From positions 32,001 to 96,000 of the forward strand of contig JBHIAE010000005.1 in NCBI GenBank assembly GCA_046758445.1: a DNA stretch of 64,000 nucleotides, written 5' to 3'. A program made the translations under genes and the position numbers. Shown piece after piece: positions 1 through 64,000 of the stretch (its first letter is position 1; each line of letters opens with the position of its first letter). The DNA comes from Candidatus Thorarchaeota archaeon (GTDB lineage: Archaea; Asgardarchaeota; Thorarchaeia; Thorarchaeales; Thorarchaeaceae). The notes below the pieces were generated by a model that was given only the letters and a program-made list of their open reading frames with translations, was not told where the DNA came from and did not search any database.

Positions 1-1019
1 TTTGTTTCTGATTCCTTGACAGACAAGTGAACTCCGAGCGGAGTAGGATCACAGATTGCTCTTGGTGCAAGATGAATTGACTCAAGTAGATGTCGCCTGG
101 CAGCAAGCTTTCGGGGCTTTCTAAGTGTTCCACAGAGTCCTTTGACAGCAATATGCTCCTCCGTTCCAAGAGGGACTTCGATTGCATCGTGCAGGTGTAC
201 TATCGCTTGCAACTGGGTTTCACTTTCAGCACTGTGTGGTAATGCCTGAATGAGCTCCAGTATTCTACTGAACCCTCTCCATGAGTAGGTGTCAATATGC
301 TTCCTGAGATGCCGGACAAGGGGCTCCATTTTTGAGTCCGTTGATCTTTTGAACCACATTTCCCACCATTTCTCTCTGGAATCTCGTGACATCAGGGCAT
401 AGGCAATCCCATTTCCCACGGCTTGGCTCAATTCGAGAGTCCGGCGTGGCTCACTGAGCAGTTGAAGGAAAGCCGCTCTCGTGACAAGGCCAATGCCTCC
501 TGCGGCCTCAAGAAGATCCTGCTCAAACACCAAAACTCCGTCGCCATTCAGTTCAAGTCCGAACCCCTGGCTAGTTGATTCAATCTTCCCTCGGGTCACG
601 TATGTCGTTGGGAATTCAGGTTCTTTCCGTCCAAGTACGCGAGCAACCTTCTTGATTTCACGAGATAGGTCCTGTCTCAGTTCTTCAGTTGCCTCAATTC
701 TCAGCTCCTCCTCGGTCGGAGGTTTCACCTTCTCGTACTTAGCCAGAAGACGAGCGTTCTTCCTTATCTTCTCGTACTGCGCGTGCTCGACATTCTCCCC
801 TACTAGCATCACTCCATTTGTGTCAAAGAAGTAGACTCTGACATAGTCAACATTGACTACTCCAACAAGAAATGTGATTCCTTGAATCTTCGAGAAATGT
901 TTACGGATGGTCGCAGCCTTGACACGCAGGACATCTACGGTGGAAGCTCCCGTTTCTTGAAACTGCCGCTCGCCGAATGAAGCAATCTCCTTGGGAACAC
1001 CACGAACCTTGCGTGTCAA
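1..1019 (-). CDS. Hypothetical protein, 3' end runs off the window (partial; not in the ORF track)
   Basis: Read by hand on the minus strand: TTG at 1019, preceded by GAGGGA, opens MTRKVRGVPKEIASFGERQFQE... with no stop before position 1. Confidence 0.75.
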   Translation of the reverse strand, partial: MTRKVRGVPKEIASFGERQFQETGASTVDVLRVKAATIRKHFSKIQGITFLVGVVNVDYVRVYFFDTNGVMLVGENVEHAQYEKIRKNARLLAKYEKVKPPTEEELRIEATEELRQDLSREIKKVARVLGRKEPEFPTTYVTRGKIESTSQGFGLELNGDGVLVFEQDLLEAAGGIGLVTRAAFLQLLSEPRRTLELSQAVGNGIAYALMSRDSREKWWEMWFKRSTDSKMEPLVRHLRKHIDTYSWRGFSRILELIQALPHSAESETQLQAIVHLHDAIEVPLGTEEHIAVKGLCGTLRKPRKLAARRHLLESIHLAPRAICDPTPLGVHLSVKESET

Positions 1020-1088
1020 CCTAGATCCCTCACTGAATGACAGTTGACGGTTCCGCCTGATAAGAGTGACTACAATGTTTCGACAAAC

Positions 1089-1114
1089 GCTGGCATGAGA
1101 GTGCATGCCACAGC
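1089..1114. other. Short hairpin (TGGCATG-N6-CATGCCA) between two minus-strand genes; possible terminator or operator
   Basis: Perfect 7-bp inverted repeat at 1091-1110. Confidence 0.3.
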
Positions 1115-1173
1115 AGAAAGAGATTGTGACCAATACGTACGGACTGAAAGGTCGCGATAATTCAATGATCTGT

Positions 1174-1656
1174 TTATGCGACTTCAACAGATTCCATGTG
1201 CGTCTCGTACATTGGCATCAGGATGTTTCTTGTGGGTGTTGTGTTCATCACCACATCAAGAACCTCTTCATTCCTCATCAGAATGCAGCCCAGGAAATTG
1301 TACAGGAATTTGTCCAGTCTGATGTTGACTCCACGTCGAGGTACCTGAGTCAGAAGAAGTACGATGCTAAAGTCCCCGCGAGGCAACTGATTCAATATTC
1401 CTCGTTTCATATCAGGCTCGAGTTCATCCTCGAGTTGCCGGGTCATCACGCCTCGCTCCATGAAGTTGTAACGGATTCGTTCAAAGTCCCCGGACGAACT
1501 CTTCTTGGGGCGTATGAATGATATTGAGTATCCAAGTCGCTTTAGAGAGTTGTATCCAATATACGTCCTGAACAGCGGCGGACTAAGAGACTCAAGCTCC
1601 ACCTTACGTAGTTCTACAGTTTCTCCGTCTCTGCGCACTTTGAGGTTCAACCACAC
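1174..1656 (-). CDS. Hypothetical protein
   Basis: 160-aa ORF filling the gap between neighbours, with a TATA-like TTTAAATA upstream; no motif recognised. Confidence 0.65.
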   Translation of the reverse strand: MWLNLKVRRDGETVELRKVELESLSPPLFRTYIGYNSLKRLGYSISFIRPKKSSSGDFERIRYNFMERGVMTRQLEDELEPDMKRGILNQLPRGDFSIVLLLTQVPRRGVNIRLDKFLYNFLGCILMRNEEVLDVVMNTTPTRNILMPMYETHMESVEVA

Positions 1657-1716
1657 ACACTCCGTATAGGTCCCACAATTAGAACTATTAGAACCTATTT
1701 AAAGCGTTATGATACA

Positions 1717-2229
1717 TTAGTCCGCGAAGGCGCCTTCCAGGGCTAAAATCTCGGCCTTTTTGTCAAGTCCAAGTCCATACCCGCCTAGACCATTGGTGGC
1801 AACAACTCTGTGACACGGCACGATAGGGCAGAGTCTGTTTTGAGCCATGACATTCCCCACAAAGCGTGCTCCCCCTGGAATCTTTGCTCGACTTGCTACC
1901 GTCCCGTAGGTGGCCGTTTCTCCTCTAGGAATTCTGAGTGTCACTTTCATTACATTACGCTGTTTTTCGGTCAAGTCAGAGAGGTCTAGACGAATACTTC
2001 GCAAGACCGGATGGTCCTGGCCATTTGCGATGGCAAACACTGCCTCGAGAACCTTGTGATGGTCGCTCTGCCGGCTTTCAGCCAAACCTTCGGCATGGAC
2101 TGCTTGAATCGCTTCCGTTCGTGTTCTTCTGGGCAGTGATGTAGCGTAAAGACCTGACGATGTGAAAACGCCAGCTACCCAATCGCCATCCATCTCTAGT
2201 ACTGCAACTGTCTTCAGTTCCATAGTCAA
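1717..2229 (-). CDS. ogt: Methylated-DNA--protein-cysteine methyltransferase
   Basis: IPRGETATYG, ARFVGNVMAQN and the active-site PCHRV motif. Confidence 0.93.
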   Translation of the reverse strand: MTMELKTVAVLEMDGDWVAGVFTSSGLYATSLPRRTRTEAIQAVHAEGLAESRQSDHHKVLEAVFAIANGQDHPVLRSIRLDLSDLTEKQRNVMKVTLRIPRGETATYGTVASRAKIPGGARFVGNVMAQNRLCPIVPCHRVVATNGLGGYGLGLDKKAEILALEGAFAD

Positions 2230-2243
2230 TCACGGGCTGGACG

Positions 2244-3125
2244 CTATTTGTACTTCGCGCATTTCTTCAGCACAAAGCCAAGTATTGAGCTCAACTCGGG
2301 GTCACTCTTCTTCGACCCCATCTGTGACCATCCTCCGTCATTGTTCTGACTCTCCAAAATGAACTCAATGCTATGTCTGACAACCTGTTTCTCCTTGTCA
2401 CTCTCTGGAGGACAGACCGCTGTCAGATCGATCATGTCGTAAGTCGATTTGTTATCCACTGCATCCTTCAGATGCTGGTAGAGGGCCGCCCGTGCCCCCT
2501 GGAGGATTTCGCTGTCGGAGTTGATGCCTAGGGCTCTCAACCCTGAAAGGATGTTACCAGTGGCCAGAGGGTCAGATTCTTCCATGTCTCTGAAATCTGG
2601 CCAGTTCCCATCCTCGTATTGCATGTGCATCAGGAAGTCCCTGGCCCTGCGTAGCCGTTCTTCGTCCTCGAAATCAGCAAGACATAATGCTTCAAGGGCT
2701 TTGCCAGTGAGCCATGTCAAGGTCTTTCCTACGGGATACCATCTTCTTCCCCATGTCATTCCATATCGATCCTGGATCAGTGGGTCCAAGTTCAGGGTTT
2801 CAGAGAATCCCCCGTCTGCCTTTTGGCGTGAAACCAGAAACGTCACCATTTTCTGAATCAGTCCACCATGAGTTTCCTTGAATTTCGTCAGAAGAGGCAG
2901 CATCTCCGAGGTTTCTTTCACAGAACTTGGGTTCCCTTTGAATAGGTCGAAAGGGACGCCTCCGTCCTTGTTGAGCAGTGCCTCCAGGTCCTTCAGGAGG
3001 TCATCGACACTGTCCTCCGGAAGCTTGTACCCAGCAGAAACTAGACGCATCTTGTCCGCGATATTCCCATTCTCCAATATGTAGCTCTGAAGGTCGTAGA
3101 AATGGTCTGCACTAGTATCACTCAT
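2244..3125 (-). CDS. Prenyltransferase/squalene-oxidase repeat (alpha/alpha toroid) protein
   Basis: Three QW-like repeats: RQKADGGFS, MQYEDGNWP, SQNNDGGWS. Confidence 0.75.
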   Translation of the reverse strand: MSDTSADHFYDLQSYILENGNIADKMRLVSAGYKLPEDSVDDLLKDLEALLNKDGGVPFDLFKGNPSSVKETSEMLPLLTKFKETHGGLIQKMVTFLVSRQKADGGFSETLNLDPLIQDRYGMTWGRRWYPVGKTLTWLTGKALEALCLADFEDEERLRRARDFLMHMQYEDGNWPDFRDMEESDPLATGNILSGLRALGINSDSEILQGARAALYQHLKDAVDNKSTYDMIDLTAVCPPESDKEKQVVRHSIEFILESQNNDGGWSQMGSKKSDPELSSILGFVLKKCAKYK

Positions 3126-3259
3126 GAAAACTCCACCTATGTGCCAAAAGATCGGCTTGCGAAGAGCACCTCCGATACGTGGCAGCTGACAAAGTGGCTC
3201 TTCTTCCCAAATACAATTACCATCCGTATCCTGCCATTTTAAAGATTGTCCGGTACGTA

Positions 3260-3520
3260 TCAGTCCTCGGACTCGAAGTGCTCAAGAATCGCCTTCCTTC
3301 GCTCTCTGCGCTCGTCTTCTGAGATCTCTTCCTGCTGCCTGTCGTCTTCTTCTACAACAACAATCTTCTCACGAGGGCTGTGCTTAATTCTGTATTCCAC
3401 CTTGTACTCAGGCTTGGATCTCATGCTCTTCTCATGACCACATTCTCTGCACTTTAGAATCGCTTTCTTACCGCTTCTTTTCGGAAGCATCAGCGCGCCA
3501 CATTTCTCGCAGAACTCCAA
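3260..3520 (-). CDS. TFS/RpoM-like protein with only the N-terminal zinc ribbon
   Basis: FCEKCGALMLP...CRECG; probable TTG start at 3520 after GGGGAG (ORF track starts at 3568); no C-terminal ribbon. Confidence 0.75.
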   Translation of the reverse strand: MEFCEKCGALMLPKRSGKKAILKCRECGHEKSMRSKPEYKVEYRIKHSPREKIVVVEEDDRQQEEISEDERRERRKAILEHFESED

Positions 3521-3710
3521 GTCGCACTCCCCGACATAGTTTTTGGTCCGCATGCTCGTTGATGACACTCATTTAAGTTTGACTGTTGAGCACGAAATGA
3601 TGAAATCCGCGAATTCAAACCTAGAACTGAAAGAAACACTTATGATGAAGTGACTACGGCGGCCGTTTCATTCTCAGGAGCATCTTCCTATCTGAAGGTT
3701 GTAGTGAAAC

Positions 3711-5042
3711 ATGGTTCGAGTCATCCCTTTCAGAGCATTCAGATATGACGAAACGAAGGTTGGAGACCTCAGTAAGGTCGTAGCTCCACCCTACGACATC
3801 ATCAAGGGTCAGAAGGTGGATGAGCTTCAGTCGCTCTCCGACTACAACATCTCTTGGATAATCAAGAACAGACCCCGAGAAGGTGACACACCCGAGAATA
3901 ATCAGTACACCAGGGCGCGTGATCTTCTGAACCAGTGGATGGAAGAGCGTATCGTGATACAGGACGAACAGGAAGCATTCTACGTCTACGGGCAGAACTT
4001 CTCAGTGAATAACCAAGATCTGTTTAGATTTGGGTTCATAGGTCTGATTCAACTTGAGGATTTTACGCAAGAGGCTCCTGAGAGTGGTATGTTCGCTGGG
4101 GTTCTTCAACACGAAGAAACCTTGCCTAAGGACATCCAAGATAGACTCAGCCTGTGTAGAGCATGCATGACACAGTTTGGACAGATATTCGTCATATATC
4201 CGGACCCTGAAGGGGAAATTGATGACGTTCTTGAGAGGCAAATGAAGCAGAAACCGACTGTCGATGTCACAGACAGCGACGGTGTCCGGCACAGGATTTG
4301 GATGGTCGATAATGCTGAAGACACGAGACTCATCACCGAATACATGAATGAGAAGTACATAATCATAGCCGATGGACACCACAGGTACAAGACTGCGCTA
4401 GCCCTCTCCAGAGAGAATCCAGACCTCGAGAGTGCGAAGTATAGAATGCTGACATTTGTGAACATCTCGAACCCAGGACTAGTCATCCTTCCGACTCATC
4501 GGGTCGTTCAGAATCTGGAGGATTTCTCGAGGGAGGAACTACTTGCCAGATTGAACCAACACTTCACTGTAAATTCGTTTGGGAAGAAGGAAGACATGTT
4601 CGCTCTTATGGCTAAGAAGTTCGATAGCGGTGCTCACACTTTTGGCCTCTTCGTGAATGACGGAATTTTCTATGCCCTCACATTGAATGATCCAGACCTA
4701 ATGGATGAGGTGCTTCCAGACAAGTCTCCTGAACATCGCGGACTTGATGTGGCTATTCTGCACTCGCTCATCCTTGATCGCATGTTAGAGATTGATAGAG
4801 AGAAGCTTGCCCAGGGTACAATGAAGGGTGGAGGTTTCGTCGTCTATGTCAAGGGTATCGGCGACGCTGTAGAGGAAGCGATTAAGTCGGTCGAGGGTGA
4901 TGCTCAAGCAGTGTTCTTCATGAACCCAACACGGATTGAGGAGGTAGAGACCATTTCAAGAAACATAGAGGTGATGCCGCAGAAGAGCACCTTCTTCTTT
5001 CCGAAAGTGTGGACGGGCTTTACAATGAACAAGTTGCGATAG
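3711..5042 (+). CDS. DUF1015 family protein (ParB/Srx-like core)
   Basis: PFRAFRY, APPYDII, HEET, IADGHHRY and C-terminal MPQKSTFFFPK. Confidence 0.9.
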   Translation: MVRVIPFRAFRYDETKVGDLSKVVAPPYDIIKGQKVDELQSLSDYNISWIIKNRPREGDTPENNQYTRARDLLNQWMEERIVIQDEQEAFYVYGQNFSVNNQDLFRFGFIGLIQLEDFTQEAPESGMFAGVLQHEETLPKDIQDRLSLCRACMTQFGQIFVIYPDPEGEIDDVLERQMKQKPTVDVTDSDGVRHRIWMVDNAEDTRLITEYMNEKYIIIADGHHRYKTALALSRENPDLESAKYRMLTFVNISNPGLVILPTHRVVQNLEDFSREELLARLNQHFTVNSFGKKEDMFALMAKKFDSGAHTFGLFVNDGIFYALTLNDPDLMDEVLPDKSPEHRGLDVAILHSLILDRMLEIDREKLAQGTMKGGGFVVYVKGIGDAVEEAIKSVEGDAQAVFFMNPTRIEEVETISRNIEVMPQKSTFFFPKVWTGFTMNKLR

Positions 5043-5051
5043 GTGATTCAG

Positions 5052-6137
5052 ATGACAAAGAGAGTTTACAACTTCTATGCAGGTCCTGCAACACTACCGT
5101 TGCCCGCGCTCGAGAAGGCGCGAGAAGAGCTCCTAGACTTCGCCGGCACCGGCATGTCAATACTTGAGATCTCTCACAGATCAAAGGAATACGACAAGAT
5201 GCACAATGAAGCAACTAAACTAATACGAGAGTTGATGGAGATACCGGAAGAGTACAAGGTTCTTTGGCTTCAGGGTGGTGCATCAAGTCAGTTCTTTATG
5301 GCTCCTGTCAACTTGCAGATGCCAGGGAAACCTATGCAGTACGTGGACACGGGAACATGGTCATCGAAGGCACTGAAAGAGGCAAAGCTCTATGGAGAGG
5401 TACAGGTCGTAGCCTCGTCTGAGGATGACAACTACTCCTACATTCCAAAAGATGTAGGATTCAGTGAGAATGCAGCCTTTGCCCACATTACGAGCAACAA
5501 CACAATCTATGGGACACAATGGCAGCGATGGCCTGAAGTGCCAGACTCAGTTCCACTCGTCTGTGACATGTCTTCTGACCTCTTGGCTAGGAGAATCAAC
5601 GTGAAGGACTTCGGCGTGATCTATGCTGGTGCGCAAAAGAACCTCGGACCTGCTGGAGTCACACTTGTCGTGTTGAGAGAGGATTTAGTTGAGAGAGTGG
5701 CTGAAGATGTTCCAACACTAATGAAGTGGAAGACTGAGGTGGAAAAGAACTCGTTGTTTCATACCCCTCCGTGCTTTGCGATATACATATCCAAGCTTGC
5801 ACTTGAATACTGGAAGGAAGTCGGGGGTATTGCCAAGATAGAGAAGCAAAACAGGGAGAAGGCCAAGATTCTCTACGATGTGATTGATGGCTCAGATGGG
5901 TTCTACAGAGGACATGCGAGGGAAGACTCTAGGTCTCTCATGAACGTCACGTTTACTTTGGCGAATGCCGACCTCGAAGCCAAAGCCGTTGCTGAAGGAC
6001 TAGAGCATGACCTCGTAGGTCTGAAGGGACATCGATCCGTGGGAGGCATGAGAGCGTCCATCTACAATGCGATGACAATGGAAGGCACCAAGAAGCTAGC
6101 AGAGTTCATGACTCGTTTCAAAGAGAACAATCAGTAG
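5052..6137 (+). CDS. serC: Phosphoserine aminotransferase
   Basis: YNFYAGPATLP, SHRS, LQGGAS, DMSS, GAQKNLGPAG (PLP lysine), GHRSVGGMRASIYNA; ATG at 5052 follows AGGTGA. Confidence 0.95.
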   Translation: MTKRVYNFYAGPATLPLPALEKAREELLDFAGTGMSILEISHRSKEYDKMHNEATKLIRELMEIPEEYKVLWLQGGASSQFFMAPVNLQMPGKPMQYVDTGTWSSKALKEAKLYGEVQVVASSEDDNYSYIPKDVGFSENAAFAHITSNNTIYGTQWQRWPEVPDSVPLVCDMSSDLLARRINVKDFGVIYAGAQKNLGPAGVTLVVLREDLVERVAEDVPTLMKWKTEVEKNSLFHTPPCFAIYISKLALEYWKEVGGIAKIEKQNREKAKILYDVIDGSDGFYRGHAREDSRSLMNVTFTLANADLEAKAVAEGLEHDLVGLKGHRSVGGMRASIYNAMTMEGTKKLAEFMTRFKENNQ

Positions 6138-6195
6138 CGTCAATCGCCACGAACAAATGCGAAGTTCTTCTCCTTGATTGGGAGTCAAATCGCTG

Positions 6196-6843
6196 CTAGC
6201 GGTACTGCTTTACAGTCCTCAGAAACTTCTTGACGTTCTCTGTTATGATTTCGAAACGACCTTCACTGATAGCCTTCTTGTCAGTGATGGCACTACCGAC
6301 CCCTAGAGCAAATGCTCCAGCCTCCAGAAGTGGGCCTGCCGTTTCAAGATTGACGCCGCCAGTCGGCACAAGAGGAATCTGCGGAAGCGGCGCTCTGATC
6401 GCTTTTATGTATGCCGCACCACCTAGGTTTCCACAGGGAAACACCTTGACAGCATCAGCTCCCAAAGTGTAGGCATCAAGAATCTCAGATGGGGTCATTG
6501 CGCCTGGAATGCACGCCTTTGAGTGTCTTTGGGCCGCCTCGATGAGTTCTCTTGAGTACCCCGGGCTCACAATGAATTCGCTACCTGCCTGTACGGCCTC
6601 ATCTACCATCTCTGCGTTGAGAACAGTTCCAGTGCCTATGAGTACTTTGTTTCCAAGCTTCTGAGTCAGCTTGCGGACTACCTCAGTAGCACCCGGCACA
6701 CTGAAGGTAACCTCAATGATGTTGACTCCACCTTCCAGAAACGCCTCCGCCACATTGAACGCCTTTTCGGTTGAGTCTACTCTAATGATTGGGATCAGAC
6801 CTGTTTCATACACAAGATCCATTACCTTCTTTTTGTTCCACAC
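6196..6843 (-). CDS. eda: KDPG/KHG aldolase
   Basis: IEVTF, IGTGTVL, FIVSP, GAMTPSEI, VKVFP, PTGGVN. Confidence 0.92.
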   Translation of the reverse strand: MWNKKKVMDLVYETGLIPIIRVDSTEKAFNVAEAFLEGGVNIIEVTFSVPGATEVVRKLTQKLGNKVLIGTGTVLNAEMVDEAVQAGSEFIVSPGYSRELIEAAQRHSKACIPGAMTPSEILDAYTLGADAVKVFPCGNLGGAAYIKAIRAPLPQIPLVPTGGVNLETAGPLLEAGAFALGVGSAITDKKAISEGRFEIITENVKKFLRTVKQYR

Positions 6844-6855
6844 TTAAGCCAGCAC

Positions 6856-7851
6856 CTACCTGTCTATTCGGAGACCTCTCTCTCGACCCTTTATCAGCTT
6901 CTCAACTTCAGACTTGTATACAAATGCCAAATCGCCGGGGACTGAATGCTTCAGAGCAGAGAACGCTGAACCAAAGTCTACGGCTTTCTGCAGATCTTTC
7001 AGGATTAGATATCCATAGATGAAGCCGGCACTGCATGAGTCCCCTCCTCCGAGACGGTCCACAACTTCGACATCGTATGTGCGGCTTCGGTACACCTTTC
7101 CGTCCGAGTAGGCGAACACAGACCATTTGTTCTGCCATACTGATGGAGTTTCACGTAGTGTAATGACGACCACCTCAAAGCCAAACTTGTCAGTCAGCTT
7201 CTTAGCGACCTCCTCGCAGTCCTTTCCTTCAATCCCGTAGACTGTCTTTGTGTCCTCTTCAGTGGTTATCAGGATGTCAATGTGCTCTGACGCCGGTCCA
7301 GTGAACTTGTTTGCCTCCTTTGGAGTCCAGAGCTTGCCTCGGTAGTTCACATCGTATGATACTTTGCACCCCTGCTTCTGTGCCGCCGCGAGCACCTCAT
7401 TGGTTGCTTCTGCACAGGACGGACTGAGGGCCGGCGTGATTCCACTTGTGTGAAACAACTTTGTGCCTTTGAGAATGTCTTTCCAACTCACTTCCCCCGG
7501 CTTTATCTTGCTAATTGCTGATTCTCTTCGGTCATAGATGACACGGTTAGTTCTTGGAGCTGCTCCGAACTCCACGAAGTATACTCCACATCTGCTATCG
7601 GAGTCCCAGAGGATGTGTGACGTATCAACACCGTGTTCGCGCGCCTTGTTGCGAATGAAGTGACCAATTGAATTGTCGCCTAACTTGGTAACATAAGCCG
7701 ACTCGAGTCCAAGTCGGGCACAGGCAACTGCCACATTCATCTCCGCTCCCCCGGCATGTGCATCAAAGCCAGTTGTCTGTTCAAATCTCATGAAGTTGGG
7801 CGGTGAGAGTCTGAGCATGACTTCACCAAAGGTTACTACATCATATCCCAT
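6856..7851 (-). CDS. kdgK: 2-keto-3-deoxygluconate kinase (PfkB family)
   Basis: VVTFGEVMLRLSPP, GGAEMNVA, YDR, SGITPALS, DVNYRGKLW, VDRLGGGDS, ALKHSVPGD. Confidence 0.88.
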   Translation of the reverse strand: MGYDVVTFGEVMLRLSPPNFMRFEQTTGFDAHAGGAEMNVAVACARLGLESAYVTKLGDNSIGHFIRNKAREHGVDTSHILWDSDSRCGVYFVEFGAAPRTNRVIYDRRESAISKIKPGEVSWKDILKGTKLFHTSGITPALSPSCAEATNEVLAAAQKQGCKVSYDVNYRGKLWTPKEANKFTGPASEHIDILITTEEDTKTVYGIEGKDCEEVAKKLTDKFGFEVVVITLRETPSVWQNKWSVFAYSDGKVYRSRTYDVEVVDRLGGGDSCSAGFIYGYLILKDLQKAVDFGSAFSALKHSVPGDLAFVYKSEVEKLIKGRERGLRIDR

Positions 7852-7931
7852 TAGACCACTCTCGAGCGTTCAGGCAAACAAGTGGGTTGTTTAGTGGTCT
7901 AAATGTTAAATCTGTCGTCAATGATACCTTT

Positions 7932-10277
7932 CTAGCTGCTTCTCGAGAACTCCGTCCGTGCAATCACCTCATCCTGCACGAATGGATCTAGTTCTATGAA
8001 GTAAGCGCTATACCCTGCTACTCTGACTATAAGGTCTCTATGCTGCAAAGGATTGATTTTGGCATCTTCTAGAGTTTCTTTGTCGACCACATTGAATTGT
8101 ACGTGCAGTCCACCTAAGGCAAAGTAGCCCTCGATAAGACTAATGAACTTCTTCCGACTCGTGAGAGTGTCAAAGTAGTCTGGTGTGAATTTCATATTGT
8201 ACAGTGTCCCATTGTAGCAGAGTCTATGGTCCAAACGCGCCACCGACTTCATGGCCGCTGTGGGACCACGTACATCTCGATTCTGTGTTGGCGATACGCC
8301 ATCAGACAACATTATCCCTGCTTTTCTTCCATCCGGCGTTGCCCCGAGCACCTCTCCCTGGGGAATATACATAGATACCGAGAACAATGCACCATGGTAT
8401 GGGCCGTTTCTTGTAGTCATTCGGCTCTGAATTGACTTGCAGAACGCCCTGCCTGTGTCACGCGCGAGAAAGTCCACGCTCTCTATGTCGTTTCCATACT
8501 TGTCCGGATCATTCTCAAGGCGGACCCGAAGGTCCTCATGACCTTCAAAGTTGGTTGCAAGAGCATCAAGCATCTCTTCCATGGGGATACTCTTCTCTTC
8601 AAACACATGTTTCCTTAACATCGAAAGAGAATCTGCAACAATCCCAACTCCAACCCCCATTATGCCTCCGGAGTTGTATCTGACGCCTCCGTCTTGCATT
8701 GTCATTCCGTTTTCAAGGCAACCGTCAAGAAGTGCAGATATGAAGGGGGTTGGTGTCATCTTAGAAAGCATACCAGCCGCGATTCTGTCAGCTCTCGTGA
8801 GGAGTTCGATCGCATGGTCAATCTGCTTCTCATAGGCCCCCCACAGTTCATCGAACGATTTGAACTCGTTCGGATCACCAGTTTCTAGCCCTACGAGCGT
8901 TCTGCTTCGGGGGTCCCTTCCGTTGTTCAGAGTTATCTCAAGTATCTTAGGCAGATTCACATAACCGATATTCTGTCTGGCATCTGTCTTGCCTTCGATA
9001 ATTGGTTCGACACAGCCCAGAATTGAGTAGTTGTGAGCCTCATCCAGGTCTGTGCCCTTGTCAATCATCGTTGGTATTATGACCTCATCGTTGAAGATCC
9101 CTGGCATTCCAAGCCCCTTAGAGACCACATCGACAACTTTCAGCTTGAACTCTTCCGGCGTGCCTTGATGCCATCTGAAAGAAACTGTTGGTTGGGTGAC
9201 TCTCACGTTCGCCGTCACTTCGAGGACCAAGTCAGTCAGTTCATTACATACGTCTTTCCCTTCTGCGTCCTGACCCCCAATGGTCAGGTTCTGAAACATA
9301 GGGAACCCTGCAAAGGCAACACTGTAGTACTCGTTTCTCAGTTTGATGAGCGAGGCGAACTTGATCCACAGCATTTCAAGAAGGGCAACTGCATCGTCCC
9401 TTGTCAGTTCCCCTGAATCGATACTCTTCTTGTAGAGAGGATACAAGTACTGATCGAATCTACCAGTCGAAATGGAATGGCCATTTGACTCGGTCTGCAC
9501 CAACAATTGAATGAACCAGAACGACTGTATTGCCTCACGGAAGGTTCTGGCAGACTTGGCTGGCACCCTTCGACATATCTCTGCTATCTTCAGTAGCTCT
9601 TCTCTTCTGTCCGCATCTTCCTCTTGATGGGCAAGACTCTCAGCCAAGTCAGCAAACCTGTGTGCGTAGTGAATAATCCCTTCCATAGCAATCTCGACAG
9701 ACTCGTAGAAATGTTTCTGATTTGTTTCTTCGGCCCGCTTCTTTCGGTCAGATGCTTCCTCGGCAATCGCTTCAAGGCCTTCCTCTATTACTCTCTGATA
9801 ATCAACAATGACATGGCCTATTCCCGTTCCAGGAGCTCCTATCGTGAACAGTCCGGCTTTCGAAGCGCGCTGAGACTCCATCGGCATTTCTTCTTTGCAC
9901 AGCTCGGAGGTGCTCTTTCCACGCCAATACTCGAACACCTCTCTCAGTGCTTCTTTGTCTTTCTCGCCTATCTCAAATCTCTCTGTCCTTCTCTTGTTGA
10001 ATCGGTCCAACTCTTGATTGATCCATGTCCAACTGTATTCCGGGAAGATCTGACAAGAACGGGGAGTGGGTCCCATGTTTCCAACTATGATCTCTTCCGG
10101 CTCTATACGGAGTGTCATGTTGGCGAGAACATGTGAGAAAGCCTTGGCAAGTCGAATCTGTGTTGGTTCCTCTTCATGACTCATGACGTAGTCTGTGAAC
10201 CGCCTGGCTCTCTCAGATGATATTGTTGGCTGAGCCTCTAACATTCTATCGCGCAAGCGACCGGTCCGAGAGTTCAT
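7932..10277 (-). CDS. Glycyl radical enzyme, glycerol/diol dehydratase-like (PFL2) clade
   Basis: Cys loop LGCVEP, Gly loop RVAGYSAYF, SNGHSIS, RFDQYLYP, QNLTIGG. Confidence 0.92.
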   Translation of the reverse strand: MNSRTGRLRDRMLEAQPTISSERARRFTDYVMSHEEEPTQIRLAKAFSHVLANMTLRIEPEEIIVGNMGPTPRSCQIFPEYSWTWINQELDRFNKRRTERFEIGEKDKEALREVFEYWRGKSTSELCKEEMPMESQRASKAGLFTIGAPGTGIGHVIVDYQRVIEEGLEAIAEEASDRKKRAEETNQKHFYESVEIAMEGIIHYAHRFADLAESLAHQEEDADRREELLKIAEICRRVPAKSARTFREAIQSFWFIQLLVQTESNGHSISTGRFDQYLYPLYKKSIDSGELTRDDAVALLEMLWIKFASLIKLRNEYYSVAFAGFPMFQNLTIGGQDAEGKDVCNELTDLVLEVTANVRVTQPTVSFRWHQGTPEEFKLKVVDVVSKGLGMPGIFNDEVIIPTMIDKGTDLDEAHNYSILGCVEPIIEGKTDARQNIGYVNLPKILEITLNNGRDPRSRTLVGLETGDPNEFKSFDELWGAYEKQIDHAIELLTRADRIAAGMLSKMTPTPFISALLDGCLENGMTMQDGGVRYNSGGIMGVGVGIVADSLSMLRKHVFEEKSIPMEEMLDALATNFEGHEDLRVRLENDPDKYGNDIESVDFLARDTGRAFCKSIQSRMTTRNGPYHGALFSVSMYIPQGEVLGATPDGRKAGIMLSDGVSPTQNRDVRGPTAAMKSVARLDHRLCYNGTLYNMKFTPDYFDTLTSRKKFISLIEGYFALGGLHVQFNVVDKETLEDAKINPLQHRDLIVRVAGYSAYFIELDPFVQDEVIARTEFSRSS

Positions 10278-10330
10278 CCCATGCAGTATCTCCCAGAGAG
10301 CTATTTACTCTTCCTCTTGCGGTCTTTCTT

Positions 10331-11491
10331 CTACTTGAGAAGCTTTGGAACGTAGGAATCCAACCGCTGGATGGCTTCTTCAATCACTTCAGTAGACATG
10401 GCGTAGCATATGCGCAGGAATCCTTCGCCGTACTTGCCGAAGGCAGAGCCATGGACGGTAACAACACCTGTTTCTTCCAGAAGTCTGATTGCCAAGTCCC
10501 AGCTGGCCAATCCATACCTTGAAACATCAGGGAACACATAGAAAGCTCCGCCTGGTGGACTCAGTTCTATTCCTTCTATTGCCTGAAGCCCCTTGGTAAT
10601 GGTATCACGGCGTCTTCGGAACGTATCTGTCATCCTCTTCACAGAATCTTGGGGCCCTCTTACTGCCGCCTCGGCCGCCTTCTGAGATATTGAGGTTGGC
10701 ATGGACAGGACGTGTTCTTGTAACTTCACCATACTCGATATTATCTCAGATGGCCCAGTCGAGAAACCAATTCGCCATCCAGTCATCGCGTAGGTCTTAG
10801 AGAATGAGAAGAGCGTAACAGTTCTCTCCTTCATTCCGGGCAGAGAAGCAATGAACAAGGGCTTTTCATCATCCCATCGGAACTTCTCGTATGCTTGGTC
10901 GGATAAGACCACGAGATCGTTTTCAATGGCAATCTCAGCCACTCTCTTCAGTTCCTTCGCGGGCATTGTGCCCCCTGTAGGATTGTTCGGGAAGTTGAGT
11001 ACGAGCAGCTTCGTTTTGTCTGTGATAAGGGGTTCAAGATCTTCTGCTTTGAAGGAGAACCCAAGGTCTCTCTTGAGCTGCACAGCGATACCTTTGCCGC
11101 CACACAAAGTGACATGCGCCGGGTGGCTGACAAATCCGGGATCAGGATAGATTACTTCGTCGCCGGGGTCGACAAGCACAAGGTTTGCGAGAAGCAGAGA
11201 CCCCATCCCACCACCCGTGCAGATAATCTCGGTCTTGGGATCCGCCTCTATTCCGTTGTCTCGTTTCAGTTTCTCCGCAAATGCCTCACGGACTTCCAGC
11301 ATTCCGGCATTCAACGTGTATTTTGTGTATCCCTCATCGATGGCTCTCTTGGCAGCATCTTTGATATACTGAGGTGTGTCGAAATCTGGAAGTCCAACTG
11401 TCATGTCGAGTGCGTTCTCATGTCCTTTGGCCATGTTGAACATCTTGCGAATTTCGCTTGCAACAATCATTTGGTTCCTCTGAGCGAGCAT
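10331..11491 (-). CDS. Class I/II PLP aminotransferase (AspAT-like)
   Basis: GLPDF, NFPNNPTG, SDQAY, SFSKTYAMTGWRIG, FLRICYA; probable start at ATG 11491. Confidence 0.9.
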   Translation of the reverse strand: MLAQRNQMIVASEIRKMFNMAKGHENALDMTVGLPDFDTPQYIKDAAKRAIDEGYTKYTLNAGMLEVREAFAEKLKRDNGIEADPKTEIICTGGGMGSLLLANLVLVDPGDEVIYPDPGFVSHPAHVTLCGGKGIAVQLKRDLGFSFKAEDLEPLITDKTKLLVLNFPNNPTGGTMPAKELKRVAEIAIENDLVVLSDQAYEKFRWDDEKPLFIASLPGMKERTVTLFSFSKTYAMTGWRIGFSTGPSEIISSMVKLQEHVLSMPTSISQKAAEAAVRGPQDSVKRMTDTFRRRRDTITKGLQAIEGIELSPPGGAFYVFPDVSRYGLASWDLAIRLLEETGVVTVHGSAFGKYGEGFLRICYAMSTEVIEEAIQRLDSYVPKLLK

Positions 11492-11644
11492 GGGACATCT
11501 CCTCGAGCACGCGGAGCCTTGCCTCTTTATATAATATGTCAATGGGGTCCGATTCAGAGGTCAGAGATTGAAGACAATGCGTCAGAGTAGATTTAAGGCA
11601 CTTGTCGGACGTGGCGCAGTATCTCTACAAATGGAGGCCACCAT

Positions 11645-12313
11645 GTGACCAGCAAGAAGACAAAGATAATCGATAGGACCCTTAGACTGTATGTAGCAGC
11701 GCTATCCGACGCGGCTGATGAAGTTGGGATTGGAAGGGTATGTATGGATCGCGGTATTGTCCCACTGACCATCAACAAGAGGATGGCCGGATTTGCTAGA
11801 ACTGGAAAGCTAGTAAGACCTCCAGCTCAGCGGCCATATGATGAGGCACAGCTAGACATGTTCATGAGTCTCGCAACAGAGGCCCAGGTTGATGATCTGG
11901 TCGTAATCGATTCTGGAAAGGCCGATGATTGCTCTGTCTGGGGTCAGATCCTCACGAAAATCGGGATAGCAAAGGGACTAAGAGGGGCAGTCGTGGACGG
12001 GACCTCACGCGATATCGATGACATAGACAAGACAGGATTCGTAGTCTTTGCGCGTGGGTTGCATCCTGGGACCATGAGGGGACGCCTTGACATGGAGTCG
12101 ATTAGTGAGCCGATTGTTTGCGGTGGCGTGACTGTCCATCCGGGTGATCTTGTCTTTGCTGACGCTGATGGTGTTGCTGTCATTCCTCAAGACAAGATAG
12201 ATGCGGTTCTTACGCATGCCGAGGAAGTTGTAGACACAGACAGCTGGTGGGCAAAGAAGCTGGATGACGGCGAGGACCCCCACGACCTGCACAAAGAGAA
12301 ACCGATACCCTAG
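11645..12313 (+). CDS. RraA family / HMG-CHA aldolase-like protein
   Basis: ALSDA, VWGQILT, GAVVDGTSRD, VHPGDLVFADADGVAVIP. Confidence 0.85.
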   Translation: MTSKKTKIIDRTLRLYVAALSDAADEVGIGRVCMDRGIVPLTINKRMAGFARTGKLVRPPAQRPYDEAQLDMFMSLATEAQVDDLVVIDSGKADDCSVWGQILTKIGIAKGLRGAVVDGTSRDIDDIDKTGFVVFARGLHPGTMRGRLDMESISEPIVCGGVTVHPGDLVFADADGVAVIPQDKIDAVLTHAEEVVDTDSWWAKKLDDGEDPHDLHKEKPIP

Positions 12314-12322
12314 CAGCAACGA

Positions 12323-13453
12323 TCACAAGTCAATTGGATACCGACCTCGTTTCTCGGCGTAGTCATACATCTCCAGGACCTTCTCAGGTGTAGAGTCTGG
12401 CTGAATGTTGTGCGCAGGTGCTAGGAGATAGCCGCCTCCGGGAGCGAGTGCGTTTAGCCGTGTATCAATCTCAGATCTGACATCCTCAAGCGTACCTCGT
12501 TCAGACATTGCGCGCTGAAGATCTATGCCACCATGGAAGGTCAATCGATCTCCGTACTTCTCCTTGAGGGTAGCGGAGTCCATGCCCTTTGCCAGGGGCT
12601 GGATAGGATTCAGAATGTCTACGCCCACGTCGATCAAGTCATCAATCATGGGCTCTATCGCTCCGCAACTGTGAAAGAGAACCTTAACATTGGGAGCTCT
12701 CTTGTGAATGTCACCGTAGATCTTCTTGTGCCGCGGTTTGACAAGTTTCCGATACATTCGTGGGCTCATTATCAGTCCATCTTGATGCCCCAGATCATCG
12801 CCAACCTGTACAAGGTCAAGGTACTCACCAACCTCATCTAGAAGCACGCGGTTCATGTCGAGGGCGAGCTGCATCGCCTTTTCCATCATTGCCTCTGCAA
12901 GTTTCGTGTTTTGACCTAGATCAATCAAGAATCTGTCAAACCCACGCATGTAGTGTTCCAGGATCTCGAAGACGCCCCACGGTCCTCCTACCATTCCCAC
13001 AACTGCAGTATCGGTCTTCTCATGAAGATGCTTTGCCCATTCAACCACTCCCTCCATCCTGGAAGAATCGTCGGCGTCTGGCCACTCGTACTCCTCGATT
13101 TGCTCTACTTCTTCAAAGTCAGCCCAAGGAAAATGAGTCACTTCCCAATAGTAACCGACGTATTTTCCCCGGAATCCATACTCTGTGTCTGTGGAACCGT
13201 CAGGATAGGTCTTCATCTTGAAACTAGATGATTGTTTCATGTATACTCGACGGAAATCCACATGGAGTCGACGAAGCATCTCTTCGGAGATGTTCCAAGT
13301 TTCCATTATCCCCCACTCTTGGTCCTCTGTGGCGGTCACACCAAGGTGGTTTCGCAGACTCCTATAGGCCGCAGATGTGGTCCAATAGTCGATTGGGACT
13401 CTATCTGGTTCTTCGTGGCTTACGGCTCTATGGAATCTTTCTCTCGGCTTCAT
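12323..13453 (-). CDS. Uroporphyrinogen decarboxylase family (MtaA/CmuA-like) protein
   Basis: PRERFHRAVSHEEPDRVP, GDDLG, HSCG, LNPIQP, FHGGID, GGYLLAPAHNIQPD. Confidence 0.85.
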   Translation of the reverse strand: MKPRERFHRAVSHEEPDRVPIDYWTTSAAYRSLRNHLGVTATEDQEWGIMETWNISEEMLRRLHVDFRRVYMKQSSSFKMKTYPDGSTDTEYGFRGKYVGYYWEVTHFPWADFEEVEQIEEYEWPDADDSSRMEGVVEWAKHLHEKTDTAVVGMVGGPWGVFEILEHYMRGFDRFLIDLGQNTKLAEAMMEKAMQLALDMNRVLLDEVGEYLDLVQVGDDLGHQDGLIMSPRMYRKLVKPRHKKIYGDIHKRAPNVKVLFHSCGAIEPMIDDLIDVGVDILNPIQPLAKGMDSATLKEKYGDRLTFHGGIDLQRAMSERGTLEDVRSEIDTRLNALAPGGGYLLAPAHNIQPDSTPEKVLEMYDYAEKRGRYPIDL

Positions 13454-13744
13454 GTTCCTTTGACTCCTTGTGTGTCACACAATGTACTGACTCGCAGTTT
13501 AACTTCCCGTTGAGATGCAATCTCTATTAAACCTTCAGCGGAAACGTTTATCTAGCTCACGGAGTTCAAGCGTCTTCCTAAGGAGGTTGTGCAAGATGGG
13601 AAAGATGAAGGTCGCGATTCTCTGTTGTCCAGAGGATTTCAGGATGGAATCGGTTGAAATCTGGAAACCGGGCCCGAGATGGCTCCTGATAAGCGTAGGA
13701 CCTGTTAACGTGGGCAAGTATTTCGGACACGGGATGTATGAAGA

Positions 13745-14215
13745 ATGGTAGCACCATCTGCTGATGATGTTAGAGTAGTTGGTATGTCGACCGTTGCCTC
13801 CGCACATGTTGTCTACGTGGAAACCGTTCGGGCCGCCTTTGGTAAGAAGGGACTCGAAGCGCTGGCCGAAGCGAATCGTCTACATGGACTGGAGCTCGGG
13901 GAGCAGGGTGTCAAGGACGGAGGTCTCAGAAAGGGTGATTTGAATTCAATTCATGACTTCTTTGCAGCTGCATATCCGTACTTCGGATTTGTCCTGGAGA
14001 TTGCTGATGCATCCGATCGACTGTTGGATCTGAAAGTGACTGAATGTCCATGGATTGACACTTTCCGTACTAAGAACGCCAATGATGATATCTGCCACTG
14101 GGTCACGAAGATTGACGAAGGAATCGGTCAGGCCGTAGATCCCGGTCTCAGGATGACTCTTCCAATGTGTATGATGCGAGGAGATGACCACTGCATCTAC
14201 AGATGGGAAAAATAG
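13745..14215 (+). CDS. L-2-amino-thiazoline-4-carboxylate hydrolase-like / V4R-fold small protein
   Basis: VTECPW, C...ID and CMMRGDDHC motifs. Confidence 0.65.
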   Translation: MVAPSADDVRVVGMSTVASAHVVYVETVRAAFGKKGLEALAEANRLHGLELGEQGVKDGGLRKGDLNSIHDFFAAAYPYFGFVLEIADASDRLLDLKVTECPWIDTFRTKNANDDICHWVTKIDEGIGQAVDPGLRMTLPMCMMRGDDHCIYRWEK

Positions 14216-14387
14216 CATCTGAGTAAGTCAAATCGACTCAAATCCAACAGGCATCTTTGCCTACGAGGTCCGCGGCCACGTTCCGTCTTCAAACGACTTT
14301 AAATCAAATTAAGACACACCGGAGCTCTTAATTAACACCTTCTGAATCACCAGTGATTTGAGGATGATTGTCTGCAGCTAGACACTT

Positions 14388-15785
14388 ATGGAGAGCCTTG
14401 TCATGGTCGATGTGAAGAAGATCACTCAACTTTTGTCCGATGCTACTAGTCCCGACAGGGTCACTGACAAGGACTTCGATCTCATTTCCTATAGCAGAGA
14501 TTTGAGCCCCGCGAAGCAGAAACTTCCATCTCACGTTGTACTGGCAGAAACCCGGGAGGAGATTCAGAAGATTCTTGCGATTGCGAACAAGAATGATGTC
14601 CCGGTCTATATACGGGGCGGAGGCACTTCCCATTGGGATGCTTTTTTGCCTCAGGAACCAGGCATTATGGTTGACCTAGCACGTATGAATAAGGTCCTTG
14701 AAATAAACGAGAGAGACCTTGTAGTGACAGTGCAGCCGAACTGCACCTGGGCGAAGATGGATGAAGAACTACGGAAGAGAGGCCTGACGTATCTTTGCAG
14801 TGAAGCCGGAGGCCCGGCTATGACCGTGGGCGGTTCTGTCATGAAGGCAGGTGGCGGACCACATTCCACGGCCAAGTTCGGCTTCCACGGCAACCAAGAT
14901 GTGATTTGTCTGGAGATGGTGCTACCCAATGGCGACGTTGTCCAGACTGGTTCCGCGGCTTGGCCGAGTGCAGGGAAGTTTGAGCGACAATGCCTTGGAC
15001 CAGACTTGGCTGGAATGTTTCTAGGAGCTGAAGGAATACTGGGTGTTTGCACCGAGTTGAGTCTTCGGATTCGTCCAGCCGTTGATTTCAAGGAACGATT
15101 GAGCGCAGTCTTACCCACACTTGACGATGTAGTTGAGTTTGGCCATTTCATAAACAGGCATGTGGGCGACGAGTACCTACAAGGAATCTACCTATGGGTT
15201 GCCCCAGACACCCCAGATCTCTTCTTCATAATGATGGACATCTTCGGATATGAGCCTGAGATTGTGAAGCACCGCAAGAAGAAGATACTGGACAAGATTG
15301 CTGAACTGGGTGGAGAGATTGCAGACCGTGCTCCAGCAGACGACTATTATGACCGCATTCTGACAGGGCTCACAGACTTGTTCACTGCTGGTGTCTGGCA
15401 CTTCTTTGGTGCTGGGTCTCTCAGAATAGATGACATCAAGTTCCTGTACAAGATATGGCGAGAGGAGTTACTTGAGAAACGTGGCTACACGAAGGCTGGA
15501 TTCGGTGGACAGGTCCTACCACGAAGATGGCTGGCTTTCATGGTCACTAACTACAAGGAGCCAGAGGAATGGGAGGAACTTGTGAAGATGGCCGACGAGA
15601 TCGACGAGATGACCTTGAAAGGCCCGGTAGTACCCTACGGAGTGGGAGGACGAGACGGGCTTCGCCAATTCGTGGCTTCGCATGATACAGGCTACTATCG
15701 ATTGCTCAAGACACTCAAGCAGACTTTGGACCCAAAGAACATTCTACAGCGAGGCATATTCATCCCGGAGGAGGAGTTGCAGTGA
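14388..15785 (+). CDS. FAD-linked oxidoreductase (GlcD/D-lactate dehydrogenase-like)
   Basis: RGGGTS, TVGG, LEMVLPNG, GAEGILGV, LDPKNILQRG. Confidence 0.85.
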   Translation: MESLVMVDVKKITQLLSDATSPDRVTDKDFDLISYSRDLSPAKQKLPSHVVLAETREEIQKILAIANKNDVPVYIRGGGTSHWDAFLPQEPGIMVDLARMNKVLEINERDLVVTVQPNCTWAKMDEELRKRGLTYLCSEAGGPAMTVGGSVMKAGGGPHSTAKFGFHGNQDVICLEMVLPNGDVVQTGSAAWPSAGKFERQCLGPDLAGMFLGAEGILGVCTELSLRIRPAVDFKERLSAVLPTLDDVVEFGHFINRHVGDEYLQGIYLWVAPDTPDLFFIMMDIFGYEPEIVKHRKKKILDKIAELGGEIADRAPADDYYDRILTGLTDLFTAGVWHFFGAGSLRIDDIKFLYKIWREELLEKRGYTKAGFGGQVLPRRWLAFMVTNYKEPEEWEELVKMADEIDEMTLKGPVVPYGVGGRDGLRQFVASHDTGYYRLLKTLKQTLDPKNILQRGIFIPEEELQ

Positions 15786-16978
15786 GAATCGAGGAATTCA
15801 AGGATATGATCTATGCCTGCGGCAGGTGCAACTTCTGTAGAGGCACAGATTTCAATGAGCGCTGCCCAGAGGTGTTCACTCAGTTGTGGGAATCATCCAC
15901 ACTCCGCGGTCGGATGGCGATTGCCAGAGGAATCCTTGAGGGTCAACTTGACTATTCAGACGACTTGGCTGAGCGCATCTTCGGATGCTTCATGTGTGGG
16001 CGGTGCAGAGAGGAGTGCAAGAAGGCTGCTCAGATTGATGCTATTGCCATCACTAAAGCAATGCGAGCAGATTTTGTCGATAAAGGTGTCAAGATTCCCG
16101 AGGGTGGCACCAACATGGTAGATACTGCCATAGACTCAGGTAACATCTTCGCTGACACTCCTGCTAGACATACGAAGTGGGCTGAGGGATTGACATTCAA
16201 GGAGGGCTCAGGGACTCTATTCTATCCCGGATGTCTGGCAAGTCATAGATTCAAAGAGAAGACTAACATCTTGGTCAAAGTCCTACAAGCCGCGGGATAC
16301 GAGCTCGACTTCCTGGGCGACGACCAGACATGCTGCGGTACACCATTTTGGATATCAGGAAAGGTCGGGAATGCGAAGGAATGGGCCGAGAACTACCTCA
16401 AGAAGCTGAATGCACGCGGAGTGAAGGAGATCATTACTCCATGTCCGAGCTGCTTCAGAGCTTTTGATGAAGAGTATCCAGCTCTGTTGGGACTGGAGGA
16501 GTTTCCAATCCGAATCAGGCACACCAGTGAAGTGCTCGAAGAGATAGTGGACAAGAAGAAGCTGAAGTTCAAGGTTTCTCTTGACAAGCGTGTCACCTAT
16601 CACGATCCATGTGAGATTGGACGGTATAGAGAGATCTATGATCCTGGTAGGAAGGTTTTGTCCTCACTGCCAGGAGTAGAGTATGTGGAAATGTCAAGAT
16701 ACCGTGAGGAGGCATTCTGTTGCGGTGGAGGTGGCGGTGTCAAGATCATGTACGAGAATCACTCAAACAAAGTCGCCGAGGAACGAATCAATGACTTCAT
16801 CGACACGGAGGCCGACATTCTAACTACAGTTTGTCCTGCCTGCGAAATGAACCTTACTCATGGCACCTATGCGGCGGATGTCGAGGCGAGAGTTCTGGAC
16901 ATTGCTGAACTGATTGCGGTTGCCGCAGGAATTGTAGACAAGGGAATCCTTGAGCCAGACTATTTCCCAGAAGATTGA
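15782..16978 (+). CDS. Fe-S oxidoreductase with CCG domains (GlcF/HdrD-like)
   Basis: Two CxxCxxC motifs, YPGC, CCG, CPSC, YHDPC, CCGGGGG, CPAC; start overlaps the upstream stop (GTGA). Confidence 0.88.
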   Translation: MRIEEFKDMIYACGRCNFCRGTDFNERCPEVFTQLWESSTLRGRMAIARGILEGQLDYSDDLAERIFGCFMCGRCREECKKAAQIDAIAITKAMRADFVDKGVKIPEGGTNMVDTAIDSGNIFADTPARHTKWAEGLTFKEGSGTLFYPGCLASHRFKEKTNILVKVLQAAGYELDFLGDDQTCCGTPFWISGKVGNAKEWAENYLKKLNARGVKEIITPCPSCFRAFDEEYPALLGLEEFPIRIRHTSEVLEEIVDKKKLKFKVSLDKRVTYHDPCEIGRYREIYDPGRKVLSSLPGVEYVEMSRYREEAFCCGGGGGVKIMYENHSNKVAEERINDFIDTEADILTTVCPACEMNLTHGTYAADVEARVLDIAELIAVAAGIVDKGILEPDYFPED

Positions 16979-17032
16979 CTGCACGGAAGCTGATCCCTGT
17001 CGCAATCCTTGATGCAAGAAGCTGCAACAGCA

Positions 17033-17323
17033 CTACCCGCCGACGGCTGCTATCATGAAGACAATGAGGTCTCCTTTTGAGAGCTTGGTCCTCTCTCCCT
17101 GATGTGCGACCATGTTCTTCCCATTCACAAGAACGATTGCGTCGCGCCTGAGTCTTCTACTCCCCTTCTCTTCAAGGTAGGGTTCAAACCTGTCTTCAAA
17201 CTTGTCCTGTAGCTCGTCAATCAGGTCTCTCACGGTCGCTCCCTCTTTAGTTTCAAAGCTAAACTTATCATGTTCGTGGGATTTCAATCCGCGATTCATG
17301 AGCTTCACGAAGACTTCAGTCAT
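17033..17323 (-). CDS. MoaD/ThiS/SAMP ubiquitin-like sulfur carrier
   Basis: VLVNG and C-terminal AVGG. Confidence 0.85.
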   Translation of the reverse strand: MTEVFVKLMNRGLKSHEHDKFSFETKEGATVRDLIDELQDKFEDRFEPYLEEKGSRRLRRDAIVLVNGKNMVAHQGERTKLSKGDLIVFMIAAVGG

Positions 17324-17570
17324 TTGACCACACCTTTGGCCTTGTGGTCTAGATACCTAAAGTTTAAGTTAAATATGACGGAGCTGGACTCTAGCAGGCA
17401 GGCATTAGACATATTCTAGGTCTTAAAGTGTTGAATCCTCTACTGAGTGTTGAACAATGCGTTGCTTTGTCTGCACGAAAGAGATATAGCCTATTCATGG
17501 TTCGCGCATTGTACAAACGAGAACAGGGAATTAGCCACTGACAGGGAAAAGCGAAGGTTGCTGGTCTACG

Positions 17571-18356
17571 TTGACTGAACCGAACGGACATAGAACTACA
17601 CTGAGGGAATGGCTTGCGGCTCACGCACGCTCTGAGCCAGTCCATTATAGGAAGATTGCTGAAGCTTTAGGCAGAGATGCTGCATCCGTTTCAGCATCGC
17701 TCTCAATTGAGCGAAAGCAAGCTGAGGAAGACAATCGGCCGCCTTACTTCGTCCGAGTCGGATCTGGACTATATCAGTACAATGATCTATGCGAAGGGGC
17801 TGTCGACGAGGACCTCATCAGGGAGGTCCGGGCTCGCGCCGACGAGTTCAATCTCGTTACGCGAAGGGAAATGCGGCAAAGAATCTCAAAGCTCAGCCTT
17901 GATAGTTTCGAAGAGCTCGCTAAGATAGTCCTTCTGAATATCCGTGCCCGTGTAGAAGAGGCGAGGGTGGTCCGAAGGTATGACAATACGGTAGTAATGA
18001 CTGTATCTTGGCGAGATGATGGTGGCCGTTCTCCTGTTGTGGTCTATGCGAAGAAGTGTAGATTCGATGAGAAGATCGAGAGCGATACGATACTGGAGAT
18101 TCGAGGTTCCTTGCCGACCTACCAGGCAAACCAAGGTGTACTAATAACCAATGGCATTGTATCCGCTCAGGCAAAGAGTGAGGCATTGGGATATGCTGGT
18201 ACCGATGTGAAGGTTTCCGTGCCTCCAGTCCACTTGATGGATATCGACATTCTACTGAATGTGCTTCTCGAGAGCAGGACTGGTGTCAGAACGAGAAGCG
18301 TGGAAGTGCTGCTCCCGGACGATGAGTTCTGGGAACACTTGACGAGCCGGGGCTAG
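17571..18356 (+). CDS. HARE-HTH-like winged helix fused to an Mrr-type endonuclease domain (catalytic site degenerate)
   Basis: PVHYRKIAE...FVRVGSGLY; FEEL, YAKK, GVLIT, LMD. Confidence 0.7.
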   Translation: MTEPNGHRTTLREWLAAHARSEPVHYRKIAEALGRDAASVSASLSIERKQAEEDNRPPYFVRVGSGLYQYNDLCEGAVDEDLIREVRARADEFNLVTRREMRQRISKLSLDSFEELAKIVLLNIRARVEEARVVRRYDNTVVMTVSWRDDGGRSPVVVYAKKCRFDEKIESDTILEIRGSLPTYQANQGVLITNGIVSAQAKSEALGYAGTDVKVSVPPVHLMDIDILLNVLLESRTGVRTRSVEVLLPDDEFWEHLTSRG

Positions 18357-18601
18357 TTCTCATAGCCATAACATTTTTATCAGGGGTCAGGTGGAGCACA
18401 GTCAGTTTTCGGCTCATTGCGGCTTCGAGGCAAGAGATTTGTTTTTGTCGATTCGATTCTCGACAATTCCTAGATGATTGTTAATCTTTCATAATCAAAA
18501 CGCGCCTTAAGGTTTTAATAGAGGAGACGCACTACTTCTGGTTCATCACGGAGAGAGAATTAACGATTCACCGTGAGAAAACAAATGGAGAAGAACGCAA
18601 A

Positions 18602-20143
18602 ATGGGCGAGGAAGAAAAACTTCTTTTCGTGCGTGAAAGCTCCGGCCTAGTGAAGGAAGTAGGTACGGGCTTCGCCCTCATTCTTCCGATAGCACTGACT
18701 CTTGGACCGTGGTTCCACTACTTCGGACCGCAGGTTTCAACCTGGTATGCAGGCGCGCATCTCATACCGATGTACTCCATCGGTGCAGCAATTGTCTTCT
18801 TTGAGGCAATCAGCCTCATGGTCTTGATGCTTGCTATGCCGAGATCAGGAGCCTCCTACCACTTTACAGGTAGAGGTCTGAGTCCGATCTTTGGTGTTAT
18901 GGAAGGCTGGCGAAGTGTTATCACAAACCCCGTCTTCAGAGGCACTGGCAGCTTCTTTGCAGTACAAATCTTCGCAGGCGGTCTTACTGTTGTTGGAACA
19001 GCAACCGGCAACACCGGTCTTGTAGACGCAGCAGCATACCTAGGATCAGATCCCATTGCGCTATTCGTAGCAGCAGCCGCGATGATCTTCATTGGATTCA
19101 TCTTTAGCTATCTCAGCGTCAGGATGCTGGGCTGGTTTACGATAATCCTGGGAATCATCAGCATACTTGCGCTACTCGTAGCAGACATGGTTATGCTAGC
19201 GACTCCGATAACTCAGAGTGTCTGGGAGAATGCGATGGGTACCGGTACGTGGGCCCCAATAGCTGCATTTGACAATAGTGCCTATGTAACCTTTAAGCCG
19301 GCTGCGGTTGGCCCGGCGCTCCTTCTGACAGTTGGAGGTATGTGGCCATATCTGATAATGCCTGTAGCGGGTGAAGTGGCTCAGCCCAGTAGAAACATCC
19401 CCCTGAGCAATCTGGGAGGTTGGGCTGGTATCGCCTTCTTCTTCCTGCTGTCGGCCTTTGCGGTCGAGGTCAGCATGGGACCCTATCTGTACGGCATAAA
19501 CTCTGTCGGTGGAGTGTTCCCGGGATTCGGCAACTATGCTGCAGTAATCTTGGCTGACAACCCGCTGGCTTGGTTTGTGATACTATGTCCAATCTATGCG
19601 AGTGTGCTAGACTCCCCGAGCAATGCTCTGTGGGTAACTAGACCGATGCACTCCATGGCAATGGACAGGTTCTGTCCTGAGGCATTTGCTAGTGTCCATC
19701 CGAAGTATCATGTGCCACACATCACACTGTACTTCTGGCTGATACTGTCGCTAGGAACAGTTGCCTACGCTACTATCCTAGTGATGTTCTTCGGAACAGC
19801 ATTGTCAGCACTAATAGGCGTGGCCTTCACGTACGTGTTCATCAGATGGCAGATGCAGCTAGCTGCAGTGTCATTACCGTACTACCGGCCTACCTTATGG
19901 GAGCGAAGTGGTGCCTGGAAGTTCCTAGGTATACCGCTTGTGGCCATTGGTGGCCTTGTAGCTGGTGCAGCATTCTTCTATGCTATGATAGCATACATAC
20001 CTGATCCCAATGTCGCTTTCGAGGTCTGGTTCACCGTAATCGTGTATCTGATTGGTCAATTGGCATACATGTACTACGGAGCCAAGAACAAGGCCAAAGG
20101 CATAGAGATGTCTGCCATATTCGGACAACTTCCACCAGAGTAG
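18602..20143 (+). CDS. APC family amino acid permease
   Basis: LFVRESSGLVKE, MPRSGASY, AGEV, about 12 hydrophobic segments, C-terminal IFGQLPPE. Confidence 0.88.
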   Translation: MGEEEKLLFVRESSGLVKEVGTGFALILPIALTLGPWFHYFGPQVSTWYAGAHLIPMYSIGAAIVFFEAISLMVLMLAMPRSGASYHFTGRGLSPIFGVMEGWRSVITNPVFRGTGSFFAVQIFAGGLTVVGTATGNTGLVDAAAYLGSDPIALFVAAAAMIFIGFIFSYLSVRMLGWFTIILGIISILALLVADMVMLATPITQSVWENAMGTGTWAPIAAFDNSAYVTFKPAAVGPALLLTVGGMWPYLIMPVAGEVAQPSRNIPLSNLGGWAGIAFFFLLSAFAVEVSMGPYLYGINSVGGVFPGFGNYAAVILADNPLAWFVILCPIYASVLDSPSNALWVTRPMHSMAMDRFCPEAFASVHPKYHVPHITLYFWLILSLGTVAYATILVMFFGTALSALIGVAFTYVFIRWQMQLAAVSLPYYRPTLWERSGAWKFLGIPLVAIGGLVAGAAFFYAMIAYIPDPNVAFEVWFTVIVYLIGQLAYMYYGAKNKAKGIEMSAIFGQLPPE

Positions 20144-20309
20144 AACGCACTTTAGCTGAAGAGAGCAGCAAGCTCTCTTCTCCCCTTTCTTTTATCATAT
20201 CAACAGCAGGACTACTCGGCACTCTATCGTACTGAATTGTCATCCGCCATAGCTAATGGAATTCCGTTCGATTCCGAGACTAGCAGACTGAGCTCTGAAG
20301 TGGCTACTC

Positions 20310-21236
20310 CTATTCAACGAAGTCATAGATAGGCGGGAACCTGTTTCTACTGGCTTTCGAGGAGAATGCGTCAAGGTCCTTCCAAGTCTTATGGAATCGT
20401 GACGGGAAGGATCTAGGTCTAATCAGAAGCAATTCATCGACATCCTCTGAAGCCCTATAAGATTCAAGAGCACTCTCTGCCTTGTCACAGAAATCGCGTC
20501 GGTCTTCGTTATCCAATACCTGTTGTCGATATGTATAGGAGTCCTCGTGCCACTCATAGCGGACTTCGAACTCGTAGTCGTCCGAGAAGACTCTCCTGAT
20601 TAGTTTCCATGGCCAGAATGTGGACATCTGTTCAAGTTGTTCTCCAGTTCCATAGAGGTCAATTGCCATTCCCTCTTTGCAGTAAACATAGTCTGGACCT
20701 CTCTCTCTGAACTTCTCGTTGGGCTTTGCCATGCGCCCTTTCTTAGCCCAATCATACCATTGGGCTCTCTTCTTACCAAGAACTTCACAGTTGTCCACGA
20801 TATATCTGACTGCAGCAGCTGTTCCGTGATGTGCCAATCCCGGTAGAGGCGGACGCTCTAGCCGTTTCTCCAAGAGGTCCAGAACTGTTGGCACGTCCTC
20901 AATCGGAATTGCGCCCCATATCGGAAAGAATGCCTGGCCTAAGGGCATCAAGTAGAGATACAACAAACCAGCGGTTCCAATCGGTTCGTAGCCTTCTGGT
21001 AACTCTTCATCCACTGGCCACGTTTTGTCGCCTTTACAGTAGAGCACATTACATACCTCAAATGAAACGACTTCATCCAGGTTTGCATCAAACATTGCTT
21101 CATACTGCTTTTTCCTCTTCTCGCGCGGCAAAATGAACCTCGCTTGTTGGCGATTGATCTGGACTTCGCTCTTCCTTTCACTGAAGGGGTCGATTCCTAG
21201 GTATTCAATATCCGGCAGTCTTTCATCTTTAGTCAT
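20310..21236 (-). CDS. Hypothetical protein
   Basis: 308-aa ORF; no motif recognised. Confidence 0.65.
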   Translation of the reverse strand: MTKDERLPDIEYLGIDPFSERKSEVQINRQQARFILPREKRKKQYEAMFDANLDEVVSFEVCNVLYCKGDKTWPVDEELPEGYEPIGTAGLLYLYLMPLGQAFFPIWGAIPIEDVPTVLDLLEKRLERPPLPGLAHHGTAAAVRYIVDNCEVLGKKRAQWYDWAKKGRMAKPNEKFRERGPDYVYCKEGMAIDLYGTGEQLEQMSTFWPWKLIRRVFSDDYEFEVRYEWHEDSYTYRQQVLDNEDRRDFCDKAESALESYRASEDVDELLLIRPRSFPSRFHKTWKDLDAFSSKASRNRFPPIYDFVE

Positions 21237-21353
21237 TTCGTTGATGTCCCCCTGTCATTGGGAGTTCCAAACGGAGCACCAATATGAGGTCGTGGACCTG
21301 TTTCCGGATAGTACGCTCTTAAACGAAGCGGTTCTCACAATAGTAAACGTTAT

Positions 21354-22094
21354 TTGACGGTTGTAACGAGGCTCCGAACAAGAGGACTTTTCACCATGAG
21401 TCGTCGAAAAAAGCGAGAGAAGCGTGCGCCCTCGATTTCGCTTGACAACTTTGAGTTTGATCCTTCAGGACTTGACCTGAAGCACAGTAGGAACCTGATG
21501 ACCGTGCTGGATGCCTACCGCATCAACAGGACTTACGGCTTGGATTTCATCGACAAGGGGATCAAGGAGGGCAAGTTGCCAAGGTCCTTCATCCAGCAAT
21601 GGGGAACAATCAAGTCTGTTCTCCACAGATTAGCTGCTATTGGACCGAAAGTACCTGGAGTGGAGTCCTCTATGAATAGGCGACAGACCGTATCCTTTGC
21701 CGCAATGGCCCTGCTCACCATTACGGCACCAATGCTTCTGTTAACTTGGGTATTCCAGCTAGACGTTCTTCAGCCAATAGCTTTGCCGCTTGCAGTCGTT
21801 GCAATGGCCGTAGTCCTCATAAGCTGGCTCACATCTGCCTGGTACAATCGCAAAGTAGCATGGGCGATCCATAACTACTTGGAGGAGCACCCGGAGGTGG
21901 GAGCCAAGGAAAGACTCCACCTTCACAAGTGGGTTCAAGTCCTCATCTATCATACTGCTCGCTTGCTACGGATCGGCAATGTCGACCCTGAGAAGAAACT
22001 TGTCAAGTTCTTTAATGACGATTACAAGGGAATAATCGTGATGAAGGAACCACAGGGCATGAGAAAGAACTACGTTGTCAAGATCAGAGTATAG
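21354..22094 (+). CDS. Hypothetical membrane protein (two TM segments); true start probably ATG 21396
   Basis: Hydrophobic hairpin FAAMALLTITAPMLLLTWVF / IALPLAVVAMAVVLISWL. Confidence 0.7.
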   Translation: MTVVTRLRTRGLFTMSRRKKREKRAPSISLDNFEFDPSGLDLKHSRNLMTVLDAYRINRTYGLDFIDKGIKEGKLPRSFIQQWGTIKSVLHRLAAIGPKVPGVESSMNRRQTVSFAAMALLTITAPMLLLTWVFQLDVLQPIALPLAVVAMAVVLISWLTSAWYNRKVAWAIHNYLEEHPEVGAKERLHLHKWVQVLIYHTARLLRIGNVDPEKKLVKFFNDDYKGIIVMKEPQGMRKNYVVKIRV

Positions 22095-22199
22095 GCTAAA
22101 GTACAAGGAGATACTCACAATGCAGTCCTAGATACAGCTCGATCAGTGTGAAGAGATGGTTAACCTATTAGTTTCAGTTGGACGTCATGCACTCCTGTT

Positions 22200-23315
22200 T
22201 CACACTAGATCTTCTATTGGTTTGTAGTCAAGGTCGAAATCAAAGTGCCTTGGACCCAGAACATTGAGTCCCTTAGGCTCCCGGAAGATCTTCTCAGCCT
22301 TCATCCCAATGACGCTGACTTCGTCGCCTTTCTTTATGTCTGTGTTAGTGATGGGCTCCCCAGAGTTTGCGTCGATTATCTCGATAATGTCTGGACTTGT
22401 CACCCAAGGCTTGCCATCTAGCCAAGTAATATGGTTCTCGTTCTTGAACCACACTTTCAGCTTGTTGCCCGGCTTCGCTCCACTTCCTTCAATCAGCGTT
22501 TCACCCCACATGTAGCCAGCACGATTTTCCCATTCCCTCTCAACTACCTTGCCCCTAAAGAGAACCCATCCACCGACACTCTCAATGATCTTGTCAGCCG
22601 GGTCATCTCCCGACTCTCGACTCTCTCGGATTATCTTACCCACTTTGTAGCTCTTTGAGAGGGTTCCCGGGATGATTGCTTCATGGAAGTCAGAACCCTT
22701 CAGAGGAAACGCAACGTTTCCAAGGCGACCCCATGCAACCTCACTCAAAGCCTTTGAGATGCGTTCACCCATCTCATAGTTGATGACATGCGTAACAACC
22801 GCCTTGTTCCCGTACCAATCGATGAGTGCCATGGGCGCCATGGAGAAGCCCTTTATGCAGACCGTGTTCTGGCATATCTCGGGAACCGCTCTTGCTGAGT
22901 AGTCTCCATCAACACACGGAATTCCATGCTTCACTGCAGCATCAATGGGTGCTGGTGTGTTCACTCCACCAAGCTCAAATGGAGCCGCGGCGGAGAATTT
23001 GATGTCCATGTACTCCTCAAGTGCAGCCAAGCCTGCAGCCAGCTCTTTCTCGTAGAAGTCCCAAGGAAATCGCGCGCGCAGGGCTTCTATCTTAGGAGTC
23101 GGGGGGGCAATTGTTCCTGAGTAATATGGACACGCCACCCAATTGTCATCCTTCACCCTGTCGACATCAATTATCTCGATTCGCGTTCCAGCATCTACAT
23201 GCGGATATAGCATGTTCAGCCCGAGTTCCTTGGAACCACCTCCGCCGGTCCCAAAGAACGTACAACCTATTGTGAGATCCTCAACATCTGTCCTAGTCTT
23301 CAAAACCAGTGTCAA
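22200..23315 (-). CDS. DUF917 family protein (thiohydantoin desulfurase-like), paralog A
   Basis: GCTFFGTGGGG, ELGGVNT, VDGDYSARAVPE, KNEN, SPDII. Confidence 0.88.
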   Translation of the reverse strand: MTLVLKTRTDVEDLTIGCTFFGTGGGGSKELGLNMLYPHVDAGTRIEIIDVDRVKDDNWVACPYYSGTIAPPTPKIEALRARFPWDFYEKELAAGLAALEEYMDIKFSAAAPFELGGVNTPAPIDAAVKHGIPCVDGDYSARAVPEICQNTVCIKGFSMAPMALIDWYGNKAVVTHVINYEMGERISKALSEVAWGRLGNVAFPLKGSDFHEAIIPGTLSKSYKVGKIIRESRESGDDPADKIIESVGGWVLFRGKVVEREWENRAGYMWGETLIEGSGAKPGNKLKVWFKNENHITWLDGKPWVTSPDIIEIIDANSGEPITNTDIKKGDEVSVIGMKAEKIFREPKGLNVLGPRHFDFDLDYKPIEDLV

Positions 23316-23470
23316 TCAGACCCAGCCTCTGTTTAAGCTTGTTAAACTCCAGTTGACTCCACTGCTATATATTTCCAATGGAGAGAATGGACTGGTGTCA
23401 TTTACTAGGTGCCGTACAGAAGAAGGAAGGGAGGTGTTATGTGCACTCTCCCCACACGTGAAGGCCAGAC

Positions 23471-24412
23471 TTAGAGCTCAACTCGTCCTGCGTTAACCTT
23501 TCCATCCTCGATGTTGATTACGAAACCCTTCAGGATTCCCTCTCTGTACTCGGAGCCGGGATTGACACTGAGTGTTCTTCCTATTCTCCTGTACCCAACC
23601 GATTCATGGATGTGACCATGCATTCCGAGCAACGGTTGATACTTCTCTATGACTGCCCTGACGGATTTGCTACCTACAGGAACCATTAGTTCATGTGCGC
23701 CTGCCTTGGCCACTCTGTGGTCTTCAGTCAGCTGCGGCGCAACATCGAGCCCTGAGTTATATGGAGGGTCGTGAAAGTTGCATAGCACATTTGAGTAGTC
23801 ATCTGTTTCCAAGCGGGCAAACTCTGCTTCCAGCTTTTCCAAGAGTTCCTCATCAGGGCATTCTCTGTGAGTGTCCCATGGAGTGGAGTTGACCCATTCC
23901 AAGCTTATCATAGGGTAGCCTCGCACATCGATGACTTTCTTGAGAGGATAGATCACTCTCGGGTCCTTCGCGATGACCTCATCGATGGAGTAATCGTCAT
24001 CATTCCCCGGATTGACTACAACCATTACTTCCTCTGGGATTCTCTCATTAGCCATGTCCATCCATTCTTGGATTCTCTCAACCATCAGAACTTGGAAGAG
24101 CTTGGTGATTGATCCCGGAGTTTCTCGAAGCTGAGCAAGCTCTTCCTGAGTAAGGATCTTAGGGTAGTATCCCTCATCCTTTGTGAACTTGATGAAGTTA
24201 TCGAGATCTTTCTGCTTCTTGAATGTCTTTTTGCTGCCATGCGGTTGTACATACCATCTATCTTCTTTCTCTTGAATGATGGGCATTATCGCTTTACCAG
24301 TGAGATCTCCACACATCATCGCAACATCAGCCTTGAAGACCTTAGGAGCACGGCACATCTTCTCCCAAGTCTGTTGTGATCCGTGCGGGTCCGCAGCTAG
24401 GAATATCCTCAT
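23471..24412 (-). CDS. Calcineurin-like metallophosphoesterase (Icc-related)
   Basis: DPHGS, GDLTGK, PGNDD, HDPP, HGHIHES, NPGSEY. Confidence 0.88.
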   Translation of the reverse strand: MRIFLAADPHGSQQTWEKMCRAPKVFKADVAMMCGDLTGKAIMPIIQEKEDRWYVQPHGSKKTFKKQKDLDNFIKFTKDEGYYPKILTQEELAQLRETPGSITKLFQVLMVERIQEWMDMANERIPEEVMVVVNPGNDDDYSIDEVIAKDPRVIYPLKKVIDVRGYPMISLEWVNSTPWDTHRECPDEELLEKLEAEFARLETDDYSNVLCNFHDPPYNSGLDVAPQLTEDHRVAKAGAHELMVPVGSKSVRAVIEKYQPLLGMHGHIHESVGYRRIGRTLSVNPGSEYREGILKGFVINIEDGKVNAGRVEL

Positions 24413-24464
24413 ATCATTACCTCGCCTATTTGTCTTCGTGAATCCTGTCAGAGTTCATTGACTT

Positions 24465-24567
24465 GACAATATCAGATTGTCGATTCGAGAGAAAGCGTCG
24501 GTTTAAAATCTAATGGTACAACAGCTTTTACTAACTTTAAGATAGCACGACAGTCGTGCCATGGCAC
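24465..24567. promoter_or_regulatory. Divergent promoter region with several inverted repeats (candidate operators)
   Basis: GACAAT-N5-ATTGTC (24465-24481), GCACGAC-A-GTCGTGC (24545-24559), GTGCCATGGCAC (24556-24567), and TTTAAAAT/TTTAAG TATA-like boxes. Confidence 0.5.
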
Positions 24568-24625
24568 AACATATTAATGTCATCCATCTACCTCTTCGAC
24601 GATAGTTCAGATTACCATCTTTGAG

Positions 24626-25438
24626 GTGAGGACGCATTTGACAGGTAAGTACGGCCCGATTCTCGAGGACTTCTTGGAGGAAGCGATGAGACTGGAGAAA
24701 GCGGCCGAGGAGCATAAGATACCTCTTCGGCTTATTGGATGCCTGGCATTCAGAATAAAGGCTCCAGAATACGTCGATCTACACCGGAGCATGGGACGGG
24801 AAGTCACAGACATTGATTTCATTAGTTACTACAAACATCACAAGAAGCTACGGAACTTGTTCAGGGACGAACTAGGATACCATTGGGTGCCTCCAGGTTT
24901 CGCACGTGCAACAACACTTAGAGACCTCTTCATTGACAGAGAGCGTGAAAGGAAGGTGGATGTCTTCTATGATTTTCTTGATTTCAACCATAATATCGAC
25001 TTCAAGAAGAAAGACAGACTGTGGGTTGATGAGCCAACTATAGCGTTGGCTGAGCTCTTCCTAGAGAAGACACAGATTGTTGAGATCAATGCCAAGGACT
25101 TGAAGGATCTTGTGATAACCTTCCTTGCCCACGACGTATCCGCTGAACATGACGATACCCAAGTAAATGGTCATTACATAGCCAGTCTTCTCTCTGATGA
25201 CTGGGGTTTCTACTACACGGTGACTACTAATCTCAAGAAGCTTGTTGACTTTGTTCCAACAATCGAACAGCTCAATCAGGAACAAAAGGATCTCGTGATA
25301 TCCCGCGCACAGAAGCTGTGGGACATCATTGAAGAAACACCAAAGACACGAAAATGGAACAGACGCGCCGCGGTGGGCGCCAAGAAACGCTGGTTCAAGG
25401 TAGTACACTCGATGGAAGGAACGAGAAACGCGGAGTAG
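24626..25438 (+). CDS. Uncharacterised Pol-beta-superfamily nucleotidyltransferase
   Basis: LRLIGCLAF...TDIDF, VDVF, LFLEKTQI, KDLKD; start may be TTG 24638 after GAGGTGA. Confidence 0.72.
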   Translation: MRTHLTGKYGPILEDFLEEAMRLEKAAEEHKIPLRLIGCLAFRIKAPEYVDLHRSMGREVTDIDFISYYKHHKKLRNLFRDELGYHWVPPGFARATTLRDLFIDRERERKVDVFYDFLDFNHNIDFKKKDRLWVDEPTIALAELFLEKTQIVEINAKDLKDLVITFLAHDVSAEHDDTQVNGHYIASLLSDDWGFYYTVTTNLKKLVDFVPTIEQLNQEQKDLVISRAQKLWDIIEETPKTRKWNRRAAVGAKKRWFKVVHSMEGTRNAE

Positions 25439-25479
25439 CATCAGCCTGAGATTTCCCGGCGAAAGAGGAGAGAGAATCA

Positions 25480-26598
25480 ATGGAGATGTCCAAACAGAAT
25501 GCGTACGACATGCTAACTGGAGTTGGAATACTAGGTACTGGCGGTGGGGGTGACCCTGTAGCCTTCGGAAAGCCAATGGTTGATTGGGACTATGAGCGCG
25601 GCAGAGTGTATGAACTGACGCCCCCGGACGAGATTAGAGATGACGCCTTTATCGTCTGCGGCGGATACATGGGTTCTGTCCAAGCGTTCACCTCCATCGG
25701 GGACATGCTGGAAGCTTGGGAGGAGAGGTACGAGCTTCACGAGGCCATGAAGATCTCAGAGAGAATCTCAGGAAAGAAGGTCAACCATCTTGTTCCCTTC
25801 GAGCTCGGAGGCACGAACACAACAGTGATGCTCTCACTGGCCGCGAGAGCTGGCATTACAACGGTTGATGGTGATGGTCTCGGCCGGTCTGCTCCAGAGA
25901 GCCAGATGATTACATTTGTTGGCTATGGAATCGAGCTTTGCCCGATGCCACTCGTCACCAAGAATGGAAGTGTCGTAGTAGTGGACAAGGCGACATCCCC
26001 TGCACTGGCTGATGAGATTGGCAGGTTTGCTGTGGTTCAAGACGGTGGAGCTGGTGCCAACAATCACTACCATCAGACTGGAGCACAGCTGAAGAAGGCA
26101 GTCATTCCGAACAGCATCACCAAATCAGTCGAACTCGGTGAGGCAATTGATGATGCCAACAAGAGTGGAAAGAATCCGATAGATGCTTTCCTAGACATCA
26201 TGGGTGGACAGACGCTCACTCACGGACGAGTCGAGGAGGTCAAGGGTGAAGACCGTGCCGGACATTGGCATGTACGTGTCAGAATCAAACCGGAGAGTCT
26301 GAAAGGCCGTTTCGAGGTTGTTGTCAAGAATGAATACATGATGGCTATGAGCGATGGGAATCCTGTTGTGATGTTCCCTGATCTCATTTGCATGCATTAC
26401 CCTGATACTGGTCATGGTGTGATGAGTGCCTCACTGAAGGAAGGCATGGATGTTGTTGTCACGGCTGTTCCGGCCCACGAGAGGCTTCGATATGCGGGAA
26501 GTACTGATATCGGTAGGAAGGCCTTCTCACCTGAAAGGTATGGTCACCCTGAGCATGAATACAGACCGATGGAAGAGATTATCGGGAATCTTGCATAA
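25480..26598 (+). CDS. DUF917 family protein, paralog B
   Basis: GILGTGGGG, ELGGTNT, VDGDGLGRSAPE, KNEY, FPDLI. Confidence 0.88.
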   Translation: MEMSKQNAYDMLTGVGILGTGGGGDPVAFGKPMVDWDYERGRVYELTPPDEIRDDAFIVCGGYMGSVQAFTSIGDMLEAWEERYELHEAMKISERISGKKVNHLVPFELGGTNTTVMLSLAARAGITTVDGDGLGRSAPESQMITFVGYGIELCPMPLVTKNGSVVVVDKATSPALADEIGRFAVVQDGGAGANNHYHQTGAQLKKAVIPNSITKSVELGEAIDDANKSGKNPIDAFLDIMGGQTLTHGRVEEVKGEDRAGHWHVRVRIKPESLKGRFEVVVKNEYMMAMSDGNPVVMFPDLICMHYPDTGHGVMSASLKEGMDVVVTAVPAHERLRYAGSTDIGRKAFSPERYGHPEHEYRPMEEIIGNLA

Positions 26599-26657
26599 TT
26601 CATAGGAGAGGGACACACGCTGTCCCTACGCATTCTATTGCCTGCTGGTGGTGGATA

Positions 26658-27422
26658 ATGAAACGCATTGCTCTGATTGGAGCGACTGGAGTTGATTGGT
26701 GGGAAGACGAGAAGAAGAGGTCATTTGTTGAGTTGCATACCCCCGAGGGGTATAGCATAGACAACTTCACACCCCGATATGGAACTCACAGTGTAGAGTC
26801 TTTTGTCGATGAGGCATACAACGCACCGTTCATCCTCGAACAGGTAGTAAGAGCCAGCAGAGAGGGCTATGATGCCATAGTGATTGACTGCGCCTGCGAT
26901 CCGATACTTGAAGCTGCACGAGAGGTCACGACAATTCCAGTTGTAGGTCCCAGGAATTCTTCACTTCATGTTGCTTTGACTCTGGGTACGAGATTCAGCA
27001 TCATCACGGTTCAGGGTGAGTCTCTAAGGCGATGTCAGGAAGCAGGTGTGAGAAAGGAGGACCTTGAGCAGTTCTGCGCGAGTGTCCGGTACTTCACTAT
27101 GTCCGTTCTAGACATAGCAGAGCGCCCTGAAGCAGCTCAGAAGGAAATCCTTGAGCTTTGCAAGCTGGCCGTGAACGAGGACGGCGCAGATGTTGTGGTT
27201 CTTGGGTGTACGGGCCTCTCTCATCAAGTCGATTTGAATCCCATCATGGAAGAAGTGGGGATTCCAGTACTTGATCCATTTGTCATCGCTATTCGAATGG
27301 CCCATCTGTTAGTTGAATCAGGTCTCCGTCATAGCAAGGTGGCATACCCAACTCCTCCAAAAAAGGGCATTACAGAAGCCCCAAGCCTCAAGGGTGCTTT
27401 TGATGATGCACTGAAGCAGTGA
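26658..27422 (+). CDS. Hydantoin racemase (Asp/Glu/hydantoin racemase family)
   Basis: IDCACDP, AARE, VLGCTG (two-cysteine racemase), HSKVAYP. Confidence 0.85.
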   Translation: MKRIALIGATGVDWWEDEKKRSFVELHTPEGYSIDNFTPRYGTHSVESFVDEAYNAPFILEQVVRASREGYDAIVIDCACDPILEAAREVTTIPVVGPRNSSLHVALTLGTRFSIITVQGESLRRCQEAGVRKEDLEQFCASVRYFTMSVLDIAERPEAAQKEILELCKLAVNEDGADVVVLGCTGLSHQVDLNPIMEEVGIPVLDPFVIAIRMAHLLVESGLRHSKVAYPTPPKKGITEAPSLKGAFDDALKQ

Positions 27423-27436
27423 GCAGTCCAGGTCGA

Positions 27437-28666
27437 CTACCGCCTATCCCTGACAAGGAGTGGTAGGATGCCTATGAAGACAACAATCGCGAGAACGGTG
27501 CACATCAGATATGGAAGTGATCCGCTTACATCCATGAGCCATCCTCCGACAATTGGACCTAGGAACAATCCCACACCCCCCATACTCTCCACAAGTCCAG
27601 CATGAGCTCCCTTCTCCACATCCGTTGCGGAAACTATCAGATAGAGTGCACCGAGATAACCGAAGCCGACTGCGACACCGGATAAGGACATTGCAAGGAC
27701 ATAGACTAGCATGTCAACAAACACGTAGAGCAACGAACAGGAGATTGCAGACAGTGCGGCACCTGTGGCAATGACAGCACCCATCATCCGTTCTGGTAGT
27801 CTTGCACAGATGATGAACGTTACAGTCCGAACTCCATTCCAAGTCAGTAGAAGCGTTCCCCAGTCTTCACTCACAAATCCTGGGAAACTCTCAACATAGG
27901 ATGGAAACAGTACAAGAATGACTGTGGATACAACTCCCCAAAGCATCACTGACAGGTATGAAGCGATGAACCTGGGGCTTGTCTTGGAAGGTCTTGCGGC
28001 CTCTAGCTTAGCTTCCGTAATCTTTGAAGAATCAGTCAGAGCAATAGATTTCCGGCGGTATCCCTGCAAGAATCCACCGATTATGCCAAGCGAAACTAGC
28101 TCGATGGCGATGACGACATAGATGCTCGCCATGGGGCCATAGAAACCCTGTGTGTATGCAATGGCAATTGGGCTGAATATCATTCCTGCACTCCAGGATG
28201 TTGAGAAATTGCCTAGGACCTCACATTCGGCCTCTGGTGTGAGCTCGGCAACCATCCCCTCTACTGAGGGGATAATGAAACCGTACACGAATCCCTCAAG
28301 AGCTCGAATGAGGATTAGGTAGAGAGGAGAGGAAAAGGGATTCAAATACAAAGTAATGACGCCCATGTAAGCAATCGTCGCAATTACGAGAGACCTCTTT
28401 CTTCCTACTCTGTCCGAGAAGCGTCCTCCTATCGCAGGAAACAGCATGTAGACGACTCCAAATGAGCCCATAGTCCAACCTAGCTCGAAGCTCGAGCCCC
28501 CAAGTATGTCCGCATACCAAGGTGCGAATATCTCAGGAGTGCCAATTGAGAAAGTTACAAGGAATGTGGTCAGGTATGCGACGAGTCTGTTCCTTCTCTT
28601 TGCAGCCGCCGGCAGATCTGTTTCGGCAGAATCGTCTAGGCAGAAGGGCTCTTGTAGATGGACCAT
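27437..28666 (-). CDS. MFS transporter
   Basis: Motif A GRFSDRVGRKR, RALEG, about 12 TM segments; probable ATG start at 28666. Confidence 0.88.
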   Translation of the reverse strand: MVHLQEPFCLDDSAETDLPAAAKRRNRLVAYLTTFLVTFSIGTPEIFAPWYADILGGSSFELGWTMGSFGVVYMLFPAIGGRFSDRVGRKRSLVIATIAYMGVITLYLNPFSSPLYLILIRALEGFVYGFIIPSVEGMVAELTPEAECEVLGNFSTSWSAGMIFSPIAIAYTQGFYGPMASIYVVIAIELVSLGIIGGFLQGYRRKSIALTDSSKITEAKLEAARPSKTSPRFIASYLSVMLWGVVSTVILVLFPSYVESFPGFVSEDWGTLLLTWNGVRTVTFIICARLPERMMGAVIATGAALSAISCSLLYVFVDMLVYVLAMSLSGVAVGFGYLGALYLIVSATDVEKGAHAGLVESMGGVGLFLGPIVGGWLMDVSGSLPYLMCTVLAIVVFIGILPLLVRDRR

Positions 28667-28711
28667 TATCTGTTCTCCATGACATGCCTCTCTGTGCACT
28701 GAGGTCTCTGT

Positions 28712-29725
28712 CTAGCCCAGCTGCGGGGCAACTTTCTCTCCTATGACCTTGGCTGTTTCTATCGGGTCCGTACCAGGGACAGGAAACGCCACCGGTGTGT
28801 TAGCACCTGCATCAACTATCTCTCGAATCTGCTTGATACAAGATTCCACGTCTCCAACCACACAGAGTGACTGAACCATCTTGTCGGTTATGAGCTCAGA
28901 GAGGAGGTCGTCTTTTCCCTTTTCAACTGCCTGCCTGAAAGCTTCGGTGTCCTCGGCCTTAACACCTGCGTGCTCCATAAGTGGCCCACCTGCCTGCGAA
29001 TGTGGGAGATACAGCTTGGAGAACTCTCGGGTAATATTCAACGCCTTGTCTAGGTCCTCGTCAATCACAACAGGGAGGTACGCGACCATCTCGAACTTGT
29101 CCAGCTTGCGGCCTGCGACTTGAGCTCCTTTTGCGACTCTCTCCCATGCGAACTTGATATAGCTGGCAGTTGTGAAGATCGAAGTAATGGCACCGTCCCC
29201 AATCTCTCCTGCGAGTTTCAGTCCCATCTTCCCCTCAAATGCTAGGTAGATGGGCACCTCCTTCCTCACGGGTTCGAAGATGAGCTTCACGTCTTTGCAG
29301 GTATAGTACTTGCCATCGTGGGTGACGCTGCCGCCAGTCATGATCTTACGGATAACTTCAATGCATTCACGAGTTCTAGATATTGGCTTCTTGTCCCAAA
29401 GACCCATCTGATCCATCCAGAACGGGACGCCAGACCCTAGACCAAAGACTGTACGCATGTTGCACATCTCGTCAATCGTGGCAAACTCCATTGCAGCAAG
29501 TGCAGGATGTCGAGAGTAAGGGTTAATGACACCGAGACCAAGTCGGATCTTATCAGTAGCCATTGATGCTGCCGCCATGTAGGGTATACCACCTCTGAAG
29601 AAGTAGTCCTCAGCGAACCAAACAGAACCAAGACCGGACTCCTGAGTGGTCTTCGCTAAGTCCACACCTTCTCTGACCGGAAAGACTCCTGTCATGGCCA
29701 TTCCAAACTCTTTGTAACCTTTCAC
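28712..29725 (-). CDS. LLM-class (Mer-like, probably F420-dependent) oxidoreductase
   Basis: VWFAED, LGLGVINPYSRHPA, GLGSG, VPIYLA, LAGEIGDG. Confidence 0.85.
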   Translation of the reverse strand: MKGYKEFGMAMTGVFPVREGVDLAKTTQESGLGSVWFAEDYFFRGGIPYMAAASMATDKIRLGLGVINPYSRHPALAAMEFATIDEMCNMRTVFGLGSGVPFWMDQMGLWDKKPISRTRECIEVIRKIMTGGSVTHDGKYYTCKDVKLIFEPVRKEVPIYLAFEGKMGLKLAGEIGDGAITSIFTTASYIKFAWERVAKGAQVAGRKLDKFEMVAYLPVVIDEDLDKALNITREFSKLYLPHSQAGGPLMEHAGVKAEDTEAFRQAVEKGKDDLLSELITDKMVQSLCVVGDVESCIKQIREIVDAGANTPVAFPVPGTDPIETAKVIGEKVAPQLG

Positions 29726-29779
29726 TTGCGTTTCACCATCCTTGCGAATTGGAAGGACAGAGGGAATGTCTTCCCGCTT

Positions 29780-31699
29780 CTAGGGCAGTTTGCCAATCTT
29801 CTCAAGGTAGTCAGCGACGTCCTTGAGTCCCATCTTCTCATACGTTTCCCGGAAGGGCCAGCTAGTCTTCGGGTCCCATTCATGCAGAGCATAGTATTTG
29901 TCTAACATCTCATCAAGCTCTTCTTGCGAGTTCATCTCTCCCTTGAGTGGACCAGACGCGGCGCCTTCATTCATGAGACGCCATGGGAGATTGTCGTGTT
30001 CCCTAGTGGCACCACGAGTCACGTTGAAAGCCTTCTCAAGTGTCACGACCCTTCGCCCAGTGAACATGAGCTCATCTGCGGTCATTGATATGCCTGTGGC
30101 AGCCTCAAACATACGTGCCATGTTATCTGGGTTGACTCCGTAAGCCGCAGTTGATGTGAACACACAGAAACCGAGAGCCTCCGTGATTTCATAGCAGTCT
30201 TCATGCCATCGTACAATCTCTGCTCTGTATTCGGTGAAGTGAGGAGAGGCCCACTTCTTGTCACCAGTGACCTCCTCAATGACAGCCACAGCCTCTGGAC
30301 TTGCTCCAAACTCAGCAAAGGTTTCCGTCATCAAGTGATCGTTTCCTCGGGGATTGACAGCAAATGCCAGCGCATAGGCCTTCGCAGACCGAGTTTCCAC
30401 GTTCGACTGTTCAAGACCCTTGGCGTTCATGATTGCCCACTTATAGGAGTCTTGACCAACCTTCTCAGCTGCAATCTTGAGTCCATCGCCAAGTAGGTTA
30501 CCCAGCTTGCCTTTGCGCAGGGCCAGGGCCTCAACAGTCTTGAGCGTTTCATCGAGCTTGCCCCATCCCAGATCGAGTCCGTCAGTATCATCCTTGCTGA
30601 GAACGCCTCTCTCGTAGCTCTCGATAGCCCATTGAGCAACAGTTCCCGCGGTAATTGTGTCCAATCCTAGCCGATTGCATAGCTCATTCAGAAGCAGGAC
30701 TCCCTCGGTGTCGATGATACCAGGACCGTTTCCAAGTGCTCCGAAGGTTTCATACTCTGGACCTCCGCTTTGAATTCCCTTGTTGGGTCCCTTCTCGATA
30801 GTGGAGTACCGATGGCAACCTATGGTACAGCCAAAGCATGCCACCCTTCTCTTGAGGTAGCCCAACTCAACCAATGCTTGACCTGTGATTGGATGAACAT
30901 TCTCAGTGTACCCTGTCTGCCAGTTCTTGCCTGGGAATGCATGTAGCTCGTTCACAGCTGCAATTGACCCTGATGTACCGTAGTCATGGAGTCCAATAGC
31001 ACCACTGTCCGCCCTCAGGAGTTCTCTCTGCTCCTTAGCTACCTCTGCGAACTTCTTGGGGTCTTTGACTCTGATGGGCTTGGTTCCCTTAACAGAGATC
31101 GCTTTCAGCTTCTTCTTGCCCATAACTGCGGCACCGCCACCTCTGCCTGCAGCGTGGTAAAGCGAACACTGAATGGAAGAGGCTCGAACAAGCTTCTCAC
31201 CCGCAGGGCCGATATAGAGGCCCTTCGAGTCATTTCCATGCCATTTCTTGAGTAGCATGTCTGTTTCGACGATGTCCTTACCCCACAGCTCTTTCGCGTC
31301 CTTGATTTCGACATGGTCGTCTACGATGTTTATGTAGGATGGCTTGTCGGCGACCCCGTGCACAACTAGGTGGTCGTAACCTGCGAACTTCAGCTCTGCA
31401 CCCCAATGACCACCAGTGTTGCTCTTTAGGTAGAGGCCGGTGGTGCAGCCTACAGTTGTAACCGATGTTCTCCCTGAAGCTGGAGCGGTGGTACCTGTTA
31501 CTGCGCCCGGAGCGAAGATAATGACATTCCTTGGGTCGTCCCATGTTATCTCTGGATCCTTGCAGTAGTTCCACAGGAGTTTTGCATTGATACCTCTGGA
31601 GCCCACGTACATACGTCTCCACTCCTCTGGAATGTACTCCGTCCAGATCTTCTTATTCGAAAGGTCAACGTGTAGTATCTTGCCTTGATGCCCGTACAT
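29780..31699 (-). CDS. Aldehyde:ferredoxin oxidoreductase family (tungstopterin) enzyme
   Basis: SNTGG, ELKFAGYD, IGPAGE, GRGGGAAVMG, CFGCTIGC, GPEYET, GLDTIT, GFCVF. Confidence 0.93.
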   Translation of the reverse strand: MYGHQGKILHVDLSNKKIWTEYIPEEWRRMYVGSRGINAKLLWNYCKDPEITWDDPRNVIIFAPGAVTGTTAPASGRTSVTTVGCTTGLYLKSNTGGHWGAELKFAGYDHLVVHGVADKPSYINIVDDHVEIKDAKELWGKDIVETDMLLKKWHGNDSKGLYIGPAGEKLVRASSIQCSLYHAAGRGGGAAVMGKKKLKAISVKGTKPIRVKDPKKFAEVAKEQRELLRADSGAIGLHDYGTSGSIAAVNELHAFPGKNWQTGYTENVHPITGQALVELGYLKRRVACFGCTIGCHRYSTIEKGPNKGIQSGGPEYETFGALGNGPGIIDTEGVLLLNELCNRLGLDTITAGTVAQWAIESYERGVLSKDDTDGLDLGWGKLDETLKTVEALALRKGKLGNLLGDGLKIAAEKVGQDSYKWAIMNAKGLEQSNVETRSAKAYALAFAVNPRGNDHLMTETFAEFGASPEAVAVIEEVTGDKKWASPHFTEYRAEIVRWHEDCYEITEALGFCVFTSTAAYGVNPDNMARMFEAATGISMTADELMFTGRRVVTLEKAFNVTRGATREHDNLPWRLMNEGAASGPLKGEMNSQEELDEMLDKYYALHEWDPKTSWPFRETYEKMGLKDVADYLEKIGKLP

Positions 31700-31702
31700 T
31701 GT

Positions 31703-32200
31703 CTATGCAGCCTCCTTCCTTATGTCGCGATACATAGCCATTCTTGCCGATCGCAACCTCTTCTTCTGTTTCATCATGTCATCAGTAGCATCCAACCATT
31801 GAATTGCGCCTGGCACACAGTGCTTTGCACAATAGGGATCACCTCCGCAGAGGTCACAGATCAGAACCTTCCCTGTTTCAGGATGCAGTCTAATCCCATT
31901 GTAGGGGCATGAATCGACACATGTTCCACAATCATCACAGGTCTCAGCAAGTACTGTGATAACACCAGTATTCTCGTCTCTTGACAGAGCCCCCTCTGGA
32001 CATGCTTCGATGCACGGATGCGCGTCGCATTGCTCGCACAGAAGCTGTATCCCTAGGGCAATGTCTTCCTTCTTGTAGACCTTGACTCTTCCTCTGTATG
32101 GATCGAATAGGTCTTCCTTAGTCAAAGAACAAGATAGAGAACACTGCTTGCAGCCCGTACACTTTTGCATGTCGACTAACAGCGATTTGGCCATATTCAC
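31703..32200 (-). CDS. 4Fe-4S dicluster (DmsB/HydN-like) electron-transfer subunit of the AOR
   Basis: CTGCKQCSLSC, CEQCDAHPCIEACP, CDDCGTCVDSCP, CDLCGGDPYCAKHC. Confidence 0.9.
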   Translation of the reverse strand: MNMAKSLLVDMQKCTGCKQCSLSCSLTKEDLFDPYRGRVKVYKKEDIALGIQLLCEQCDAHPCIEACPEGALSRDENTGVITVLAETCDDCGTCVDSCPYNGIRLHPETGKVLICDLCGGDPYCAKHCVPGAIQWLDATDDMMKQKKRLRSARMAMYRDIRKEAA

Positions 32201-32525
32201 CAGCGTCCATCGTTTTGAAAGTTAAACTGCGATAGTACCTCAAGAACCGCCATTTTAATCCTGCCATTCTCGTTCTGTCCGACTCGACATATCGAATGGC
32301 GATGATGAGCTTGGCGGCCACAGACTGGGAAACCCTTCTCAGAAAGGCCGTCTCAGGTCCAAATACTACGACTAGGAGCCATATCATGAAGTGAAGGTCA
32401 TTGATAGTCGAAAGATACATCTTGCAGGATGTCTATGCATTGGATGGCATGAGCGATTACACTAGGACGAGATGTAGTTTAAGAAATGCTAGTGCTAGTT
32501 TAAGATTCAGAGAGTAGTGACTTGA

Positions 32526-34730
32526 TTGACTACTAGCTCGGTTCAGATGATTCGAGAGGTCATGAAGGCGAGAGACACTTTAGCAGCAAGTGGTGCAACG
32601 CCCACCCTCGCCAATCTCGTCTTGGAGAGGATGTTCTTCGTCAGACTACTCTCGGCTCTAAGACTTCTACCTGAGAGGGCCCTGTCAGATGCCATATCAG
32701 AAACCAGCCGGTTCAGCCATTTGTTCTCCCTCATAGTAGAAGGAGCCCGGTCGAGGAGTTTCAGCACTCCAAGACGTAGTGCAATAGCAGGTGGAATTCC
32801 AGACCTCCGTCTATTCGTGCCTAAACACGACGGGAACACACCTATTTCTCAATTTGAGCATGATATACTATTGCATTGTGCTGAAACTCTGGACACTATC
32901 GACCTCGGGGTAGCAAACGGAAATGCAGCTGTTGACAGGCGTGTCCTTCTCCTTGGCCTTGTCCATGAGGCCCTCAAGAATCCCAAGGGAAGAAAGAGGA
33001 CGGGAGTATTCTATACTCCCTTTGAGTTGGCAAAGACCATATGCACTCTAAGCCTTGAGTCGTACTTGGAGGACCGTGAGAAGAGTCAAGCCTTGCCGAA
33101 TGGTTCAGTCGATGTGATATCACCGGTGCGCGTGCTCGACAACGCTTGTGGAGGAGGAGTCTTCATCCTGGCGATGCTTGAGAAGTTGATTTCTCTTTCT
33201 TTGCTTCAATCCAAGGACCAGAATCCGTTCTATTCAGTTCTTGACAAGCAGGGAATCGATTCGACTGATCCAGCTTCTGTAGCAGCGTTTGCCGTCGAGC
33301 ATTGCCTGTTCGGAGTGGACCTGGATCGATGTGCGGTGAGTGTGACAGAGGCTCAACTCTGGACAACTGTCGCTTGTCTCAGAGGCAAGTTGCTTGAAGG
33401 GGTCTGTCGCACGAATCTATTCGTCGGGAACTCCCTGCTTTCACAATGGCCTGATGGAACTGAATTCGACATCATTGTGGGAAACCCTCCGTACATGCGA
33501 TTGTCGGCGCTTGATGCTTCAGATAGAGCAGAGCTGAAGGAAAGGTATGCCACCGCCAGAGAATACAACACTCATGCGATATTCATCCAAGCGTCTCTGA
33601 ACAGACTCAAGAAAGGCGGTGTCTTGGGTTATCTCATACACAAGAACCTCCTATCTCTTGATACCTACGCCGGCCTTAGACAGATGCTGCTCACTGAGAA
33701 CAGTCTTAGACACGTTTCTGACTGCGGCGCTGGTGTCTTCAGGAGAGCAACGGCAGAAACTAGCATTTTGGTTCTCAGAAAGGGGAAACAAGAGGCCAAT
33801 TCCAGAGTCGCACTTTCGACCTATGATTCAGACCGGGCCGACTGTGTACCAGGTTTGAATATCACACTACTACAATACCTGGACTTGGTAAGTCCTTGGA
33901 ACCACAGGTTTCTGACACGGATCACCAGAAAGGATGTGGATATACTGGACTCATTGAAGACCCTTCCAAGACTAGAAAGTCTAGCATCAATCAGTAGAGG
34001 CATTGAAACGGGAAGCAACAGGAGATTTGTTTCTTCCAGGCCCGATGATGGTAGGAACTGGCAACCTGTTGCAAGAGGACGGGACATAGCACATTACCGG
34101 GCGGATGTAAGAGTATTTCTGGACTACGACCGAAATCAACTTGCAAAGCCGGGCAGGTCCGGACTGAGGGAGATCCCTAAGGTACTCGTTCAACAGAATG
34201 CCCGAAACCCAATTGCCTGCTATGATTCGGGAGAGTACCTAGCACTCAACTCAGCAACCTACTTGGCTGACGCACCAGAGGACGTTCTCAAGTCTCTCTG
34301 CCTGCTGATTAACTCTCAACTGGTGGCATGGTTCTTTCGGACAGTAATGACCAACAATGCAAAACTGACTGTCAATCTGCTACCCTGCAACCTTGGAGCA
34401 ATCCCTGTGCCTCGGCTAATTGACACGAAACTGCTAGGAGCTCTGTGTGATGTTTTGACATCGCTACGTTTGGCGGTAGAGGATTCTCACTATCCCCATG
34501 GCGTATTCTCCACATGGTATGAAGTCATCGCCGAAGCCACCGTTCTGGATGCTTATCACGAGCATCAGAACCGGACTCGGGCGACAACAGAAGGTGTACG
34601 AGCCCTGCTAGACGACTCTCTTGAGATCTCGGAACTCGCAGACCTCAAGCGCAACACGAGCCTAGTGAAGACGGCCCAGAACACCATCAAAAGGCTGGGT
34701 GTTTCTGCACTATTGAAAGGACTCTCTTGA
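32526..34730 (+). CDS. N6-adenine DNA methyltransferase (Eco57I/TaqI-like, gamma group), orphan
   Basis: GVFYTP, motif I LDNACGGGVF, FGVDLD, motif IV GNPPY, TaqI_C-like region (RGIETG, RGRDI, INSQL). Confidence 0.85.
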   Translation: MTTSSVQMIREVMKARDTLAASGATPTLANLVLERMFFVRLLSALRLLPERALSDAISETSRFSHLFSLIVEGARSRSFSTPRRSAIAGGIPDLRLFVPKHDGNTPISQFEHDILLHCAETLDTIDLGVANGNAAVDRRVLLLGLVHEALKNPKGRKRTGVFYTPFELAKTICTLSLESYLEDREKSQALPNGSVDVISPVRVLDNACGGGVFILAMLEKLISLSLLQSKDQNPFYSVLDKQGIDSTDPASVAAFAVEHCLFGVDLDRCAVSVTEAQLWTTVACLRGKLLEGVCRTNLFVGNSLLSQWPDGTEFDIIVGNPPYMRLSALDASDRAELKERYATAREYNTHAIFIQASLNRLKKGGVLGYLIHKNLLSLDTYAGLRQMLLTENSLRHVSDCGAGVFRRATAETSILVLRKGKQEANSRVALSTYDSDRADCVPGLNITLLQYLDLVSPWNHRFLTRITRKDVDILDSLKTLPRLESLASISRGIETGSNRRFVSSRPDDGRNWQPVARGRDIAHYRADVRVFLDYDRNQLAKPGRSGLREIPKVLVQQNARNPIACYDSGEYLALNSATYLADAPEDVLKSLCLLINSQLVAWFFRTVMTNNAKLTVNLLPCNLGAIPVPRLIDTKLLGALCDVLTSLRLAVEDSHYPHGVFSTWYEVIAEATVLDAYHEHQNRTRATTEGVRALLDDSLEISELADLKRNTSLVKTAQNTIKRLGVSALLKGLS

Positions 34731-35341
34731 TCATGCAGCCGTGCTACGGGTACAATGGTCCAACAAAAACAGAGATAAGACAAGTCTGGGGCCCTCTATG
34801 GGAGATTCCAGTGACCTCAGAACAAGAACCAAGGATGCATCCAGACGAACTAGAAATCGATGCATCAGCCTGGACCAGCAGCGAAGAGATACGTGAATCT
34901 CTCCATGTGATGCTGTCACATCATCCTCCATCCATGTATGGCCATTGTCTTCGAGTATCTTTCCGAGGTCGATCGCTCTATCTCTGTGGTCGCTGCGCTG
35001 GCATCTATACGGGGCTTGGCTTGGGACTCGGTTTCCTGTTCTTAGTCGGGTTCAATCGTGACCCATCATGGTTCTGGTTCTTTGTATCACTTGCGATTGG
35101 GTTCTCAACTGTGGTCGATTGGATCAGTCAGAGACTAACACCTCGGAAGACTACAAACACGATTCGTGCCGCATCCGGCTTTCTCAGCGGTGCTTCGCTT
35201 GCAATGATTCTGTACTTGGCGAACCTGCTCTATATGCTGGTTGCGCTCATAGTAATGGGTACGACCATTGGCGGTGTAGGTTTCATCGAGAACCGAAGAC
35301 GACAGAGGAAGAAGACGACACTGGACGATGATGGCGAGTAG
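34727..35341 (+). CDS. DUF2085-like membrane protein
   Basis: HH...LCGRCAGIYTG, DWISQ, TNTIRAASGFLSG. Confidence 0.7.
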   Translation: MIMQPCYGYNGPTKTEIRQVWGPLWEIPVTSEQEPRMHPDELEIDASAWTSSEEIRESLHVMLSHHPPSMYGHCLRVSFRGRSLYLCGRCAGIYTGLGLGLGFLFLVGFNRDPSWFWFFVSLAIGFSTVVDWISQRLTPRKTTNTIRAASGFLSGASLAMILYLANLLYMLVALIVMGTTIGGVGFIENRRRQRKKTTLDDDGE

Positions 35342-35392
35342 TGCACTTCTTTTTCTACCAAACCATTTTAACGGGGTGACCTCTCACTGCGA

Positions 35393-36541
35393 TTGTGGAA
35401 GAGGATGATTCCAATCGCAGAGCCTATCATTAATGGTAAAGAGATATCGGCGGTAAGTGAAGTCCTTCAGTCGGGTATGCTTGCCGAGGGCAGAGTGTCC
35501 CGCGAGTTTGAACGGAAATTTGCAGAGTACACCGGGACCAAGTACGCTACTGTCACAAACAACGGGACAACTGCCCTGAGTACTGCCTTGGAGGCCATGA
35601 ACATCCAACCCGGTGACGAGGTCATCACTACCCCCTTCACATTCATCGCTTCCGCCAACACAATAGCGATGATTGGGGCTGTTCCTGTCTTTGTCGATGT
35701 CAAACTGGATACATACAATATTGATCCTGATTTGATCGAGGCAGCCATCACAGATAGAACAAGAGCAATCATGCCAGTCCATATCTTCGGCATGCCGTGT
35801 GAAATGAATGCCATCGTGGAGATAGCAGAGAAACACAACCTACTAGTAATCGAGGATGCCTGCCAAGCCCATGGTGCAACTGTAGATGGCAAGATGGTAG
35901 GATCAATTGGACATGTTGGCACCTTCTCATTCTATGCGACCAAGAACCTAATGACTGGTGAGGGTGGCATGATCACCACTAATGATGAAGAGCTATTGGA
36001 TCGTTGTCTAATGATTAAGAACCACGGTAGAGGTCCTGAGGGAGGATATACCCACTACAGAATCGGCTATAACAACCGAATGTTGGATTTCGTTGCCGCG
36101 ATCGGCTCAGTACAACTTGGGCGCATGGGTGAAGTTGTCATGCGTCGCAGAGAGAATGCAAAACTGTATGATGAGTTCTTTGCAGAGTTTGACCAGGCAA
36201 GTCCTCAAGTTACACTCGACGGAATGAAATCCGCTTACCATGTCTATGCGCCTCGACTCTGCACAGAAGCTATCCAGAGAGATCAGCTGGTTCAGAATCT
36301 CAAACAAGAAGGCATTGGGTCCAGACCTGTCTATGCAATTCCATGTCATAGACAAGAAACGTATCGAAGAATATCAGATTGGAGATGGGCCAGATTTGTC
36401 GATTATCCTGACTACTCATCAATTGGCTTGCCAAACTCAGAGGAGATTGCCGCCCAGCACTTCGAGATTCCAGTTCATCCCGGTGTCAGCGAGGAAGACA
36501 TAAGTCACATCGAAGGGACTCTCCGCAAGATGTGGTCGTAG
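35393..36541 (+). CDS. DegT/DnrJ/EryC1/StrS sugar aminotransferase
   Basis: NGTTAL, TPFTFIAS, EDACQAHGA, SFYATKNLMTGEGG, GYNNRM. Confidence 0.93.
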   Translation: MWKRMIPIAEPIINGKEISAVSEVLQSGMLAEGRVSREFERKFAEYTGTKYATVTNNGTTALSTALEAMNIQPGDEVITTPFTFIASANTIAMIGAVPVFVDVKLDTYNIDPDLIEAAITDRTRAIMPVHIFGMPCEMNAIVEIAEKHNLLVIEDACQAHGATVDGKMVGSIGHVGTFSFYATKNLMTGEGGMITTNDEELLDRCLMIKNHGRGPEGGYTHYRIGYNNRMLDFVAAIGSVQLGRMGEVVMRRRENAKLYDEFFAEFDQASPQVTLDGMKSAYHVYAPRLCTEAIQRDQLVQNLKQEGIGSRPVYAIPCHRQETYRRISDWRWARFVDYPDYSSIGLPNSEEIAAQHFEIPVHPGVSEEDISHIEGTLRKMWS

Positions 36542-36658
36542 CCCCTTTACATCTCAATCATCTCGATCTGATTCTAGAAACATGACTGCAGCAAATACGG
36601 CTGAACAAAGGACAAAAGGGGAAGTCTTTGCTGAAGAACTAGTAGGAGCCCAGCTTGC

Positions 36659-37819
36659 ATGAAATCCTTTGTCAATGAACCACGTCGCAGAGGCGGAGTA
36701 GTCAATGAGATCCGACGGCTCGGTGGAAGACGGCGGAGCGACAAGGACCTGAGTTTTGAGATTGGCAAAATGCCACGAAGCATATTGAGTGAGATGCTCG
36801 TGGTCTGTGGAAGAGTCGGTTCTGAAGCTTCTGCAGCCTACGAAGCTAAGGCGAAGGAGCTAGAGGCTGATTTCATCTCCGAAACAGGGCGTTCCTGGGT
36901 CCTTGCCCTAAAGACTCTTCAGAAGAACTACGATCCTGGTACGCATTCTGGAGTCCTGCTAATAGGCACAAACAAAGAGCTCCCAGCCACACAGATCTCA
37001 CATGGAGGTTACTACGGGTTCACTGATTGGTTCATTCAAGATGTTGACGGCGATGGAGCCCCCGATACTCCTGTTGGACGTATATTTGGCCCCCCTGAAA
37101 CGGTTCTTTACCACATGGACCCTATGATAATAGATAGCAATATCGCCGTTGTCTTCGACTCACAGCCGGGGCGTTCCACGCGACATGTGGAAGGCCTGAA
37201 AGAACTAGGATTTGAGGTCGAAGTATTGCGAGAGTTCTCCGAGGAAGACTCTGGATTACTCTCGGTATGTGAGTTCATCCTTCAATTCTCAGATGGAATG
37301 TTTGACATGAGAATCCACGGCACACCGGAGAAGTGGGCATCGCACAACTCAGTCATCCTGGACCACACACAGGCCTCTTCAATCAAGTTTGAAGGATATC
37401 CTGTTGTCTACTCGGAAGCCTGCAGTACTGCACAAGAGGGGCCGCTATTGAGAGCCTTCCTAGATCAAGGGGCCTGCTACATCGGCGCCACTCTGGATAC
37501 GATGAACAACCTGGAGCCCTTTGACGACTGGCGAGAGTGTGCATATGCAGACGGGTGGAAATTCGGGTTCTTGGATCTCCTTGACACACATGAATTGATA
37601 GGAACGGTGAAGATAGGCGTGGACAGAGCCATCTACGACAATCTGGCTGATAGCGTAAAGAGAGAACTAGAGGATGTCAGATCTGGAGAGAACGTTGAGA
37701 TTGCCACAGACAATGCTCTTTCTGCGGCTGAATGGGTCATCTTTGGCAATCCCTTGCGAAGAACAACGGTTGGTCCCCAAGCAGACTTCACGCCTGGCAA
37801 GTTGCTTGTTGACACCTGA
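36659..37819 (+). CDS. Peptidase C25 (gingipain)-like protein, caspase-hemoglobinase fold
   Basis: VLLIG, TDWF..DVDGD.PDTPVGRI, IHG and EACST (His/Cys dyad), YIGAT, IFGNP. Confidence 0.6.
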   Translation: MKSFVNEPRRRGGVVNEIRRLGGRRRSDKDLSFEIGKMPRSILSEMLVVCGRVGSEASAAYEAKAKELEADFISETGRSWVLALKTLQKNYDPGTHSGVLLIGTNKELPATQISHGGYYGFTDWFIQDVDGDGAPDTPVGRIFGPPETVLYHMDPMIIDSNIAVVFDSQPGRSTRHVEGLKELGFEVEVLREFSEEDSGLLSVCEFILQFSDGMFDMRIHGTPEKWASHNSVILDHTQASSIKFEGYPVVYSEACSTAQEGPLLRAFLDQGACYIGATLDTMNNLEPFDDWRECAYADGWKFGFLDLLDTHELIGTVKIGVDRAIYDNLADSVKRELEDVRSGENVEIATDNALSAAEWVIFGNPLRRTTVGPQADFTPGKLLVDT

Positions 37820-37821
37820 TG

Positions 37822-38175
37822 CTATTTGCCTGAATTCATGGAAAGTCTTGATGCAACAGTGCCACCAATAGCCCCTCCAAACGCACCTACTAATGACAGG
37901 ATGAAGACTGCCTGGAGGATTACCAGCGGATCGGACATCGAGCGTTGAAGGACATCGAGAAAACCAATCAGCAATGGATAGACGAGTAGAGCACCCAGCA
38001 GGCCAACAAGTGTGCCTGTTCCTACTCGCGACGCTAGGTAGCCGCCGATGGCTCCTGCCACGAAAGGAGCAAGCACAAAGAGGACTACGTAGAGCCCAGC
38101 ATTAAGCAGGGCCACTGCAATTACGATTCCGGAGAGGCGGACCAGCTCGGCCCGAAACGTTTGTCGTTGAGTCAA
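37822..38175 (-). CDS. Small membrane protein
   Basis: About four Gly/Ala-rich hydrophobic segments. Confidence 0.6.
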   Translation of the reverse strand: MTQRQTFRAELVRLSGIVIAVALLNAGLYVVLFVLAPFVAGAIGGYLASRVGTGTLVGLLGALLVYPLLIGFLDVLQRSMSDPLVILQAVFILSLVGAFGGAIGGTVASRLSMNSGK

Positions 38176-38360
38176 GATGAGCCATCAGTTGCGCATCCGA
38201 GGTGGGTTATAACCATGCCGTTCACCCATGCACTGTCACTGTAGCCCGGCTCGTCATGAAAGGAGGAGTAGAAGTGACGAGAATCAAAGTGAGATGGGAA
38301 CAATGAGGAGGGTTTAATATTCATTTCTGGATTTCTCGGGCTCATCAGGAGAAGCCTGGA

Positions 38361-39284
38361 TTGTCAATGACTATGGCGGTGCCCAAGGGATACGACTTGT
38401 TAATGTCCGTTCATTCATGGATATACCCCGACGTCCAACCTGTTCCCGAGAAGACAGGTCCTGAATGGTATGGACGAGTTCTCACCATAGACCAATTGAG
38501 ATGCCCAACAGTTGTCAAGCAGCCCCGACCTGGAAGTCGTCTTAAAGTGTCCTTCTCGTCTGACAATCTTAGCGGGAAAGAAGTGGCTCGAAAGGTCAGA
38601 AGAGTCTTGGGATTTGACATTGAGACTCGACCAGCCCTCGACAGGATCCTTGAGGACGATGCCATTTCCTATGTCGCTACGAAGATTCAGGGGATACGTC
38701 CCTACATTGCAGACAGTCCTTTTGAAGCACTTGTCAAGTCGATCATACAGCAGCAGATCTCTTACAGAGCCGCCAATCTGATTACGAAGCGATTGATCCT
38801 CGGTCTGTCTAGCCCTAAGCCAGCTGAAGGCGAGTACCTCTATATGTTCCCAGAAGCTTCATCGTTGAAGGACTGCGGGATTGACCGACTGAAAGGTTAT
38901 GGCCTGGGATATAGGGCTGAATACGTCAACAACGTGTGTACTCTGGTCGAAGCCGGCAAGCTCGATTTACAAAGACTGCTCGAAGTGCCATGTGAAGAAA
39001 TCCTTGAAGCATTATCTGGCATTCGTGGAGTGGGAGAGTGGACAGTTCAGACGTTCATGATTGCAGGAATTGGAAACCTCAGCATCTTTCCTTATGGGGA
39101 TCTTGGTACCAGGAATCTTCTGGGGCGAATCTACAATGCTGGCAAAAGGATGAGCGCGCAGGGAGTCATTGAAAGAAGCAAGGCTTGGGGTCAACACGGA
39201 CCAATGATACTCTATTTGCTAATGTGTGCAGATGTGCTAGGACTTTGCGAGAGTGCAAGCAGGCCGAAAATGCATAAAAGGTGA
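38361..39284 (+). CDS. alkA: DNA-3-methyladenine glycosylase II (HhH-GPD)
   Basis: PFEALVKSIIQQQIS, FPEA, IRGVGEWT, FPYGDLG. Confidence 0.85.
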   Translation: MSMTMAVPKGYDLLMSVHSWIYPDVQPVPEKTGPEWYGRVLTIDQLRCPTVVKQPRPGSRLKVSFSSDNLSGKEVARKVRRVLGFDIETRPALDRILEDDAISYVATKIQGIRPYIADSPFEALVKSIIQQQISYRAANLITKRLILGLSSPKPAEGEYLYMFPEASSLKDCGIDRLKGYGLGYRAEYVNNVCTLVEAGKLDLQRLLEVPCEEILEALSGIRGVGEWTVQTFMIAGIGNLSIFPYGDLGTRNLLGRIYNAGKRMSAQGVIERSKAWGQHGPMILYLLMCADVLGLCESASRPKMHKR

Positions 39285-39321
39285 CGAGTTGCTGGTGACC
39301 TGGGCACCTGGGTGAAGCTCT

Positions 39322-40482
39322 TTGACTGTGAATAACAAGAAGAAGAACACCAAGCAGTGGCGCATATACTCGATGTTCCTCAAAGAGTTGCGGCTCATCC
39401 AGAATGACAAGTTCGCTCTTCTCCTCATCTTCGCACTGCCAACGATGATTATGGCCACTATGTACGTCGCCATTAACCAAGGTGGCGCAGGATTCATTCC
39501 AGCAGATGCTGCTGGCAAAAGTGAGGACGCTATCAGTCTAGGGGTAGTTGATGTTGATCCGACTGATACATTCCCTGGTCAGGATCTTTCTGCAAACTTC
39601 ACATGGTATCTGCAGAACAGTACTGACTTCATTGTCGTGATATTTAGCAATGAGAGTGAAGCTCTCAACGCACTCTACTACGACAGCATTGATGCGTATG
39701 CAGTAATCCCTTACGGCTTTGAAGGAAACATAACCGGAAACATACCTGCTTTCGTCAACCTTCATATCAGCAGCACAAACTTTCAGAGCCAATCAGCTGT
39801 CTTCTCAAGCTTCAGCTCGGTCGTAGCAGAATTCAGGTATGACCATGGTTGGATAAGGAACGAGGTGGACCTCGACACTGTGCGAGAGTTTGAACCTTCA
39901 GGGAACTACACCGCAGCCACCTTTGGTGTCTTTATGATGGTGTTCGCAGTGTTCATCGCTACCGCAGCCACTGCTGCTCAGGCGATTGTGGGGGATGTAC
40001 CGCTCAATAGGATGTTGTTGACGCCGGCCACAAAAATGGAGGCAATCCTGGCCAAGATCCTCGCCTACTTCTCTGTCGGCTTTGTCCAAAGCTGGTTCCT
40101 GCTGTTCATGTGGCTGGGGCTCTTCAACATAGTTCCAAATACTGACATACTTACATTGGATGCAGTTCTGCTTCTGATGTCCATCTCGGGATCAGCATTA
40201 GGTGTTGCGATATCGACGCTTGTGACGACTAGGCTGCAGGCGAATCAATCATTCCTGTTCCTCTTGTTTGGATCGATGATTGTAGGAACAGGCTTTATGG
40301 ATGTGGGGATAATAGATGACGTCTATCCTCTGAACTTGGGACGAGTGATGATCATTGATACCGCCTTCAAAGGCATCGAACTCAGTCAATTCATGAACGA
40401 CATAGTCACGATAGCGATATTCACAGCCTTCTCCCTCTTGTTTGCCTGGGGAGTCTTCTCTAAGAGAACAAGCCTCGCCTAG
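39322..40482 (+). CDS. ABC-2 type transporter permease
   Basis: KELRLI, one TM followed by an extracellular domain, RMLLTP, ILAK, then several TM segments. Confidence 0.8.
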   Translation: MTVNNKKKNTKQWRIYSMFLKELRLIQNDKFALLLIFALPTMIMATMYVAINQGGAGFIPADAAGKSEDAISLGVVDVDPTDTFPGQDLSANFTWYLQNSTDFIVVIFSNESEALNALYYDSIDAYAVIPYGFEGNITGNIPAFVNLHISSTNFQSQSAVFSSFSSVVAEFRYDHGWIRNEVDLDTVREFEPSGNYTAATFGVFMMVFAVFIATAATAAQAIVGDVPLNRMLLTPATKMEAILAKILAYFSVGFVQSWFLLFMWLGLFNIVPNTDILTLDAVLLLMSISGSALGVAISTLVTTRLQANQSFLFLLFGSMIVGTGFMDVGIIDDVYPLNLGRVMIIDTAFKGIELSQFMNDIVTIAIFTAFSLLFAWGVFSKRTSLA

Positions 40483-40526
40483 CGCACCCGCTTGAGTTGT
40501 CTATTGAGAGTACTCTGACGGCAGAT

Positions 40527-41333
40527 TCAGATTCCGAGATAGGCCAAGATTACGAGAGCGGCGTTGTTGAGGCCATGTGCCACAGTGGGGCCCATAATTG
40601 AGTAGTTCCTCTTCTGAGCCAGGCCTCCAAGGAAGAGTCCAATTACAAGACGTGTTGGAAAGCCAAGTGGTTCAAGATGCATCAAAGCGAAAACGATGCT
40701 TGTGACTATCAGTGCATAGAGCTGGGGTCTTGACTGTCGCGAGCTGAAGTACAATTCCATACGTCGCTGCAGGAATCCTCTGAACAGCAACTCCTCACTA
40801 AACCCAACGATAAGGAACATGGCAGCAATCCACACAGCTGCTTCAAGACCACTTGATATGACGAAAAGTGACTCATCGCCAATTCCGGGTCTTCCAGCAA
40901 TGAGGTCGATGAAGAATGTGATAGTATAGTTGGCAAAGAGAATCAATATGCCCACGCCAAGTCCGATTACTACTTCCTTCGCTGAACCTAATCTGGAAAG
41001 CCCAATCGACTTCAGACTGAGCCCATTCCTTCTTACATACCATAATGGTGGAAATATGAGGCCTATCTCCGCGAAGGTTATGAGCAAGAGAGCAGCGGGG
41101 TCGATTATGATGGTCATGGTCACAACATCAATGTAGATCAGCCCGGCAGCCATCATAGGGACCATCATTACGAATGTGAGGAGGATGGTCAAGCCAAACG
41201 CCACGCCAGTAAGAACGAAGATATGGAAGAGTCTGTCCCAATCGATCTCGCGTTCCATCTCGGCTCCTGGAACGAAAATGTCAATGCCTGAGTATTCTTT
41301 CATCTCCGCGGAATCTGGATCATAGACTGCCAA
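40527..41333 (-). CDS. CPBP (Abi/type II CAAX) intramembrane protease
   Basis: EELLFRG, FALMH, HGLNN. Confidence 0.9.
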   Translation of the reverse strand: MAVYDPDSAEMKEYSGIDIFVPGAEMEREIDWDRLFHIFVLTGVAFGLTILLTFVMMVPMMAAGLIYIDVVTMTIIIDPAALLLITFAEIGLIFPPLWYVRRNGLSLKSIGLSRLGSAKEVVIGLGVGILILFANYTITFFIDLIAGRPGIGDESLFVISSGLEAAVWIAAMFLIVGFSEELLFRGFLQRRMELYFSSRQSRPQLYALIVTSIVFALMHLEPLGFPTRLVIGLFLGGLAQKRNYSIMGPTVAHGLNNAALVILAYLGI

Positions 41334-41466
41334 ATGGAGTTACACCGTGAGCTGGGGGATTATGTGTTTTGATAAGGGTTTAGTTCGGTATCAGATTCTT
41401 GCTGCATTCGATACACTTTATCAATACCCTATCATCCATGTGAGAGCTGGGTCGGGACTGTAACAG

Positions 41467-43479
41467 GTGGTGAGTCTACAATTGGATGGAGATGCTGAGC
41501 CAACACCCGTGAGGGGGACTGCACTCCTAGTTATCACCATCATCATTGTCGCTATTTCTCTGGGCGCCGCCGTACTACCACGAAATGGACCTACACCGGA
41601 TCTTAGAGTTAGAGTTGCAGTCATTGACTCAGGTATCACGAAAGACGGAGAGCTTCTTGCGAGAGTTGTGGCAGAAACGAGCTTCATAAACTCAACCTTC
41701 GGCTACAATGCAGTGGACAACTCAACTGAGGATAGCCAACCTAATGGTAGTCCGCATGGAACATATGTTGCAAAGATACTCTCGCGCAAAGCCCCGGATG
41801 CCGCCATTGTCAATGCGAAGGTCGTAACGGCGAACAACACCGCAACTATTGAGGGCATCATCAGCGCGATTCGCTGGGCTGTTGACGAGGAGAACTGTAG
41901 CGTCATCAACATCAGTCTCGGCACTCTTCCAACCACGAAGAGTCAACTAGGTGAAGTGGTGAAATGGGCATTTGAGAGGGGTGTTTCGATTGTGGCGGCT
42001 GCCGGAAACAACGGCATGGGTGGGGTGGCTGGGACCTCGATCGAATCCCCTGCAGTCAATCCAGAGGTTATTGCAGTGGGTGCGACTGATGACAGAAACA
42101 GAATATACGATTTCTCGGCGAGAGGACCCCTCTGGGACCGGACCATCAAACCTGACATAAGTGCACCCGGTTTCTATACAGAAAACGGGGTTACCGTGTT
42201 CGGGACTAGCTATGCTACTCCTGTAGTTTCAGCGGCCGCCGTCAGACTCATCGAGTTCTGCGAAGAGAATGACCTATCTTGGACACCGGGTATGATAAAG
42301 GCCACATTACTGGCAAGTGCAACTCATCTCTCCGTAGAAGAATGGGAAGTAGGGGCGGGTGTTGTTGACTTGGTTGAAGCCCTGTCCTTGATCGAGAACG
42401 CAATGGAAAGCGAAGGCCTTCCACAGATTGCAGCACTCTCTCCAACCTCCGGTCCTTTTAGCTTTGAACGTTGGTTTGTGAATTCTACCACTCACGTGTC
42501 TCTATCAGTGTTTTGCAGCAACATCACGACATTCTCGATTCTCTATGCAGGCTCTGCTTCGGAATGGGTGACGGGACCCCAAAACGTCACCGCTAATCAG
42601 ATCGGCAAATTCCACTTTGAAATCAGAGTCGTGGCGAACGAAACTCAAAACGATCTCGACCTAGAAGTAGTTCTCATCTCTCCCGGCTACAGCTTCCTCA
42701 GAGCAAGTTTCACCTTTGACGCAGCATCTCCTCAGGCAAGGATTGCATTTGATTTTAGTCATACTCCATGGCTCATTGATTCCATCTATGGACAGTTCAA
42801 GAGTATGTACGAGCTGATTACACAGGCAGGAATTGCAGTCGAGGAGATCAGGTTTCCACAAGAGATCATTTCAAAGAATCTCACCGAGTATGATGCAATC
42901 TTCATCGTGGATCCTAGTGCTTGGTACTATTCAATGCTCGACAACGAAACCATTCCCGCTCCTATTTTCTCATATTCCCCGGCGGAGATTACATCGTACA
43001 CGGACTATTGGAATGCAGGTGGAAGCCTCATTGTTTTGGGACTTGGGAACTCCAGCCTCAACCTATCATCAGCGAACGAGCTACTTTGGCCATTTGGATT
43101 TCAATTGAATTACGATCAGATACCGGCCGTCACAATTGTTGTGAATGGAGTATCCTCCACCGAATTGATAACGGACATACAGGAGCACAACGCGACCTCT
43201 GGAATAGGTTCTTTCGATTTCAACGGTTGCTCAGTGAACTACACTGGAGGAGCCTACTCTCTGGCTCAGACTGAGGTCAGCTTTCTTCTTACCAACGGTT
43301 CGCTGAGTCAGGAGAACCGAACGGTCATGGCTGCACTAGAAGGAGCAGGTGGAGGAAGAATGATTGTGTCTGGCAGCAATTTCCTGTTTGACAATTGGGG
43401 AATATCAGGCGGATACCAATCCGATCAGAATGCGCTTTTTGTTCTTCAGATTACAAAATGGTTGACAGGCATTATTTGA
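41467..43479 (+). CDS. Membrane-anchored S8 subtilase, site-1-protease (MBTPS1)-like
   Basis: Catalytic D (VAVIDSG), H (HGTYVA) and S (GTSYATP), oxyanion AAGN, N-terminal TM, many N-x-S/T sequons, C-terminal domain with GGRMIVSG. Confidence 0.88.
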   Translation: MVSLQLDGDAEPTPVRGTALLVITIIIVAISLGAAVLPRNGPTPDLRVRVAVIDSGITKDGELLARVVAETSFINSTFGYNAVDNSTEDSQPNGSPHGTYVAKILSRKAPDAAIVNAKVVTANNTATIEGIISAIRWAVDEENCSVINISLGTLPTTKSQLGEVVKWAFERGVSIVAAAGNNGMGGVAGTSIESPAVNPEVIAVGATDDRNRIYDFSARGPLWDRTIKPDISAPGFYTENGVTVFGTSYATPVVSAAAVRLIEFCEENDLSWTPGMIKATLLASATHLSVEEWEVGAGVVDLVEALSLIENAMESEGLPQIAALSPTSGPFSFERWFVNSTTHVSLSVFCSNITTFSILYAGSASEWVTGPQNVTANQIGKFHFEIRVVANETQNDLDLEVVLISPGYSFLRASFTFDAASPQARIAFDFSHTPWLIDSIYGQFKSMYELITQAGIAVEEIRFPQEIISKNLTEYDAIFIVDPSAWYYSMLDNETIPAPIFSYSPAEITSYTDYWNAGGSLIVLGLGNSSLNLSSANELLWPFGFQLNYDQIPAVTIVVNGVSSTELITDIQEHNATSGIGSFDFNGCSVNYTGGAYSLAQTEVSFLLTNGSLSQENRTVMAALEGAGGGRMIVSGSNFLFDNWGISGGYQSDQNALFVLQITKWLTGII

Positions 43480-43482
43480 AAC

Positions 43483-43866
43483 TCATAGGAGCGGTGCGAT
43501 GTTCTCACAAGCAGTTTTTGCAGCATATACTAGAAGCCCTGTCTTCATACTCTTACCTGCAGCAAGAACTAGAATCGCCTTCTCACCTGCGCTCTTCATT
43601 ATCATCAGGCCAGATTCGTTCGTGAGAAGGACCTCCTCTAGAAGCCCCTGGTCCATCCTCTCTGCGGCCAAGTCGGCGACTCCCAGAATTGATGCCGCCA
43701 TCGCTGCAATCTCCGCTTCCTCAAGTCCCTGTGGCACAGCACATGCGATAGGTAGGCCCTCCTTGGAGAGAAGCATCCATGCTCTTATTCCCGTGGCAAG
43801 CGAAGTGGCCTCTTCCATTATCTGACGAAGTTTTCCCTGCAGTTCCTCGAATGCGGGGTCGAACAC
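43483..43866 (-). CDS. Roadblock/LC7 domain protein
   Basis: LLSKEGLPIA, IAAMAASILG, AILVLAA...GLL. Confidence 0.88.
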   Translation of the reverse strand: MFDPAFEELQGKLRQIMEEATSLATGIRAWMLLSKEGLPIACAVPQGLEEAEIAAMAASILGVADLAAERMDQGLLEEVLLTNESGLMIMKSAGEKAILVLAAGKSMKTGLLVYAAKTACENIAPLL

Positions 43867-44112
43867 GGTGGCCTACCTCCTCACTATCCTTACGGCGGAA
43901 AGGTGAAGGAAATGCGCATTAATAAAGTTTGATAACATAGCTTCATGGAACAAAACAAGATGGCCCAGTTTCACGAAACAACATGTGCGTTGATTGTCAG
44001 ACATGATGGATGATATGCCATTGAACCAGGAACGACTCTATTAGGGGGCGTGCCTGGCTCTAACCTATGTTTCAAGATAGATATAATGTCCTCATGAAAT
44101 GGCCAAGATGTG

Positions 44113-44949
44113 CTATGGTTCTACCCAGAACATCCTATCCCTGATCTCTTCAATTGGAGTTGACCAAGTGTGGTCCTTCAAATCAGCTTGAGCCATCAAC
44201 GGAACTTCATCATCAATCATGAATGACTCAAGATGTCCGCAAAAGAAGAGTGACGTGATATCCACTGTCTTCATCAAGTTGTCACTGATGTCCAGCCAGA
44301 GCAGGTTCTCGCATTCCATCAGTGGAAGCAGATCGATCTGCAGTATCTTCGTATTCCGCAGCCAGAGGCCTTCAAGCGATGCGCAGCTCCTGAGTGGCGA
44401 GATGTCTATTTCATCAAATCGGTTATTCTCCAGAAACAACTCTTGGAGGTTTGTGCATTTCGACAATGGTCGCAAGTCCACGCCAATCAGTTCATTGTTG
44501 TCGAGTCTCAGGAATCTAAGAGCTGAGCATTTGCTGAGAGGTGACAGGTCTAGGATCGAAAAGCTATTGGATTGAAGATTGAGTTCTTTCAGACGTTTGC
44601 ACTTCATCAAAGGTGTTAGATCAATTCGCTGTAGTCTATTCATCTCTAGTGAAAACGTGTCAAGGCTCTTGCACTTCCCAAGGGATGTGATATCAATTAA
44701 TGCGAGGAGATTTGAGCCGAGAGAGAGTATTTCGAGGTCCTGACATTTTCCGAGTGGTTCTAGGTCAATGCTGCTGATAGAGTTGCTTGACAGATTCAGC
44801 TCTCGTGGATTCGGGCATTCTGCTAGGGGTGAAAGATCGACTCCTACTATGTTTCGACCAGACAGATCCAATTCGGCCGTGTCATCACCCTTATCGAGAT
44901 GCAGCTCCTCTCCACTTTCATTCGTGAAGTTGACACGTATATCAGGCAT
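44113..44949 (-). CDS. Leucine-rich repeat protein (about 9 x 22-aa LxLxxNxLxxIDLxPLxxC repeats)
   Basis: Repeats visible directly in the translation. Confidence 0.9.
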   Translation of the reverse strand: MPDIRVNFTNESGEELHLDKGDDTAELDLSGRNIVGVDLSPLAECPNPRELNLSSNSISSIDLEPLGKCQDLEILSLGSNLLALIDITSLGKCKSLDTFSLEMNRLQRIDLTPLMKCKRLKELNLQSNSFSILDLSPLSKCSALRFLRLDNNELIGVDLRPLSKCTNLQELFLENNRFDEIDISPLRSCASLEGLWLRNTKILQIDLLPLMECENLLWLDISDNLMKTVDITSLFFCGHLESFMIDDEVPLMAQADLKDHTWSTPIEEIRDRMFWVEP

Positions 44950-45345
44950 GCGGGGAGCCTCAGCTAGTTTCTTCCTTTGTTTCGCAACGTTCGCAGGATG
45001 AATGATTAGGTTTCACTTTCTGATTCATGTGGAACGCGTCTTGACTCATGTACGCACTCGCCATTCTCTAACGCATCTCTGGCTGAATCGGGGACCTCGG
45101 ACCCGTCTTATAAGACTGTGATAGCCTTTCTATGTCTGACATTCTCTCAAAAGAATTCGTTGGGAATTAATCTGGGTAATAGCTCAAGCTGAAGCCATTT
45201 GAGCGCCATACACGACAAGGATAGAAGAAATCGACCCGCCCCTTCTGATGATCGGGGGTAAGACATCGTTCCATCCAATCCTTCACAATTGACTGCGCTT
45301 CAATTCCTTGCAGGAGTAGACTGTGGATAGGGCGGAGCCAAGGCA

Positions 45346-48300
45346 ATGAGAAGAAATGGATTAGTCTTCATGTTTACTGTTGTCCTATTTGGATTCATTT
45401 TGTCAATGCCAACTAGCTCCTTCGTGTCTATTGGAGCACAGAATCTTGATCAGCGTCCTTATTCGAAGTATGAATTGTCGGGGTTTGGCGACAACCTAGA
45501 GGACTTTGTGGATCAGACTTCAGACCTTCACGCACCGGCGGACTTGGGCACACACTCGACATTTTCGGATATCCAAGACTATGGAGTCAACTACGACCAA
45601 ATGCAGGAAGAAGACACAGGTGGCATAGGTGGCGGGGTCCTAGTTGAAGACTACCTAGATCAGACAAGCGACGTTGATATTTCGCCAGACTTGGGCAGTC
45701 ACGGTGCATTTGCAGACCTTCAAGATACCGATGATACCTACGACCTGCTGTCAGAGGCTCTGCCTACGGCGCCTCCTGTTTTCCAAAGCAGTGCAGAGTC
45801 TTGGTCTGCAGTAGGTCAAGCTGGCCACAGTTTCAACTACACTCTTACTACCTTTTCTGGCGATAATCGACTTGTTGTTGTTGGAGTCGCTTGGGAAGAC
45901 GCCGAGGCAACTGCAGATGTTACAGATATCACTTTCAACTCTGTATCAATCGCTACAGAACAAATCGCAGAGATAGTCGCTGATGTAGGATTCTCTACGT
46001 ATGTGGCTGGTTGGTATATACTTGACGCGAATCTGCCTTCAAAAGCTGGGTCCTACAACATAACTGTCACTGTAAGTGAAGCTATAACAAGAGAGATCAT
46101 GGTGTTTGTAGCAGAATACACCGGAGTCGAACAAGAGGCGCCTGACGACACAGGAAGTCACCAGACACCGAATCCAGGTGATACGACCTTCACAGTCACC
46201 GCGAACGAGGACAATGCATTGATTGTTGCTGTTGGGTGTACTGGGGGAACAACCTCCATGACATCGGTGACTGGTGGTATCAGCAACCACGAGGATGTAT
46301 CCGATCCTACAGTTACTTCAGAGGGTGGTGCAATAGCGGACTATATTGGTGCAACATCAGGTGACCACACTGTTGGTTGGACTGGACTTGCTACCAGAGC
46401 CTGTTCGATCGGTGGTGTCTGGAGTGGTGCTGCCAGTTCATCCGATTATCAGATGGACCTAGAGGTTCAGTTCACGACAGTTGTCGATTTCTTGATAACT
46501 GAAGAGTTGTGTATTAAGACGGGGACATTCTCAGGCTCAGAGGACATCAATGTCACATATTGGAGCGGGTCTTCTTGGACAAGCATTGCCTCCGATTTGA
46601 CTGCTAGTCAGTGGAACAACTTCACAGTCTCATTGACAAGTTCAACCTTCGCAATCAAGTTTGGTGGATCGTCCACAACCTCTGATGCAGTGTTAGACAC
46701 TTGGAACATTGATTCAGTCCTACTTCAGGTTTCAGGAGCTGGATCGAAAGAGGACGTAGTGGATGTACAGAGCGATGTAGATGGTTCTGCTGATGTTGGG
46801 ACTCACAGCTCATTTGCAGAGATGCAGACCGCCGACCTCACGTATGATACATTGACGGAAATCGACACCGCCGGTTCACTGTCAGGAACTGTCGGCTACA
46901 CGTTTCCAGGCTTCACCGATCTAAATCAACTTGAGATAAATGAGATAATACTCTGTCAGTTCTCTCTTGGAGAAGACAATGTCAACGTGTATAGCATGAG
47001 TGCTTACGGAAGGATTGATGCCGGCTTTGGTACAGAAGTAGTCAGATATCTGATATACGCTGACAGTGCTGGTTCCCCTGGGGCCTATCTAGGCCCAACC
47101 AACCAGGGCACTTGGACCGCATCAGCAAGTTGGACTACATTAGATATGGAAACGAATCTCACTTTGAGTTCTGGCGATTATTGGCTGGGCCTATGGAGCA
47201 ATGACGAGATAAGGCCCTACTATCAGTTCGGTGCAGCTGGTCAGACTGCCATGAACGTGAGTAGCAGTAGCTATCCTGCACAGCCGGATCCATTCGGTTC
47301 CGTCACTGAATGGCATAATCGGGAGGTTTCAGTGTATTTCAGTTGGGACAAGGATCTTCCAAATAACTATGAACTCGATCTTGAGGTTCAATTCACTGAT
47401 ATTCCATATCTGTTGCCTGTTGAGAAGCTCTGCATTTACGCGGGAGCCGTTGATGCCGAGGACATTATTGTTCAAATTCGGACTGATGGTGGCACATGGT
47501 CAAACGTAACTACTGATCTGACGGGCTCATCTTGGAACAATCACACGATCAAACTCAATACCACCACCCTGACCATACGTTTCATCGACGGTACGCCGAC
47601 CGGTGATACTAGTCAGGGAACATGGCAGATTGACATCGCTCTGATGTATCTCGAACATCCAGGTGGCGGTGCTGGCTCCATTTCATTTAGGGCCTTTGCA
47701 GCCGCAGTCGGACAAGACACCACTTCTGTCATAATCAATAAACCCAGTGGAACGATACAGAACGATGTGATGGTGTGTACGGTCTTAACTACCGGTGGAA
47801 CTGGAGTGACTTTCACGCTGACAGGATGGACTATCATTCAACGACACGATAGCGGAACAACACTCGCTCAGGCACAGTATTACAAGGTCGCAGGTGCAAG
47901 CGAACCAGCAACATATACCATTTCATTCAGTCCACAAGTTGTTGGAGCGGCTGTTGGTATCGCAACCTACATTGGAGTGGACACCACAACTCCAATAGAC
48001 GCGTACAGTGGGCAGGTAAATGCTGCATCCACAAGTGTCACAGCCCCTTCTATCACTACGACATCAGCAAATGCTATGCTAGTAGGAGGATTTGGGACTT
48101 TCGTACAGACTACTATCACACCAGCCACAGGCATGACAGAACGCTATGATATTGTCGGTGGAATCGGTGGTGACGACCAAATAACGGATGAGGTAGCTGA
48201 TGAAGTAAAAGCCACAGCAGGCGCAACTGGAACACGAGTAGCCACTGCAGGACTAAGTGCGGTTAGTATCGGACAACTGATTGCTCTGAAACCCGCTGCA

Positions 48301-51300
48301 CCGACTAACTACATGCTAGACCTAGAGGTTGGATGGACGGCAGCCGATTTCGATGAAACGAATGAGGAATTATGTATCTATCCAGTCACAGGTGGTGGTT
48401 GGCCTTCTGAAGACATCAAGGTGGATGTCTGGAATGGTGCATGGACCAACGTGATAGCAGATCTCACTCCTGACCAATGGAACAATGTGAGCATTAGCAA
48501 TTATCTTGCGGGGATTACATTTGAGATTCGTTTTCTTGGTGGAACTGAAACAAGTGATACAACTCAGGATACTTGGGAGATTGATGCAGTTCTGCTTCAT
48601 ACATGGACACTCAGCTACGCTCCGGCGAATGATCAAGCACCAACTTTGGACAATCCAAGCGACACTGACAATATGTATGCTCAATATCTAGAGTATCAGG
48701 TCACAGTCTTTGTTTCTGACCAGAATGGTTTCGCAGACATAGACTACCTAGAGATCGGATTATGGGACAATAGTCAAACTACAGAATACTGTCGATTCAG
48801 ATACGATGAGGATACAAATACATTCACTGAGGAATATGATGGTGGGACCTATGTGTCCCTCAATTCAGGAGGCTCCTCGGCAGTTGAGAGTGGTAATGAC
48901 ATTGATGCAACTTTCTACTTCACTATAGATTGGGACTTCCCTGATGCCACAGATCTTGATGCACAATGCTACGTCATTGATACACAGACGGAATCAACCA
49001 ACACATGGTTTGAGGTCGATTGGGACGTGGAAACACGTCTGGACTACTCTGTCACTCCAAGCATAGATGATGGCCTTGGTACACCTGACAGAGGCAATCT
49101 AGACGGTTCCTTCTCATTGACTGGAACCGTTGTCTACTACATGTCAGTAGATGACAATCCATCATCCGCTATTGTCGATGTATTTGTATCAGGTTCTGAA
49201 TACGGAACAAACGCAGGCCCCTGGAACGATTTGACACTTAGTTCGGGGGTCTTTGATGTAACGTGCTATGCAGACGATCTAGTAGGTCAAGATACTTACA
49301 CAGTCAAGGTTGTTGAGGAAGGAGCAGGTGCGGGCGGCACGGACCTTTACTACTCAACAAGTGTTACGGACACATACATAGCAGATAGTGTTCAGGTTCA
49401 ATCCTACTCTGTTGGTGATGATAGAGTAAACGTAAATGATAATGTGAATATTGATGTGACTCTGTACTATGACTACGATGATACAGTTGTTACAGATGGG
49501 GCAGTGACAATCAATACTATATCCGCGACTCACCAGGGTGCAGGTGTCTGGAGAATCACTGACTCAGAAGCAGCTGTAATGGCGAATACCTACGACATTG
49601 TTGCATATTCTGGTGGAATCCATGGACTCGCCAATGTTGACCAAAATGGACAGTCCCAGCAAGTAATCTGGGATCAGATTGTGGTGCAGACAACCGTTGC
49701 TGATGATACACGTGTCAACATCAATGACAATGTTGAGGTGCGAGTCACTCTCTGGTTGGCCTACAACAGCTCATTCCTTGGAGCTGGAGATAGTGTCACA
49801 CTTGACGATACACCAATGACTTGGGATGCAGCCAACTCTTGGTTCGATCTGACTGTATCACAGACATCTGTTGGTCTATGGACCTACTTTGTCAATGCAA
49901 GCACCGAAGCTACCTTTGGAATCACAGCCATTGACACTAACAGTCAGAGCGTGGATGTCATCTGGGATAGAGTCCTCGTAGCATCCATAGCGATTGATGA
50001 AACCTACGTAGACCTGAACGAATTCGTACAGGTAACAGTCCAACTTGAGCATGAGTATGACCGTAGTTCAGTATTGAGTGGAACATTCGGCATCAACGGT
50101 GAAGCGATGACTCACGTAGGCTCAGGAGTCTGGACTGCTGATGTAATGAGGTCTGCATATCAATCATTGTCCTTTGATGACTTCACGGAATGCAACGCCG
50201 ACGCGTACGGAATTACGGGGTATAACATGGATGGCAATAGCGCTACAGCCTACTGGGATAGAATCGAATTCTATAGCGGACAGGCCGTCGATGCAAGAAT
50301 CAATGTTGGCAGCGACGCGACTATCATTTGGGAGGTCCGCCTGGAAACTGCAGGAATCTCAATCACCTCCGATCTAACGGCAGTCGCAAGCGGGTCGCTG
50401 CCGTTGGTCTTCGTGACTGATAGCTGGAGGATTTCAGACTCACAAGGAAACGTCGGAAGTGCTTCTTTCTCAATCACATCCGCTTCATTCGGAGGAATTG
50501 ATGCCTTTGTGCAGACCATAGCAGATGTGACTGTGATATGGGACCGCGTGATAGTTGAAACCACAACCGCTACGCCAGTATCTGTCGAAATCAACCAGCC
50601 TCTAGAAGTGCATGTGATGTTAGCTTATGAATATGACAATACGCCGGTGACTGATGGACTTGTCAGTCTTGATGTAGAAGGTGATTCCATTGGGATGACC
50701 TACTCGTTGGGAAATGGCTATTGGTCTGCTGATGTTACAAAGTCAGTGGCTGGTGATTACTCAATCGTGGTCGCAAGCGTTTCAGGCAATAGCCACGGCA
50801 TCACCGCACTTAATGTGGATGGAAAACAGGTCGTTGTGCAATTCAGCGGAACCGTCGCCACTCCTGGAAACCCCTTGATGCTGCAGATTGCCGTAGTAGG
50901 TGGTGCTGGGATTGGTTTGGTCGGCACGGCCATCGTGCTAATGCGACGGCGAAGCGCCAGACCTGCACCCGCCTTAGGCGAAATTGACCCTATAGCGTTT
51001 GGAGTAGGTGACCCAACAGCAGCCGAAGCGACTCCTGAGGAGGCCTTTGTAGAGATAACAGCAGTTACGGTTACTGAGCCGGAGGAGGTTGGAGCTGTTG
51101 TGGCGCAGAAGCCGGTCGTTCAGCCTGAGGTTGACACTGAATCCATAGTCGGCGAAGTTGCGGAACTAGATGCGGCTGAGGTTTCTCCTGAAGCTCTGGA
51201 GATGGAGGAGGCGACTGTTGTCGAGAAACTAGAAGTGACTCCTGAAGAAGTTCCGACTCCCAAGGAGATTCCCTCAATTCCAAGGAATCTGGCACGACTT

Positions 51301-51423
51301 ACTAAGAGGGAGCTTTTTGACCTCCTTCCTGATGATATCAAGTCGGCTGCACCAGAGCTCAACAAGCTCAGAAAGAGGGAGCTACTAGATCTCGTCCGGT
51401 CACTCATCAGGCCTGAAGAATAG
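45346..51423 (+). CDS. Giant (2025-aa) single-pass surface protein with nested repeats, five Ig-like stalk repeats, TM helix and acidic cytoplasmic tail
   Basis: N-terminal signal peptide; D/T/S/G-rich; TM LQIAVVGGAGIGLVGTAIVLM followed by RRR. Confidence 0.88.
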   Translation: MRRNGLVFMFTVVLFGFILSMPTSSFVSIGAQNLDQRPYSKYELSGFGDNLEDFVDQTSDLHAPADLGTHSTFSDIQDYGVNYDQMQEEDTGGIGGGVLVEDYLDQTSDVDISPDLGSHGAFADLQDTDDTYDLLSEALPTAPPVFQSSAESWSAVGQAGHSFNYTLTTFSGDNRLVVVGVAWEDAEATADVTDITFNSVSIATEQIAEIVADVGFSTYVAGWYILDANLPSKAGSYNITVTVSEAITREIMVFVAEYTGVEQEAPDDTGSHQTPNPGDTTFTVTANEDNALIVAVGCTGGTTSMTSVTGGISNHEDVSDPTVTSEGGAIADYIGATSGDHTVGWTGLATRACSIGGVWSGAASSSDYQMDLEVQFTTVVDFLITEELCIKTGTFSGSEDINVTYWSGSSWTSIASDLTASQWNNFTVSLTSSTFAIKFGGSSTTSDAVLDTWNIDSVLLQVSGAGSKEDVVDVQSDVDGSADVGTHSSFAEMQTADLTYDTLTEIDTAGSLSGTVGYTFPGFTDLNQLEINEIILCQFSLGEDNVNVYSMSAYGRIDAGFGTEVVRYLIYADSAGSPGAYLGPTNQGTWTASASWTTLDMETNLTLSSGDYWLGLWSNDEIRPYYQFGAAGQTAMNVSSSSYPAQPDPFGSVTEWHNREVSVYFSWDKDLPNNYELDLEVQFTDIPYLLPVEKLCIYAGAVDAEDIIVQIRTDGGTWSNVTTDLTGSSWNNHTIKLNTTTLTIRFIDGTPTGDTSQGTWQIDIALMYLEHPGGGAGSISFRAFAAAVGQDTTSVIINKPSGTIQNDVMVCTVLTTGGTGVTFTLTGWTIIQRHDSGTTLAQAQYYKVAGASEPATYTISFSPQVVGAAVGIATYIGVDTTTPIDAYSGQVNAASTSVTAPSITTTSANAMLVGGFGTFVQTTITPATGMTERYDIVGGIGGDDQITDEVADEVKATAGATGTRVATAGLSAVSIGQLIALKPAAPTNYMLDLEVGWTAADFDETNEELCIYPVTGGGWPSEDIKVDVWNGAWTNVIADLTPDQWNNVSISNYLAGITFEIRFLGGTETSDTTQDTWEIDAVLLHTWTLSYAPANDQAPTLDNPSDTDNMYAQYLEYQVTVFVSDQNGFADIDYLEIGLWDNSQTTEYCRFRYDEDTNTFTEEYDGGTYVSLNSGGSSAVESGNDIDATFYFTIDWDFPDATDLDAQCYVIDTQTESTNTWFEVDWDVETRLDYSVTPSIDDGLGTPDRGNLDGSFSLTGTVVYYMSVDDNPSSAIVDVFVSGSEYGTNAGPWNDLTLSSGVFDVTCYADDLVGQDTYTVKVVEEGAGAGGTDLYYSTSVTDTYIADSVQVQSYSVGDDRVNVNDNVNIDVTLYYDYDDTVVTDGAVTINTISATHQGAGVWRITDSEAAVMANTYDIVAYSGGIHGLANVDQNGQSQQVIWDQIVVQTTVADDTRVNINDNVEVRVTLWLAYNSSFLGAGDSVTLDDTPMTWDAANSWFDLTVSQTSVGLWTYFVNASTEATFGITAIDTNSQSVDVIWDRVLVASIAIDETYVDLNEFVQVTVQLEHEYDRSSVLSGTFGINGEAMTHVGSGVWTADVMRSAYQSLSFDDFTECNADAYGITGYNMDGNSATAYWDRIEFYSGQAVDARINVGSDATIIWEVRLETAGISITSDLTAVASGSLPLVFVTDSWRISDSQGNVGSASFSITSASFGGIDAFVQTIADVTVIWDRVIVETTTATPVSVEINQPLEVHVMLAYEYDNTPVTDGLVSLDVEGDSIGMTYSLGNGYWSADVTKSVAGDYSIVVASVSGNSHGITALNVDGKQVVVQFSGTVATPGNPLMLQIAVVGGAGIGLVGTAIVLMRRRSARPAPALGEIDPIAFGVGDPTAAEATPEEAFVEITAVTVTEPEEVGAVVAQKPVVQPEVDTESIVGEVAELDAAEVSPEALEMEEATVVEKLEVTPEEVPTPKEIPSIPRNLARLTKRELFDLLPDDIKSAAPELNKLRKRELLDLVRSLIRPEE
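49381..50847 (+). repeat. Five tandem ~97-aa Ig-like repeats (D.RVN...Y.YD...G.W...VIWD)
   Basis: The first four repeats end in VIWD, VIWD, AYWD, VIWD; the fifth ends VQFS. Confidence 0.75.
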
Positions 51424-51462
51424 AAGTTTCGAAGGGTTAATGAACGACTCATTCCACGGTGT

Positions 51463-52140
51463 GTGTGTTCAGATCTTCTAGATTGGCAACCGAAGTCGGA
51501 AGTGGTCATATTGCTAGATATCCATGAGCTAGACTCAGAACTTGGGCTTGGGGATGTTGGTGGTTGGAAGCGGGGAGTAAGGGTTCTTGGAGTTTCGGAG
51601 AGCTTTCTCCGTTCAGACCTGAAGAGCAATGTCGCAGGTGTTGTCATGAGGGGCGACATGCGAATCGATGGCGTAGGATTCTGCGAACCAACGGTCGGAG
51701 GAACAGATGCAACTGACCAGCTCATATTGATGTTCAATCGACTGGCGCGGGGAGACATTAGGGCCTGGATGCTGGGGGGCTGTATCATTTCGTGGTTCAA
51801 TACTGTAAACTCGGTGAGGCTCTTTGAAGCGACAGGAGTCCCTGTAGTGTGTGTTTCTTACAATCCGTCGGAAGGGATTGAGAAATACTTGCGCGAGTAT
51901 TTCCCCAACAGCTGGCAGGAGCGAGTCAGTCAGATGGACAGAGGAGGTCCGAGAGAACAGGTTCTTCTGAAGACCGGTCATGAAGTGTTTGTCGCGACAG
52001 CAGGGCTTACCACCAAGAAAGCACACCGTCTGGTGGATCAGTTCACTCTAGATGGAAGAATCCCCGAGCCGATTCGTGTTGCTCGTATCCTAGCCTCAGC
52101 CCTCAAACGGGATTTCAGCCTGGTCAGTGAAAGAACCTAA
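51463..52140 (+). CDS. DUF99 family (endonuclease V-like) protein; true start probably downstream of the annotated one
   Basis: RVLGVSESF, GVVMRGD, VGGTDAT, GCIISWFN, GRIPEPIRVA. Confidence 0.85.
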   Translation: MCSDLLDWQPKSEVVILLDIHELDSELGLGDVGGWKRGVRVLGVSESFLRSDLKSNVAGVVMRGDMRIDGVGFCEPTVGGTDATDQLILMFNRLARGDIRAWMLGGCIISWFNTVNSVRLFEATGVPVVCVSYNPSEGIEKYLREYFPNSWQERVSQMDRGGPREQVLLKTGHEVFVATAGLTTKKAHRLVDQFTLDGRIPEPIRVARILASALKRDFSLVSERT

Positions 52141-52160
52141 GAGTCAAGGCCAGGGTGATA

Positions 52161-52775
52161 CTACGTACTCTCACCAACTCTTGTTGACCCATGCTCTTCT
52201 TCAAGTTCCTTGCACAGATCCATCGCGAACGCTATGCCCAACTCCTCTAATCGATCCCTGCCCGAGTCATAGAACCCTTGAAGAAGACTAGGGGAAACTC
52301 CAGATCTCTCCATTGAGATAGCGTGCACAAGCATGTCCAATACATCTGCCGAGCCAACGATCCTTGCTTCTAGCGAGATTCCTTCACGGTACACGCCCCA
52401 CTGGTCGCGAAGAATACCTCCCAGGTCGCCCAGGGGAGCCACAATTGATTCTAATGCTCTCGCTTCAAGGGCTGACTTCTCAACTACGAATCCTTTAGTA
52501 TACACTGTGTCCGGTGCGGATGGAATATCGGAAACAACTGCCTCCCCCAAGTCATGAAGAATGGCCATAGCGAGTGTTTCTCCCAAATCAATTTCCTTTC
52601 CCTCTTCTTCGAGTTTCTTTGCGAGTAACAACGAAATCAATGCAGTGCCATAGGAGTGCTCTGCTACCGACTCGAAGACAAGACAGTCTACTCCTGCAGT
52701 CGCCCATCCAGCTCTCTGCAGGCTCTTCAGAATCTCTCCTTTCATGAAGAAGGAAATGGCATCCAGAGCTATCAT
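52161..52775 (-). CDS. HD-domain 5'-deoxynucleotidase (YfbR/HDDC2-like)
   Basis: LKSLQRAGW, ESVAEHS, HDLGEA..SDI, AD. Confidence 0.87.
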   Translation of the reverse strand: MIALDAISFFMKGEILKSLQRAGWATAGVDCLVFESVAEHSYGTALISLLLAKKLEEEGKEIDLGETLAMAILHDLGEAVVSDIPSAPDTVYTKGFVVEKSALEARALESIVAPLGDLGGILRDQWGVYREGISLEARIVGSADVLDMLVHAISMERSGVSPSLLQGFYDSGRDRLEELGIAFAMDLCKELEEEHGSTRVGEST

Positions 52776-52842
52776 ATCGAGCAGTTTGAGAGCATTAGTT
52801 ATAAGTAGTGGAGGTGCAAGAGCCTTCGCACCGATTTGAGAG

Positions 52843-53568
52843 ATGAGGGATATGCCGGAAAAGACTCTCGCAGAGGTGGCAACACTTCTTGAGGAAGCAC
52901 TTGAGCTTCATAAATCTGTAAGGCAAGTCGTTCTCTCAACCAGGGAAGGTGTCGTCGTGGCTTCGGTTGGCCGAGACGAAGAGCTTGACTCGAAAGTACT
53001 CTCGACCATCTCTGCTGCTCTTGTTTGGGCCGGTTCAACCGCTCTCGATAGCATTGGTTCAACGAAACCAAAATACCTCATCCAATCTACGAGCATTGAA
53101 CGTATTCTCACAATACTGGAACCGAACTATTTTCTCGTGGTTGTGATCTCAAAAGCCGCTGATGCTGGTGCAGATATGGATGAGTTGTTGTCCAAGTTCC
53201 AGTCTGTTGCGACAAGGATGGAGCTATTGATGAGCTCAACCAGCGACTTCGGACAGCAAACAACCATTGGACGCATTCTTGAGGAACTCCCAGGGATTTC
53301 TCAGGCAATGCTCCTGACTGAGGAAGGTATGCCCTTAGGATCAGTGGGGTTTGAAGACCCAATAGAACTCGCTGGACTCGCGAGTTCAATATTCTCGAAC
53401 GGGCTCACCTTTTCGCCAGACACCGATTACATAACAATGACTGCTGGGGAACTTGAACTGATGGTCGCCCGAGCAGATGAGAGTCGGCTGGTCATGGTAG
53501 CTAGCCGGGGCCAGAATCCAGCTGAATTGGCGCAGAAAGTGCGAAACATCGTCGAGGGTCTGAGCTAG
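52843..53568 (+). CDS. Tandem (double) Roadblock/LC7 protein
   Basis: VVLSTREGVVVAS...STISAAL and AMLLTEEGMPLGS...AGLASSIF. Confidence 0.72.
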   Translation: MRDMPEKTLAEVATLLEEALELHKSVRQVVLSTREGVVVASVGRDEELDSKVLSTISAALVWAGSTALDSIGSTKPKYLIQSTSIERILTILEPNYFLVVVISKAADAGADMDELLSKFQSVATRMELLMSSTSDFGQQTTIGRILEELPGISQAMLLTEEGMPLGSVGFEDPIELAGLASSIFSNGLTFSPDTDYITMTAGELELMVARADESRLVMVASRGQNPAELAQKVRNIVEGLS

Positions 53569-54278
53569 GCTCCTTTTGCCTCTGCCTCTTCCAAGGGCCT
53601 ATCTGTTTCTGTTATGGACTCATCGTCCTCAACATCTCGAAACTGCCATTCTGTCAAGTTGATGGTTATGAAGCAGTCCTTTCCTCGTTCAGGGCAGTCG
53701 ATTCGTATCGTGACGTGGTCTTCCGTTGATTCTCTGATTTCAGGGTTCAAGCATCCGTCTTCAAGCTTCTCCATCAAGAACATTACAAATGCTTCGGAAA
53801 TCGTGTTTAGACTTCCCTTGAGAAGTGCTTGGCCGAGTTCATCCAAATAGTGTCTCTTCTTACGACCTTCTTTCTTGACCTTGACCAGGCCTACCTCTTC
53901 CATCCTTGAGACGTGCCATCTCACCGTATCATGATGTACGCCAAGGGTTTCGGCCATTTGTTCCTGGTAACACGAAGGGTTGTTCACGATATAGGCAAAG
54001 ATATTCTGAGCAGTTTCACTTCGCATCGTGAGGTATGCCATCTCTGCTTCTCGAGACCTCAACATCTTTGGATAATAGAGTCGTTTTCCCGCGAACTTGA
54101 TTGACTTCACTAGTCCCTCCCGTTCTAGAATCCTGAGATGCCACGTCAAGGTGCCTAGAGGCGATTCGAGTAGCTCCACTAGTTCGAGAAGGTAAGTTCC
54201 CGGGTTCTCACATAGAACTTGGTACAAGTCGCGTCGAAAGGGATGAAGAAGTAGTGCCATGCGTTTCTGACGACCCAT
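53565..54278 (-). CDS. Double winged-helix (ArsR-like) transcriptional regulator
   Basis: NPG...GTLTWHLRILEREGLV and NP...TVRWHVSRMEEVGLV. Confidence 0.85.
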   Translation of the reverse strand: MGRQKRMALLLHPFRRDLYQVLCENPGTYLLELVELLESPLGTLTWHLRILEREGLVKSIKFAGKRLYYPKMLRSREAEMAYLTMRSETAQNIFAYIVNNPSCYQEQMAETLGVHHDTVRWHVSRMEEVGLVKVKKEGRKKRHYLDELGQALLKGSLNTISEAFVMFLMEKLEDGCLNPEIRESTEDHVTIRIDCPERGKDCFITINLTEWQFRDVEDDESITETDRPLEEAEAKGA

Positions 54279-54527
54279 TGTACCGGCCTCTCGTCCTGCT
54301 CCCTGACATTCATGAGTGAAGGGTGATTAAAATGCTTCGACAAGCGATTATAGACTCCCGTGATACTGAATCCTATACTTCAATCATTGGGTGATTCCTG
54401 CTTTCTAATGGCCTTGATGAGGAGGCCACGTGAGCGGAACTACAAGAGGAATCGCTCAGCTCATGCTCAGTGATATTGGAGTCAATCCTGGCTTGCCGCG
54501 AAACATGTCAAAAACACTTGGCGGGGA

Positions 54528-54914
54528 TTAATCTCTATCGCCTGTTTCCCCAATTCTGATTGCCCTCATCTCAGAGGCAATCACATTCCCAGCTTCAAAC
54601 CCTTCTCGGATGTTTACTGCGTCTTCATCCTCTAGTTCAAAGACACCAATCAACTGGTTCCTGTCCGACAACGCCCACTGCCCGTAGACGGTGATTCCCG
54701 AATCAGTTTCGCATTCTAGAAGACCTAGAGTCCCGGAACTCGACCACCAACTCAGGCACTTACCAATGAAACCAAGTCTTGAGATGAGATCGTTCCATAG
54801 GTTTGCAAGTTTCGTTGGACCAAACTTGTTCCTGAATGTAATGAGGAAGTGTCCTTCCTTTCCTTGAATCTCTCTCTCAATAGTTTCTATCTCATTCTTT
54901 GTAAAGAGTGCCAT
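54528..54914 (-). CDS. Hypothetical protein
   Basis: 128-aa ORF with ATG start, filling the gap. Confidence 0.65.
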   Translation of the reverse strand: MALFTKNEIETIEREIQGKEGHFLITFRNKFGPTKLANLWNDLISRLGFIGKCLSWWSSSGTLGLLECETDSGITVYGQWALSDRNQLIGVFELEDEDAVNIREGFEAGNVIASEMRAIRIGETGDRD

Positions 54915-55007
54915 TGATGGTCTTGTAAGGCAACGTAGACTGAAGTTAAAAGCACCGCGCTATGGATAAAAGGCAGCATTACTGTGTCGATGAGAGGCTG
55001 AGAGATC

Positions 55008-55907
55008 TTGACGACCAAACGCATTTCCCGGATTGGACTATTCTCATCTGATCCATGGTCTTCTCGGGTCGACAGTCTCGAAAAAGCCCTTCAGGGTCTT
55101 GGCGTGGAAGTACTTAGAGTAATACCTTGGAAAGTGTCGAGTCATAGTTCCTCACAGAGCCATCGCATTGTATCGGGAGATCATGATCTCTCTGAACTGG
55201 ACCTTCTACTCGTCCTTGACTTGGGGGCGAACGACATTGGTACTTTCTTCAGTCGGGTTGGATTCCTTTCAGCTCTTGCAGAATTGGGTGTTCAAATCGT
55301 CAACTCGGTCAACTCGATCCTTCTGATGCGGAACAAGGCTGAAACGATGAGACGGCTCGTATCTGCAGGCCTGCCTGTGCCCAAGACACTCATAACTGAG
55401 TCAATTGAGGATGCGGCAGATTTCATTAGAGAACACTTCCCGTGTGTACTCAAGCCAATCACCGGTTTTGGTGGACTCGGCGTCCAGTTAATTGATAGAG
55501 AGTTCGACCTGGAGAACGTCTATGATTACCTCAAGTTCCACAGCCAAATGTTCGGAAAGGGAGCGTACCTCCTTCAGGAGTACGTCCGGGGACCCGGGTT
55601 CGATATCAGAGCATTCGTTATGGACAAACATGTTGTCGCAACTATGCAGAGAGTAAGCAGTGATGGCTTTGTCACCAACATTCACGCAGGAGGAAGACCG
55701 AGGCCGAACGATGTTGACGTCACCGACCTTGCAGTACGTGCCGCAGTTTCCGTCAGGGGACGCATGGTCGGAGTGGACATCATCCCAGATCAGGAAGGTG
55801 ATCTTTGGGTTCTCGAGGTGAATGCCACACCCGGATGGACCGGTCTACAGAAGGTCACTGGCATTGATATTGCAGGCAAAATCGCAGAATCATTGACGAG
55901 AACCTGA
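55008..55907 (+). CDS. RimK-family ATP-grasp ligase (MptN/CofF/LysX-like)
   Basis: NKAET, VPKT, VLKPITGFGGLGV, QEYV, DIR, TNIHAGG, GVDI, LEVNATPGW. Confidence 0.88.
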   Translation: MTTKRISRIGLFSSDPWSSRVDSLEKALQGLGVEVLRVIPWKVSSHSSSQSHRIVSGDHDLSELDLLLVLDLGANDIGTFFSRVGFLSALAELGVQIVNSVNSILLMRNKAETMRRLVSAGLPVPKTLITESIEDAADFIREHFPCVLKPITGFGGLGVQLIDREFDLENVYDYLKFHSQMFGKGAYLLQEYVRGPGFDIRAFVMDKHVVATMQRVSSDGFVTNIHAGGRPRPNDVDVTDLAVRAAVSVRGRMVGVDIIPDQEGDLWVLEVNATPGWTGLQKVTGIDIAGKIAESLTRT

Positions 55908-56065
55908 CTTGTCATGTTCTGACTGGGACTCATCCATAGATTTTTAAGAGAGCCCTAGAGCGAGAGGAATACGCCAGTACCTCCAGGGCACGGATTTGTG
56001 CTCAAGGGGTCGGAATCCGCCCTGCTTGGCAGGGACCGCAAAACGAAATTCTGAGGCTACAGAGT

Positions 56066-57121
56066 TTGACAGAAGCAGCCGAAGCAAAGCCAGAGGATAT
56101 TGAGTACCTCAGGGCCCGCTTGAGAGAGCTCAAGACACAGGCACGTGGGGACCTTGAGGTGTTGAGAAGAAATCGCGACAAGATGCGCGAATACAAGACT
56201 ATCAGGGACGAGCACAACAAGGAAGTCCGCAGTCTTATAGAATCAGTGAAGGCTGAAAGAGAAGAGCGAGATCGAATCAACAAGGAGATCAATGAGGCCA
56301 AGCAGCGGCGAACGGCGATTCACGCACAGCTCAAGAGCATCTACGAGGAGATACGTGAGCTTCGAAGCAATATCGTTGGAAGCCCTTCCACAGACCAACG
56401 TAGGATGATGCGCCACGTCGAAGAATTGGAATGGCGTCAGCAAACAGAACAACTCTCAATGGATGAAGAGCGGTCGATTGTTGAAGAGATTGCTCGAATC
56501 GAAACCAAACTCGTCAAGATTGGCCAGGAGAAGGAGAAACAGGATAGGATCAGTGAGCTAAGAAGGCTTGCGCGCCGACTGAAAGGAGAGGCATCGGATG
56601 CCCACGCAAAGGTTCTGGACTTGTCGGAGCAGTCTCAGGTTCATCATCAAGAGGTTGTCAGAATAAGGCCTCAGCTAGAGGAGTTCAAGCGGTCTGCAGA
56701 CACAGCACATCAGAACTTCGTGGAATGGTTGAAGAAGGTGAAAGAGGGCGAAGCAAAGCTCAAGGAAGTCCGCGACGAGATTGACGACACTTATGGCAAG
56801 ATAAGAAAGCACGAGTCTGAGCAACGGGACAATGCTCGCTCCGAGAAGCGCGAGATTCAGAAAGCTCAGGAGCAAGAGCGCCAGGACGCAGCAGTCGAGA
56901 AGCTCCAGGCTGGCAAACGCCTAACCTTCGACGAGTTCATTCTTGCCCAGCGCGGAGTCGCTGATGATAAGAAACAGTCCAGGAAGCGAAGAGATCGAGA
57001 TGAATCAGCTGATGAAGAGGTTTCCAAAGAAACTCCAGAGGGACCATCCAAAGTTGAAGCCCCAGTTGAAGTGACTGAGGCCGGAGAATCATCAACTGAA
57101 GAAGTCGACAAAGAGGAATAG
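56066..57121 (+). CDS. Archaeal coiled-coil protein (COG1340-like)
   Basis: Heptad-rich; LEWRQQT, EERSIVEEI, AHQNF, GKRLTFDE. Confidence 0.8.
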   Translation: MTEAAEAKPEDIEYLRARLRELKTQARGDLEVLRRNRDKMREYKTIRDEHNKEVRSLIESVKAEREERDRINKEINEAKQRRTAIHAQLKSIYEEIRELRSNIVGSPSTDQRRMMRHVEELEWRQQTEQLSMDEERSIVEEIARIETKLVKIGQEKEKQDRISELRRLARRLKGEASDAHAKVLDLSEQSQVHHQEVVRIRPQLEEFKRSADTAHQNFVEWLKKVKEGEAKLKEVRDEIDDTYGKIRKHESEQRDNARSEKREIQKAQEQERQDAAVEKLQAGKRLTFDEFILAQRGVADDKKQSRKRRDRDESADEEVSKETPEGPSKVEAPVEVTEAGESSTEEVDKEE

Positions 57122-57272
57122 TTTAGCTAGTTGTTTCCAGTTGCAGCAATCCTCCACCATAGGTCCTACCACCCGAATACCTTAATACGTGCCACTTTTA
57201 GCAGGCGCAATGCTGAGGAGCGTGGACCAAAGAGAAGCGTTTCTTTCTTGCTCACGATGGTTGCTGATATCT

Positions 57273-58226
57273 ATGGTGGCAGAGAACATCGAGGTCAAAA
57301 TATCTGGGCTAACAAAGAACTTTGACGAAATCATTGCCGTGGACCACATGGAGTTGGATGTTCCAGAGGGCTGCATCTTCGGTCTTCTAGGACCCAACGG
57401 GGCCGGCAAGAGTACTACAATTCGCCTTCTATGTACACTCCTCAAGCCTGTAGAAGGTACAGCAGAGGTAGCAGATTTCGACATCTTGCAAGCACCAGTG
57501 GAAGTACGTCAGGCAACAGGTGTCCTTCCCGAGGAGGCAAACCACACGCTCTATCCAAACATGACTGCCTACGAGAATCTGGAGTACTTCGGTAGACTAT
57601 ATGGAGTTCCAGAGGATGAGATACCTAGACGTATTCAGGAGCTCTTGGAGTTCATGGAGCTGTGGGAGCGAAAAGATGACAAGGCGGGGGAGCTTAGCAC
57701 CGGCAACCGGCAAAGACTAGCTCTCTGCAGGGCACTTCTGCACAAGCCGCAAGTGCTTCTTCTAGATGAACCAACTGCCGCACTGGACCCTATCGCGGCG
57801 AAACGTGTAAGGGAACTCATCCTGAATCTTTCAAAGCAGTCTGGGCAGACGTTCTTCATAAACAGCCACAATCTTGCAGAAGTCCAACGAATATGCGACA
57901 GGATTGCAATCATAGACGAAGGGAAGATTCTGCTTGCTGGGAAGACAGCTGAGCTTCGTGAGAAACTGCAGGCTCAACAGGAGTTTAGGATTAGAGTACA
58001 TGGTGACTTGAGTGAGGCGGAAGCCATAGCAAAGTCAACCGACTATGTCGAGTCAGTTCAGACAGAGGTGGATTCGCTTCTTGTGGTGATCACTGATCCC
58101 ATCAATAACAACTCGAGGCTTATGAGAACCCTTCTGGATGCGGGGGTCAAGATTGTCGAGTTTGCCGAAGAAGAGGCCACACTGGAAGACCTCTACCTTG
58201 AGGTCATCAAAGGAGGTGGCAATTAG
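57273..58226 (+). CDS. ABC transporter ATP-binding protein
   Basis: Walker A GPNGAGKST, LSTGNRQR, LLLDEPT; probable ATG start at 57273. Confidence 0.93.
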   Translation: MVAENIEVKISGLTKNFDEIIAVDHMELDVPEGCIFGLLGPNGAGKSTTIRLLCTLLKPVEGTAEVADFDILQAPVEVRQATGVLPEEANHTLYPNMTAYENLEYFGRLYGVPEDEIPRRIQELLEFMELWERKDDKAGELSTGNRQRLALCRALLHKPQVLLLDEPTAALDPIAAKRVRELILNLSKQSGQTFFINSHNLAEVQRICDRIAIIDEGKILLAGKTAELREKLQAQQEFRIRVHGDLSEAEAIAKSTDYVESVQTEVDSLLVVITDPINNNSRLMRTLLDAGVKIVEFAEEEATLEDLYLEVIKGGGN

Positions 58227-58984
58227 TGACCCGCAATAAGTCCATGGTTGTCGCGATGGCTGACTTCAAGGCTGCGATGGCTCTTCGTTTTGTGAAGTTT
58301 GGTCTGATTGGATTGGGGGCTCTTGGACCAATCATGGCTGTCTTCACGGTTGTGAGTGTGGTGTTATTGATGCCTCCGGGTCCTGAGCTTGACTTGATTA
58401 TACGGTTCTTGGCTCCAATGGTGGCAACATTTCTCGCAATATTCGCCATAATCCCTGCCTCAATGATCTCGGCCAATTCTTTCGTCGGTGAAAAGGAGCA
58501 GAACACCTTGGAACCGCTTCTGGCAACCCCATTGACGGATAGAGAGCTGTTGGTGGGCAAGATTCTGAGTTCTCTGATTCCCAGTGGCATCTTGCTCTTT
58601 GGCGGGACAGCTGCGTCAATCTTGGCTGAGAACGTGATTCTCATGGCCTTCGGTCGTCCATTCATTCTTTTGCCCGATGTCCCTGGGATTATCTTCGTAT
58701 CGCTCGCAGGACCACCAATGATCTTGGCTGTAGTGTCGTTCATGATTCTAATCAGCGGACGCGTAGGCCGTGTCTATGAGGCCTATCAGATGAGCATGTT
58801 GGTAGCCATAGTCATCATAGCCCCAATGATCGTGCCATCCTTGTTTATCGAAGCAGGACTCGACCAGTCAGTTGTGATGATGACATACATCGCAACGATT
58901 TTGATTGCTGTGGTGCTTATGGTGGTGACCATGGCTCTTGCTGTTAGGCGATTCAACCGGGACACAATGATAAGAACGGTATAA
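58226..58984 (+). CDS. ABC-2 transporter permease
   Basis: SFVGEKEQNTLEPLLATP, LVGK, six TM segments. Confidence 0.88.
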   Translation: MTRNKSMVVAMADFKAAMALRFVKFGLIGLGALGPIMAVFTVVSVVLLMPPGPELDLIIRFLAPMVATFLAIFAIIPASMISANSFVGEKEQNTLEPLLATPLTDRELLVGKILSSLIPSGILLFGGTAASILAENVILMAFGRPFILLPDVPGIIFVSLAGPPMILAVVSFMILISGRVGRVYEAYQMSMLVAIVIIAPMIVPSLFIEAGLDQSVVMMTYIATILIAVVLMVVTMALAVRRFNRDTMIRTV

Positions 58985-59023
58985 TGGAAGTGAGGGCTGC
59001 CAGTCCTCTCCTCCCTTTCATTG

Positions 59024-59557
59024 CTAGTCTTTCAACTTCCTGAGCCCTGCAGGATATCTCCTTGCGAGATCGCGATAGATTTCCTTGAATCTTCTCAATT
59101 CTTCCTTGTGATGGTCTTTGACATCACCTATCACCTTGGCGGGCACACCAACTGCAATCTTCTCAGCAGGAATCTCAGAATACTGCCTGACAACGGCGCC
59201 CTCACCAACTATCGCCCACTTGCCCACGACAGCATAGTCTGAAACAATAGCCCCCATGCCAATAACTGCTTCGTCTTCTATCGTCGCATTATGTACTATG
59301 CAGCCGTGTCCAAGAGTGACATTGGTCCCGACTGTAGTAGTTTCATCTGGTCTGGCATGGATGATAACGTTGTCTTGAATGCTACACCCATCACCAACAC
59401 GAATCTCACCATAGTCTCCCTTGACGACTGCCCCGGGTGCCACATAACACTCCTCTCCAAGAGTCACTCTCCCAAGGACAGACGCCGAATGGCTAACATA
59501 GGTGTTCTTACCGATTTCAGGAATCCGACCTTCAAATTCGTACACGGTCATCGTCAA
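59024..59557 (-). CDS. Gamma carbonic anhydrase family (hexapeptide repeat) protein
   Basis: GD, IQDN.IIH, GH..IVH, IGMGA, GVPAK. Confidence 0.88.
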   Translation of the reverse strand: MTMTVYEFEGRIPEIGKNTYVSHSASVLGRVTLGEECYVAPGAVVKGDYGEIRVGDGCSIQDNVIIHARPDETTTVGTNVTLGHGCIVHNATIEDEAVIGMGAIVSDYAVVGKWAIVGEGAVVRQYSEIPAEKIAVGVPAKVIGDVKDHHKEELRRFKEIYRDLARRYPAGLRKLKD

Positions 59558-59726
59558 GACCTGGTTTCGTTCTATTCATTTCCGTTATTAGATTGAGGGT
59601 TTCTGAACAGACATTAAGGCTAAGATGCGCCATTGCGTCGTACTCCGAAGCCCTCCGAAACGTTAAAGGCCTACCCCTGCGAAGGTCTGTCGGAAGGCTC
59701 GTAGGAAGAGTCGGAGATGTTACCAG

Positions 59727-60125
59727 ATGCCCCAAGAGAAACTGAGTCCCGATGAGATTCCTCTTTTCCCAATCCTGAGGGGAGAGTCTGTTGGTCAAGA
59801 TGGCGAATTCTCAGGTCACGTTTTCATTGTCCGTAGACCAGAGGACACTGATCGGGAGTGGGCTTCTGATGACATTGCAGTACTAGACAGCGAAACAGAG
59901 TCCTTCTTCAATGAGAATCCAGGAGCTTTGGACAAACTCTTTCAGAATGTTTCGGCAGTACTTTCTGAGTTCGGAGAGGCAATGGGTCAATTCTCGTCCA
60001 TAGCCTATGAGCGAGAGGCCATTTGTGTTGTGAAGGTGCCAGATGCAAGCCATGTGCTTGAAAATGGGATGCACATTCGTGTTACCGCCACGGAGAATCA
60101 AGGTGACATATACTTCATCGATTGA
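59727..60125 (+). CDS. PEP-utiliser mobile (phosphohistidine swivel) domain-like protein lacking the histidine
   Basis: GESVG..G.FSG.V.IV, AVLSEFG..., IAYERE.ICVV, LENGMHIRV...G. Confidence 0.55.
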   Translation: MPQEKLSPDEIPLFPILRGESVGQDGEFSGHVFIVRRPEDTDREWASDDIAVLDSETESFFNENPGALDKLFQNVSAVLSEFGEAMGQFSSIAYEREAICVVKVPDASHVLENGMHIRVTATENQGDIYFID

Positions 60126-60203
60126 AACGTTCGCAAATCATCAAGGATTTATGTCACGTCTAGTTCAAGACTCGCGTGCACTTGCACAAGTGGAGCGAGG
60201 AGT

Positions 60204-61220
60204 TTGAGATCACGCTACATCCTACTTGACTGGTCTGGTGTCAGGCGGATTCAGTTTCGTGTAGTTCTTGGGAGTGCTTTGCTCTTCATCACGTATAGTA
60301 TCATACTTCTGCTCTACTGTTCAGTCGCCCAATGGATTCTCCTAGCGTTTCTGCTGGTTTCAACCCAGATTGGCGTTGGACTGGTCTTCACGCGATACTA
60401 CCAGACGGTAGGCATGCTGGCCAAGGAGAAACTGACCTTCTTGGATTCTTCCGAATTGGCCGGCGAGTGGGAGTCCGTGGAGGAGGAAGTCAGTATCGAG
60501 GAGATGCCGCGTATCTTTCAGGAGCTTGATGAGAGGTTGGGAGGTTTGGAACCGCAGGTAGATGACATTCTAGACCTCGCTTGGTTCTTCATTATCGTAT
60601 GGGCTGCGGTTTCAACAGCTCTGGTAGTATTGTTTGGCAGTTCTCCAATTCTGTGCTTGAGCCCTTCTCCGATTTTGGCCATGATATGTGTTGCTTGCTA
60701 CTACAACGGTTATCAGAGTGGGAAAGGCGAAATATCCGCAGACCATCTGGAGCACTTGGAACACCTTGCGCTCTCAAGGCTGTCAGCAATTCAGTCGATA
60801 GCGTCAAACAGTTTCTTTCAACCTTTTGTCCAGTGGATGCAGAAGCAGGAGTTCCGTGTCCTGTCAGACCTTGGAGTCCATTTGATCGGTTCCGCTGTGG
60901 AGGTGACAGGTGCAGTTATCAGATATTCAGTTGGATTCTCATCGGGCGATAAGGAGCATATCGAGGTACTGCTCTCGGAGGTGCCTGATCCTGATTTCCA
61001 AAGCGCAGTAACACGCCTGGATTCCGATTTGGGTTCAAGATGGATTCTAACAACGGATTCAGGACCACAAATGCACAAGTTCCGTTTTGCAAATGCCATT
61101 GACAGTCCCAGCCTGAGAAGACACGCGTCACTGATCCGGAGTCCTTCTGAGCAGGAGAAGGCAACGCGAGTAGTAGCCAAGATACTAGAATCGTTGCTGC
61201 AGCTCGTAGGCCCTGAGTGA
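60204..61220 (+). CDS. Hypothetical membrane protein (about four TM segments)
   Basis: Two hydrophobic hairpins followed by a soluble C-terminus. Confidence 0.65.
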   Translation: MRSRYILLDWSGVRRIQFRVVLGSALLFITYSIILLLYCSVAQWILLAFLLVSTQIGVGLVFTRYYQTVGMLAKEKLTFLDSSELAGEWESVEEEVSIEEMPRIFQELDERLGGLEPQVDDILDLAWFFIIVWAAVSTALVVLFGSSPILCLSPSPILAMICVACYYNGYQSGKGEISADHLEHLEHLALSRLSAIQSIASNSFFQPFVQWMQKQEFRVLSDLGVHLIGSAVEVTGAVIRYSVGFSSGDKEHIEVLLSEVPDPDFQSAVTRLDSDLGSRWILTTDSGPQMHKFRFANAIDSPSLRRHASLIRSPSEQEKATRVVAKILESLLQLVGPE

Positions 61221-61284
61221 ATACTCCTGTGATGGAGATAAAGACTCTGTCAGTCCCGCGATATACATAAGGGTCCTTACTCTA

Positions 61285-62640
61285 GTGATGCCAAGTGCAT
61301 GCTCGATGAAGGTCAAGCTAAAGATAGAAACACAGTGGCTTGAGCTAGAGAGAAAGAGCATGCTGAAGATGCTTGAAAGATACAGGTCATGGGAACGGGA
61401 AACCCTTCAGAGAGCCAGGGACGCCAAGGATCTGCGAGGACTAAGGGATGTGTTCTACGAGCTTGGCGATAGGTGGGAGTGGGCACAGACAGCTGGAGCA
61501 TGGTTGTCAAGTGGTGTGCCCCTTGATACTATAGGTTTAGTCATTAGAATGCCTGGTCTTCAACCGAACAAGGAGAGATACGTCGTCTACGCTGTGATGG
61601 CCTATTCCAAGGGTGTTACGAAGAAGTTCGATCATCTTGGAGACAAGGAACGAGTGATTATAGAGCGTGATGTCGAAAGTGGTCAGATTGTATGTTGGTC
61701 AACGACTGGACACGGTGCGGTAGACATCTTTCCCATTGATGTCACCAAATTCTCTACCGTAGAGATGGCGCTTGATGGCTGCTATTTGGTTGCTCAGCCA
61801 GGGGATCATGCCCTTAGACTTGAGTGCCCAACCATCGAAGGAATCATCCCGATGCTAGCACACCGCCTGTGGGAGATTGCAGGAGGTGACAAGTCATTCT
61901 CGCTAAGAACGATAGATGTTCTCGATGCAAGTGATGTTGAAGAGTTTCTTGACTTTAGGTTCCATAGATTTGCCAAGGCTGTTATTGAGCTGGAACGCAT
62001 CTGGACGACTCTGAGTGGCGGGACAGTTGCTAGAGCCCGAGAGGCAGTTCTTGACCAAGTTCCAGATCATATAGAGAAACGGAACAAGGAGATTCTTAGA
62101 AGGATTGAAGGACTTCTTCATGTTCTGTGGTTCAAACCACCATCTAAGCAACTCCAGTCAATCCGAACGATGTACGAAGAGATTGTGTCCGAACCAACTC
62201 CCACTGAGGTTCAACGCGAGCTCCAACCACATCTAGGCGAGCTGCTCTATAGCCTGACCGATGTTCTTGAGAAGGCCAAGTTCCTCAAGTGGAGAAGTGT
62301 CCTAGAGAGAAGAGAATTCACAGAGAGTGATGTGTTTCGCAACTTAGAATTGTCTGCTTTAGCGAAGGAGGCATTGGCGGCCGCACTAGAGGACATCCTA
62401 GTAGATCATTCTCTTTCATACATCGGATATCCAGAGCGGGCAACGATTAGAAAGAAGATTGTACGCACTTTCTTTGGCGTGGCTGCTCTTCCAATCCGCC
62501 TGGCGTTCTCCTTCAAACATTGGCTAACGAAAACGATCCTCCGACTATTGCCCAAGAGAACCGAAGAAGAGGAAGAGAACTCGAGTGAGAAGAGTGCTGA
62601 AGAGCAGGATCCTGATTCTCAACAATCACCTAGTGCTTAG
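61285..62640 (+). CDS. Hypothetical protein with Vps62/NPP1-like motifs and a helical C-terminus
   Basis: DHLGDKERVII, STTGHG, LVAQPGDHA. Confidence 0.6.
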   Translation: MMPSACSMKVKLKIETQWLELERKSMLKMLERYRSWERETLQRARDAKDLRGLRDVFYELGDRWEWAQTAGAWLSSGVPLDTIGLVIRMPGLQPNKERYVVYAVMAYSKGVTKKFDHLGDKERVIIERDVESGQIVCWSTTGHGAVDIFPIDVTKFSTVEMALDGCYLVAQPGDHALRLECPTIEGIIPMLAHRLWEIAGGDKSFSLRTIDVLDASDVEEFLDFRFHRFAKAVIELERIWTTLSGGTVARAREAVLDQVPDHIEKRNKEILRRIEGLLHVLWFKPPSKQLQSIRTMYEEIVSEPTPTEVQRELQPHLGELLYSLTDVLEKAKFLKWRSVLERREFTESDVFRNLELSALAKEALAAALEDILVDHSLSYIGYPERATIRKKIVRTFFGVAALPIRLAFSFKHWLTKTILRLLPKRTEEEEENSSEKSAEEQDPDSQQSPSA

Positions 62641-63394
62641 GGAGGCAGTCTAAGCGGAGTATTAGGTCCCTTGAAGATGTCCAGAAGTTCGAGCGGTGAT
62701 TCAAGAAGAATTGCCCTTCAGGTGCTTTCTTGGCTTCGTGCGGAGTAGCCCATGTGAGAAGGACGGGCAGCATCTCAGCCCGAATAGCTGCTTTGATGTC
62801 AGCTCCCACATAATTGCCGACGAATGCACACAATCTTGGGTTGACTCCCAGTTTCTGAGAAGCTCTGAGAAGAGTATAAGGACTGGGCTTGGCGTATCCC
62901 GGTATGCCAGTCCATTCGACTACTGAGAAGATGTCTTGAAGGCCGCTCCTCTCTATTACTCCAATTGGATTATCATGCCTCCGCGCGCAGATTCCTAACT
63001 GGTAGCCTCTTCGATAGAGCTCATCCAGCGCCTGAATTGACTCCTCTATGAAGAACTCAAAGTCTGTGCTAGTTGTCACGCGTTTCCACTTAGACTCAAT
63101 ACTCATCAAAAGGTCGTCTGGTAGTTCCTTGAATCCCAGTGTTTCAAAAGCAATGCCAACTGCAGGAACCCAATGCTCTGGGAGTTCGCCCCAAGACGGT
63201 TCCACATTCTCTTTTACTTGGTACTCTTGTAGCCACTCCTCCGCTTTCAGAAATGCGTCATTTAGCTCGTCGTCACTGAAAAGTGAGAGGTCAAGTTCGT
63301 GTTCCTTTGAGATCCTTCTCATCAGTGACTGTAGACTCTCTTTCAACTGCGTCAAGGTGTGGTGGAGATCGAAGAGGAGAGCGGCGATGTGCAT
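62630..63394 (-). CDS. HAD-superfamily hydrolase with an apparent frameshift near the 3' end
   Basis: LLFDLHHTL, YAKPSP, FVGNYVGADIKAA; an alternative frame after 62714 gives the HAD-like tail AILLESPLELLDIF. Confidence 0.8.
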   Translation of the reverse strand: MHIAALLFDLHHTLTQLKESLQSLMRRISKEHELDLSLFSDDELNDAFLKAEEWLQEYQVKENVEPSWGELPEHWVPAVGIAFETLGFKELPDDLLMSIESKWKRVTTSTDFEFFIEESIQALDELYRRGYQLGICARRHDNPIGVIERSGLQDIFSVVEWTGIPGYAKPSPYTLLRASQKLGVNPRLCAFVGNYVGADIKAAIRAEMLPVLLTWATPHEAKKAPEGQFFLNHRSNFWTSSRDLILRLDCLPKH

Positions 63395-63519
63395 GCCTAC
63401 GAAGAAACTGAGCCTCTCTTAGGTTCATTTTGGTATCGTAGAGCCGCTAATACTGTAAAGCAGAATAAGCACGGTCAGATTAAAATAGCAGCCGTCAGAA
63501 GCCCGTTGGAGCTAATGCG

Positions 63520-64000
63520 ATGACCAAGCTTGGGATAATTGGGAATGGAGTCGCAGCCACCTCCGCCATTCGAGAGATTAGAAATCTGGACTCAGAGGTT
63601 GAGATTGACGTCTACTCGGATGAACGTCATCCATACTATCCAAAACCGAATCTCATGGAGTACATGAGCGGAGAACGTACCTTGAAGGAAGTCATACGGT
63701 ACGATGCTGACTGGTACGATCAGGTCAATGCTAATCTGCGTCTATCAACTCCGGTGACGCACATAGATTCAGGGATACGAGGTCTCTCTACTCCTTCTGG
63801 AGTCTTCTCCGGCTACGATTCACTTCTTATAGCAGTCGGGTCGATTCCCTTCGTTCCGCCTTTCGAAGGAATGAACAAGAAGAATGTACATGTTCTCCGG
63901 ACTCTTGACGATGCAATTGACATAAAGGAGGCAGTCAAGGGCGCAGGGAGAGAGATCATAGTTGGTGGAGGAATCCTAGGGATTGAGCTGGCCGCTGCTA
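63520..64000 (+). CDS. NAD(P)/FAD-dependent oxidoreductase (NirB/rubredoxin reductase-like), partial; not in the ORF track
   Basis: Read by hand: MTKLGIIGNGVAA...YDSLLIAVGSDPFVPP...LRTLDDA...IVGGGILGIELAAA; runs off the window. Confidence 0.88.
   Translation, partial: MTKLGIIGNGVAATSAIREIRNLDSEVEIDVYSDERHPYYPKPNLMEYMSGERTLKEVIRYDADWYDQVNANLRLSTPVTHIDSGIRGLSTPSGVFSGYDSLLIAVGSIPFVPPFEGMNKKNVHVLRTLDDAIDIKEAVKGAGREIIVGGGILGIELAAA

What the first reader, a model, noticed from the sequence alone, without database searches (positions are those of the whole stretch)
6196..10277. Glycyl radical dehydratase beside kdgK-eda: candidate radical entry into the Entner-Doudoroff pathway
Seen: GRE, kdgK and eda are consecutive and co-oriented, with no IlvD/Edd-type or enolase-type dehydratase in the window. 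The GRE keeps the glycerol/propanediol dehydratase hallmarks (GIGH, SNGHS, GCVEP). By my recollection of glycerol dehydratase, its pocket is altered: GNYYYNG becomes GAPGTG, GYPMY becomes GFPMF, WHD becomes RQN and GLYP becomes ALFS, which suggests a larger substrate. Inference: it dehydrates an aldonic acid (or deaminates an amino-aldonate, given the upstream aminotransferase) to a 2-keto-3-deoxy acid, which KdgK and Eda convert to pyruvate and GAP. I know of no characterised GRE with this role. Caveat: the 80-bp gap before kdgK has its own TATA-like sequence.
Basis: partly seen in the sequence, partly recalled or inferred. Interest (0 to 1): 0.8.

Follow-up and report, generated by a model that had tools for sequence, protein, structure and literature searches.

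The report
Asgard radical enzyme beside KdgK-Eda
A Thorarchaeota (Asgard archaeon) genome keeps a lineage-specific, uncharacterised oxygen-sensitive glycyl radical enzyme next to its only sugar-acid kinase and aldolase; the enzyme probably makes their 2-keto-3-deoxy acid substrate by radical chemistry not yet described, but the real substrate is untested.

Summary
On the minus strand lie an aminotransferase (10331-11542), a 781-aa glycyl radical enzyme (GRE, 7932-10277), a KDG-kinase-like PfkB kinase (6856-7851) and an Eda aldolase (6196-6843).

The GRE keeps the diol-dehydratase catalytic head: His155, His267/Ser268, Cys422-x-Glu424 and Gly755. Its distal pocket is remodelled, and Arg434 and Asn436 are invariant in the clade.

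It forms an isolated clade found only in the window's own family, Thorarchaeaceae. The next relatives are at most 44% identical, and it scores below every NCBIfam equivalog cut-off.

GRE-KdgK-Eda adjacency holds in 32 of the 36 related loci that contain the GRE gene. Across the family's 85 other genomes the GRE and KdgK are present or absent together: 58 have both, 24 neither, 3 one only. The genome has no Edd/IlvD, UxuA, UxaA/GarD, UxaC or enolase-type sugar-acid dehydratase.

Functional coupling is therefore likely. The substrate (an aldonate or otherwise) is unproven. The aminotransferase is not a strict member of the module. The GRE and kdgK each have their own conserved promoter-like element.

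This scan has noted the same cassette before in other Thorarchaeota genomes. Verdict: a new variant of a known enzyme class, of moderately high interest.

The parts
7932..10277 (-). Glycyl radical enzyme, 781 aa (P0001). Key residues: His155 (GIGH), His267/Ser268 (SNGHS), Cys422-Val-Glu424 (GCVEP), Arg434/Asn436 (RQN), Phe328, Phe632, Gly755 (RVAGYS).
   Evidence: Pfam and NCBIfam matches. Alignment to PDB 1r8w. Motif conservation across 120 clade members. AlphaFold2 model with pLDDT 94.8; TM 0.97 to glycerol and propanediol dehydratases.
6856..7851 (-). PfkB-family kinase resembling 2-keto-3-deoxygluconate (KDG) kinase, 331 aa.
   Evidence: PfkB 151 bits. NCBIfam KDG/KDGal kinase 314 bits (cut-off 440) and the kinase part of an aldolase-kinase fusion, 382 bits. 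Best solved relative is T. maritima KDG kinase 2afb, 273 bits.
6196..6843 (-). Eda: KDPG / 4-hydroxy-2-oxoglutarate aldolase, 215 aa. It is the only copy in the genome.
   Evidence: TIGR01182, 201 bits against a cut-off of 156. Best natural solved relative is T. maritima KDPG aldolase. Single PF01081 hit in the genome.
7904..7914 (-). Conserved CAGATTTAACA element about 55 nt upstream of the kdgK ATG. It is probably the TATA/BRE of a kdgK-eda promoter of its own, possibly also an operator.
   Evidence: Sequence. Conserved in 33 spacers from related loci while the flanking bases vary.
10300..10313 (-). Conserved GAAGAGTAAATAGC element about 30 nt upstream of the GRE ATG. It is probably the GRE's own promoter, giving a short-leader or leaderless transcript.
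   Evidence: Sequence. The GAARAGTAAT core is conserved in 34 spacers.
10331..11542 (-). Class I/II aminotransferase of AspAT/ArAT type. The TTG start at 11542 is probably too far upstream, because orthologues align from about residue 16. It is a neighbour, not a strict member of the module.
   Evidence: Pfam match. P. horikoshii ArAT/AspAT, 342 bits. Orthologues persist without the GRE and KdgK.
11645..16978 (.). Co-conserved flank: RraA-like aldolase/decarboxylase 11645-12313 (+), URO-D/MtaA-like protein 12323-13453 (-), ATC_hydrolase-like protein 13745-14215 (+), and a GlcD-like FAD protein 14388-15785 (+) with a GlcF-like CCG/Fe-S protein 15782-16978 (+).
   Evidence: Pfam matches. Synteny across related loci. 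The URO-D-like gene has the same presence/absence pattern as the GRE.

Best explanation
The GRE is a new, Thorarchaeaceae-specific member of the 1,2-eliminase (diol-dehydratase-like) class of glycyl radical enzymes.

Activation (inferred): the genome's single stand-alone GRE activase on another contig installs the radical on Gly755, and the radical passes to Cys422.

Catalysis (inferred):
- The thiyl radical abstracts H from a carbinol carbon.
- Glu424 deprotonates that hydroxyl.
- His155 helps the oxygen substituent on the neighbouring carbon to leave.
- The result is a carbonyl next to a deoxy carbon.

Substrate (inferred): the distal pocket has lost the glycerol-binding Tyr/Asp/Tyr residues, has a shorter loop, and has gained an invariant Arg434/Asn436 pair. 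The substrate is therefore larger than glycerol and anionic. The best-supported reading is a sugar acid, either an aldonate losing its C3-OH or an anhydro- or ether-substituted aldonate opened at C3-O. That would yield a 2-keto-3-deoxy acid, which KdgK phosphorylates and Eda splits into pyruvate and a triose phosphate.

Shown here: enzyme class, intact catalytic residues, clade isolation, conserved linkage, joint presence and absence with KdgK-Eda, and the absence of classical KDG-forming enzymes. The substrate, the product and the order of steps are inferred.
For: Class and catalytic residues:
- PFL-like and Gly_radical domains; NCBIfam places it in PFL2/glycerol dehydratase subfamily TIGR01774 at 769 bits against a cut-off of 678.
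- Alignment to 1r8w keeps His164, His281/Ser282, Cys433 and Glu435 of glycerol dehydratase. It changes Y336F, Y339F, Y640F, W445R, H446Q, D447N and NYYYNG to AP-GTG.
- Arg434 and Asn436 are invariant in 120 clade members.
- In HypD the same two structural segments anchor the substrate carboxylate (PMC7077986).
- The model has pLDDT 94.8 and TM 0.97 to glycerol and propanediol dehydratases at 41% identity.

Distinct clade:
- One cluster at 50% identity, then a drop to 42-44%.
- Orthologues occur only in the own family among 400 Asgard genomes.
- In a tree it groups (support 0.99) with other uncharacterised GREs, three of four of which share the Arg, and is sister to the glycerol/propanediol dehydratase type.

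Linkage to KdgK-Eda:
- GRE-KdgK-Eda adjacency in 32 of the 36 related loci that contain the GRE gene.
- Among the family's 85 other genomes: both genes in 58, GRE only in 1, KdgK only in 2 (all three are 66-74% complete), neither in 24, including genomes 97-98% complete.
- In genus g2 the GRE is unlinked yet still co-present (G312). In G315 both genes carry in-frame stops on different contigs.

Gap in the pathway:
- Single Eda in the genome; no Edd/IlvD, UxuA, GD_AH, UxaC or enolase-type dehydratase.
- In another Asgard genome a classical GD_AH dehydratase sits in the same position, directly before a PfkB kinase and an aldolase.

Literature:
- No paper in the searched library links a GRE to KDG or KDPG.
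- A 2026 review states that no archaeal PFL-like GRE has a characterised function (PMC13450708).
Against: - No biochemical data exist.
- Aldonate dehydration does not need radical chemistry, because the alpha-proton is acidic. Why a costly GRE would be used is unexplained.
- The retained head residues are those of terminal 1,2-diol dehydratases, whose products are aldehydes. That would not give KDG from an aldonate unless the substrate binds with C2/C3 at the head.
- The GRE and kdgK each have a conserved promoter-like element, so co-transcription is not shown.
- Co-loss of adjacent genes can follow from a single deletion or a missing contig, and related genomes are not independent samples.
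- The URO-D-like gene shows the same presence/absence pattern and the RraA-like, ATC_hydrolase-like and GlcD/F-like genes are syntenic with it, so the island may encode a pathway in which the GRE acts at another step.
- In genus g2 the GRE lies next to housekeeping genes.
- The kinase scores below the NCBIfam KDG-kinase equivalog cut-offs.
Confidence: 0.45

Rival explanations
1. The GRE is a dehydratase for a different anionic 1,2-diol, for example D-glycerate, a dihydroxy-alkanoate, a 2-keto-3-deoxy-pentonate, a phosphorylated polyol or a sulfonated diol. It would make an aldehyde. It would belong to the same accessory catabolic island as KdgK-Eda, but act at another step or in a parallel branch, not as the supplier of KDG.
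For: - The whole glycerol/propanediol dehydratase head (His155, His267/Ser268, Cys422, Glu424) is kept, and only the tail pocket changes. HpfG is described in the same way for DHPS (PMC13450708).
- Phe328 and Val634 mimic propanediol dehydratase.
- The island also holds RraA-like, URO-D-like and GlcD/F-like genes with the same distribution or synteny.
- An aldehyde:ferredoxin oxidoreductase lies 20 kb away.
- The GRE, kdgK and the aminotransferase appear to have separate promoters.
Against: - It leaves the genome's only KdgK-Eda pair without any enzyme to make their substrate.
- It does not explain why the GRE sits exactly where a sugar-acid dehydratase is found in classical clusters.
- The score to the sulfonate eliminases is below their cut-offs.
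Confidence: 0.3
2. One reading: the GRE acts on an amino-aldonate such as glucosaminate. It would abstract H at the amine-bearing C2 and eliminate the C3-OH, and the imine would hydrolyse to KDG. The upstream aminotransferase would be part of the route.
For: - The aminotransferase lies directly upstream in nearly all related loci.
- An APC-family permease is in the conserved flank.
- HypD provides a precedent for H-abstraction next to nitrogen with loss of a beta-OH (PMC13450708).
Against: - Orthologues of the aminotransferase at 62-65% identity persist in genomes lacking both the GRE and KdgK (G317, G326, G329, G330). In the two examined (G329, G317) the context is unrelated.
- It is an ordinary AspAT/ArAT-type enzyme.
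- A deaminating GRE would not need a transaminase.
Confidence: 0.07
3. It is an ordinary B12-independent glycerol or 1,2-propanediol dehydratase, and its position beside kdgK-eda has no functional meaning.
For: The best sequence and fold matches are glycerol and propanediol dehydratases: 678 and 658 bits, TM 0.97.
Against: - Only 41% identity to them.
- The glycerol-binding Tyr339, Asp447 and Tyr640 and the WHD motif are all replaced, and the replacements are invariant in the clade.
- Linkage and co-occurrence with KdgK are conserved.
Confidence: 0.06
4. It is an alkyl- or benzylsuccinate synthase. A 70%-identical homologue from Thorarchaeota AB_25 is annotated that way in the database, and a 2021 paper proposed this function for Hermod- and Thorarchaeota GREs.
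For: - Database name of P0061.
- PMC8163825 classes Asgard GREs with a single active-site Cys as Ass/Bss.
Against: - It carries the CxE motif and the His of the 1,2-eliminases.
- It scores 315 and 296 bits to the solved BSS and MASS alpha subunits, against 678 bits to glycerol dehydratase.
- No small-subunit ORFs flank it.
- In the tree it is sister to the diol dehydratases.
Confidence: 0.02

Closest known systems
B12-independent glycerol dehydratase (Clostridium butyricum DhaB1; PDB 1R8W/1R9D)
   Same: Same fold (TM 0.97, rmsd 1.3 A) and 41% identity. The Gly radical motif, Cys-x-Glu, His164 and the His281/Ser282 equivalents are all retained, so the same radical 1,2-elimination chemistry is expected.
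   Different: - The residues on the side that holds glycerol's third carbon are replaced: Y339F, D447N, Y640F, W445R.
- The NYYYNG loop is shortened to AP-GTG.
- It is archaeal.
- There is no adjacent activase.
- Its neighbours are KdgK and Eda, not 1,3-propanediol genes.
GRE 1,2-propanediol dehydratases (Roseburia inulinivorans 5I2A/5I2G; Raoultella planticola 9RCO)
   Same: 39-41% identity and the same catalytic head. Phe at the Tyr339 position and Val at the Ser642 position, as in propanediol dehydratase.
   Different: - The propanediol dehydratases keep the GWHD motif and the aromatic loop.
- They sit in bacterial microcompartment loci for fucose and rhamnose use.
- The Thorarchaeota enzyme has Arg/Asn in the pocket and no microcompartment genes nearby.
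YbiW/PflD 1,5-anhydrohexitol-6-phosphate C-O lyases of E. coli and relatives
   Same: The pathway logic is alike: a GRE acts on a sugar derivative to create a keto-deoxy sugar, which an aldolase then cleaves. The CxE motif is shared.
   Different: - Only 34-36% identity, and below the PflD equivalog cut-off (612 bits against 1109).
- Their substrates are already phosphorylated.
- Their aldolase is of the Fsa type, not Eda.
Classical sugar-acid dehydratases feeding KdgK and aldolase (enolase-superfamily gluconate/galactonate dehydratases, IlvD/Edd, UxuA, UxaA/GarD)
   Same: They occupy the same position in the gene order: dehydratase, then kinase, then aldolase. An example is the Asgard genome G292. 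Their product is the one proposed here.
   Different: Their folds are unrelated and their mechanisms are non-radical (Mg2+ or Fe-S acid-base chemistry). None of them is present in this genome.

Membership tests
Glycyl radical enzyme superfamily (PFL-like) | PFL-like barrel plus a C-terminal glycine-radical domain with RVxG[FWY] | tested here: met
   PF02901 at 730 bits and PF01228 at 110 bits. RVAGYS at residues 752-757. The motif is conserved in 117 of 120 clade members.
Glycyl radical enzyme superfamily (PFL-like) | A radical-SAM activating enzyme is available | tested here: met
   One TIGR02494 hit above its cut-off (318 bits against 174) at G000:C43:9601-10467. It carries Radical_SAM and ferredoxin-type clusters. 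It is not adjacent to any of the genome's three GREs.
GRE 1,2-eliminase / isomerase class | [quoted passage not shown] | tested here: met
   G421-C422-V423-E424-P425. GCVEP occurs in all of the commonest clade variants tallied. The class definition is from PMC13450708.
B12-independent glycerol dehydratase | Residues that bind glycerol's C3 hydroxyl (Tyr339, Asp447, Tyr640) together with His164 | tested here: not met
   His164 is kept as His155, but Tyr339 becomes Phe328, Asp447 becomes Asn436 and Tyr640 becomes Phe632. The roles of these residues in glycerol binding are taken partly from my own recollection of the 1R9D paper.
GRE 1,2-propanediol dehydratase | GWHD strand and the aromatic NY(Y/F)FNG loop, with a hydrophobic Phe/Val pocket | tested here: not met
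   The Phe and Val equivalents are present, but GWHD becomes ARQN and the loop becomes AP-GTG.
HypD, CutC, HpfG, HpsG, PflD/YbiW, indoleacetate decarboxylase (NCBIfam equivalogs) | Score at or above the curated equivalog cut-off | tested here: not met
   Scores against cut-offs: 624/1100, 580/1050, 614/1000, 576/1000, 612/1109 and 456/1100.
C-S cleaving GRE eliminases (IslA/IseG/HpsG) | Arg-Gln-Arg triad that anchors the sulfonate | tested here: inconclusive
   Only the whole-protein score was tested, and it is below the cut-off. The loop GAPGTGIGH and the segment ALFSVS hold no Arg or Gln, but I made no residue-level alignment to IslA.
X-succinate synthases (BSS/ASS) | Close similarity to the BssA/MasD alpha subunit and presence of small beta/gamma subunits | tested here: not met
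   315 and 296 bits to the solved BSS and MASS alpha subunits, against 678 bits to glycerol dehydratase. No small ORFs of that kind flank the gene. The small subunits were not searched for across the genome.
2-keto-3-deoxygluconate kinase (PfkB family) | PfkB fold with closest similarity to characterised KDG kinases | tested here: inconclusive
   PfkB at 151 bits. The best hits are all KDG/KDGal kinases, but below equivalog cut-offs (314/440 and 182/400; 382/700 to the fusion protein). The best solved relative is KDG kinase 2afb at 273 bits.
Eda (KDPG/KHG aldolase) | TIGR01182 score above its cut-off | tested here: met
   201 bits against a cut-off of 156. The best natural structure match is T. 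maritima KDPG aldolase.

The most novel reading that the evidence does not exclude
The GRE is a radical sugar-acid dehydratase or C-O lyase that converts an aldonate (or an anhydro- or ether-substituted aldonate) directly into KDG or KDGal. This would create a third, oxygen-sensitive mechanistic class of sugar-acid dehydratase and a 'radical Entner-Doudoroff' entry in Asgard archaea. It would also be the first assigned function for any archaeal PFL-like glycyl radical enzyme.
Probability: 0.35. Interest if true: 0.8.

Novelty: new variant of a known kind. Interest (0 to 1): 0.65.

Why it matters
All PFL-like glycyl radical enzymes with known functions are bacterial (PMC13450708), and none acts on a sugar acid. 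Three things would follow if this clade is what it appears to be.

- It is a tractable target for assigning the first function to an archaeal GRE. The clade is compact and conserved, the fold model is high-confidence, there is a single candidate activase, and two neighbouring enzymes can be used for a coupled assay.
- It would revise metabolic reconstructions of Thorarchaeota and Hermodarchaeota, where these genes have been read as hydrocarbon-activating alkyl/benzylsuccinate synthases or as pyruvate formate-lyases.
- If the product is KDG, it would add radical chemistry to the small set of known ways into Entner-Doudoroff-type sugar-acid catabolism, and say something about carbohydrate use by the archaeal relatives of eukaryotes in anoxic sediments.

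Tried and rejected
1. Second radical dehydratase lead. In a Heimdall-type genome (G397) the closest KdgK-Eda pair outside the family follows two HGD-D subunits, two BcrAD-type ATPases and an HpcH aldolase. This looked like a second radical dehydratase displacing a classical one. Only 1 of 80 loci of that widely spread module has KdgK or Eda nearby, so it is coincidence.

2. Neighbourhoods of the nearest GRE relatives outside the clade.
- P0121 (Synergistaceae): tandem GREs plus an activase. None of the 80 loci recovered with the P0121 query (all but the Synergistaceae one only 37-43% identical to it) has KdgK, Eda or aminotransferase homologues.
- P0153 (Emergencia timonensis, Clostridium aminobutyricum): an amino-acid-fermentation context.
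- P0126: not found in the genome or metagenome contig collections.
- None of these gives a clue to the substrate.

3. Corrinoid-dependent demethylation involving the URO-D/MtaA-like neighbour. None of the genome's 10 B12-binding-domain hits lies on this contig. The reading is not supported here, but it is not excluded.

4. The aminotransferase as a pathway member: weakened.

5. New neighbours of the relocated GRE in genus g2 are a thermosome, a 2-oxoacid:ferredoxin oxidoreductase and a fumarase. They give no hint.

6. Protein Atlas look-ups of the URO-D-like protein and of the 755-aa neighbour of the activase gave nothing useful.

7. The sigma-70 promoter and intrinsic terminator scan does not apply to an archaeon, and it found nothing above its shuffled controls.

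No transcript evidence could be obtained, and read laying was not used.

Full report
**What is there.** The window comes from an Asgard archaeon MAG. Close homologues are labelled Thorarchaeota, Hermodarchaeota or Promethearchaeota. Four co-oriented genes lie on the minus strand:
- a class I/II aminotransferase at 10331-11542;
- a 781-aa glycyl radical enzyme (GRE) at 7932-10277;
- a PfkB kinase at 6856-7851;
- an Eda-type aldolase at 6196-6843.

The gaps between them are 53, 80 and 12 bp. The GRE has a full PFL-like domain (730 bits) and a glycine-radical domain (110 bits). The kinase's best NCBIfam hits are all KDG/KDGal kinases, below their equivalog cut-offs. Its best solved relative is the Thermotoga KDG kinase 2afb. 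The aldolase passes the TIGR01182 eda cut-off.

**The enzyme itself.** The closest solved relatives, by sequence and by fold, are the diol dehydratases:
- C. butyricum GD at 678 bits;
- Roseburia propanediol dehydratase (PD) at 658 bits;
- Raoultella PD (9rco; identified through PMC12756279) at 632 bits.

An AlphaFold2 model (pLDDT 94.8) superposes on these with TM 0.97 and rmsd 1.3 A, at 41% identity.

The catalytic head of GD is intact. His164 corresponds to His155, His281/Ser282 to His267/Ser268, Cys433 to Cys422, Glu435 to Glu424, and the radical glycine is Gly755. The roles of Cys, Glu and His are those given in the 2026 GRE review (PMC13450708).

All differences lie on the distal side of the pocket: Y336F, Y339F, Y640F, S642V, W445R, H446Q and D447N, and the NYYYNG loop is shortened to AP-GTG. 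In 120 clade members Arg434 and Asn436 are invariant and position 435 varies. In HypD the two equivalent segments hold the substrate's carboxylate (PMC7077986). The simplest reading is a diol-dehydratase-type radical 1,2-elimination on a substrate that is larger than glycerol and has an anionic tail.

**Is it a member of a characterised class?** No. It passes only the broad PFL2/glycerol dehydratase subfamily model. It is far below every equivalog cut-off: HypD 624/1100, HpfG 614/1000, PflD 612/1109, CutC 580/1050, HpsG 576/1000.

A search of 1.84 billion representatives clustered at 50% identity found the query's own cluster, and then nothing above 44% identity. Among 400 Asgard genomes, orthologues (at least 67% identical) occur only in the window's own family. 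All other Asgard GREs are at most 42% identical. The genome's two paralogues are among these (40% and 36% identical), and sit in unrelated contexts.

In a FastTree phylogeny of 153 sequences the clade groups, with support 0.99, with four uncharacterised representatives, three of which carry an Arg at the same position. That group is sister to the GD/PD type.

The published and database reading of such Asgard GREs as alkyl/benzylsuccinate synthases (PMC8163825; the name of P0061) is not supported. The enzyme has the eliminase CxE motif and His, and scores 315 bits to the BSS alpha subunit against 678 bits to GD.

**Linkage to kdgK-eda.** Among 45 related loci, the order CCG / FAD-binding / URO-D-like / RraA-like / ATC_hydrolase-like / aminotransferase / GRE / KdgK / Eda recurs, down to 67% GRE identity. 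GRE-KdgK adjacency is seen in 32 of the 36 loci that contain the GRE gene; of the other four, three are GRE-only loci and one is cut by a contig end.

Across the family's 85 other genomes the counts are:

| GRE orthologue | KdgK orthologue | Genomes | Notes |
|---|---|---|---|
| present | present | 58 | includes G349, where a KdgK fragment follows the GRE at a contig end |
| present | absent | 1 | G316, 66% complete |
| absent | present | 2 | G370 (74% complete), G390 (67% complete) |
| absent | absent | 24 | includes genomes 93-98% complete; mixed states within eight genera |

These genomes are kin and the genes are adjacent, so this is not a statistical test. Genus g2 adds a partly independent case. 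There the aminotransferase, KdgK and Eda are contiguous, and the GRE lies elsewhere beside a thermosome, a 2-oxoacid oxidoreductase and a fumarase. The GRE is intact in G312. In G315 both the GRE (three in-frame stops) and KdgK (two in-frame stops) are broken on different long contigs. In genus g15 a PAS histidine kinase is inserted between the GRE and kdgK.

**A gap the GRE could fill.** The genome is 92.7% complete. It has a single Eda and no ILVD_EDD, UxuA, GD_AH or UxaC homologue. Its one MR_MLE_C hit is enolase. The only KdgK-Eda pair therefore has no recognisable source of KDG. In another Asgard genome (G292) a kinase homologue sits in the classical layout: Zn-dehydrogenase, GD_AH dehydratase, PfkB kinase, DHDPS-type aldolase. 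The Thorarchaeota GRE occupies the dehydratase's position.

1. The aminotransferase is an ordinary AspAT/ArAT-type enzyme. Its orthologues persist in genomes lacking the GRE and KdgK (G317, G326, G329, G330); in G329 and G317 the surroundings are unrelated. The amino-aldonate idea loses its main support.
2. The spacers are not neutral. CAGATTTAACA lies about 55 nt before the kdgK start in 33 loci. GAARAGTAAT lies about 30 nt before the GRE start in 34 loci. Both are conserved against variable flanks and look like archaeal BRE/TATA elements. The genes are probably separate transcription units, and co-regulation is untested.
3. The URO-D-like neighbour has the same distribution as the GRE and the rest of the flank is syntenic with it, so the unit of gain and loss is a larger island, and the GRE's step within it is not fixed by genomics.
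4. Aldonate dehydration does not chemically require a radical enzyme.
5. The retained head is that of terminal-diol dehydratases, which make aldehydes.

**Mechanism proposed, and how sure.** The single stand-alone activase (C43; TIGR02494 at 318 bits) presumably serves all three GREs.

Shown:
- the enzyme class;
- intact radical and acid-base residues;
- the remodelled pocket containing Arg;
- the isolation of the clade;
- the conserved association with KdgK-Eda;
- the missing classical dehydratase.

Inferred:
- the substrate is a sugar acid bound through Arg434/Asn436;
- H-abstraction at a carbinol carbon with loss of the neighbouring oxygen substituent gives a 2-keto-3-deoxy acid;
- KdgK and Eda convert that acid to pyruvate and a triose phosphate.

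I put about 0.65 on functional coupling of the GRE with KdgK-Eda and about 0.45 on the GRE being the supplier of their substrate. About 0.35 of that 0.45 is for a simple aldonate or ether-aldonate route. The main rival (0.3) is a dehydratase for another anionic diol acting elsewhere in the island.

**Novelty.** Full-text searches found no paper connecting a GRE with KDG, KDPG aldolase or sugar acids. The 2026 review lists six C-O eliminases, none acting on a sugar acid, and states that no archaeal PFL-like GRE has a known function. This is a new variant of a known enzyme class in a new pathway context.

The same cassette has already been noted by this scan in several other Thorarchaeota genomes, with the same reading. 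Those are unchecked AI notes, not independent evidence.

**Limits.** No coordinates of the model could be inspected. The pocket argument therefore rests on sequence alignment to solved structures and on published descriptions. The roles of GD Tyr339, Asp447 and Tyr640 in binding glycerol are partly from my own recollection.

Noticed in passing
L145-L224 (query L061:2598-6762): A four-gene module of two HGD-D subunits and two BcrAD/BadFG ATPases, laid out like benzoyl-CoA reductase. Its first HGD-D subunit is 67-82% identical across Asgard archaea, Thermoplasmata, Bathyarchaeia, Aminicenantes, Anaerolineales, Planctomycetota and Gemmatimonadota (the other three parts 55-88%). That level of conservation across such distant phyla suggests frequent horizontal transfer.
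   Followed up: partly
window 3711-6137: A DUF1015 protein (443 aa) whose stop abuts a phosphoserine aminotransferase gene, serC (364 aa; NF003764 at 495 bits). The pair is syntenic with the cassette only in the closest relatives.
   Followed up: no
window 29780-31699 (-): A tungsten-type aldehyde:ferredoxin oxidoreductase (AFOR_N and AFOR_C) about 20 kb from the GRE, next to a luciferase-like oxidoreductase and an MFS transporter. It could oxidise an aldehyde product, but I did not examine its linkage to the cassette.
   Followed up: no
window 22200-27422: Two diverged S-Me-THD-like (DUF917) proteins flank a metallophosphoesterase-like gene and two ORFs with no Pfam match. An Asp/Glu/hydantoin racemase follows at 26658-27422.
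   Followed up: no
window 45346-51423 (+): An ORF of 2025 aa with no Pfam match at E<=1e-5.
   Followed up: no
G000 whole genome: No ILVD_EDD family member at all in a 92.7%-complete genome. This also implies there is no canonical dihydroxy-acid dehydratase for branched-chain amino acid synthesis.
   Followed up: no
L060:7219-10650 (G387) and L062:8772-12215 (G389): In one genus a multi-PAS histidine kinase of about 1145 aa is inserted between the GRE and kdgK. It could be a sensor for the pathway's substrate or for redox state.
   Followed up: partly
L034:14486-19593 and equivalents in most related loci: In most relatives eda is followed, in the same orientation, by four genes: a small SCP2-like protein, a second FAD_binding_4/FAD-oxidase_C protein, a second CCG/Fe-S protein, and a myo-inositol-1-phosphate synthase-like gene. 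This extension is not downstream of eda in the window.
   Followed up: partly
G000:C43:9517-12839 (L059): The genome's only clear GRE activase stands apart from all three GREs. It is divergent from a 755-aa protein that has only a faint CBM35 match and no informative relatives.
   Followed up: partly
window 32526-34730 (+): An Eco57I/TaqI-type fused restriction-modification methylase. A degenerate Mrr-like protein lies at 17571-18356, inside the conserved flank of the cassette.
   Followed up: no

Follow-up and report, generated by a model that had tools for sequence, protein, structure and literature searches.

A predicted nested, three-headed module of split jelly-roll domains in a surface protein of a Thorarchaeota-like archaeon

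Recursive nesting of domains is already known from Si3, an insertion in the β′ subunit of cyanobacterial RNA polymerase, where eight SBHMs, four of them built from distant chain segments, are nested six levels deep in an elongated arm (PMC10895346, PMC13114784). A survey of ECOD found that most domain insertions are single-level (PMC13114784). Literature searches on Russian-doll or nested insertion in the surface proteins or adhesins of archaea returned nothing on the protein family described here.

The window analysed was a 64,000-nucleotide stretch of contig JBHIAE010000005.1, and all coordinates below are window positions on its forward (+) strand. The open reading frame at 45346-51423 (+) encodes, in this Thorarchaeota-like (Asgard) archaeon, a surface protein of 2025 aa. 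Hydropathy identified a hydrophobic N-terminal signal/anchor segment (aa 1-32, 45346..45441; peak at aa 3-31, RR upstream) and a single C-terminal transmembrane helix (aa 1843-1867, 50872..50946) followed by RRR; the gene product would be a type I membrane protein. Between them, a beta-rich stalk (48601..50865) contains about five repeats of ~95-100 aa (aa 1327-1830) that match one another at E values of 1e-9 to 3e-14 by self-BLAST, and the stalk region is 55-58% identical over ~850 aa to the homologues P0024, P0033, P0041 and P0011. Beyond the helix, the sequence reads as a cytoplasmic tail (50947..51423) that has an acidic linker rich in E, P and V as well as two KRELxDL helix motifs. The whole protein matched no Pfam or NCBIfam family at E values up to 1, and the stalk and tail were likewise without a match to either database when searched separately.

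Ahead of the stalk, two motifs, A (~40 aa) and B (~97 aa), each occur three times in the order A1 A2 x B1 A3 y B2 z B3, where x, y and z are intervening cassettes. The A copies lie at aa 50-92 (A1, 45493..45621), aa 99-140 (A2, 45640..45765) and aa 467-508 (A3, 46744..46869), and the B copies at aa 364-462 (B1, 46435..46731), aa 671-769 (B2, 47356..47652) and aa 985-1085 (B3, 48298..48600). Segment-wise self-BLAST, by which the B copies were located, matched B1 to B3 with an E value of 2.8e-23 and 44% identity, B1 to B2 at 2.2e-21 and B2 to B3 at 5.1e-17; matches among the A copies had E values of 2.6e-6 (A1/A3) and 1.2e-5 (A2/A3). HMMs made from the copies recovered exactly these six elements and no others in the protein. 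The order and copy numbers agree with those reported in a first-pass annotation of this DNA, whose coordinates self-BLAST and the HMMs confirmed to within a few codons. No A motif was detected between B2 and z, even at a relaxed HMM threshold. A hidden A motif ahead of z was therefore rejected as a candidate; B2 leads through a GGGAG linker directly into z.

The same annotation had proposed that A and B together form a single beta-sandwich interrupted at a permissive loop, with the outer copy enclosing two more, such that A1 would pair with B3, A2 with B1 and A3 with B2. In an AF2 model of aa 44-1095 (1052 residues; model ranges below follow its numbering), all A and B segments had pLDDT values of 73-93 (75-83 for A1), and single-domain CBMs superposed on all three predicted pairs by VIA-align. 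A2+B1 aligned with CBM86 (6sgf_A) at Z 10.7 and rmsd 3.0 over 123/129 residues (model 56..421) and with CBM6 (2cdp_A) at Z 9.2. A3+B2 aligned with the 141-aa CBM29 1gwk_A at Z 10.0 over 120-121 residues (model 421..728), and A1+B3 with the 137-aa CBM47 2j22_A at Z 8.6 and rmsd 3.0 over 122 residues (model 7..1045). Overall, the pairs aligned with CBMs at Z 8.6-10.7 and rmsd 3.0-3.3 over 117-123 residues, with identities of 6-15%. By fold, the predicted A+B unit is thus a CBM-type, galactose-binding-domain-like jelly roll; the A/B frames have no sequence match to Pfam CBM, F5/8-C or related families.

Contacts between A and B were deduced from the aligned lengths and from the first and last aligned residue of each structure alignment. 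Because each B comprises only ~100 residues, at least 20 of the aligned residues must come from upstream of B, and the first residue in the CBM alignments is the start of the partner A. Closure of A1 onto B3 draws on one structure alignment, with a middling Z of 8.6, together with the covariation and the grammar of homologues given below. When A1 (aa 46-97) and B3 (aa 982-1091) were modelled as separate chains from 25-row alignments, in which the partner's own fold was uncertain, the score was 0.01, a value that bears on the pairing in neither direction. Foldseek searches with the 1052-residue model returned only multi-domain, low-TM matches (reelin repeats, Cry toxins).

The first-pass annotation had described the three cassettes as unrelated, and this description has to be revised. 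Cassette x (aa 141-363, 45766..46434; pLDDT 75-90) belongs to a ~216-aa all-beta family, its entire length aligning with cassettes of P0003-5, P0016 and P0025 at E values of 1e-15 to 3e-59. Cassette z (aa 770-984, 47653..48297) matches the same homologue family over its full length (E 1e-9 to 4e-20); compared directly, x and z match weakly (E 0.001, 32% over 94 aa). The z-type cassettes of homologues sit within an A...B pair, and z itself would occupy the hub loop with no A/B frame of its own. Its AF2 model, from a 47-sequence family alignment, had a pLDDT of 93.2 and a pTM of 0.90; x and z are one cassette family with a confidently predicted all-beta fold of ~210 aa. The family matched no Pfam or NCBIfam entry, and its profile found nothing below an E value of 0.4 among PDB sequences. 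Compared with PDB folds, the z model gave no convincing relative: the best match was the TNF-like C-terminal domain of Pgp3 (Z 8.0), other matches to TNF/C1q-like and viral P-domain jelly rolls each covered one half only, and Foldseek TM values were 0.29 or lower.

Cassette y (aa 509-670, 46870..47355) had pLDDT values below 50 in the long AF2 model, no BLAST relative among the cassettes and no Pfam or NCBIfam match. HHalign nevertheless relates it to cassettes that other homologues carry, with matches to two clusters of ~155-165 aa (4 and 6) at a probability of 94-95%. Its only language-model look-alikes were phage and Bathyarchaeota clusters, none of them named. Laminin_G_3 (PF13385) and DUF2341 (PF10102) domains, which are present in many homologues, were not matched by x, y or z.

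Homologues with different inserts in otherwise conserved frames were present, as the annotation had suggested might be found: frames of 80-86% identity hold different cassette clusters. With the outer B of Thorarchaeota AABB proteins, B3 shares 77-89% identity, and it is colinear with them into the stalk. These relatives retain the signal segment with A1 and A2 (38-49% identity) and B3 with the stalk (55-58%, ~850 aa), and one cassette of ~140 aa plus one B takes the place of x B1 A3 y B2 z. Judged from these comparisons, cassettes have indeed been exchanged in the course of evolution. The annotation had further cast the A and B sequences as recombination points for such exchange, and here only the evolutionary part stands. 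The A and B copies of this gene share 55-60% DNA identity, with a longest exact run of 12 nt, and are too diverged to be recombination sites today; present-day recombination between copies within the gene was therefore rejected.

The contrast between frames and cassettes bears on where binding would take place. The nested topology could be correct and the frames nevertheless be the glycan-binding units, as true CBMs, with the cassettes serving as structural spacers. Many ligand-binding CBMs (CBM6, 29, 32, 47 and 86) can be superposed on the frames, whose W, WNN and acidic positions are nearly invariant. Conserved frames combined with fast-swapping cassettes are, however, the usual sign that specificity sits in the cassettes, the conserved residues are explained equally well by the fold or by calcium sites, and the frames match no Pfam CBM family. 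We consider this assignment of roles very unlikely. As to putative carbohydrate binding, the conserved W and WNN positions are no more than a hint, and neither frames nor cassettes match any family of tested function.

Related archaeal proteins form ~900 clusters at 50% identity, and among them are the uninterrupted A-B domains for which the first-pass annotation had proposed a search. They occur in P0118 (33-165), P0168 (118-253) and P0085 (567-705), are ~133 aa long and have junctions of 2-5 residues; A and B are accordingly regarded as one domain. If each A opens a bracket and each B closes one, the words were balanced in 124 of 195 relatives with HMM matches and in 60 of the 83 apparently complete proteins. 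With automatic thresholds, about one third of relatives were unbalanced, apparently mostly through fragments, missed short A motifs, and excess B or B-like cassettes. At least 11 different balanced architectures were seen: AB, ABAB, AABB, AABBAB, AABABB, AABABBAB, AAABBB, AAABBABB, A4B4, A5B5 and A6B6. Covariation likewise followed the brackets, with a top APC-corrected MI of 0.40 for bracket pairing versus at most 0.10 when the halves were paired in order or deranged. Bracket pairing was the best permutation in AABB proteins (0.283 vs 0.156) and in AABABB proteins (0.452 vs at most 0.295), and likewise among the permutations of AAABBB proteins. Such pair-specific covariation could also arise from A and B being inherited jointly, as a single mobile unit, instead of from contact.

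These results also weigh against independent A and B modules that pack with their linear neighbours, A being for example a linker or strand on the next cassette, and that occur in equal numbers through block duplication. The short A motif, whose copies match weakly (E ~1e-5), is in keeping with such modules, as is the inheritance of architectures, which makes many of the balanced words non-independent. Against them stand the cassette-free contiguous units, the CBM superpositions that require A and B residues together, the at least 11 distinct architectures, all of them balanced, and the covariation that picks out the bracket partner; moreover, x aligns by itself (model 100-217) without A2. We regard independent modules as very unlikely. 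It is also highly improbable that intrachain closure is limited to the inner pairs while A1 complements B3 of a neighbouring molecule by donor-strand-type exchange, giving a surface array or filament: the A1-B3 separation of ~890 residues makes intrachain and interchain closure both topologically possible, and donor-strand complementation has a precedent in archaeal surface filaments (PMC12518558), but the AF2 monomer closes A1 onto B3, the outer B directly follows the inner B in most homologues, six-deep nesting with short linkers favours intrachain closure, and nothing specific indicates oligomers.

The single beta-sandwich split at a permissive loop, with its outer copy enclosing two more, is thus supported independently by predicted structure, uninterrupted domains, grammar and covariation; A/B pairing, nesting and cassette swapping are all supported by prediction and comparison. 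We consider it probable that the protein is a type I membrane protein bearing a nested, A/B-framed, three-headed module that arose by recursive insertion, in which the frames act as adaptors and the cassettes as heads. The basic unit would be a CBM-type jelly roll of ~137 aa, galactose-binding-domain-like, with its permissive loop after the first ~40 residues, at the A|B junction. Along the chain, the first strands of an outer hub (A1, its N-terminal ~40-aa half) would be laid down and the hub left open. Pedestal 1, the first inner domain, would then be begun by its N-terminal half (A2), head 1 (x) built, and the pedestal completed by its C-terminal ~97-aa half (B1). Pedestal 2, the second inner domain, would follow in the same way from A3, head 2 (y) and B2, head 3 (z) would be built directly and without a pedestal, and B3, as the C-terminal half, would complete the hub. 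The cell-distal N-terminal ~1050 residues would thereby form a branched module, after which the chain would run on from B3 into the repeat stalk, membrane helix and cytoplasmic tail. We infer that the frames serve as adaptors or pedestals and that the cassettes are the variable heads with which a surface receptor or adhesin would bind its ligands, the adhesin role being suggested by topology and predicted fold only.

More tentatively, and with slightly more doubt than belief, the A/B frame may be a general plug-and-socket adaptor that accepts any cassette or framed unit, by which Bathyarchaeia and Asgard archaea build, lengthen, branch and re-equip their receptors. Such adaptors would form stalks that run out and back with as many as six nested frames, with heads swapped between lineages on a constant chassis. 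If so, archaea would have in the frames a means of diversifying what their cell surfaces bind, and protein engineers a ready scaffold. The family in any case offers a scaffold tested by nature for displaying one domain within another, and it suggests how the cell surface is varied in little-studied archaea, some of them related to the ancestor of eukaryotes. Self-insertion appears to be the normal mode of growth of this family, whose bracket grammar is clean, which branches, and in which frames may be empty and heads exchanged. It is a rich natural data set on the folding and evolution of discontinuous domains. The frame and the x/z cassette both lack a Pfam family, and each could therefore define a new one.

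Among known systems, the A+B pairs resemble CBM6, CBM29, CBM32, CBM47 and CBM86, modules of ~130-140 aa on which they superpose. They differ from these in being split after ~40 residues and hosting other domains, in lying outside the Pfam CBM families, and in that their sugar binding is putative. The single-level insertions surveyed in ECOD (PMC13114784) share the A1-B-A2 layout, with a host folding around a guest with nearby termini, whereas in the A/B family self-insertion is the rule and follows a full bracket grammar. Si3 is comparable in that members of one small beta domain family sit inside copies of one another there too, which leaves several domains discontinuous in sequence. In the predicted A/B module, the host is likewise discontinuous around its guests, as the aligned ranges span A...B across cassettes, and the guests are split copies of the host family, A1...B3 enclosing A2...B1 and A3...B2. 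The protein is not a member of the Si3/SBHM family, which is a sandwich-barrel hybrid in the RNA polymerase trigger loop; its frame is a CBM-type jelly roll, and it is extracellular, archaeal and membrane-anchored instead of a polymerase insertion. Unlike that of Si3, the A/B nesting branches, a single loop holding two dolls together with a bare cassette. The family carries unrelated terminal cassettes that are swapped between relatives, and its nesting depth varies from 1 to 6.

The surface protein is encoded by a single intact ORF (45346-51423, + strand; 2025 aa), present as one copy in this genome. A hydrophobic segment lies at the N-terminus (aa 3-31) and a single membrane helix near the C-terminus (aa 1843-1867), followed by RRR and an acidic tail of ~160 aa; the bulk of the protein is therefore predicted to be extracellular and C-terminally anchored. 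No recognised family was found in any part of the protein with Pfam or NCBIfam, and Pfam likewise returned none for the cytoplasmic tail (50947-51423; aa 1868-2025). This tail is a long acidic E/P/V-rich linker with two similar helix motifs at its end, LTKRELFDLL and LRKRELLDLV, and is kept in the homologues P0029 and P0035 (27-37% identity). The stalk contains about five repeats of ~95-100 aa (49324-50835; aa 1327-1830; copy-versus-copy E 1e-9 to 3e-14); repeat number is larger in relatives, with ten or more staggered matches in P0033. Neighbouring genes include those for Endonuclease dU, a Roadblock/LC7 protein, an LRR protein, an S8 subtilase and a CPBP protease. The subtilase (41467-43479, +) and the CPBP/Rce1-like intramembrane protease (40527-41333, -) form a divergent pair just upstream, separated from the surface-protein gene by the LRR protein gene (44113-44949, -).

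Segment-wise self-BLAST placed three copies of the ~97-aa motif B at aa 364-462, 671-769 and 985-1085 (B1-B3; E 5e-17 to 3e-23) and three of the ~40-aa motif A at aa 50-92, 99-140 and 467-508 (A1-A3; E about 1e-5 to 1e-6). HMMs made from these copies detected exactly six elements in the protein. Both methods returned the order given in the first-pass annotation, A1 A2 x B1 A3 y B2 z B3, where x (aa 141-363), y (aa 509-670) and z (aa 770-984) are cassettes.

The first-pass annotation also proposed that A and B pair like brackets (A2-B1, A3-B2, A1-B3), each pair forming one split domain. We modelled aa 44-1095 with AF2 from an alignment of 29 same-architecture homologues. Mean pLDDT was 62.5; cassette x and all A and B segments reached 73-93, and the models of y and z were poor. 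Pairing was read from the lengths and ranges of structural alignments against single-domain CBMs, not from model coordinates. A2+B1 matched 6sgf_A (CBM86; model 56..421, Z 10.7, rmsd 3.0, 123/129 residues aligned) and 2cdp_A (CBM6; model 55..419, Z 9.2, rmsd 3.3, 119/138). A3+B2 matched 1gwk_A (CBM29; model 421..728, Z 10.0, rmsd 3.2, 120-121/141), and A1+B3 matched 2j22_A (CBM47; model 7..1045, Z 8.6, rmsd 3.0, 122/137). As B has only ~100 residues, at least 20 other aligned residues must come from upstream; every aligned range starts at the partner A, and cassette x aligned separately (model 100-217). In the model, CBMs thus superpose across each of the proposed pairs.

Covariation, which does not depend on a structural model, was assessed by aligning all A and B segments of balanced proteins, in which each A is closed by its own B, to the HMMs and calculating APC-corrected mutual information for pairs of A and B columns. 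In the pooled data, bracket pairing gave top values of 0.40, 0.35 and 0.28, compared with 0.10 or less for in-order or deranged pairings of the same proteins. A mere inner/outer type effect would be retained by consistent mispairing within a single architecture; bracket pairing was nevertheless the best of all permutations in such tests, at 0.283 versus 0.156 for AABB and 0.452 versus at most 0.295 for AABABB (six permutations), and ranked top of six for AAABBB (six proteins only). The strongest signals connected the first B strand (columns 6 and 8) to A columns 19 and 33, and B columns 9 and 72 to A columns 10-11. At the sequence level, this shows each A and its bracket partner to be one unit, and it fits physical contact or joint inheritance alike.

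Searching with aa 40-1100 retrieved 70 relatives from Bathyarchaeia and Asgard lineages (Thor-, Heimdall- and Promethearchaeota), and the B profile matched 908 proteins (E <= 0.001) among 1.84 billion cluster representatives. Iterated A and B HMMs matched 195 of 206 retrieved proteins. The A/B order was perfectly balanced in 124 of these 195, a count that overstates independence because many orders are inherited, and in 60 of the 83 apparently complete at both ends. The stronger point is the diversity of balanced architectures: AB, ABAB, AABB (67), AABBAB, AABABB (25), AABABBAB, AAABBB, AAABBABB, A4B4, A5B5 and A6B6. Unbalanced proteins were mostly short fragments (BB, BBB) or had surplus B, due in part to overlooked short A motifs and to cassettes that are themselves B-like. 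In P0002, P0072 and P0031, six successive A motifs, one 136-388-aa cassette and six B motifs make up the deepest self-nestings seen in the family, and would be expected to run out and back as a stalk. B itself seems to harbour another insertion site, close to column 70 in the profile of A and B joined: in P0147, P0169, P0167, P0154 and P0093, inserts of 150-205 aa cut B into ~30-aa and ~67-aa pieces. Of 61 related genomes, 21 encode B domains, for the most part as two neighbouring copies (BB). One B-domain locus (L045, CAZJYC010000069.1) is in a MAG labelled Eubacteriales, the other matches being archaeal, and may reflect a binning error or transfer.

Uninterrupted A-B domains, expected if the pair is one fold and proposed as a check in the first-pass annotation, were found. 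A is followed by B after 2-5 residues in P0118 (aa 33-165) and P0168 (aa 118-253), and P0085 reads A1 [A2 x B1] [A3 B2] B3, its second inner frame being empty. A common cassette cluster of ~155 aa is colinear with the joined A+B profile (HHalign probability 93.8%, E 1.7e-7), so the innermost "doll" of many proteins is probably the A+B domain itself in diverged, unsplit form.

The cassettes had been described as three unrelated sequences, which did not hold. Cassettes x and z belong to one ~216-aa family, found in other proteins within an A...B pair at first or second position, and y is related to cassettes of other homologues at profile level only. Folded with a 47-sequence family alignment, z was predicted to be all-beta with long strands (pLDDT 93.2, pTM 0.90). 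A fold search against the PDB gave no convincing solved relative (best Z 8.0); jelly rolls of the TNF/C1q-like and viral projecting-domain kinds each covered one half of the model. The x/z family has no Pfam family. Its model matched an unnamed ~210-aa domain in the ESM Atlas (TM 0.82-0.93 over ~205 residues), which occurs in phage proteins and in predicted bacterial proteins of surface-anchor, hydrolase-associated and PKD/LamG type, making the modelled fold a candidate new domain family. Cassette z lacks its own frame and follows B2 through a GGGAG linker. B3 clearly belongs with the outer copies by its resemblances: it shares 61% identity with the outer B of P0003, its segment is closest to Thorarchaeota MAGs (77-89% identity in translation to matching B-domain loci), and it is colinear with Thorarchaeota relatives into the stalk (48601..50865). 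The closeness of this segment to Thorarchaeota MAGs places the host in that Asgard group.

Homologues carrying different cassettes in like frames were also found: A+B frames with 80-86% identity across 115 or more residues contain cassettes of differing clusters and lengths, as in P0028 versus P0079, P0008 versus P0020 and P0020 versus P0036. A tree of 305 frames required 52 cassette-label changes (minimum 10, shuffled ~90), a rough figure given so short and weakly resolved a tree. Judging from these comparisons, frames and cassettes are partly co-inherited and often re-paired. Within the gene, the DNA of the A and B copies is only 55-60% identical, with no shared run longer than 12 nt, so that the suggested role of A/B sequences as recombination points does not apply there today. 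Six Thorarchaeota proteins (P0024, P0033, P0041, P0011, P0029, P0035) have the same chassis, with 38-49% identity over signal+A1+A2 and 44-59% over B3 and the whole stalk (~800-900 aa; 55-59% in four of six). Within the outer frame, these proteins carry just a single cassette, of ~140-160 aa, and a single B.

In the best reading, A1+B3 would form a hub jelly roll with a single open loop holding, in series, a first pedestal (A2+B1) with head x, a second (A3+B2) with head y, and the bare head z. This three-headed module would form the distal tip of a stalk of repeats set on a membrane anchor. Conserved frames as adaptors and variable heads suggest a surface receptor or adhesin, for which we infer binding. 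Our search of the literature on nested or Russian-doll insertions in archaeal surface proteins or adhesins found no paper on this frame family. Recursive self-insertion is known from Si3 of cyanobacterial RNA polymerase, an arm with eight SBHMs, of which four are discontinuous (PMC10895346); a survey in which most domain insertions are single-level describes it as nested to six levels (PMC13114784). The A/B frame family shares this recursive self-insertion but, unlike Si3, has another fold and cellular location, branches, carries terminal cassettes and varies in depth.
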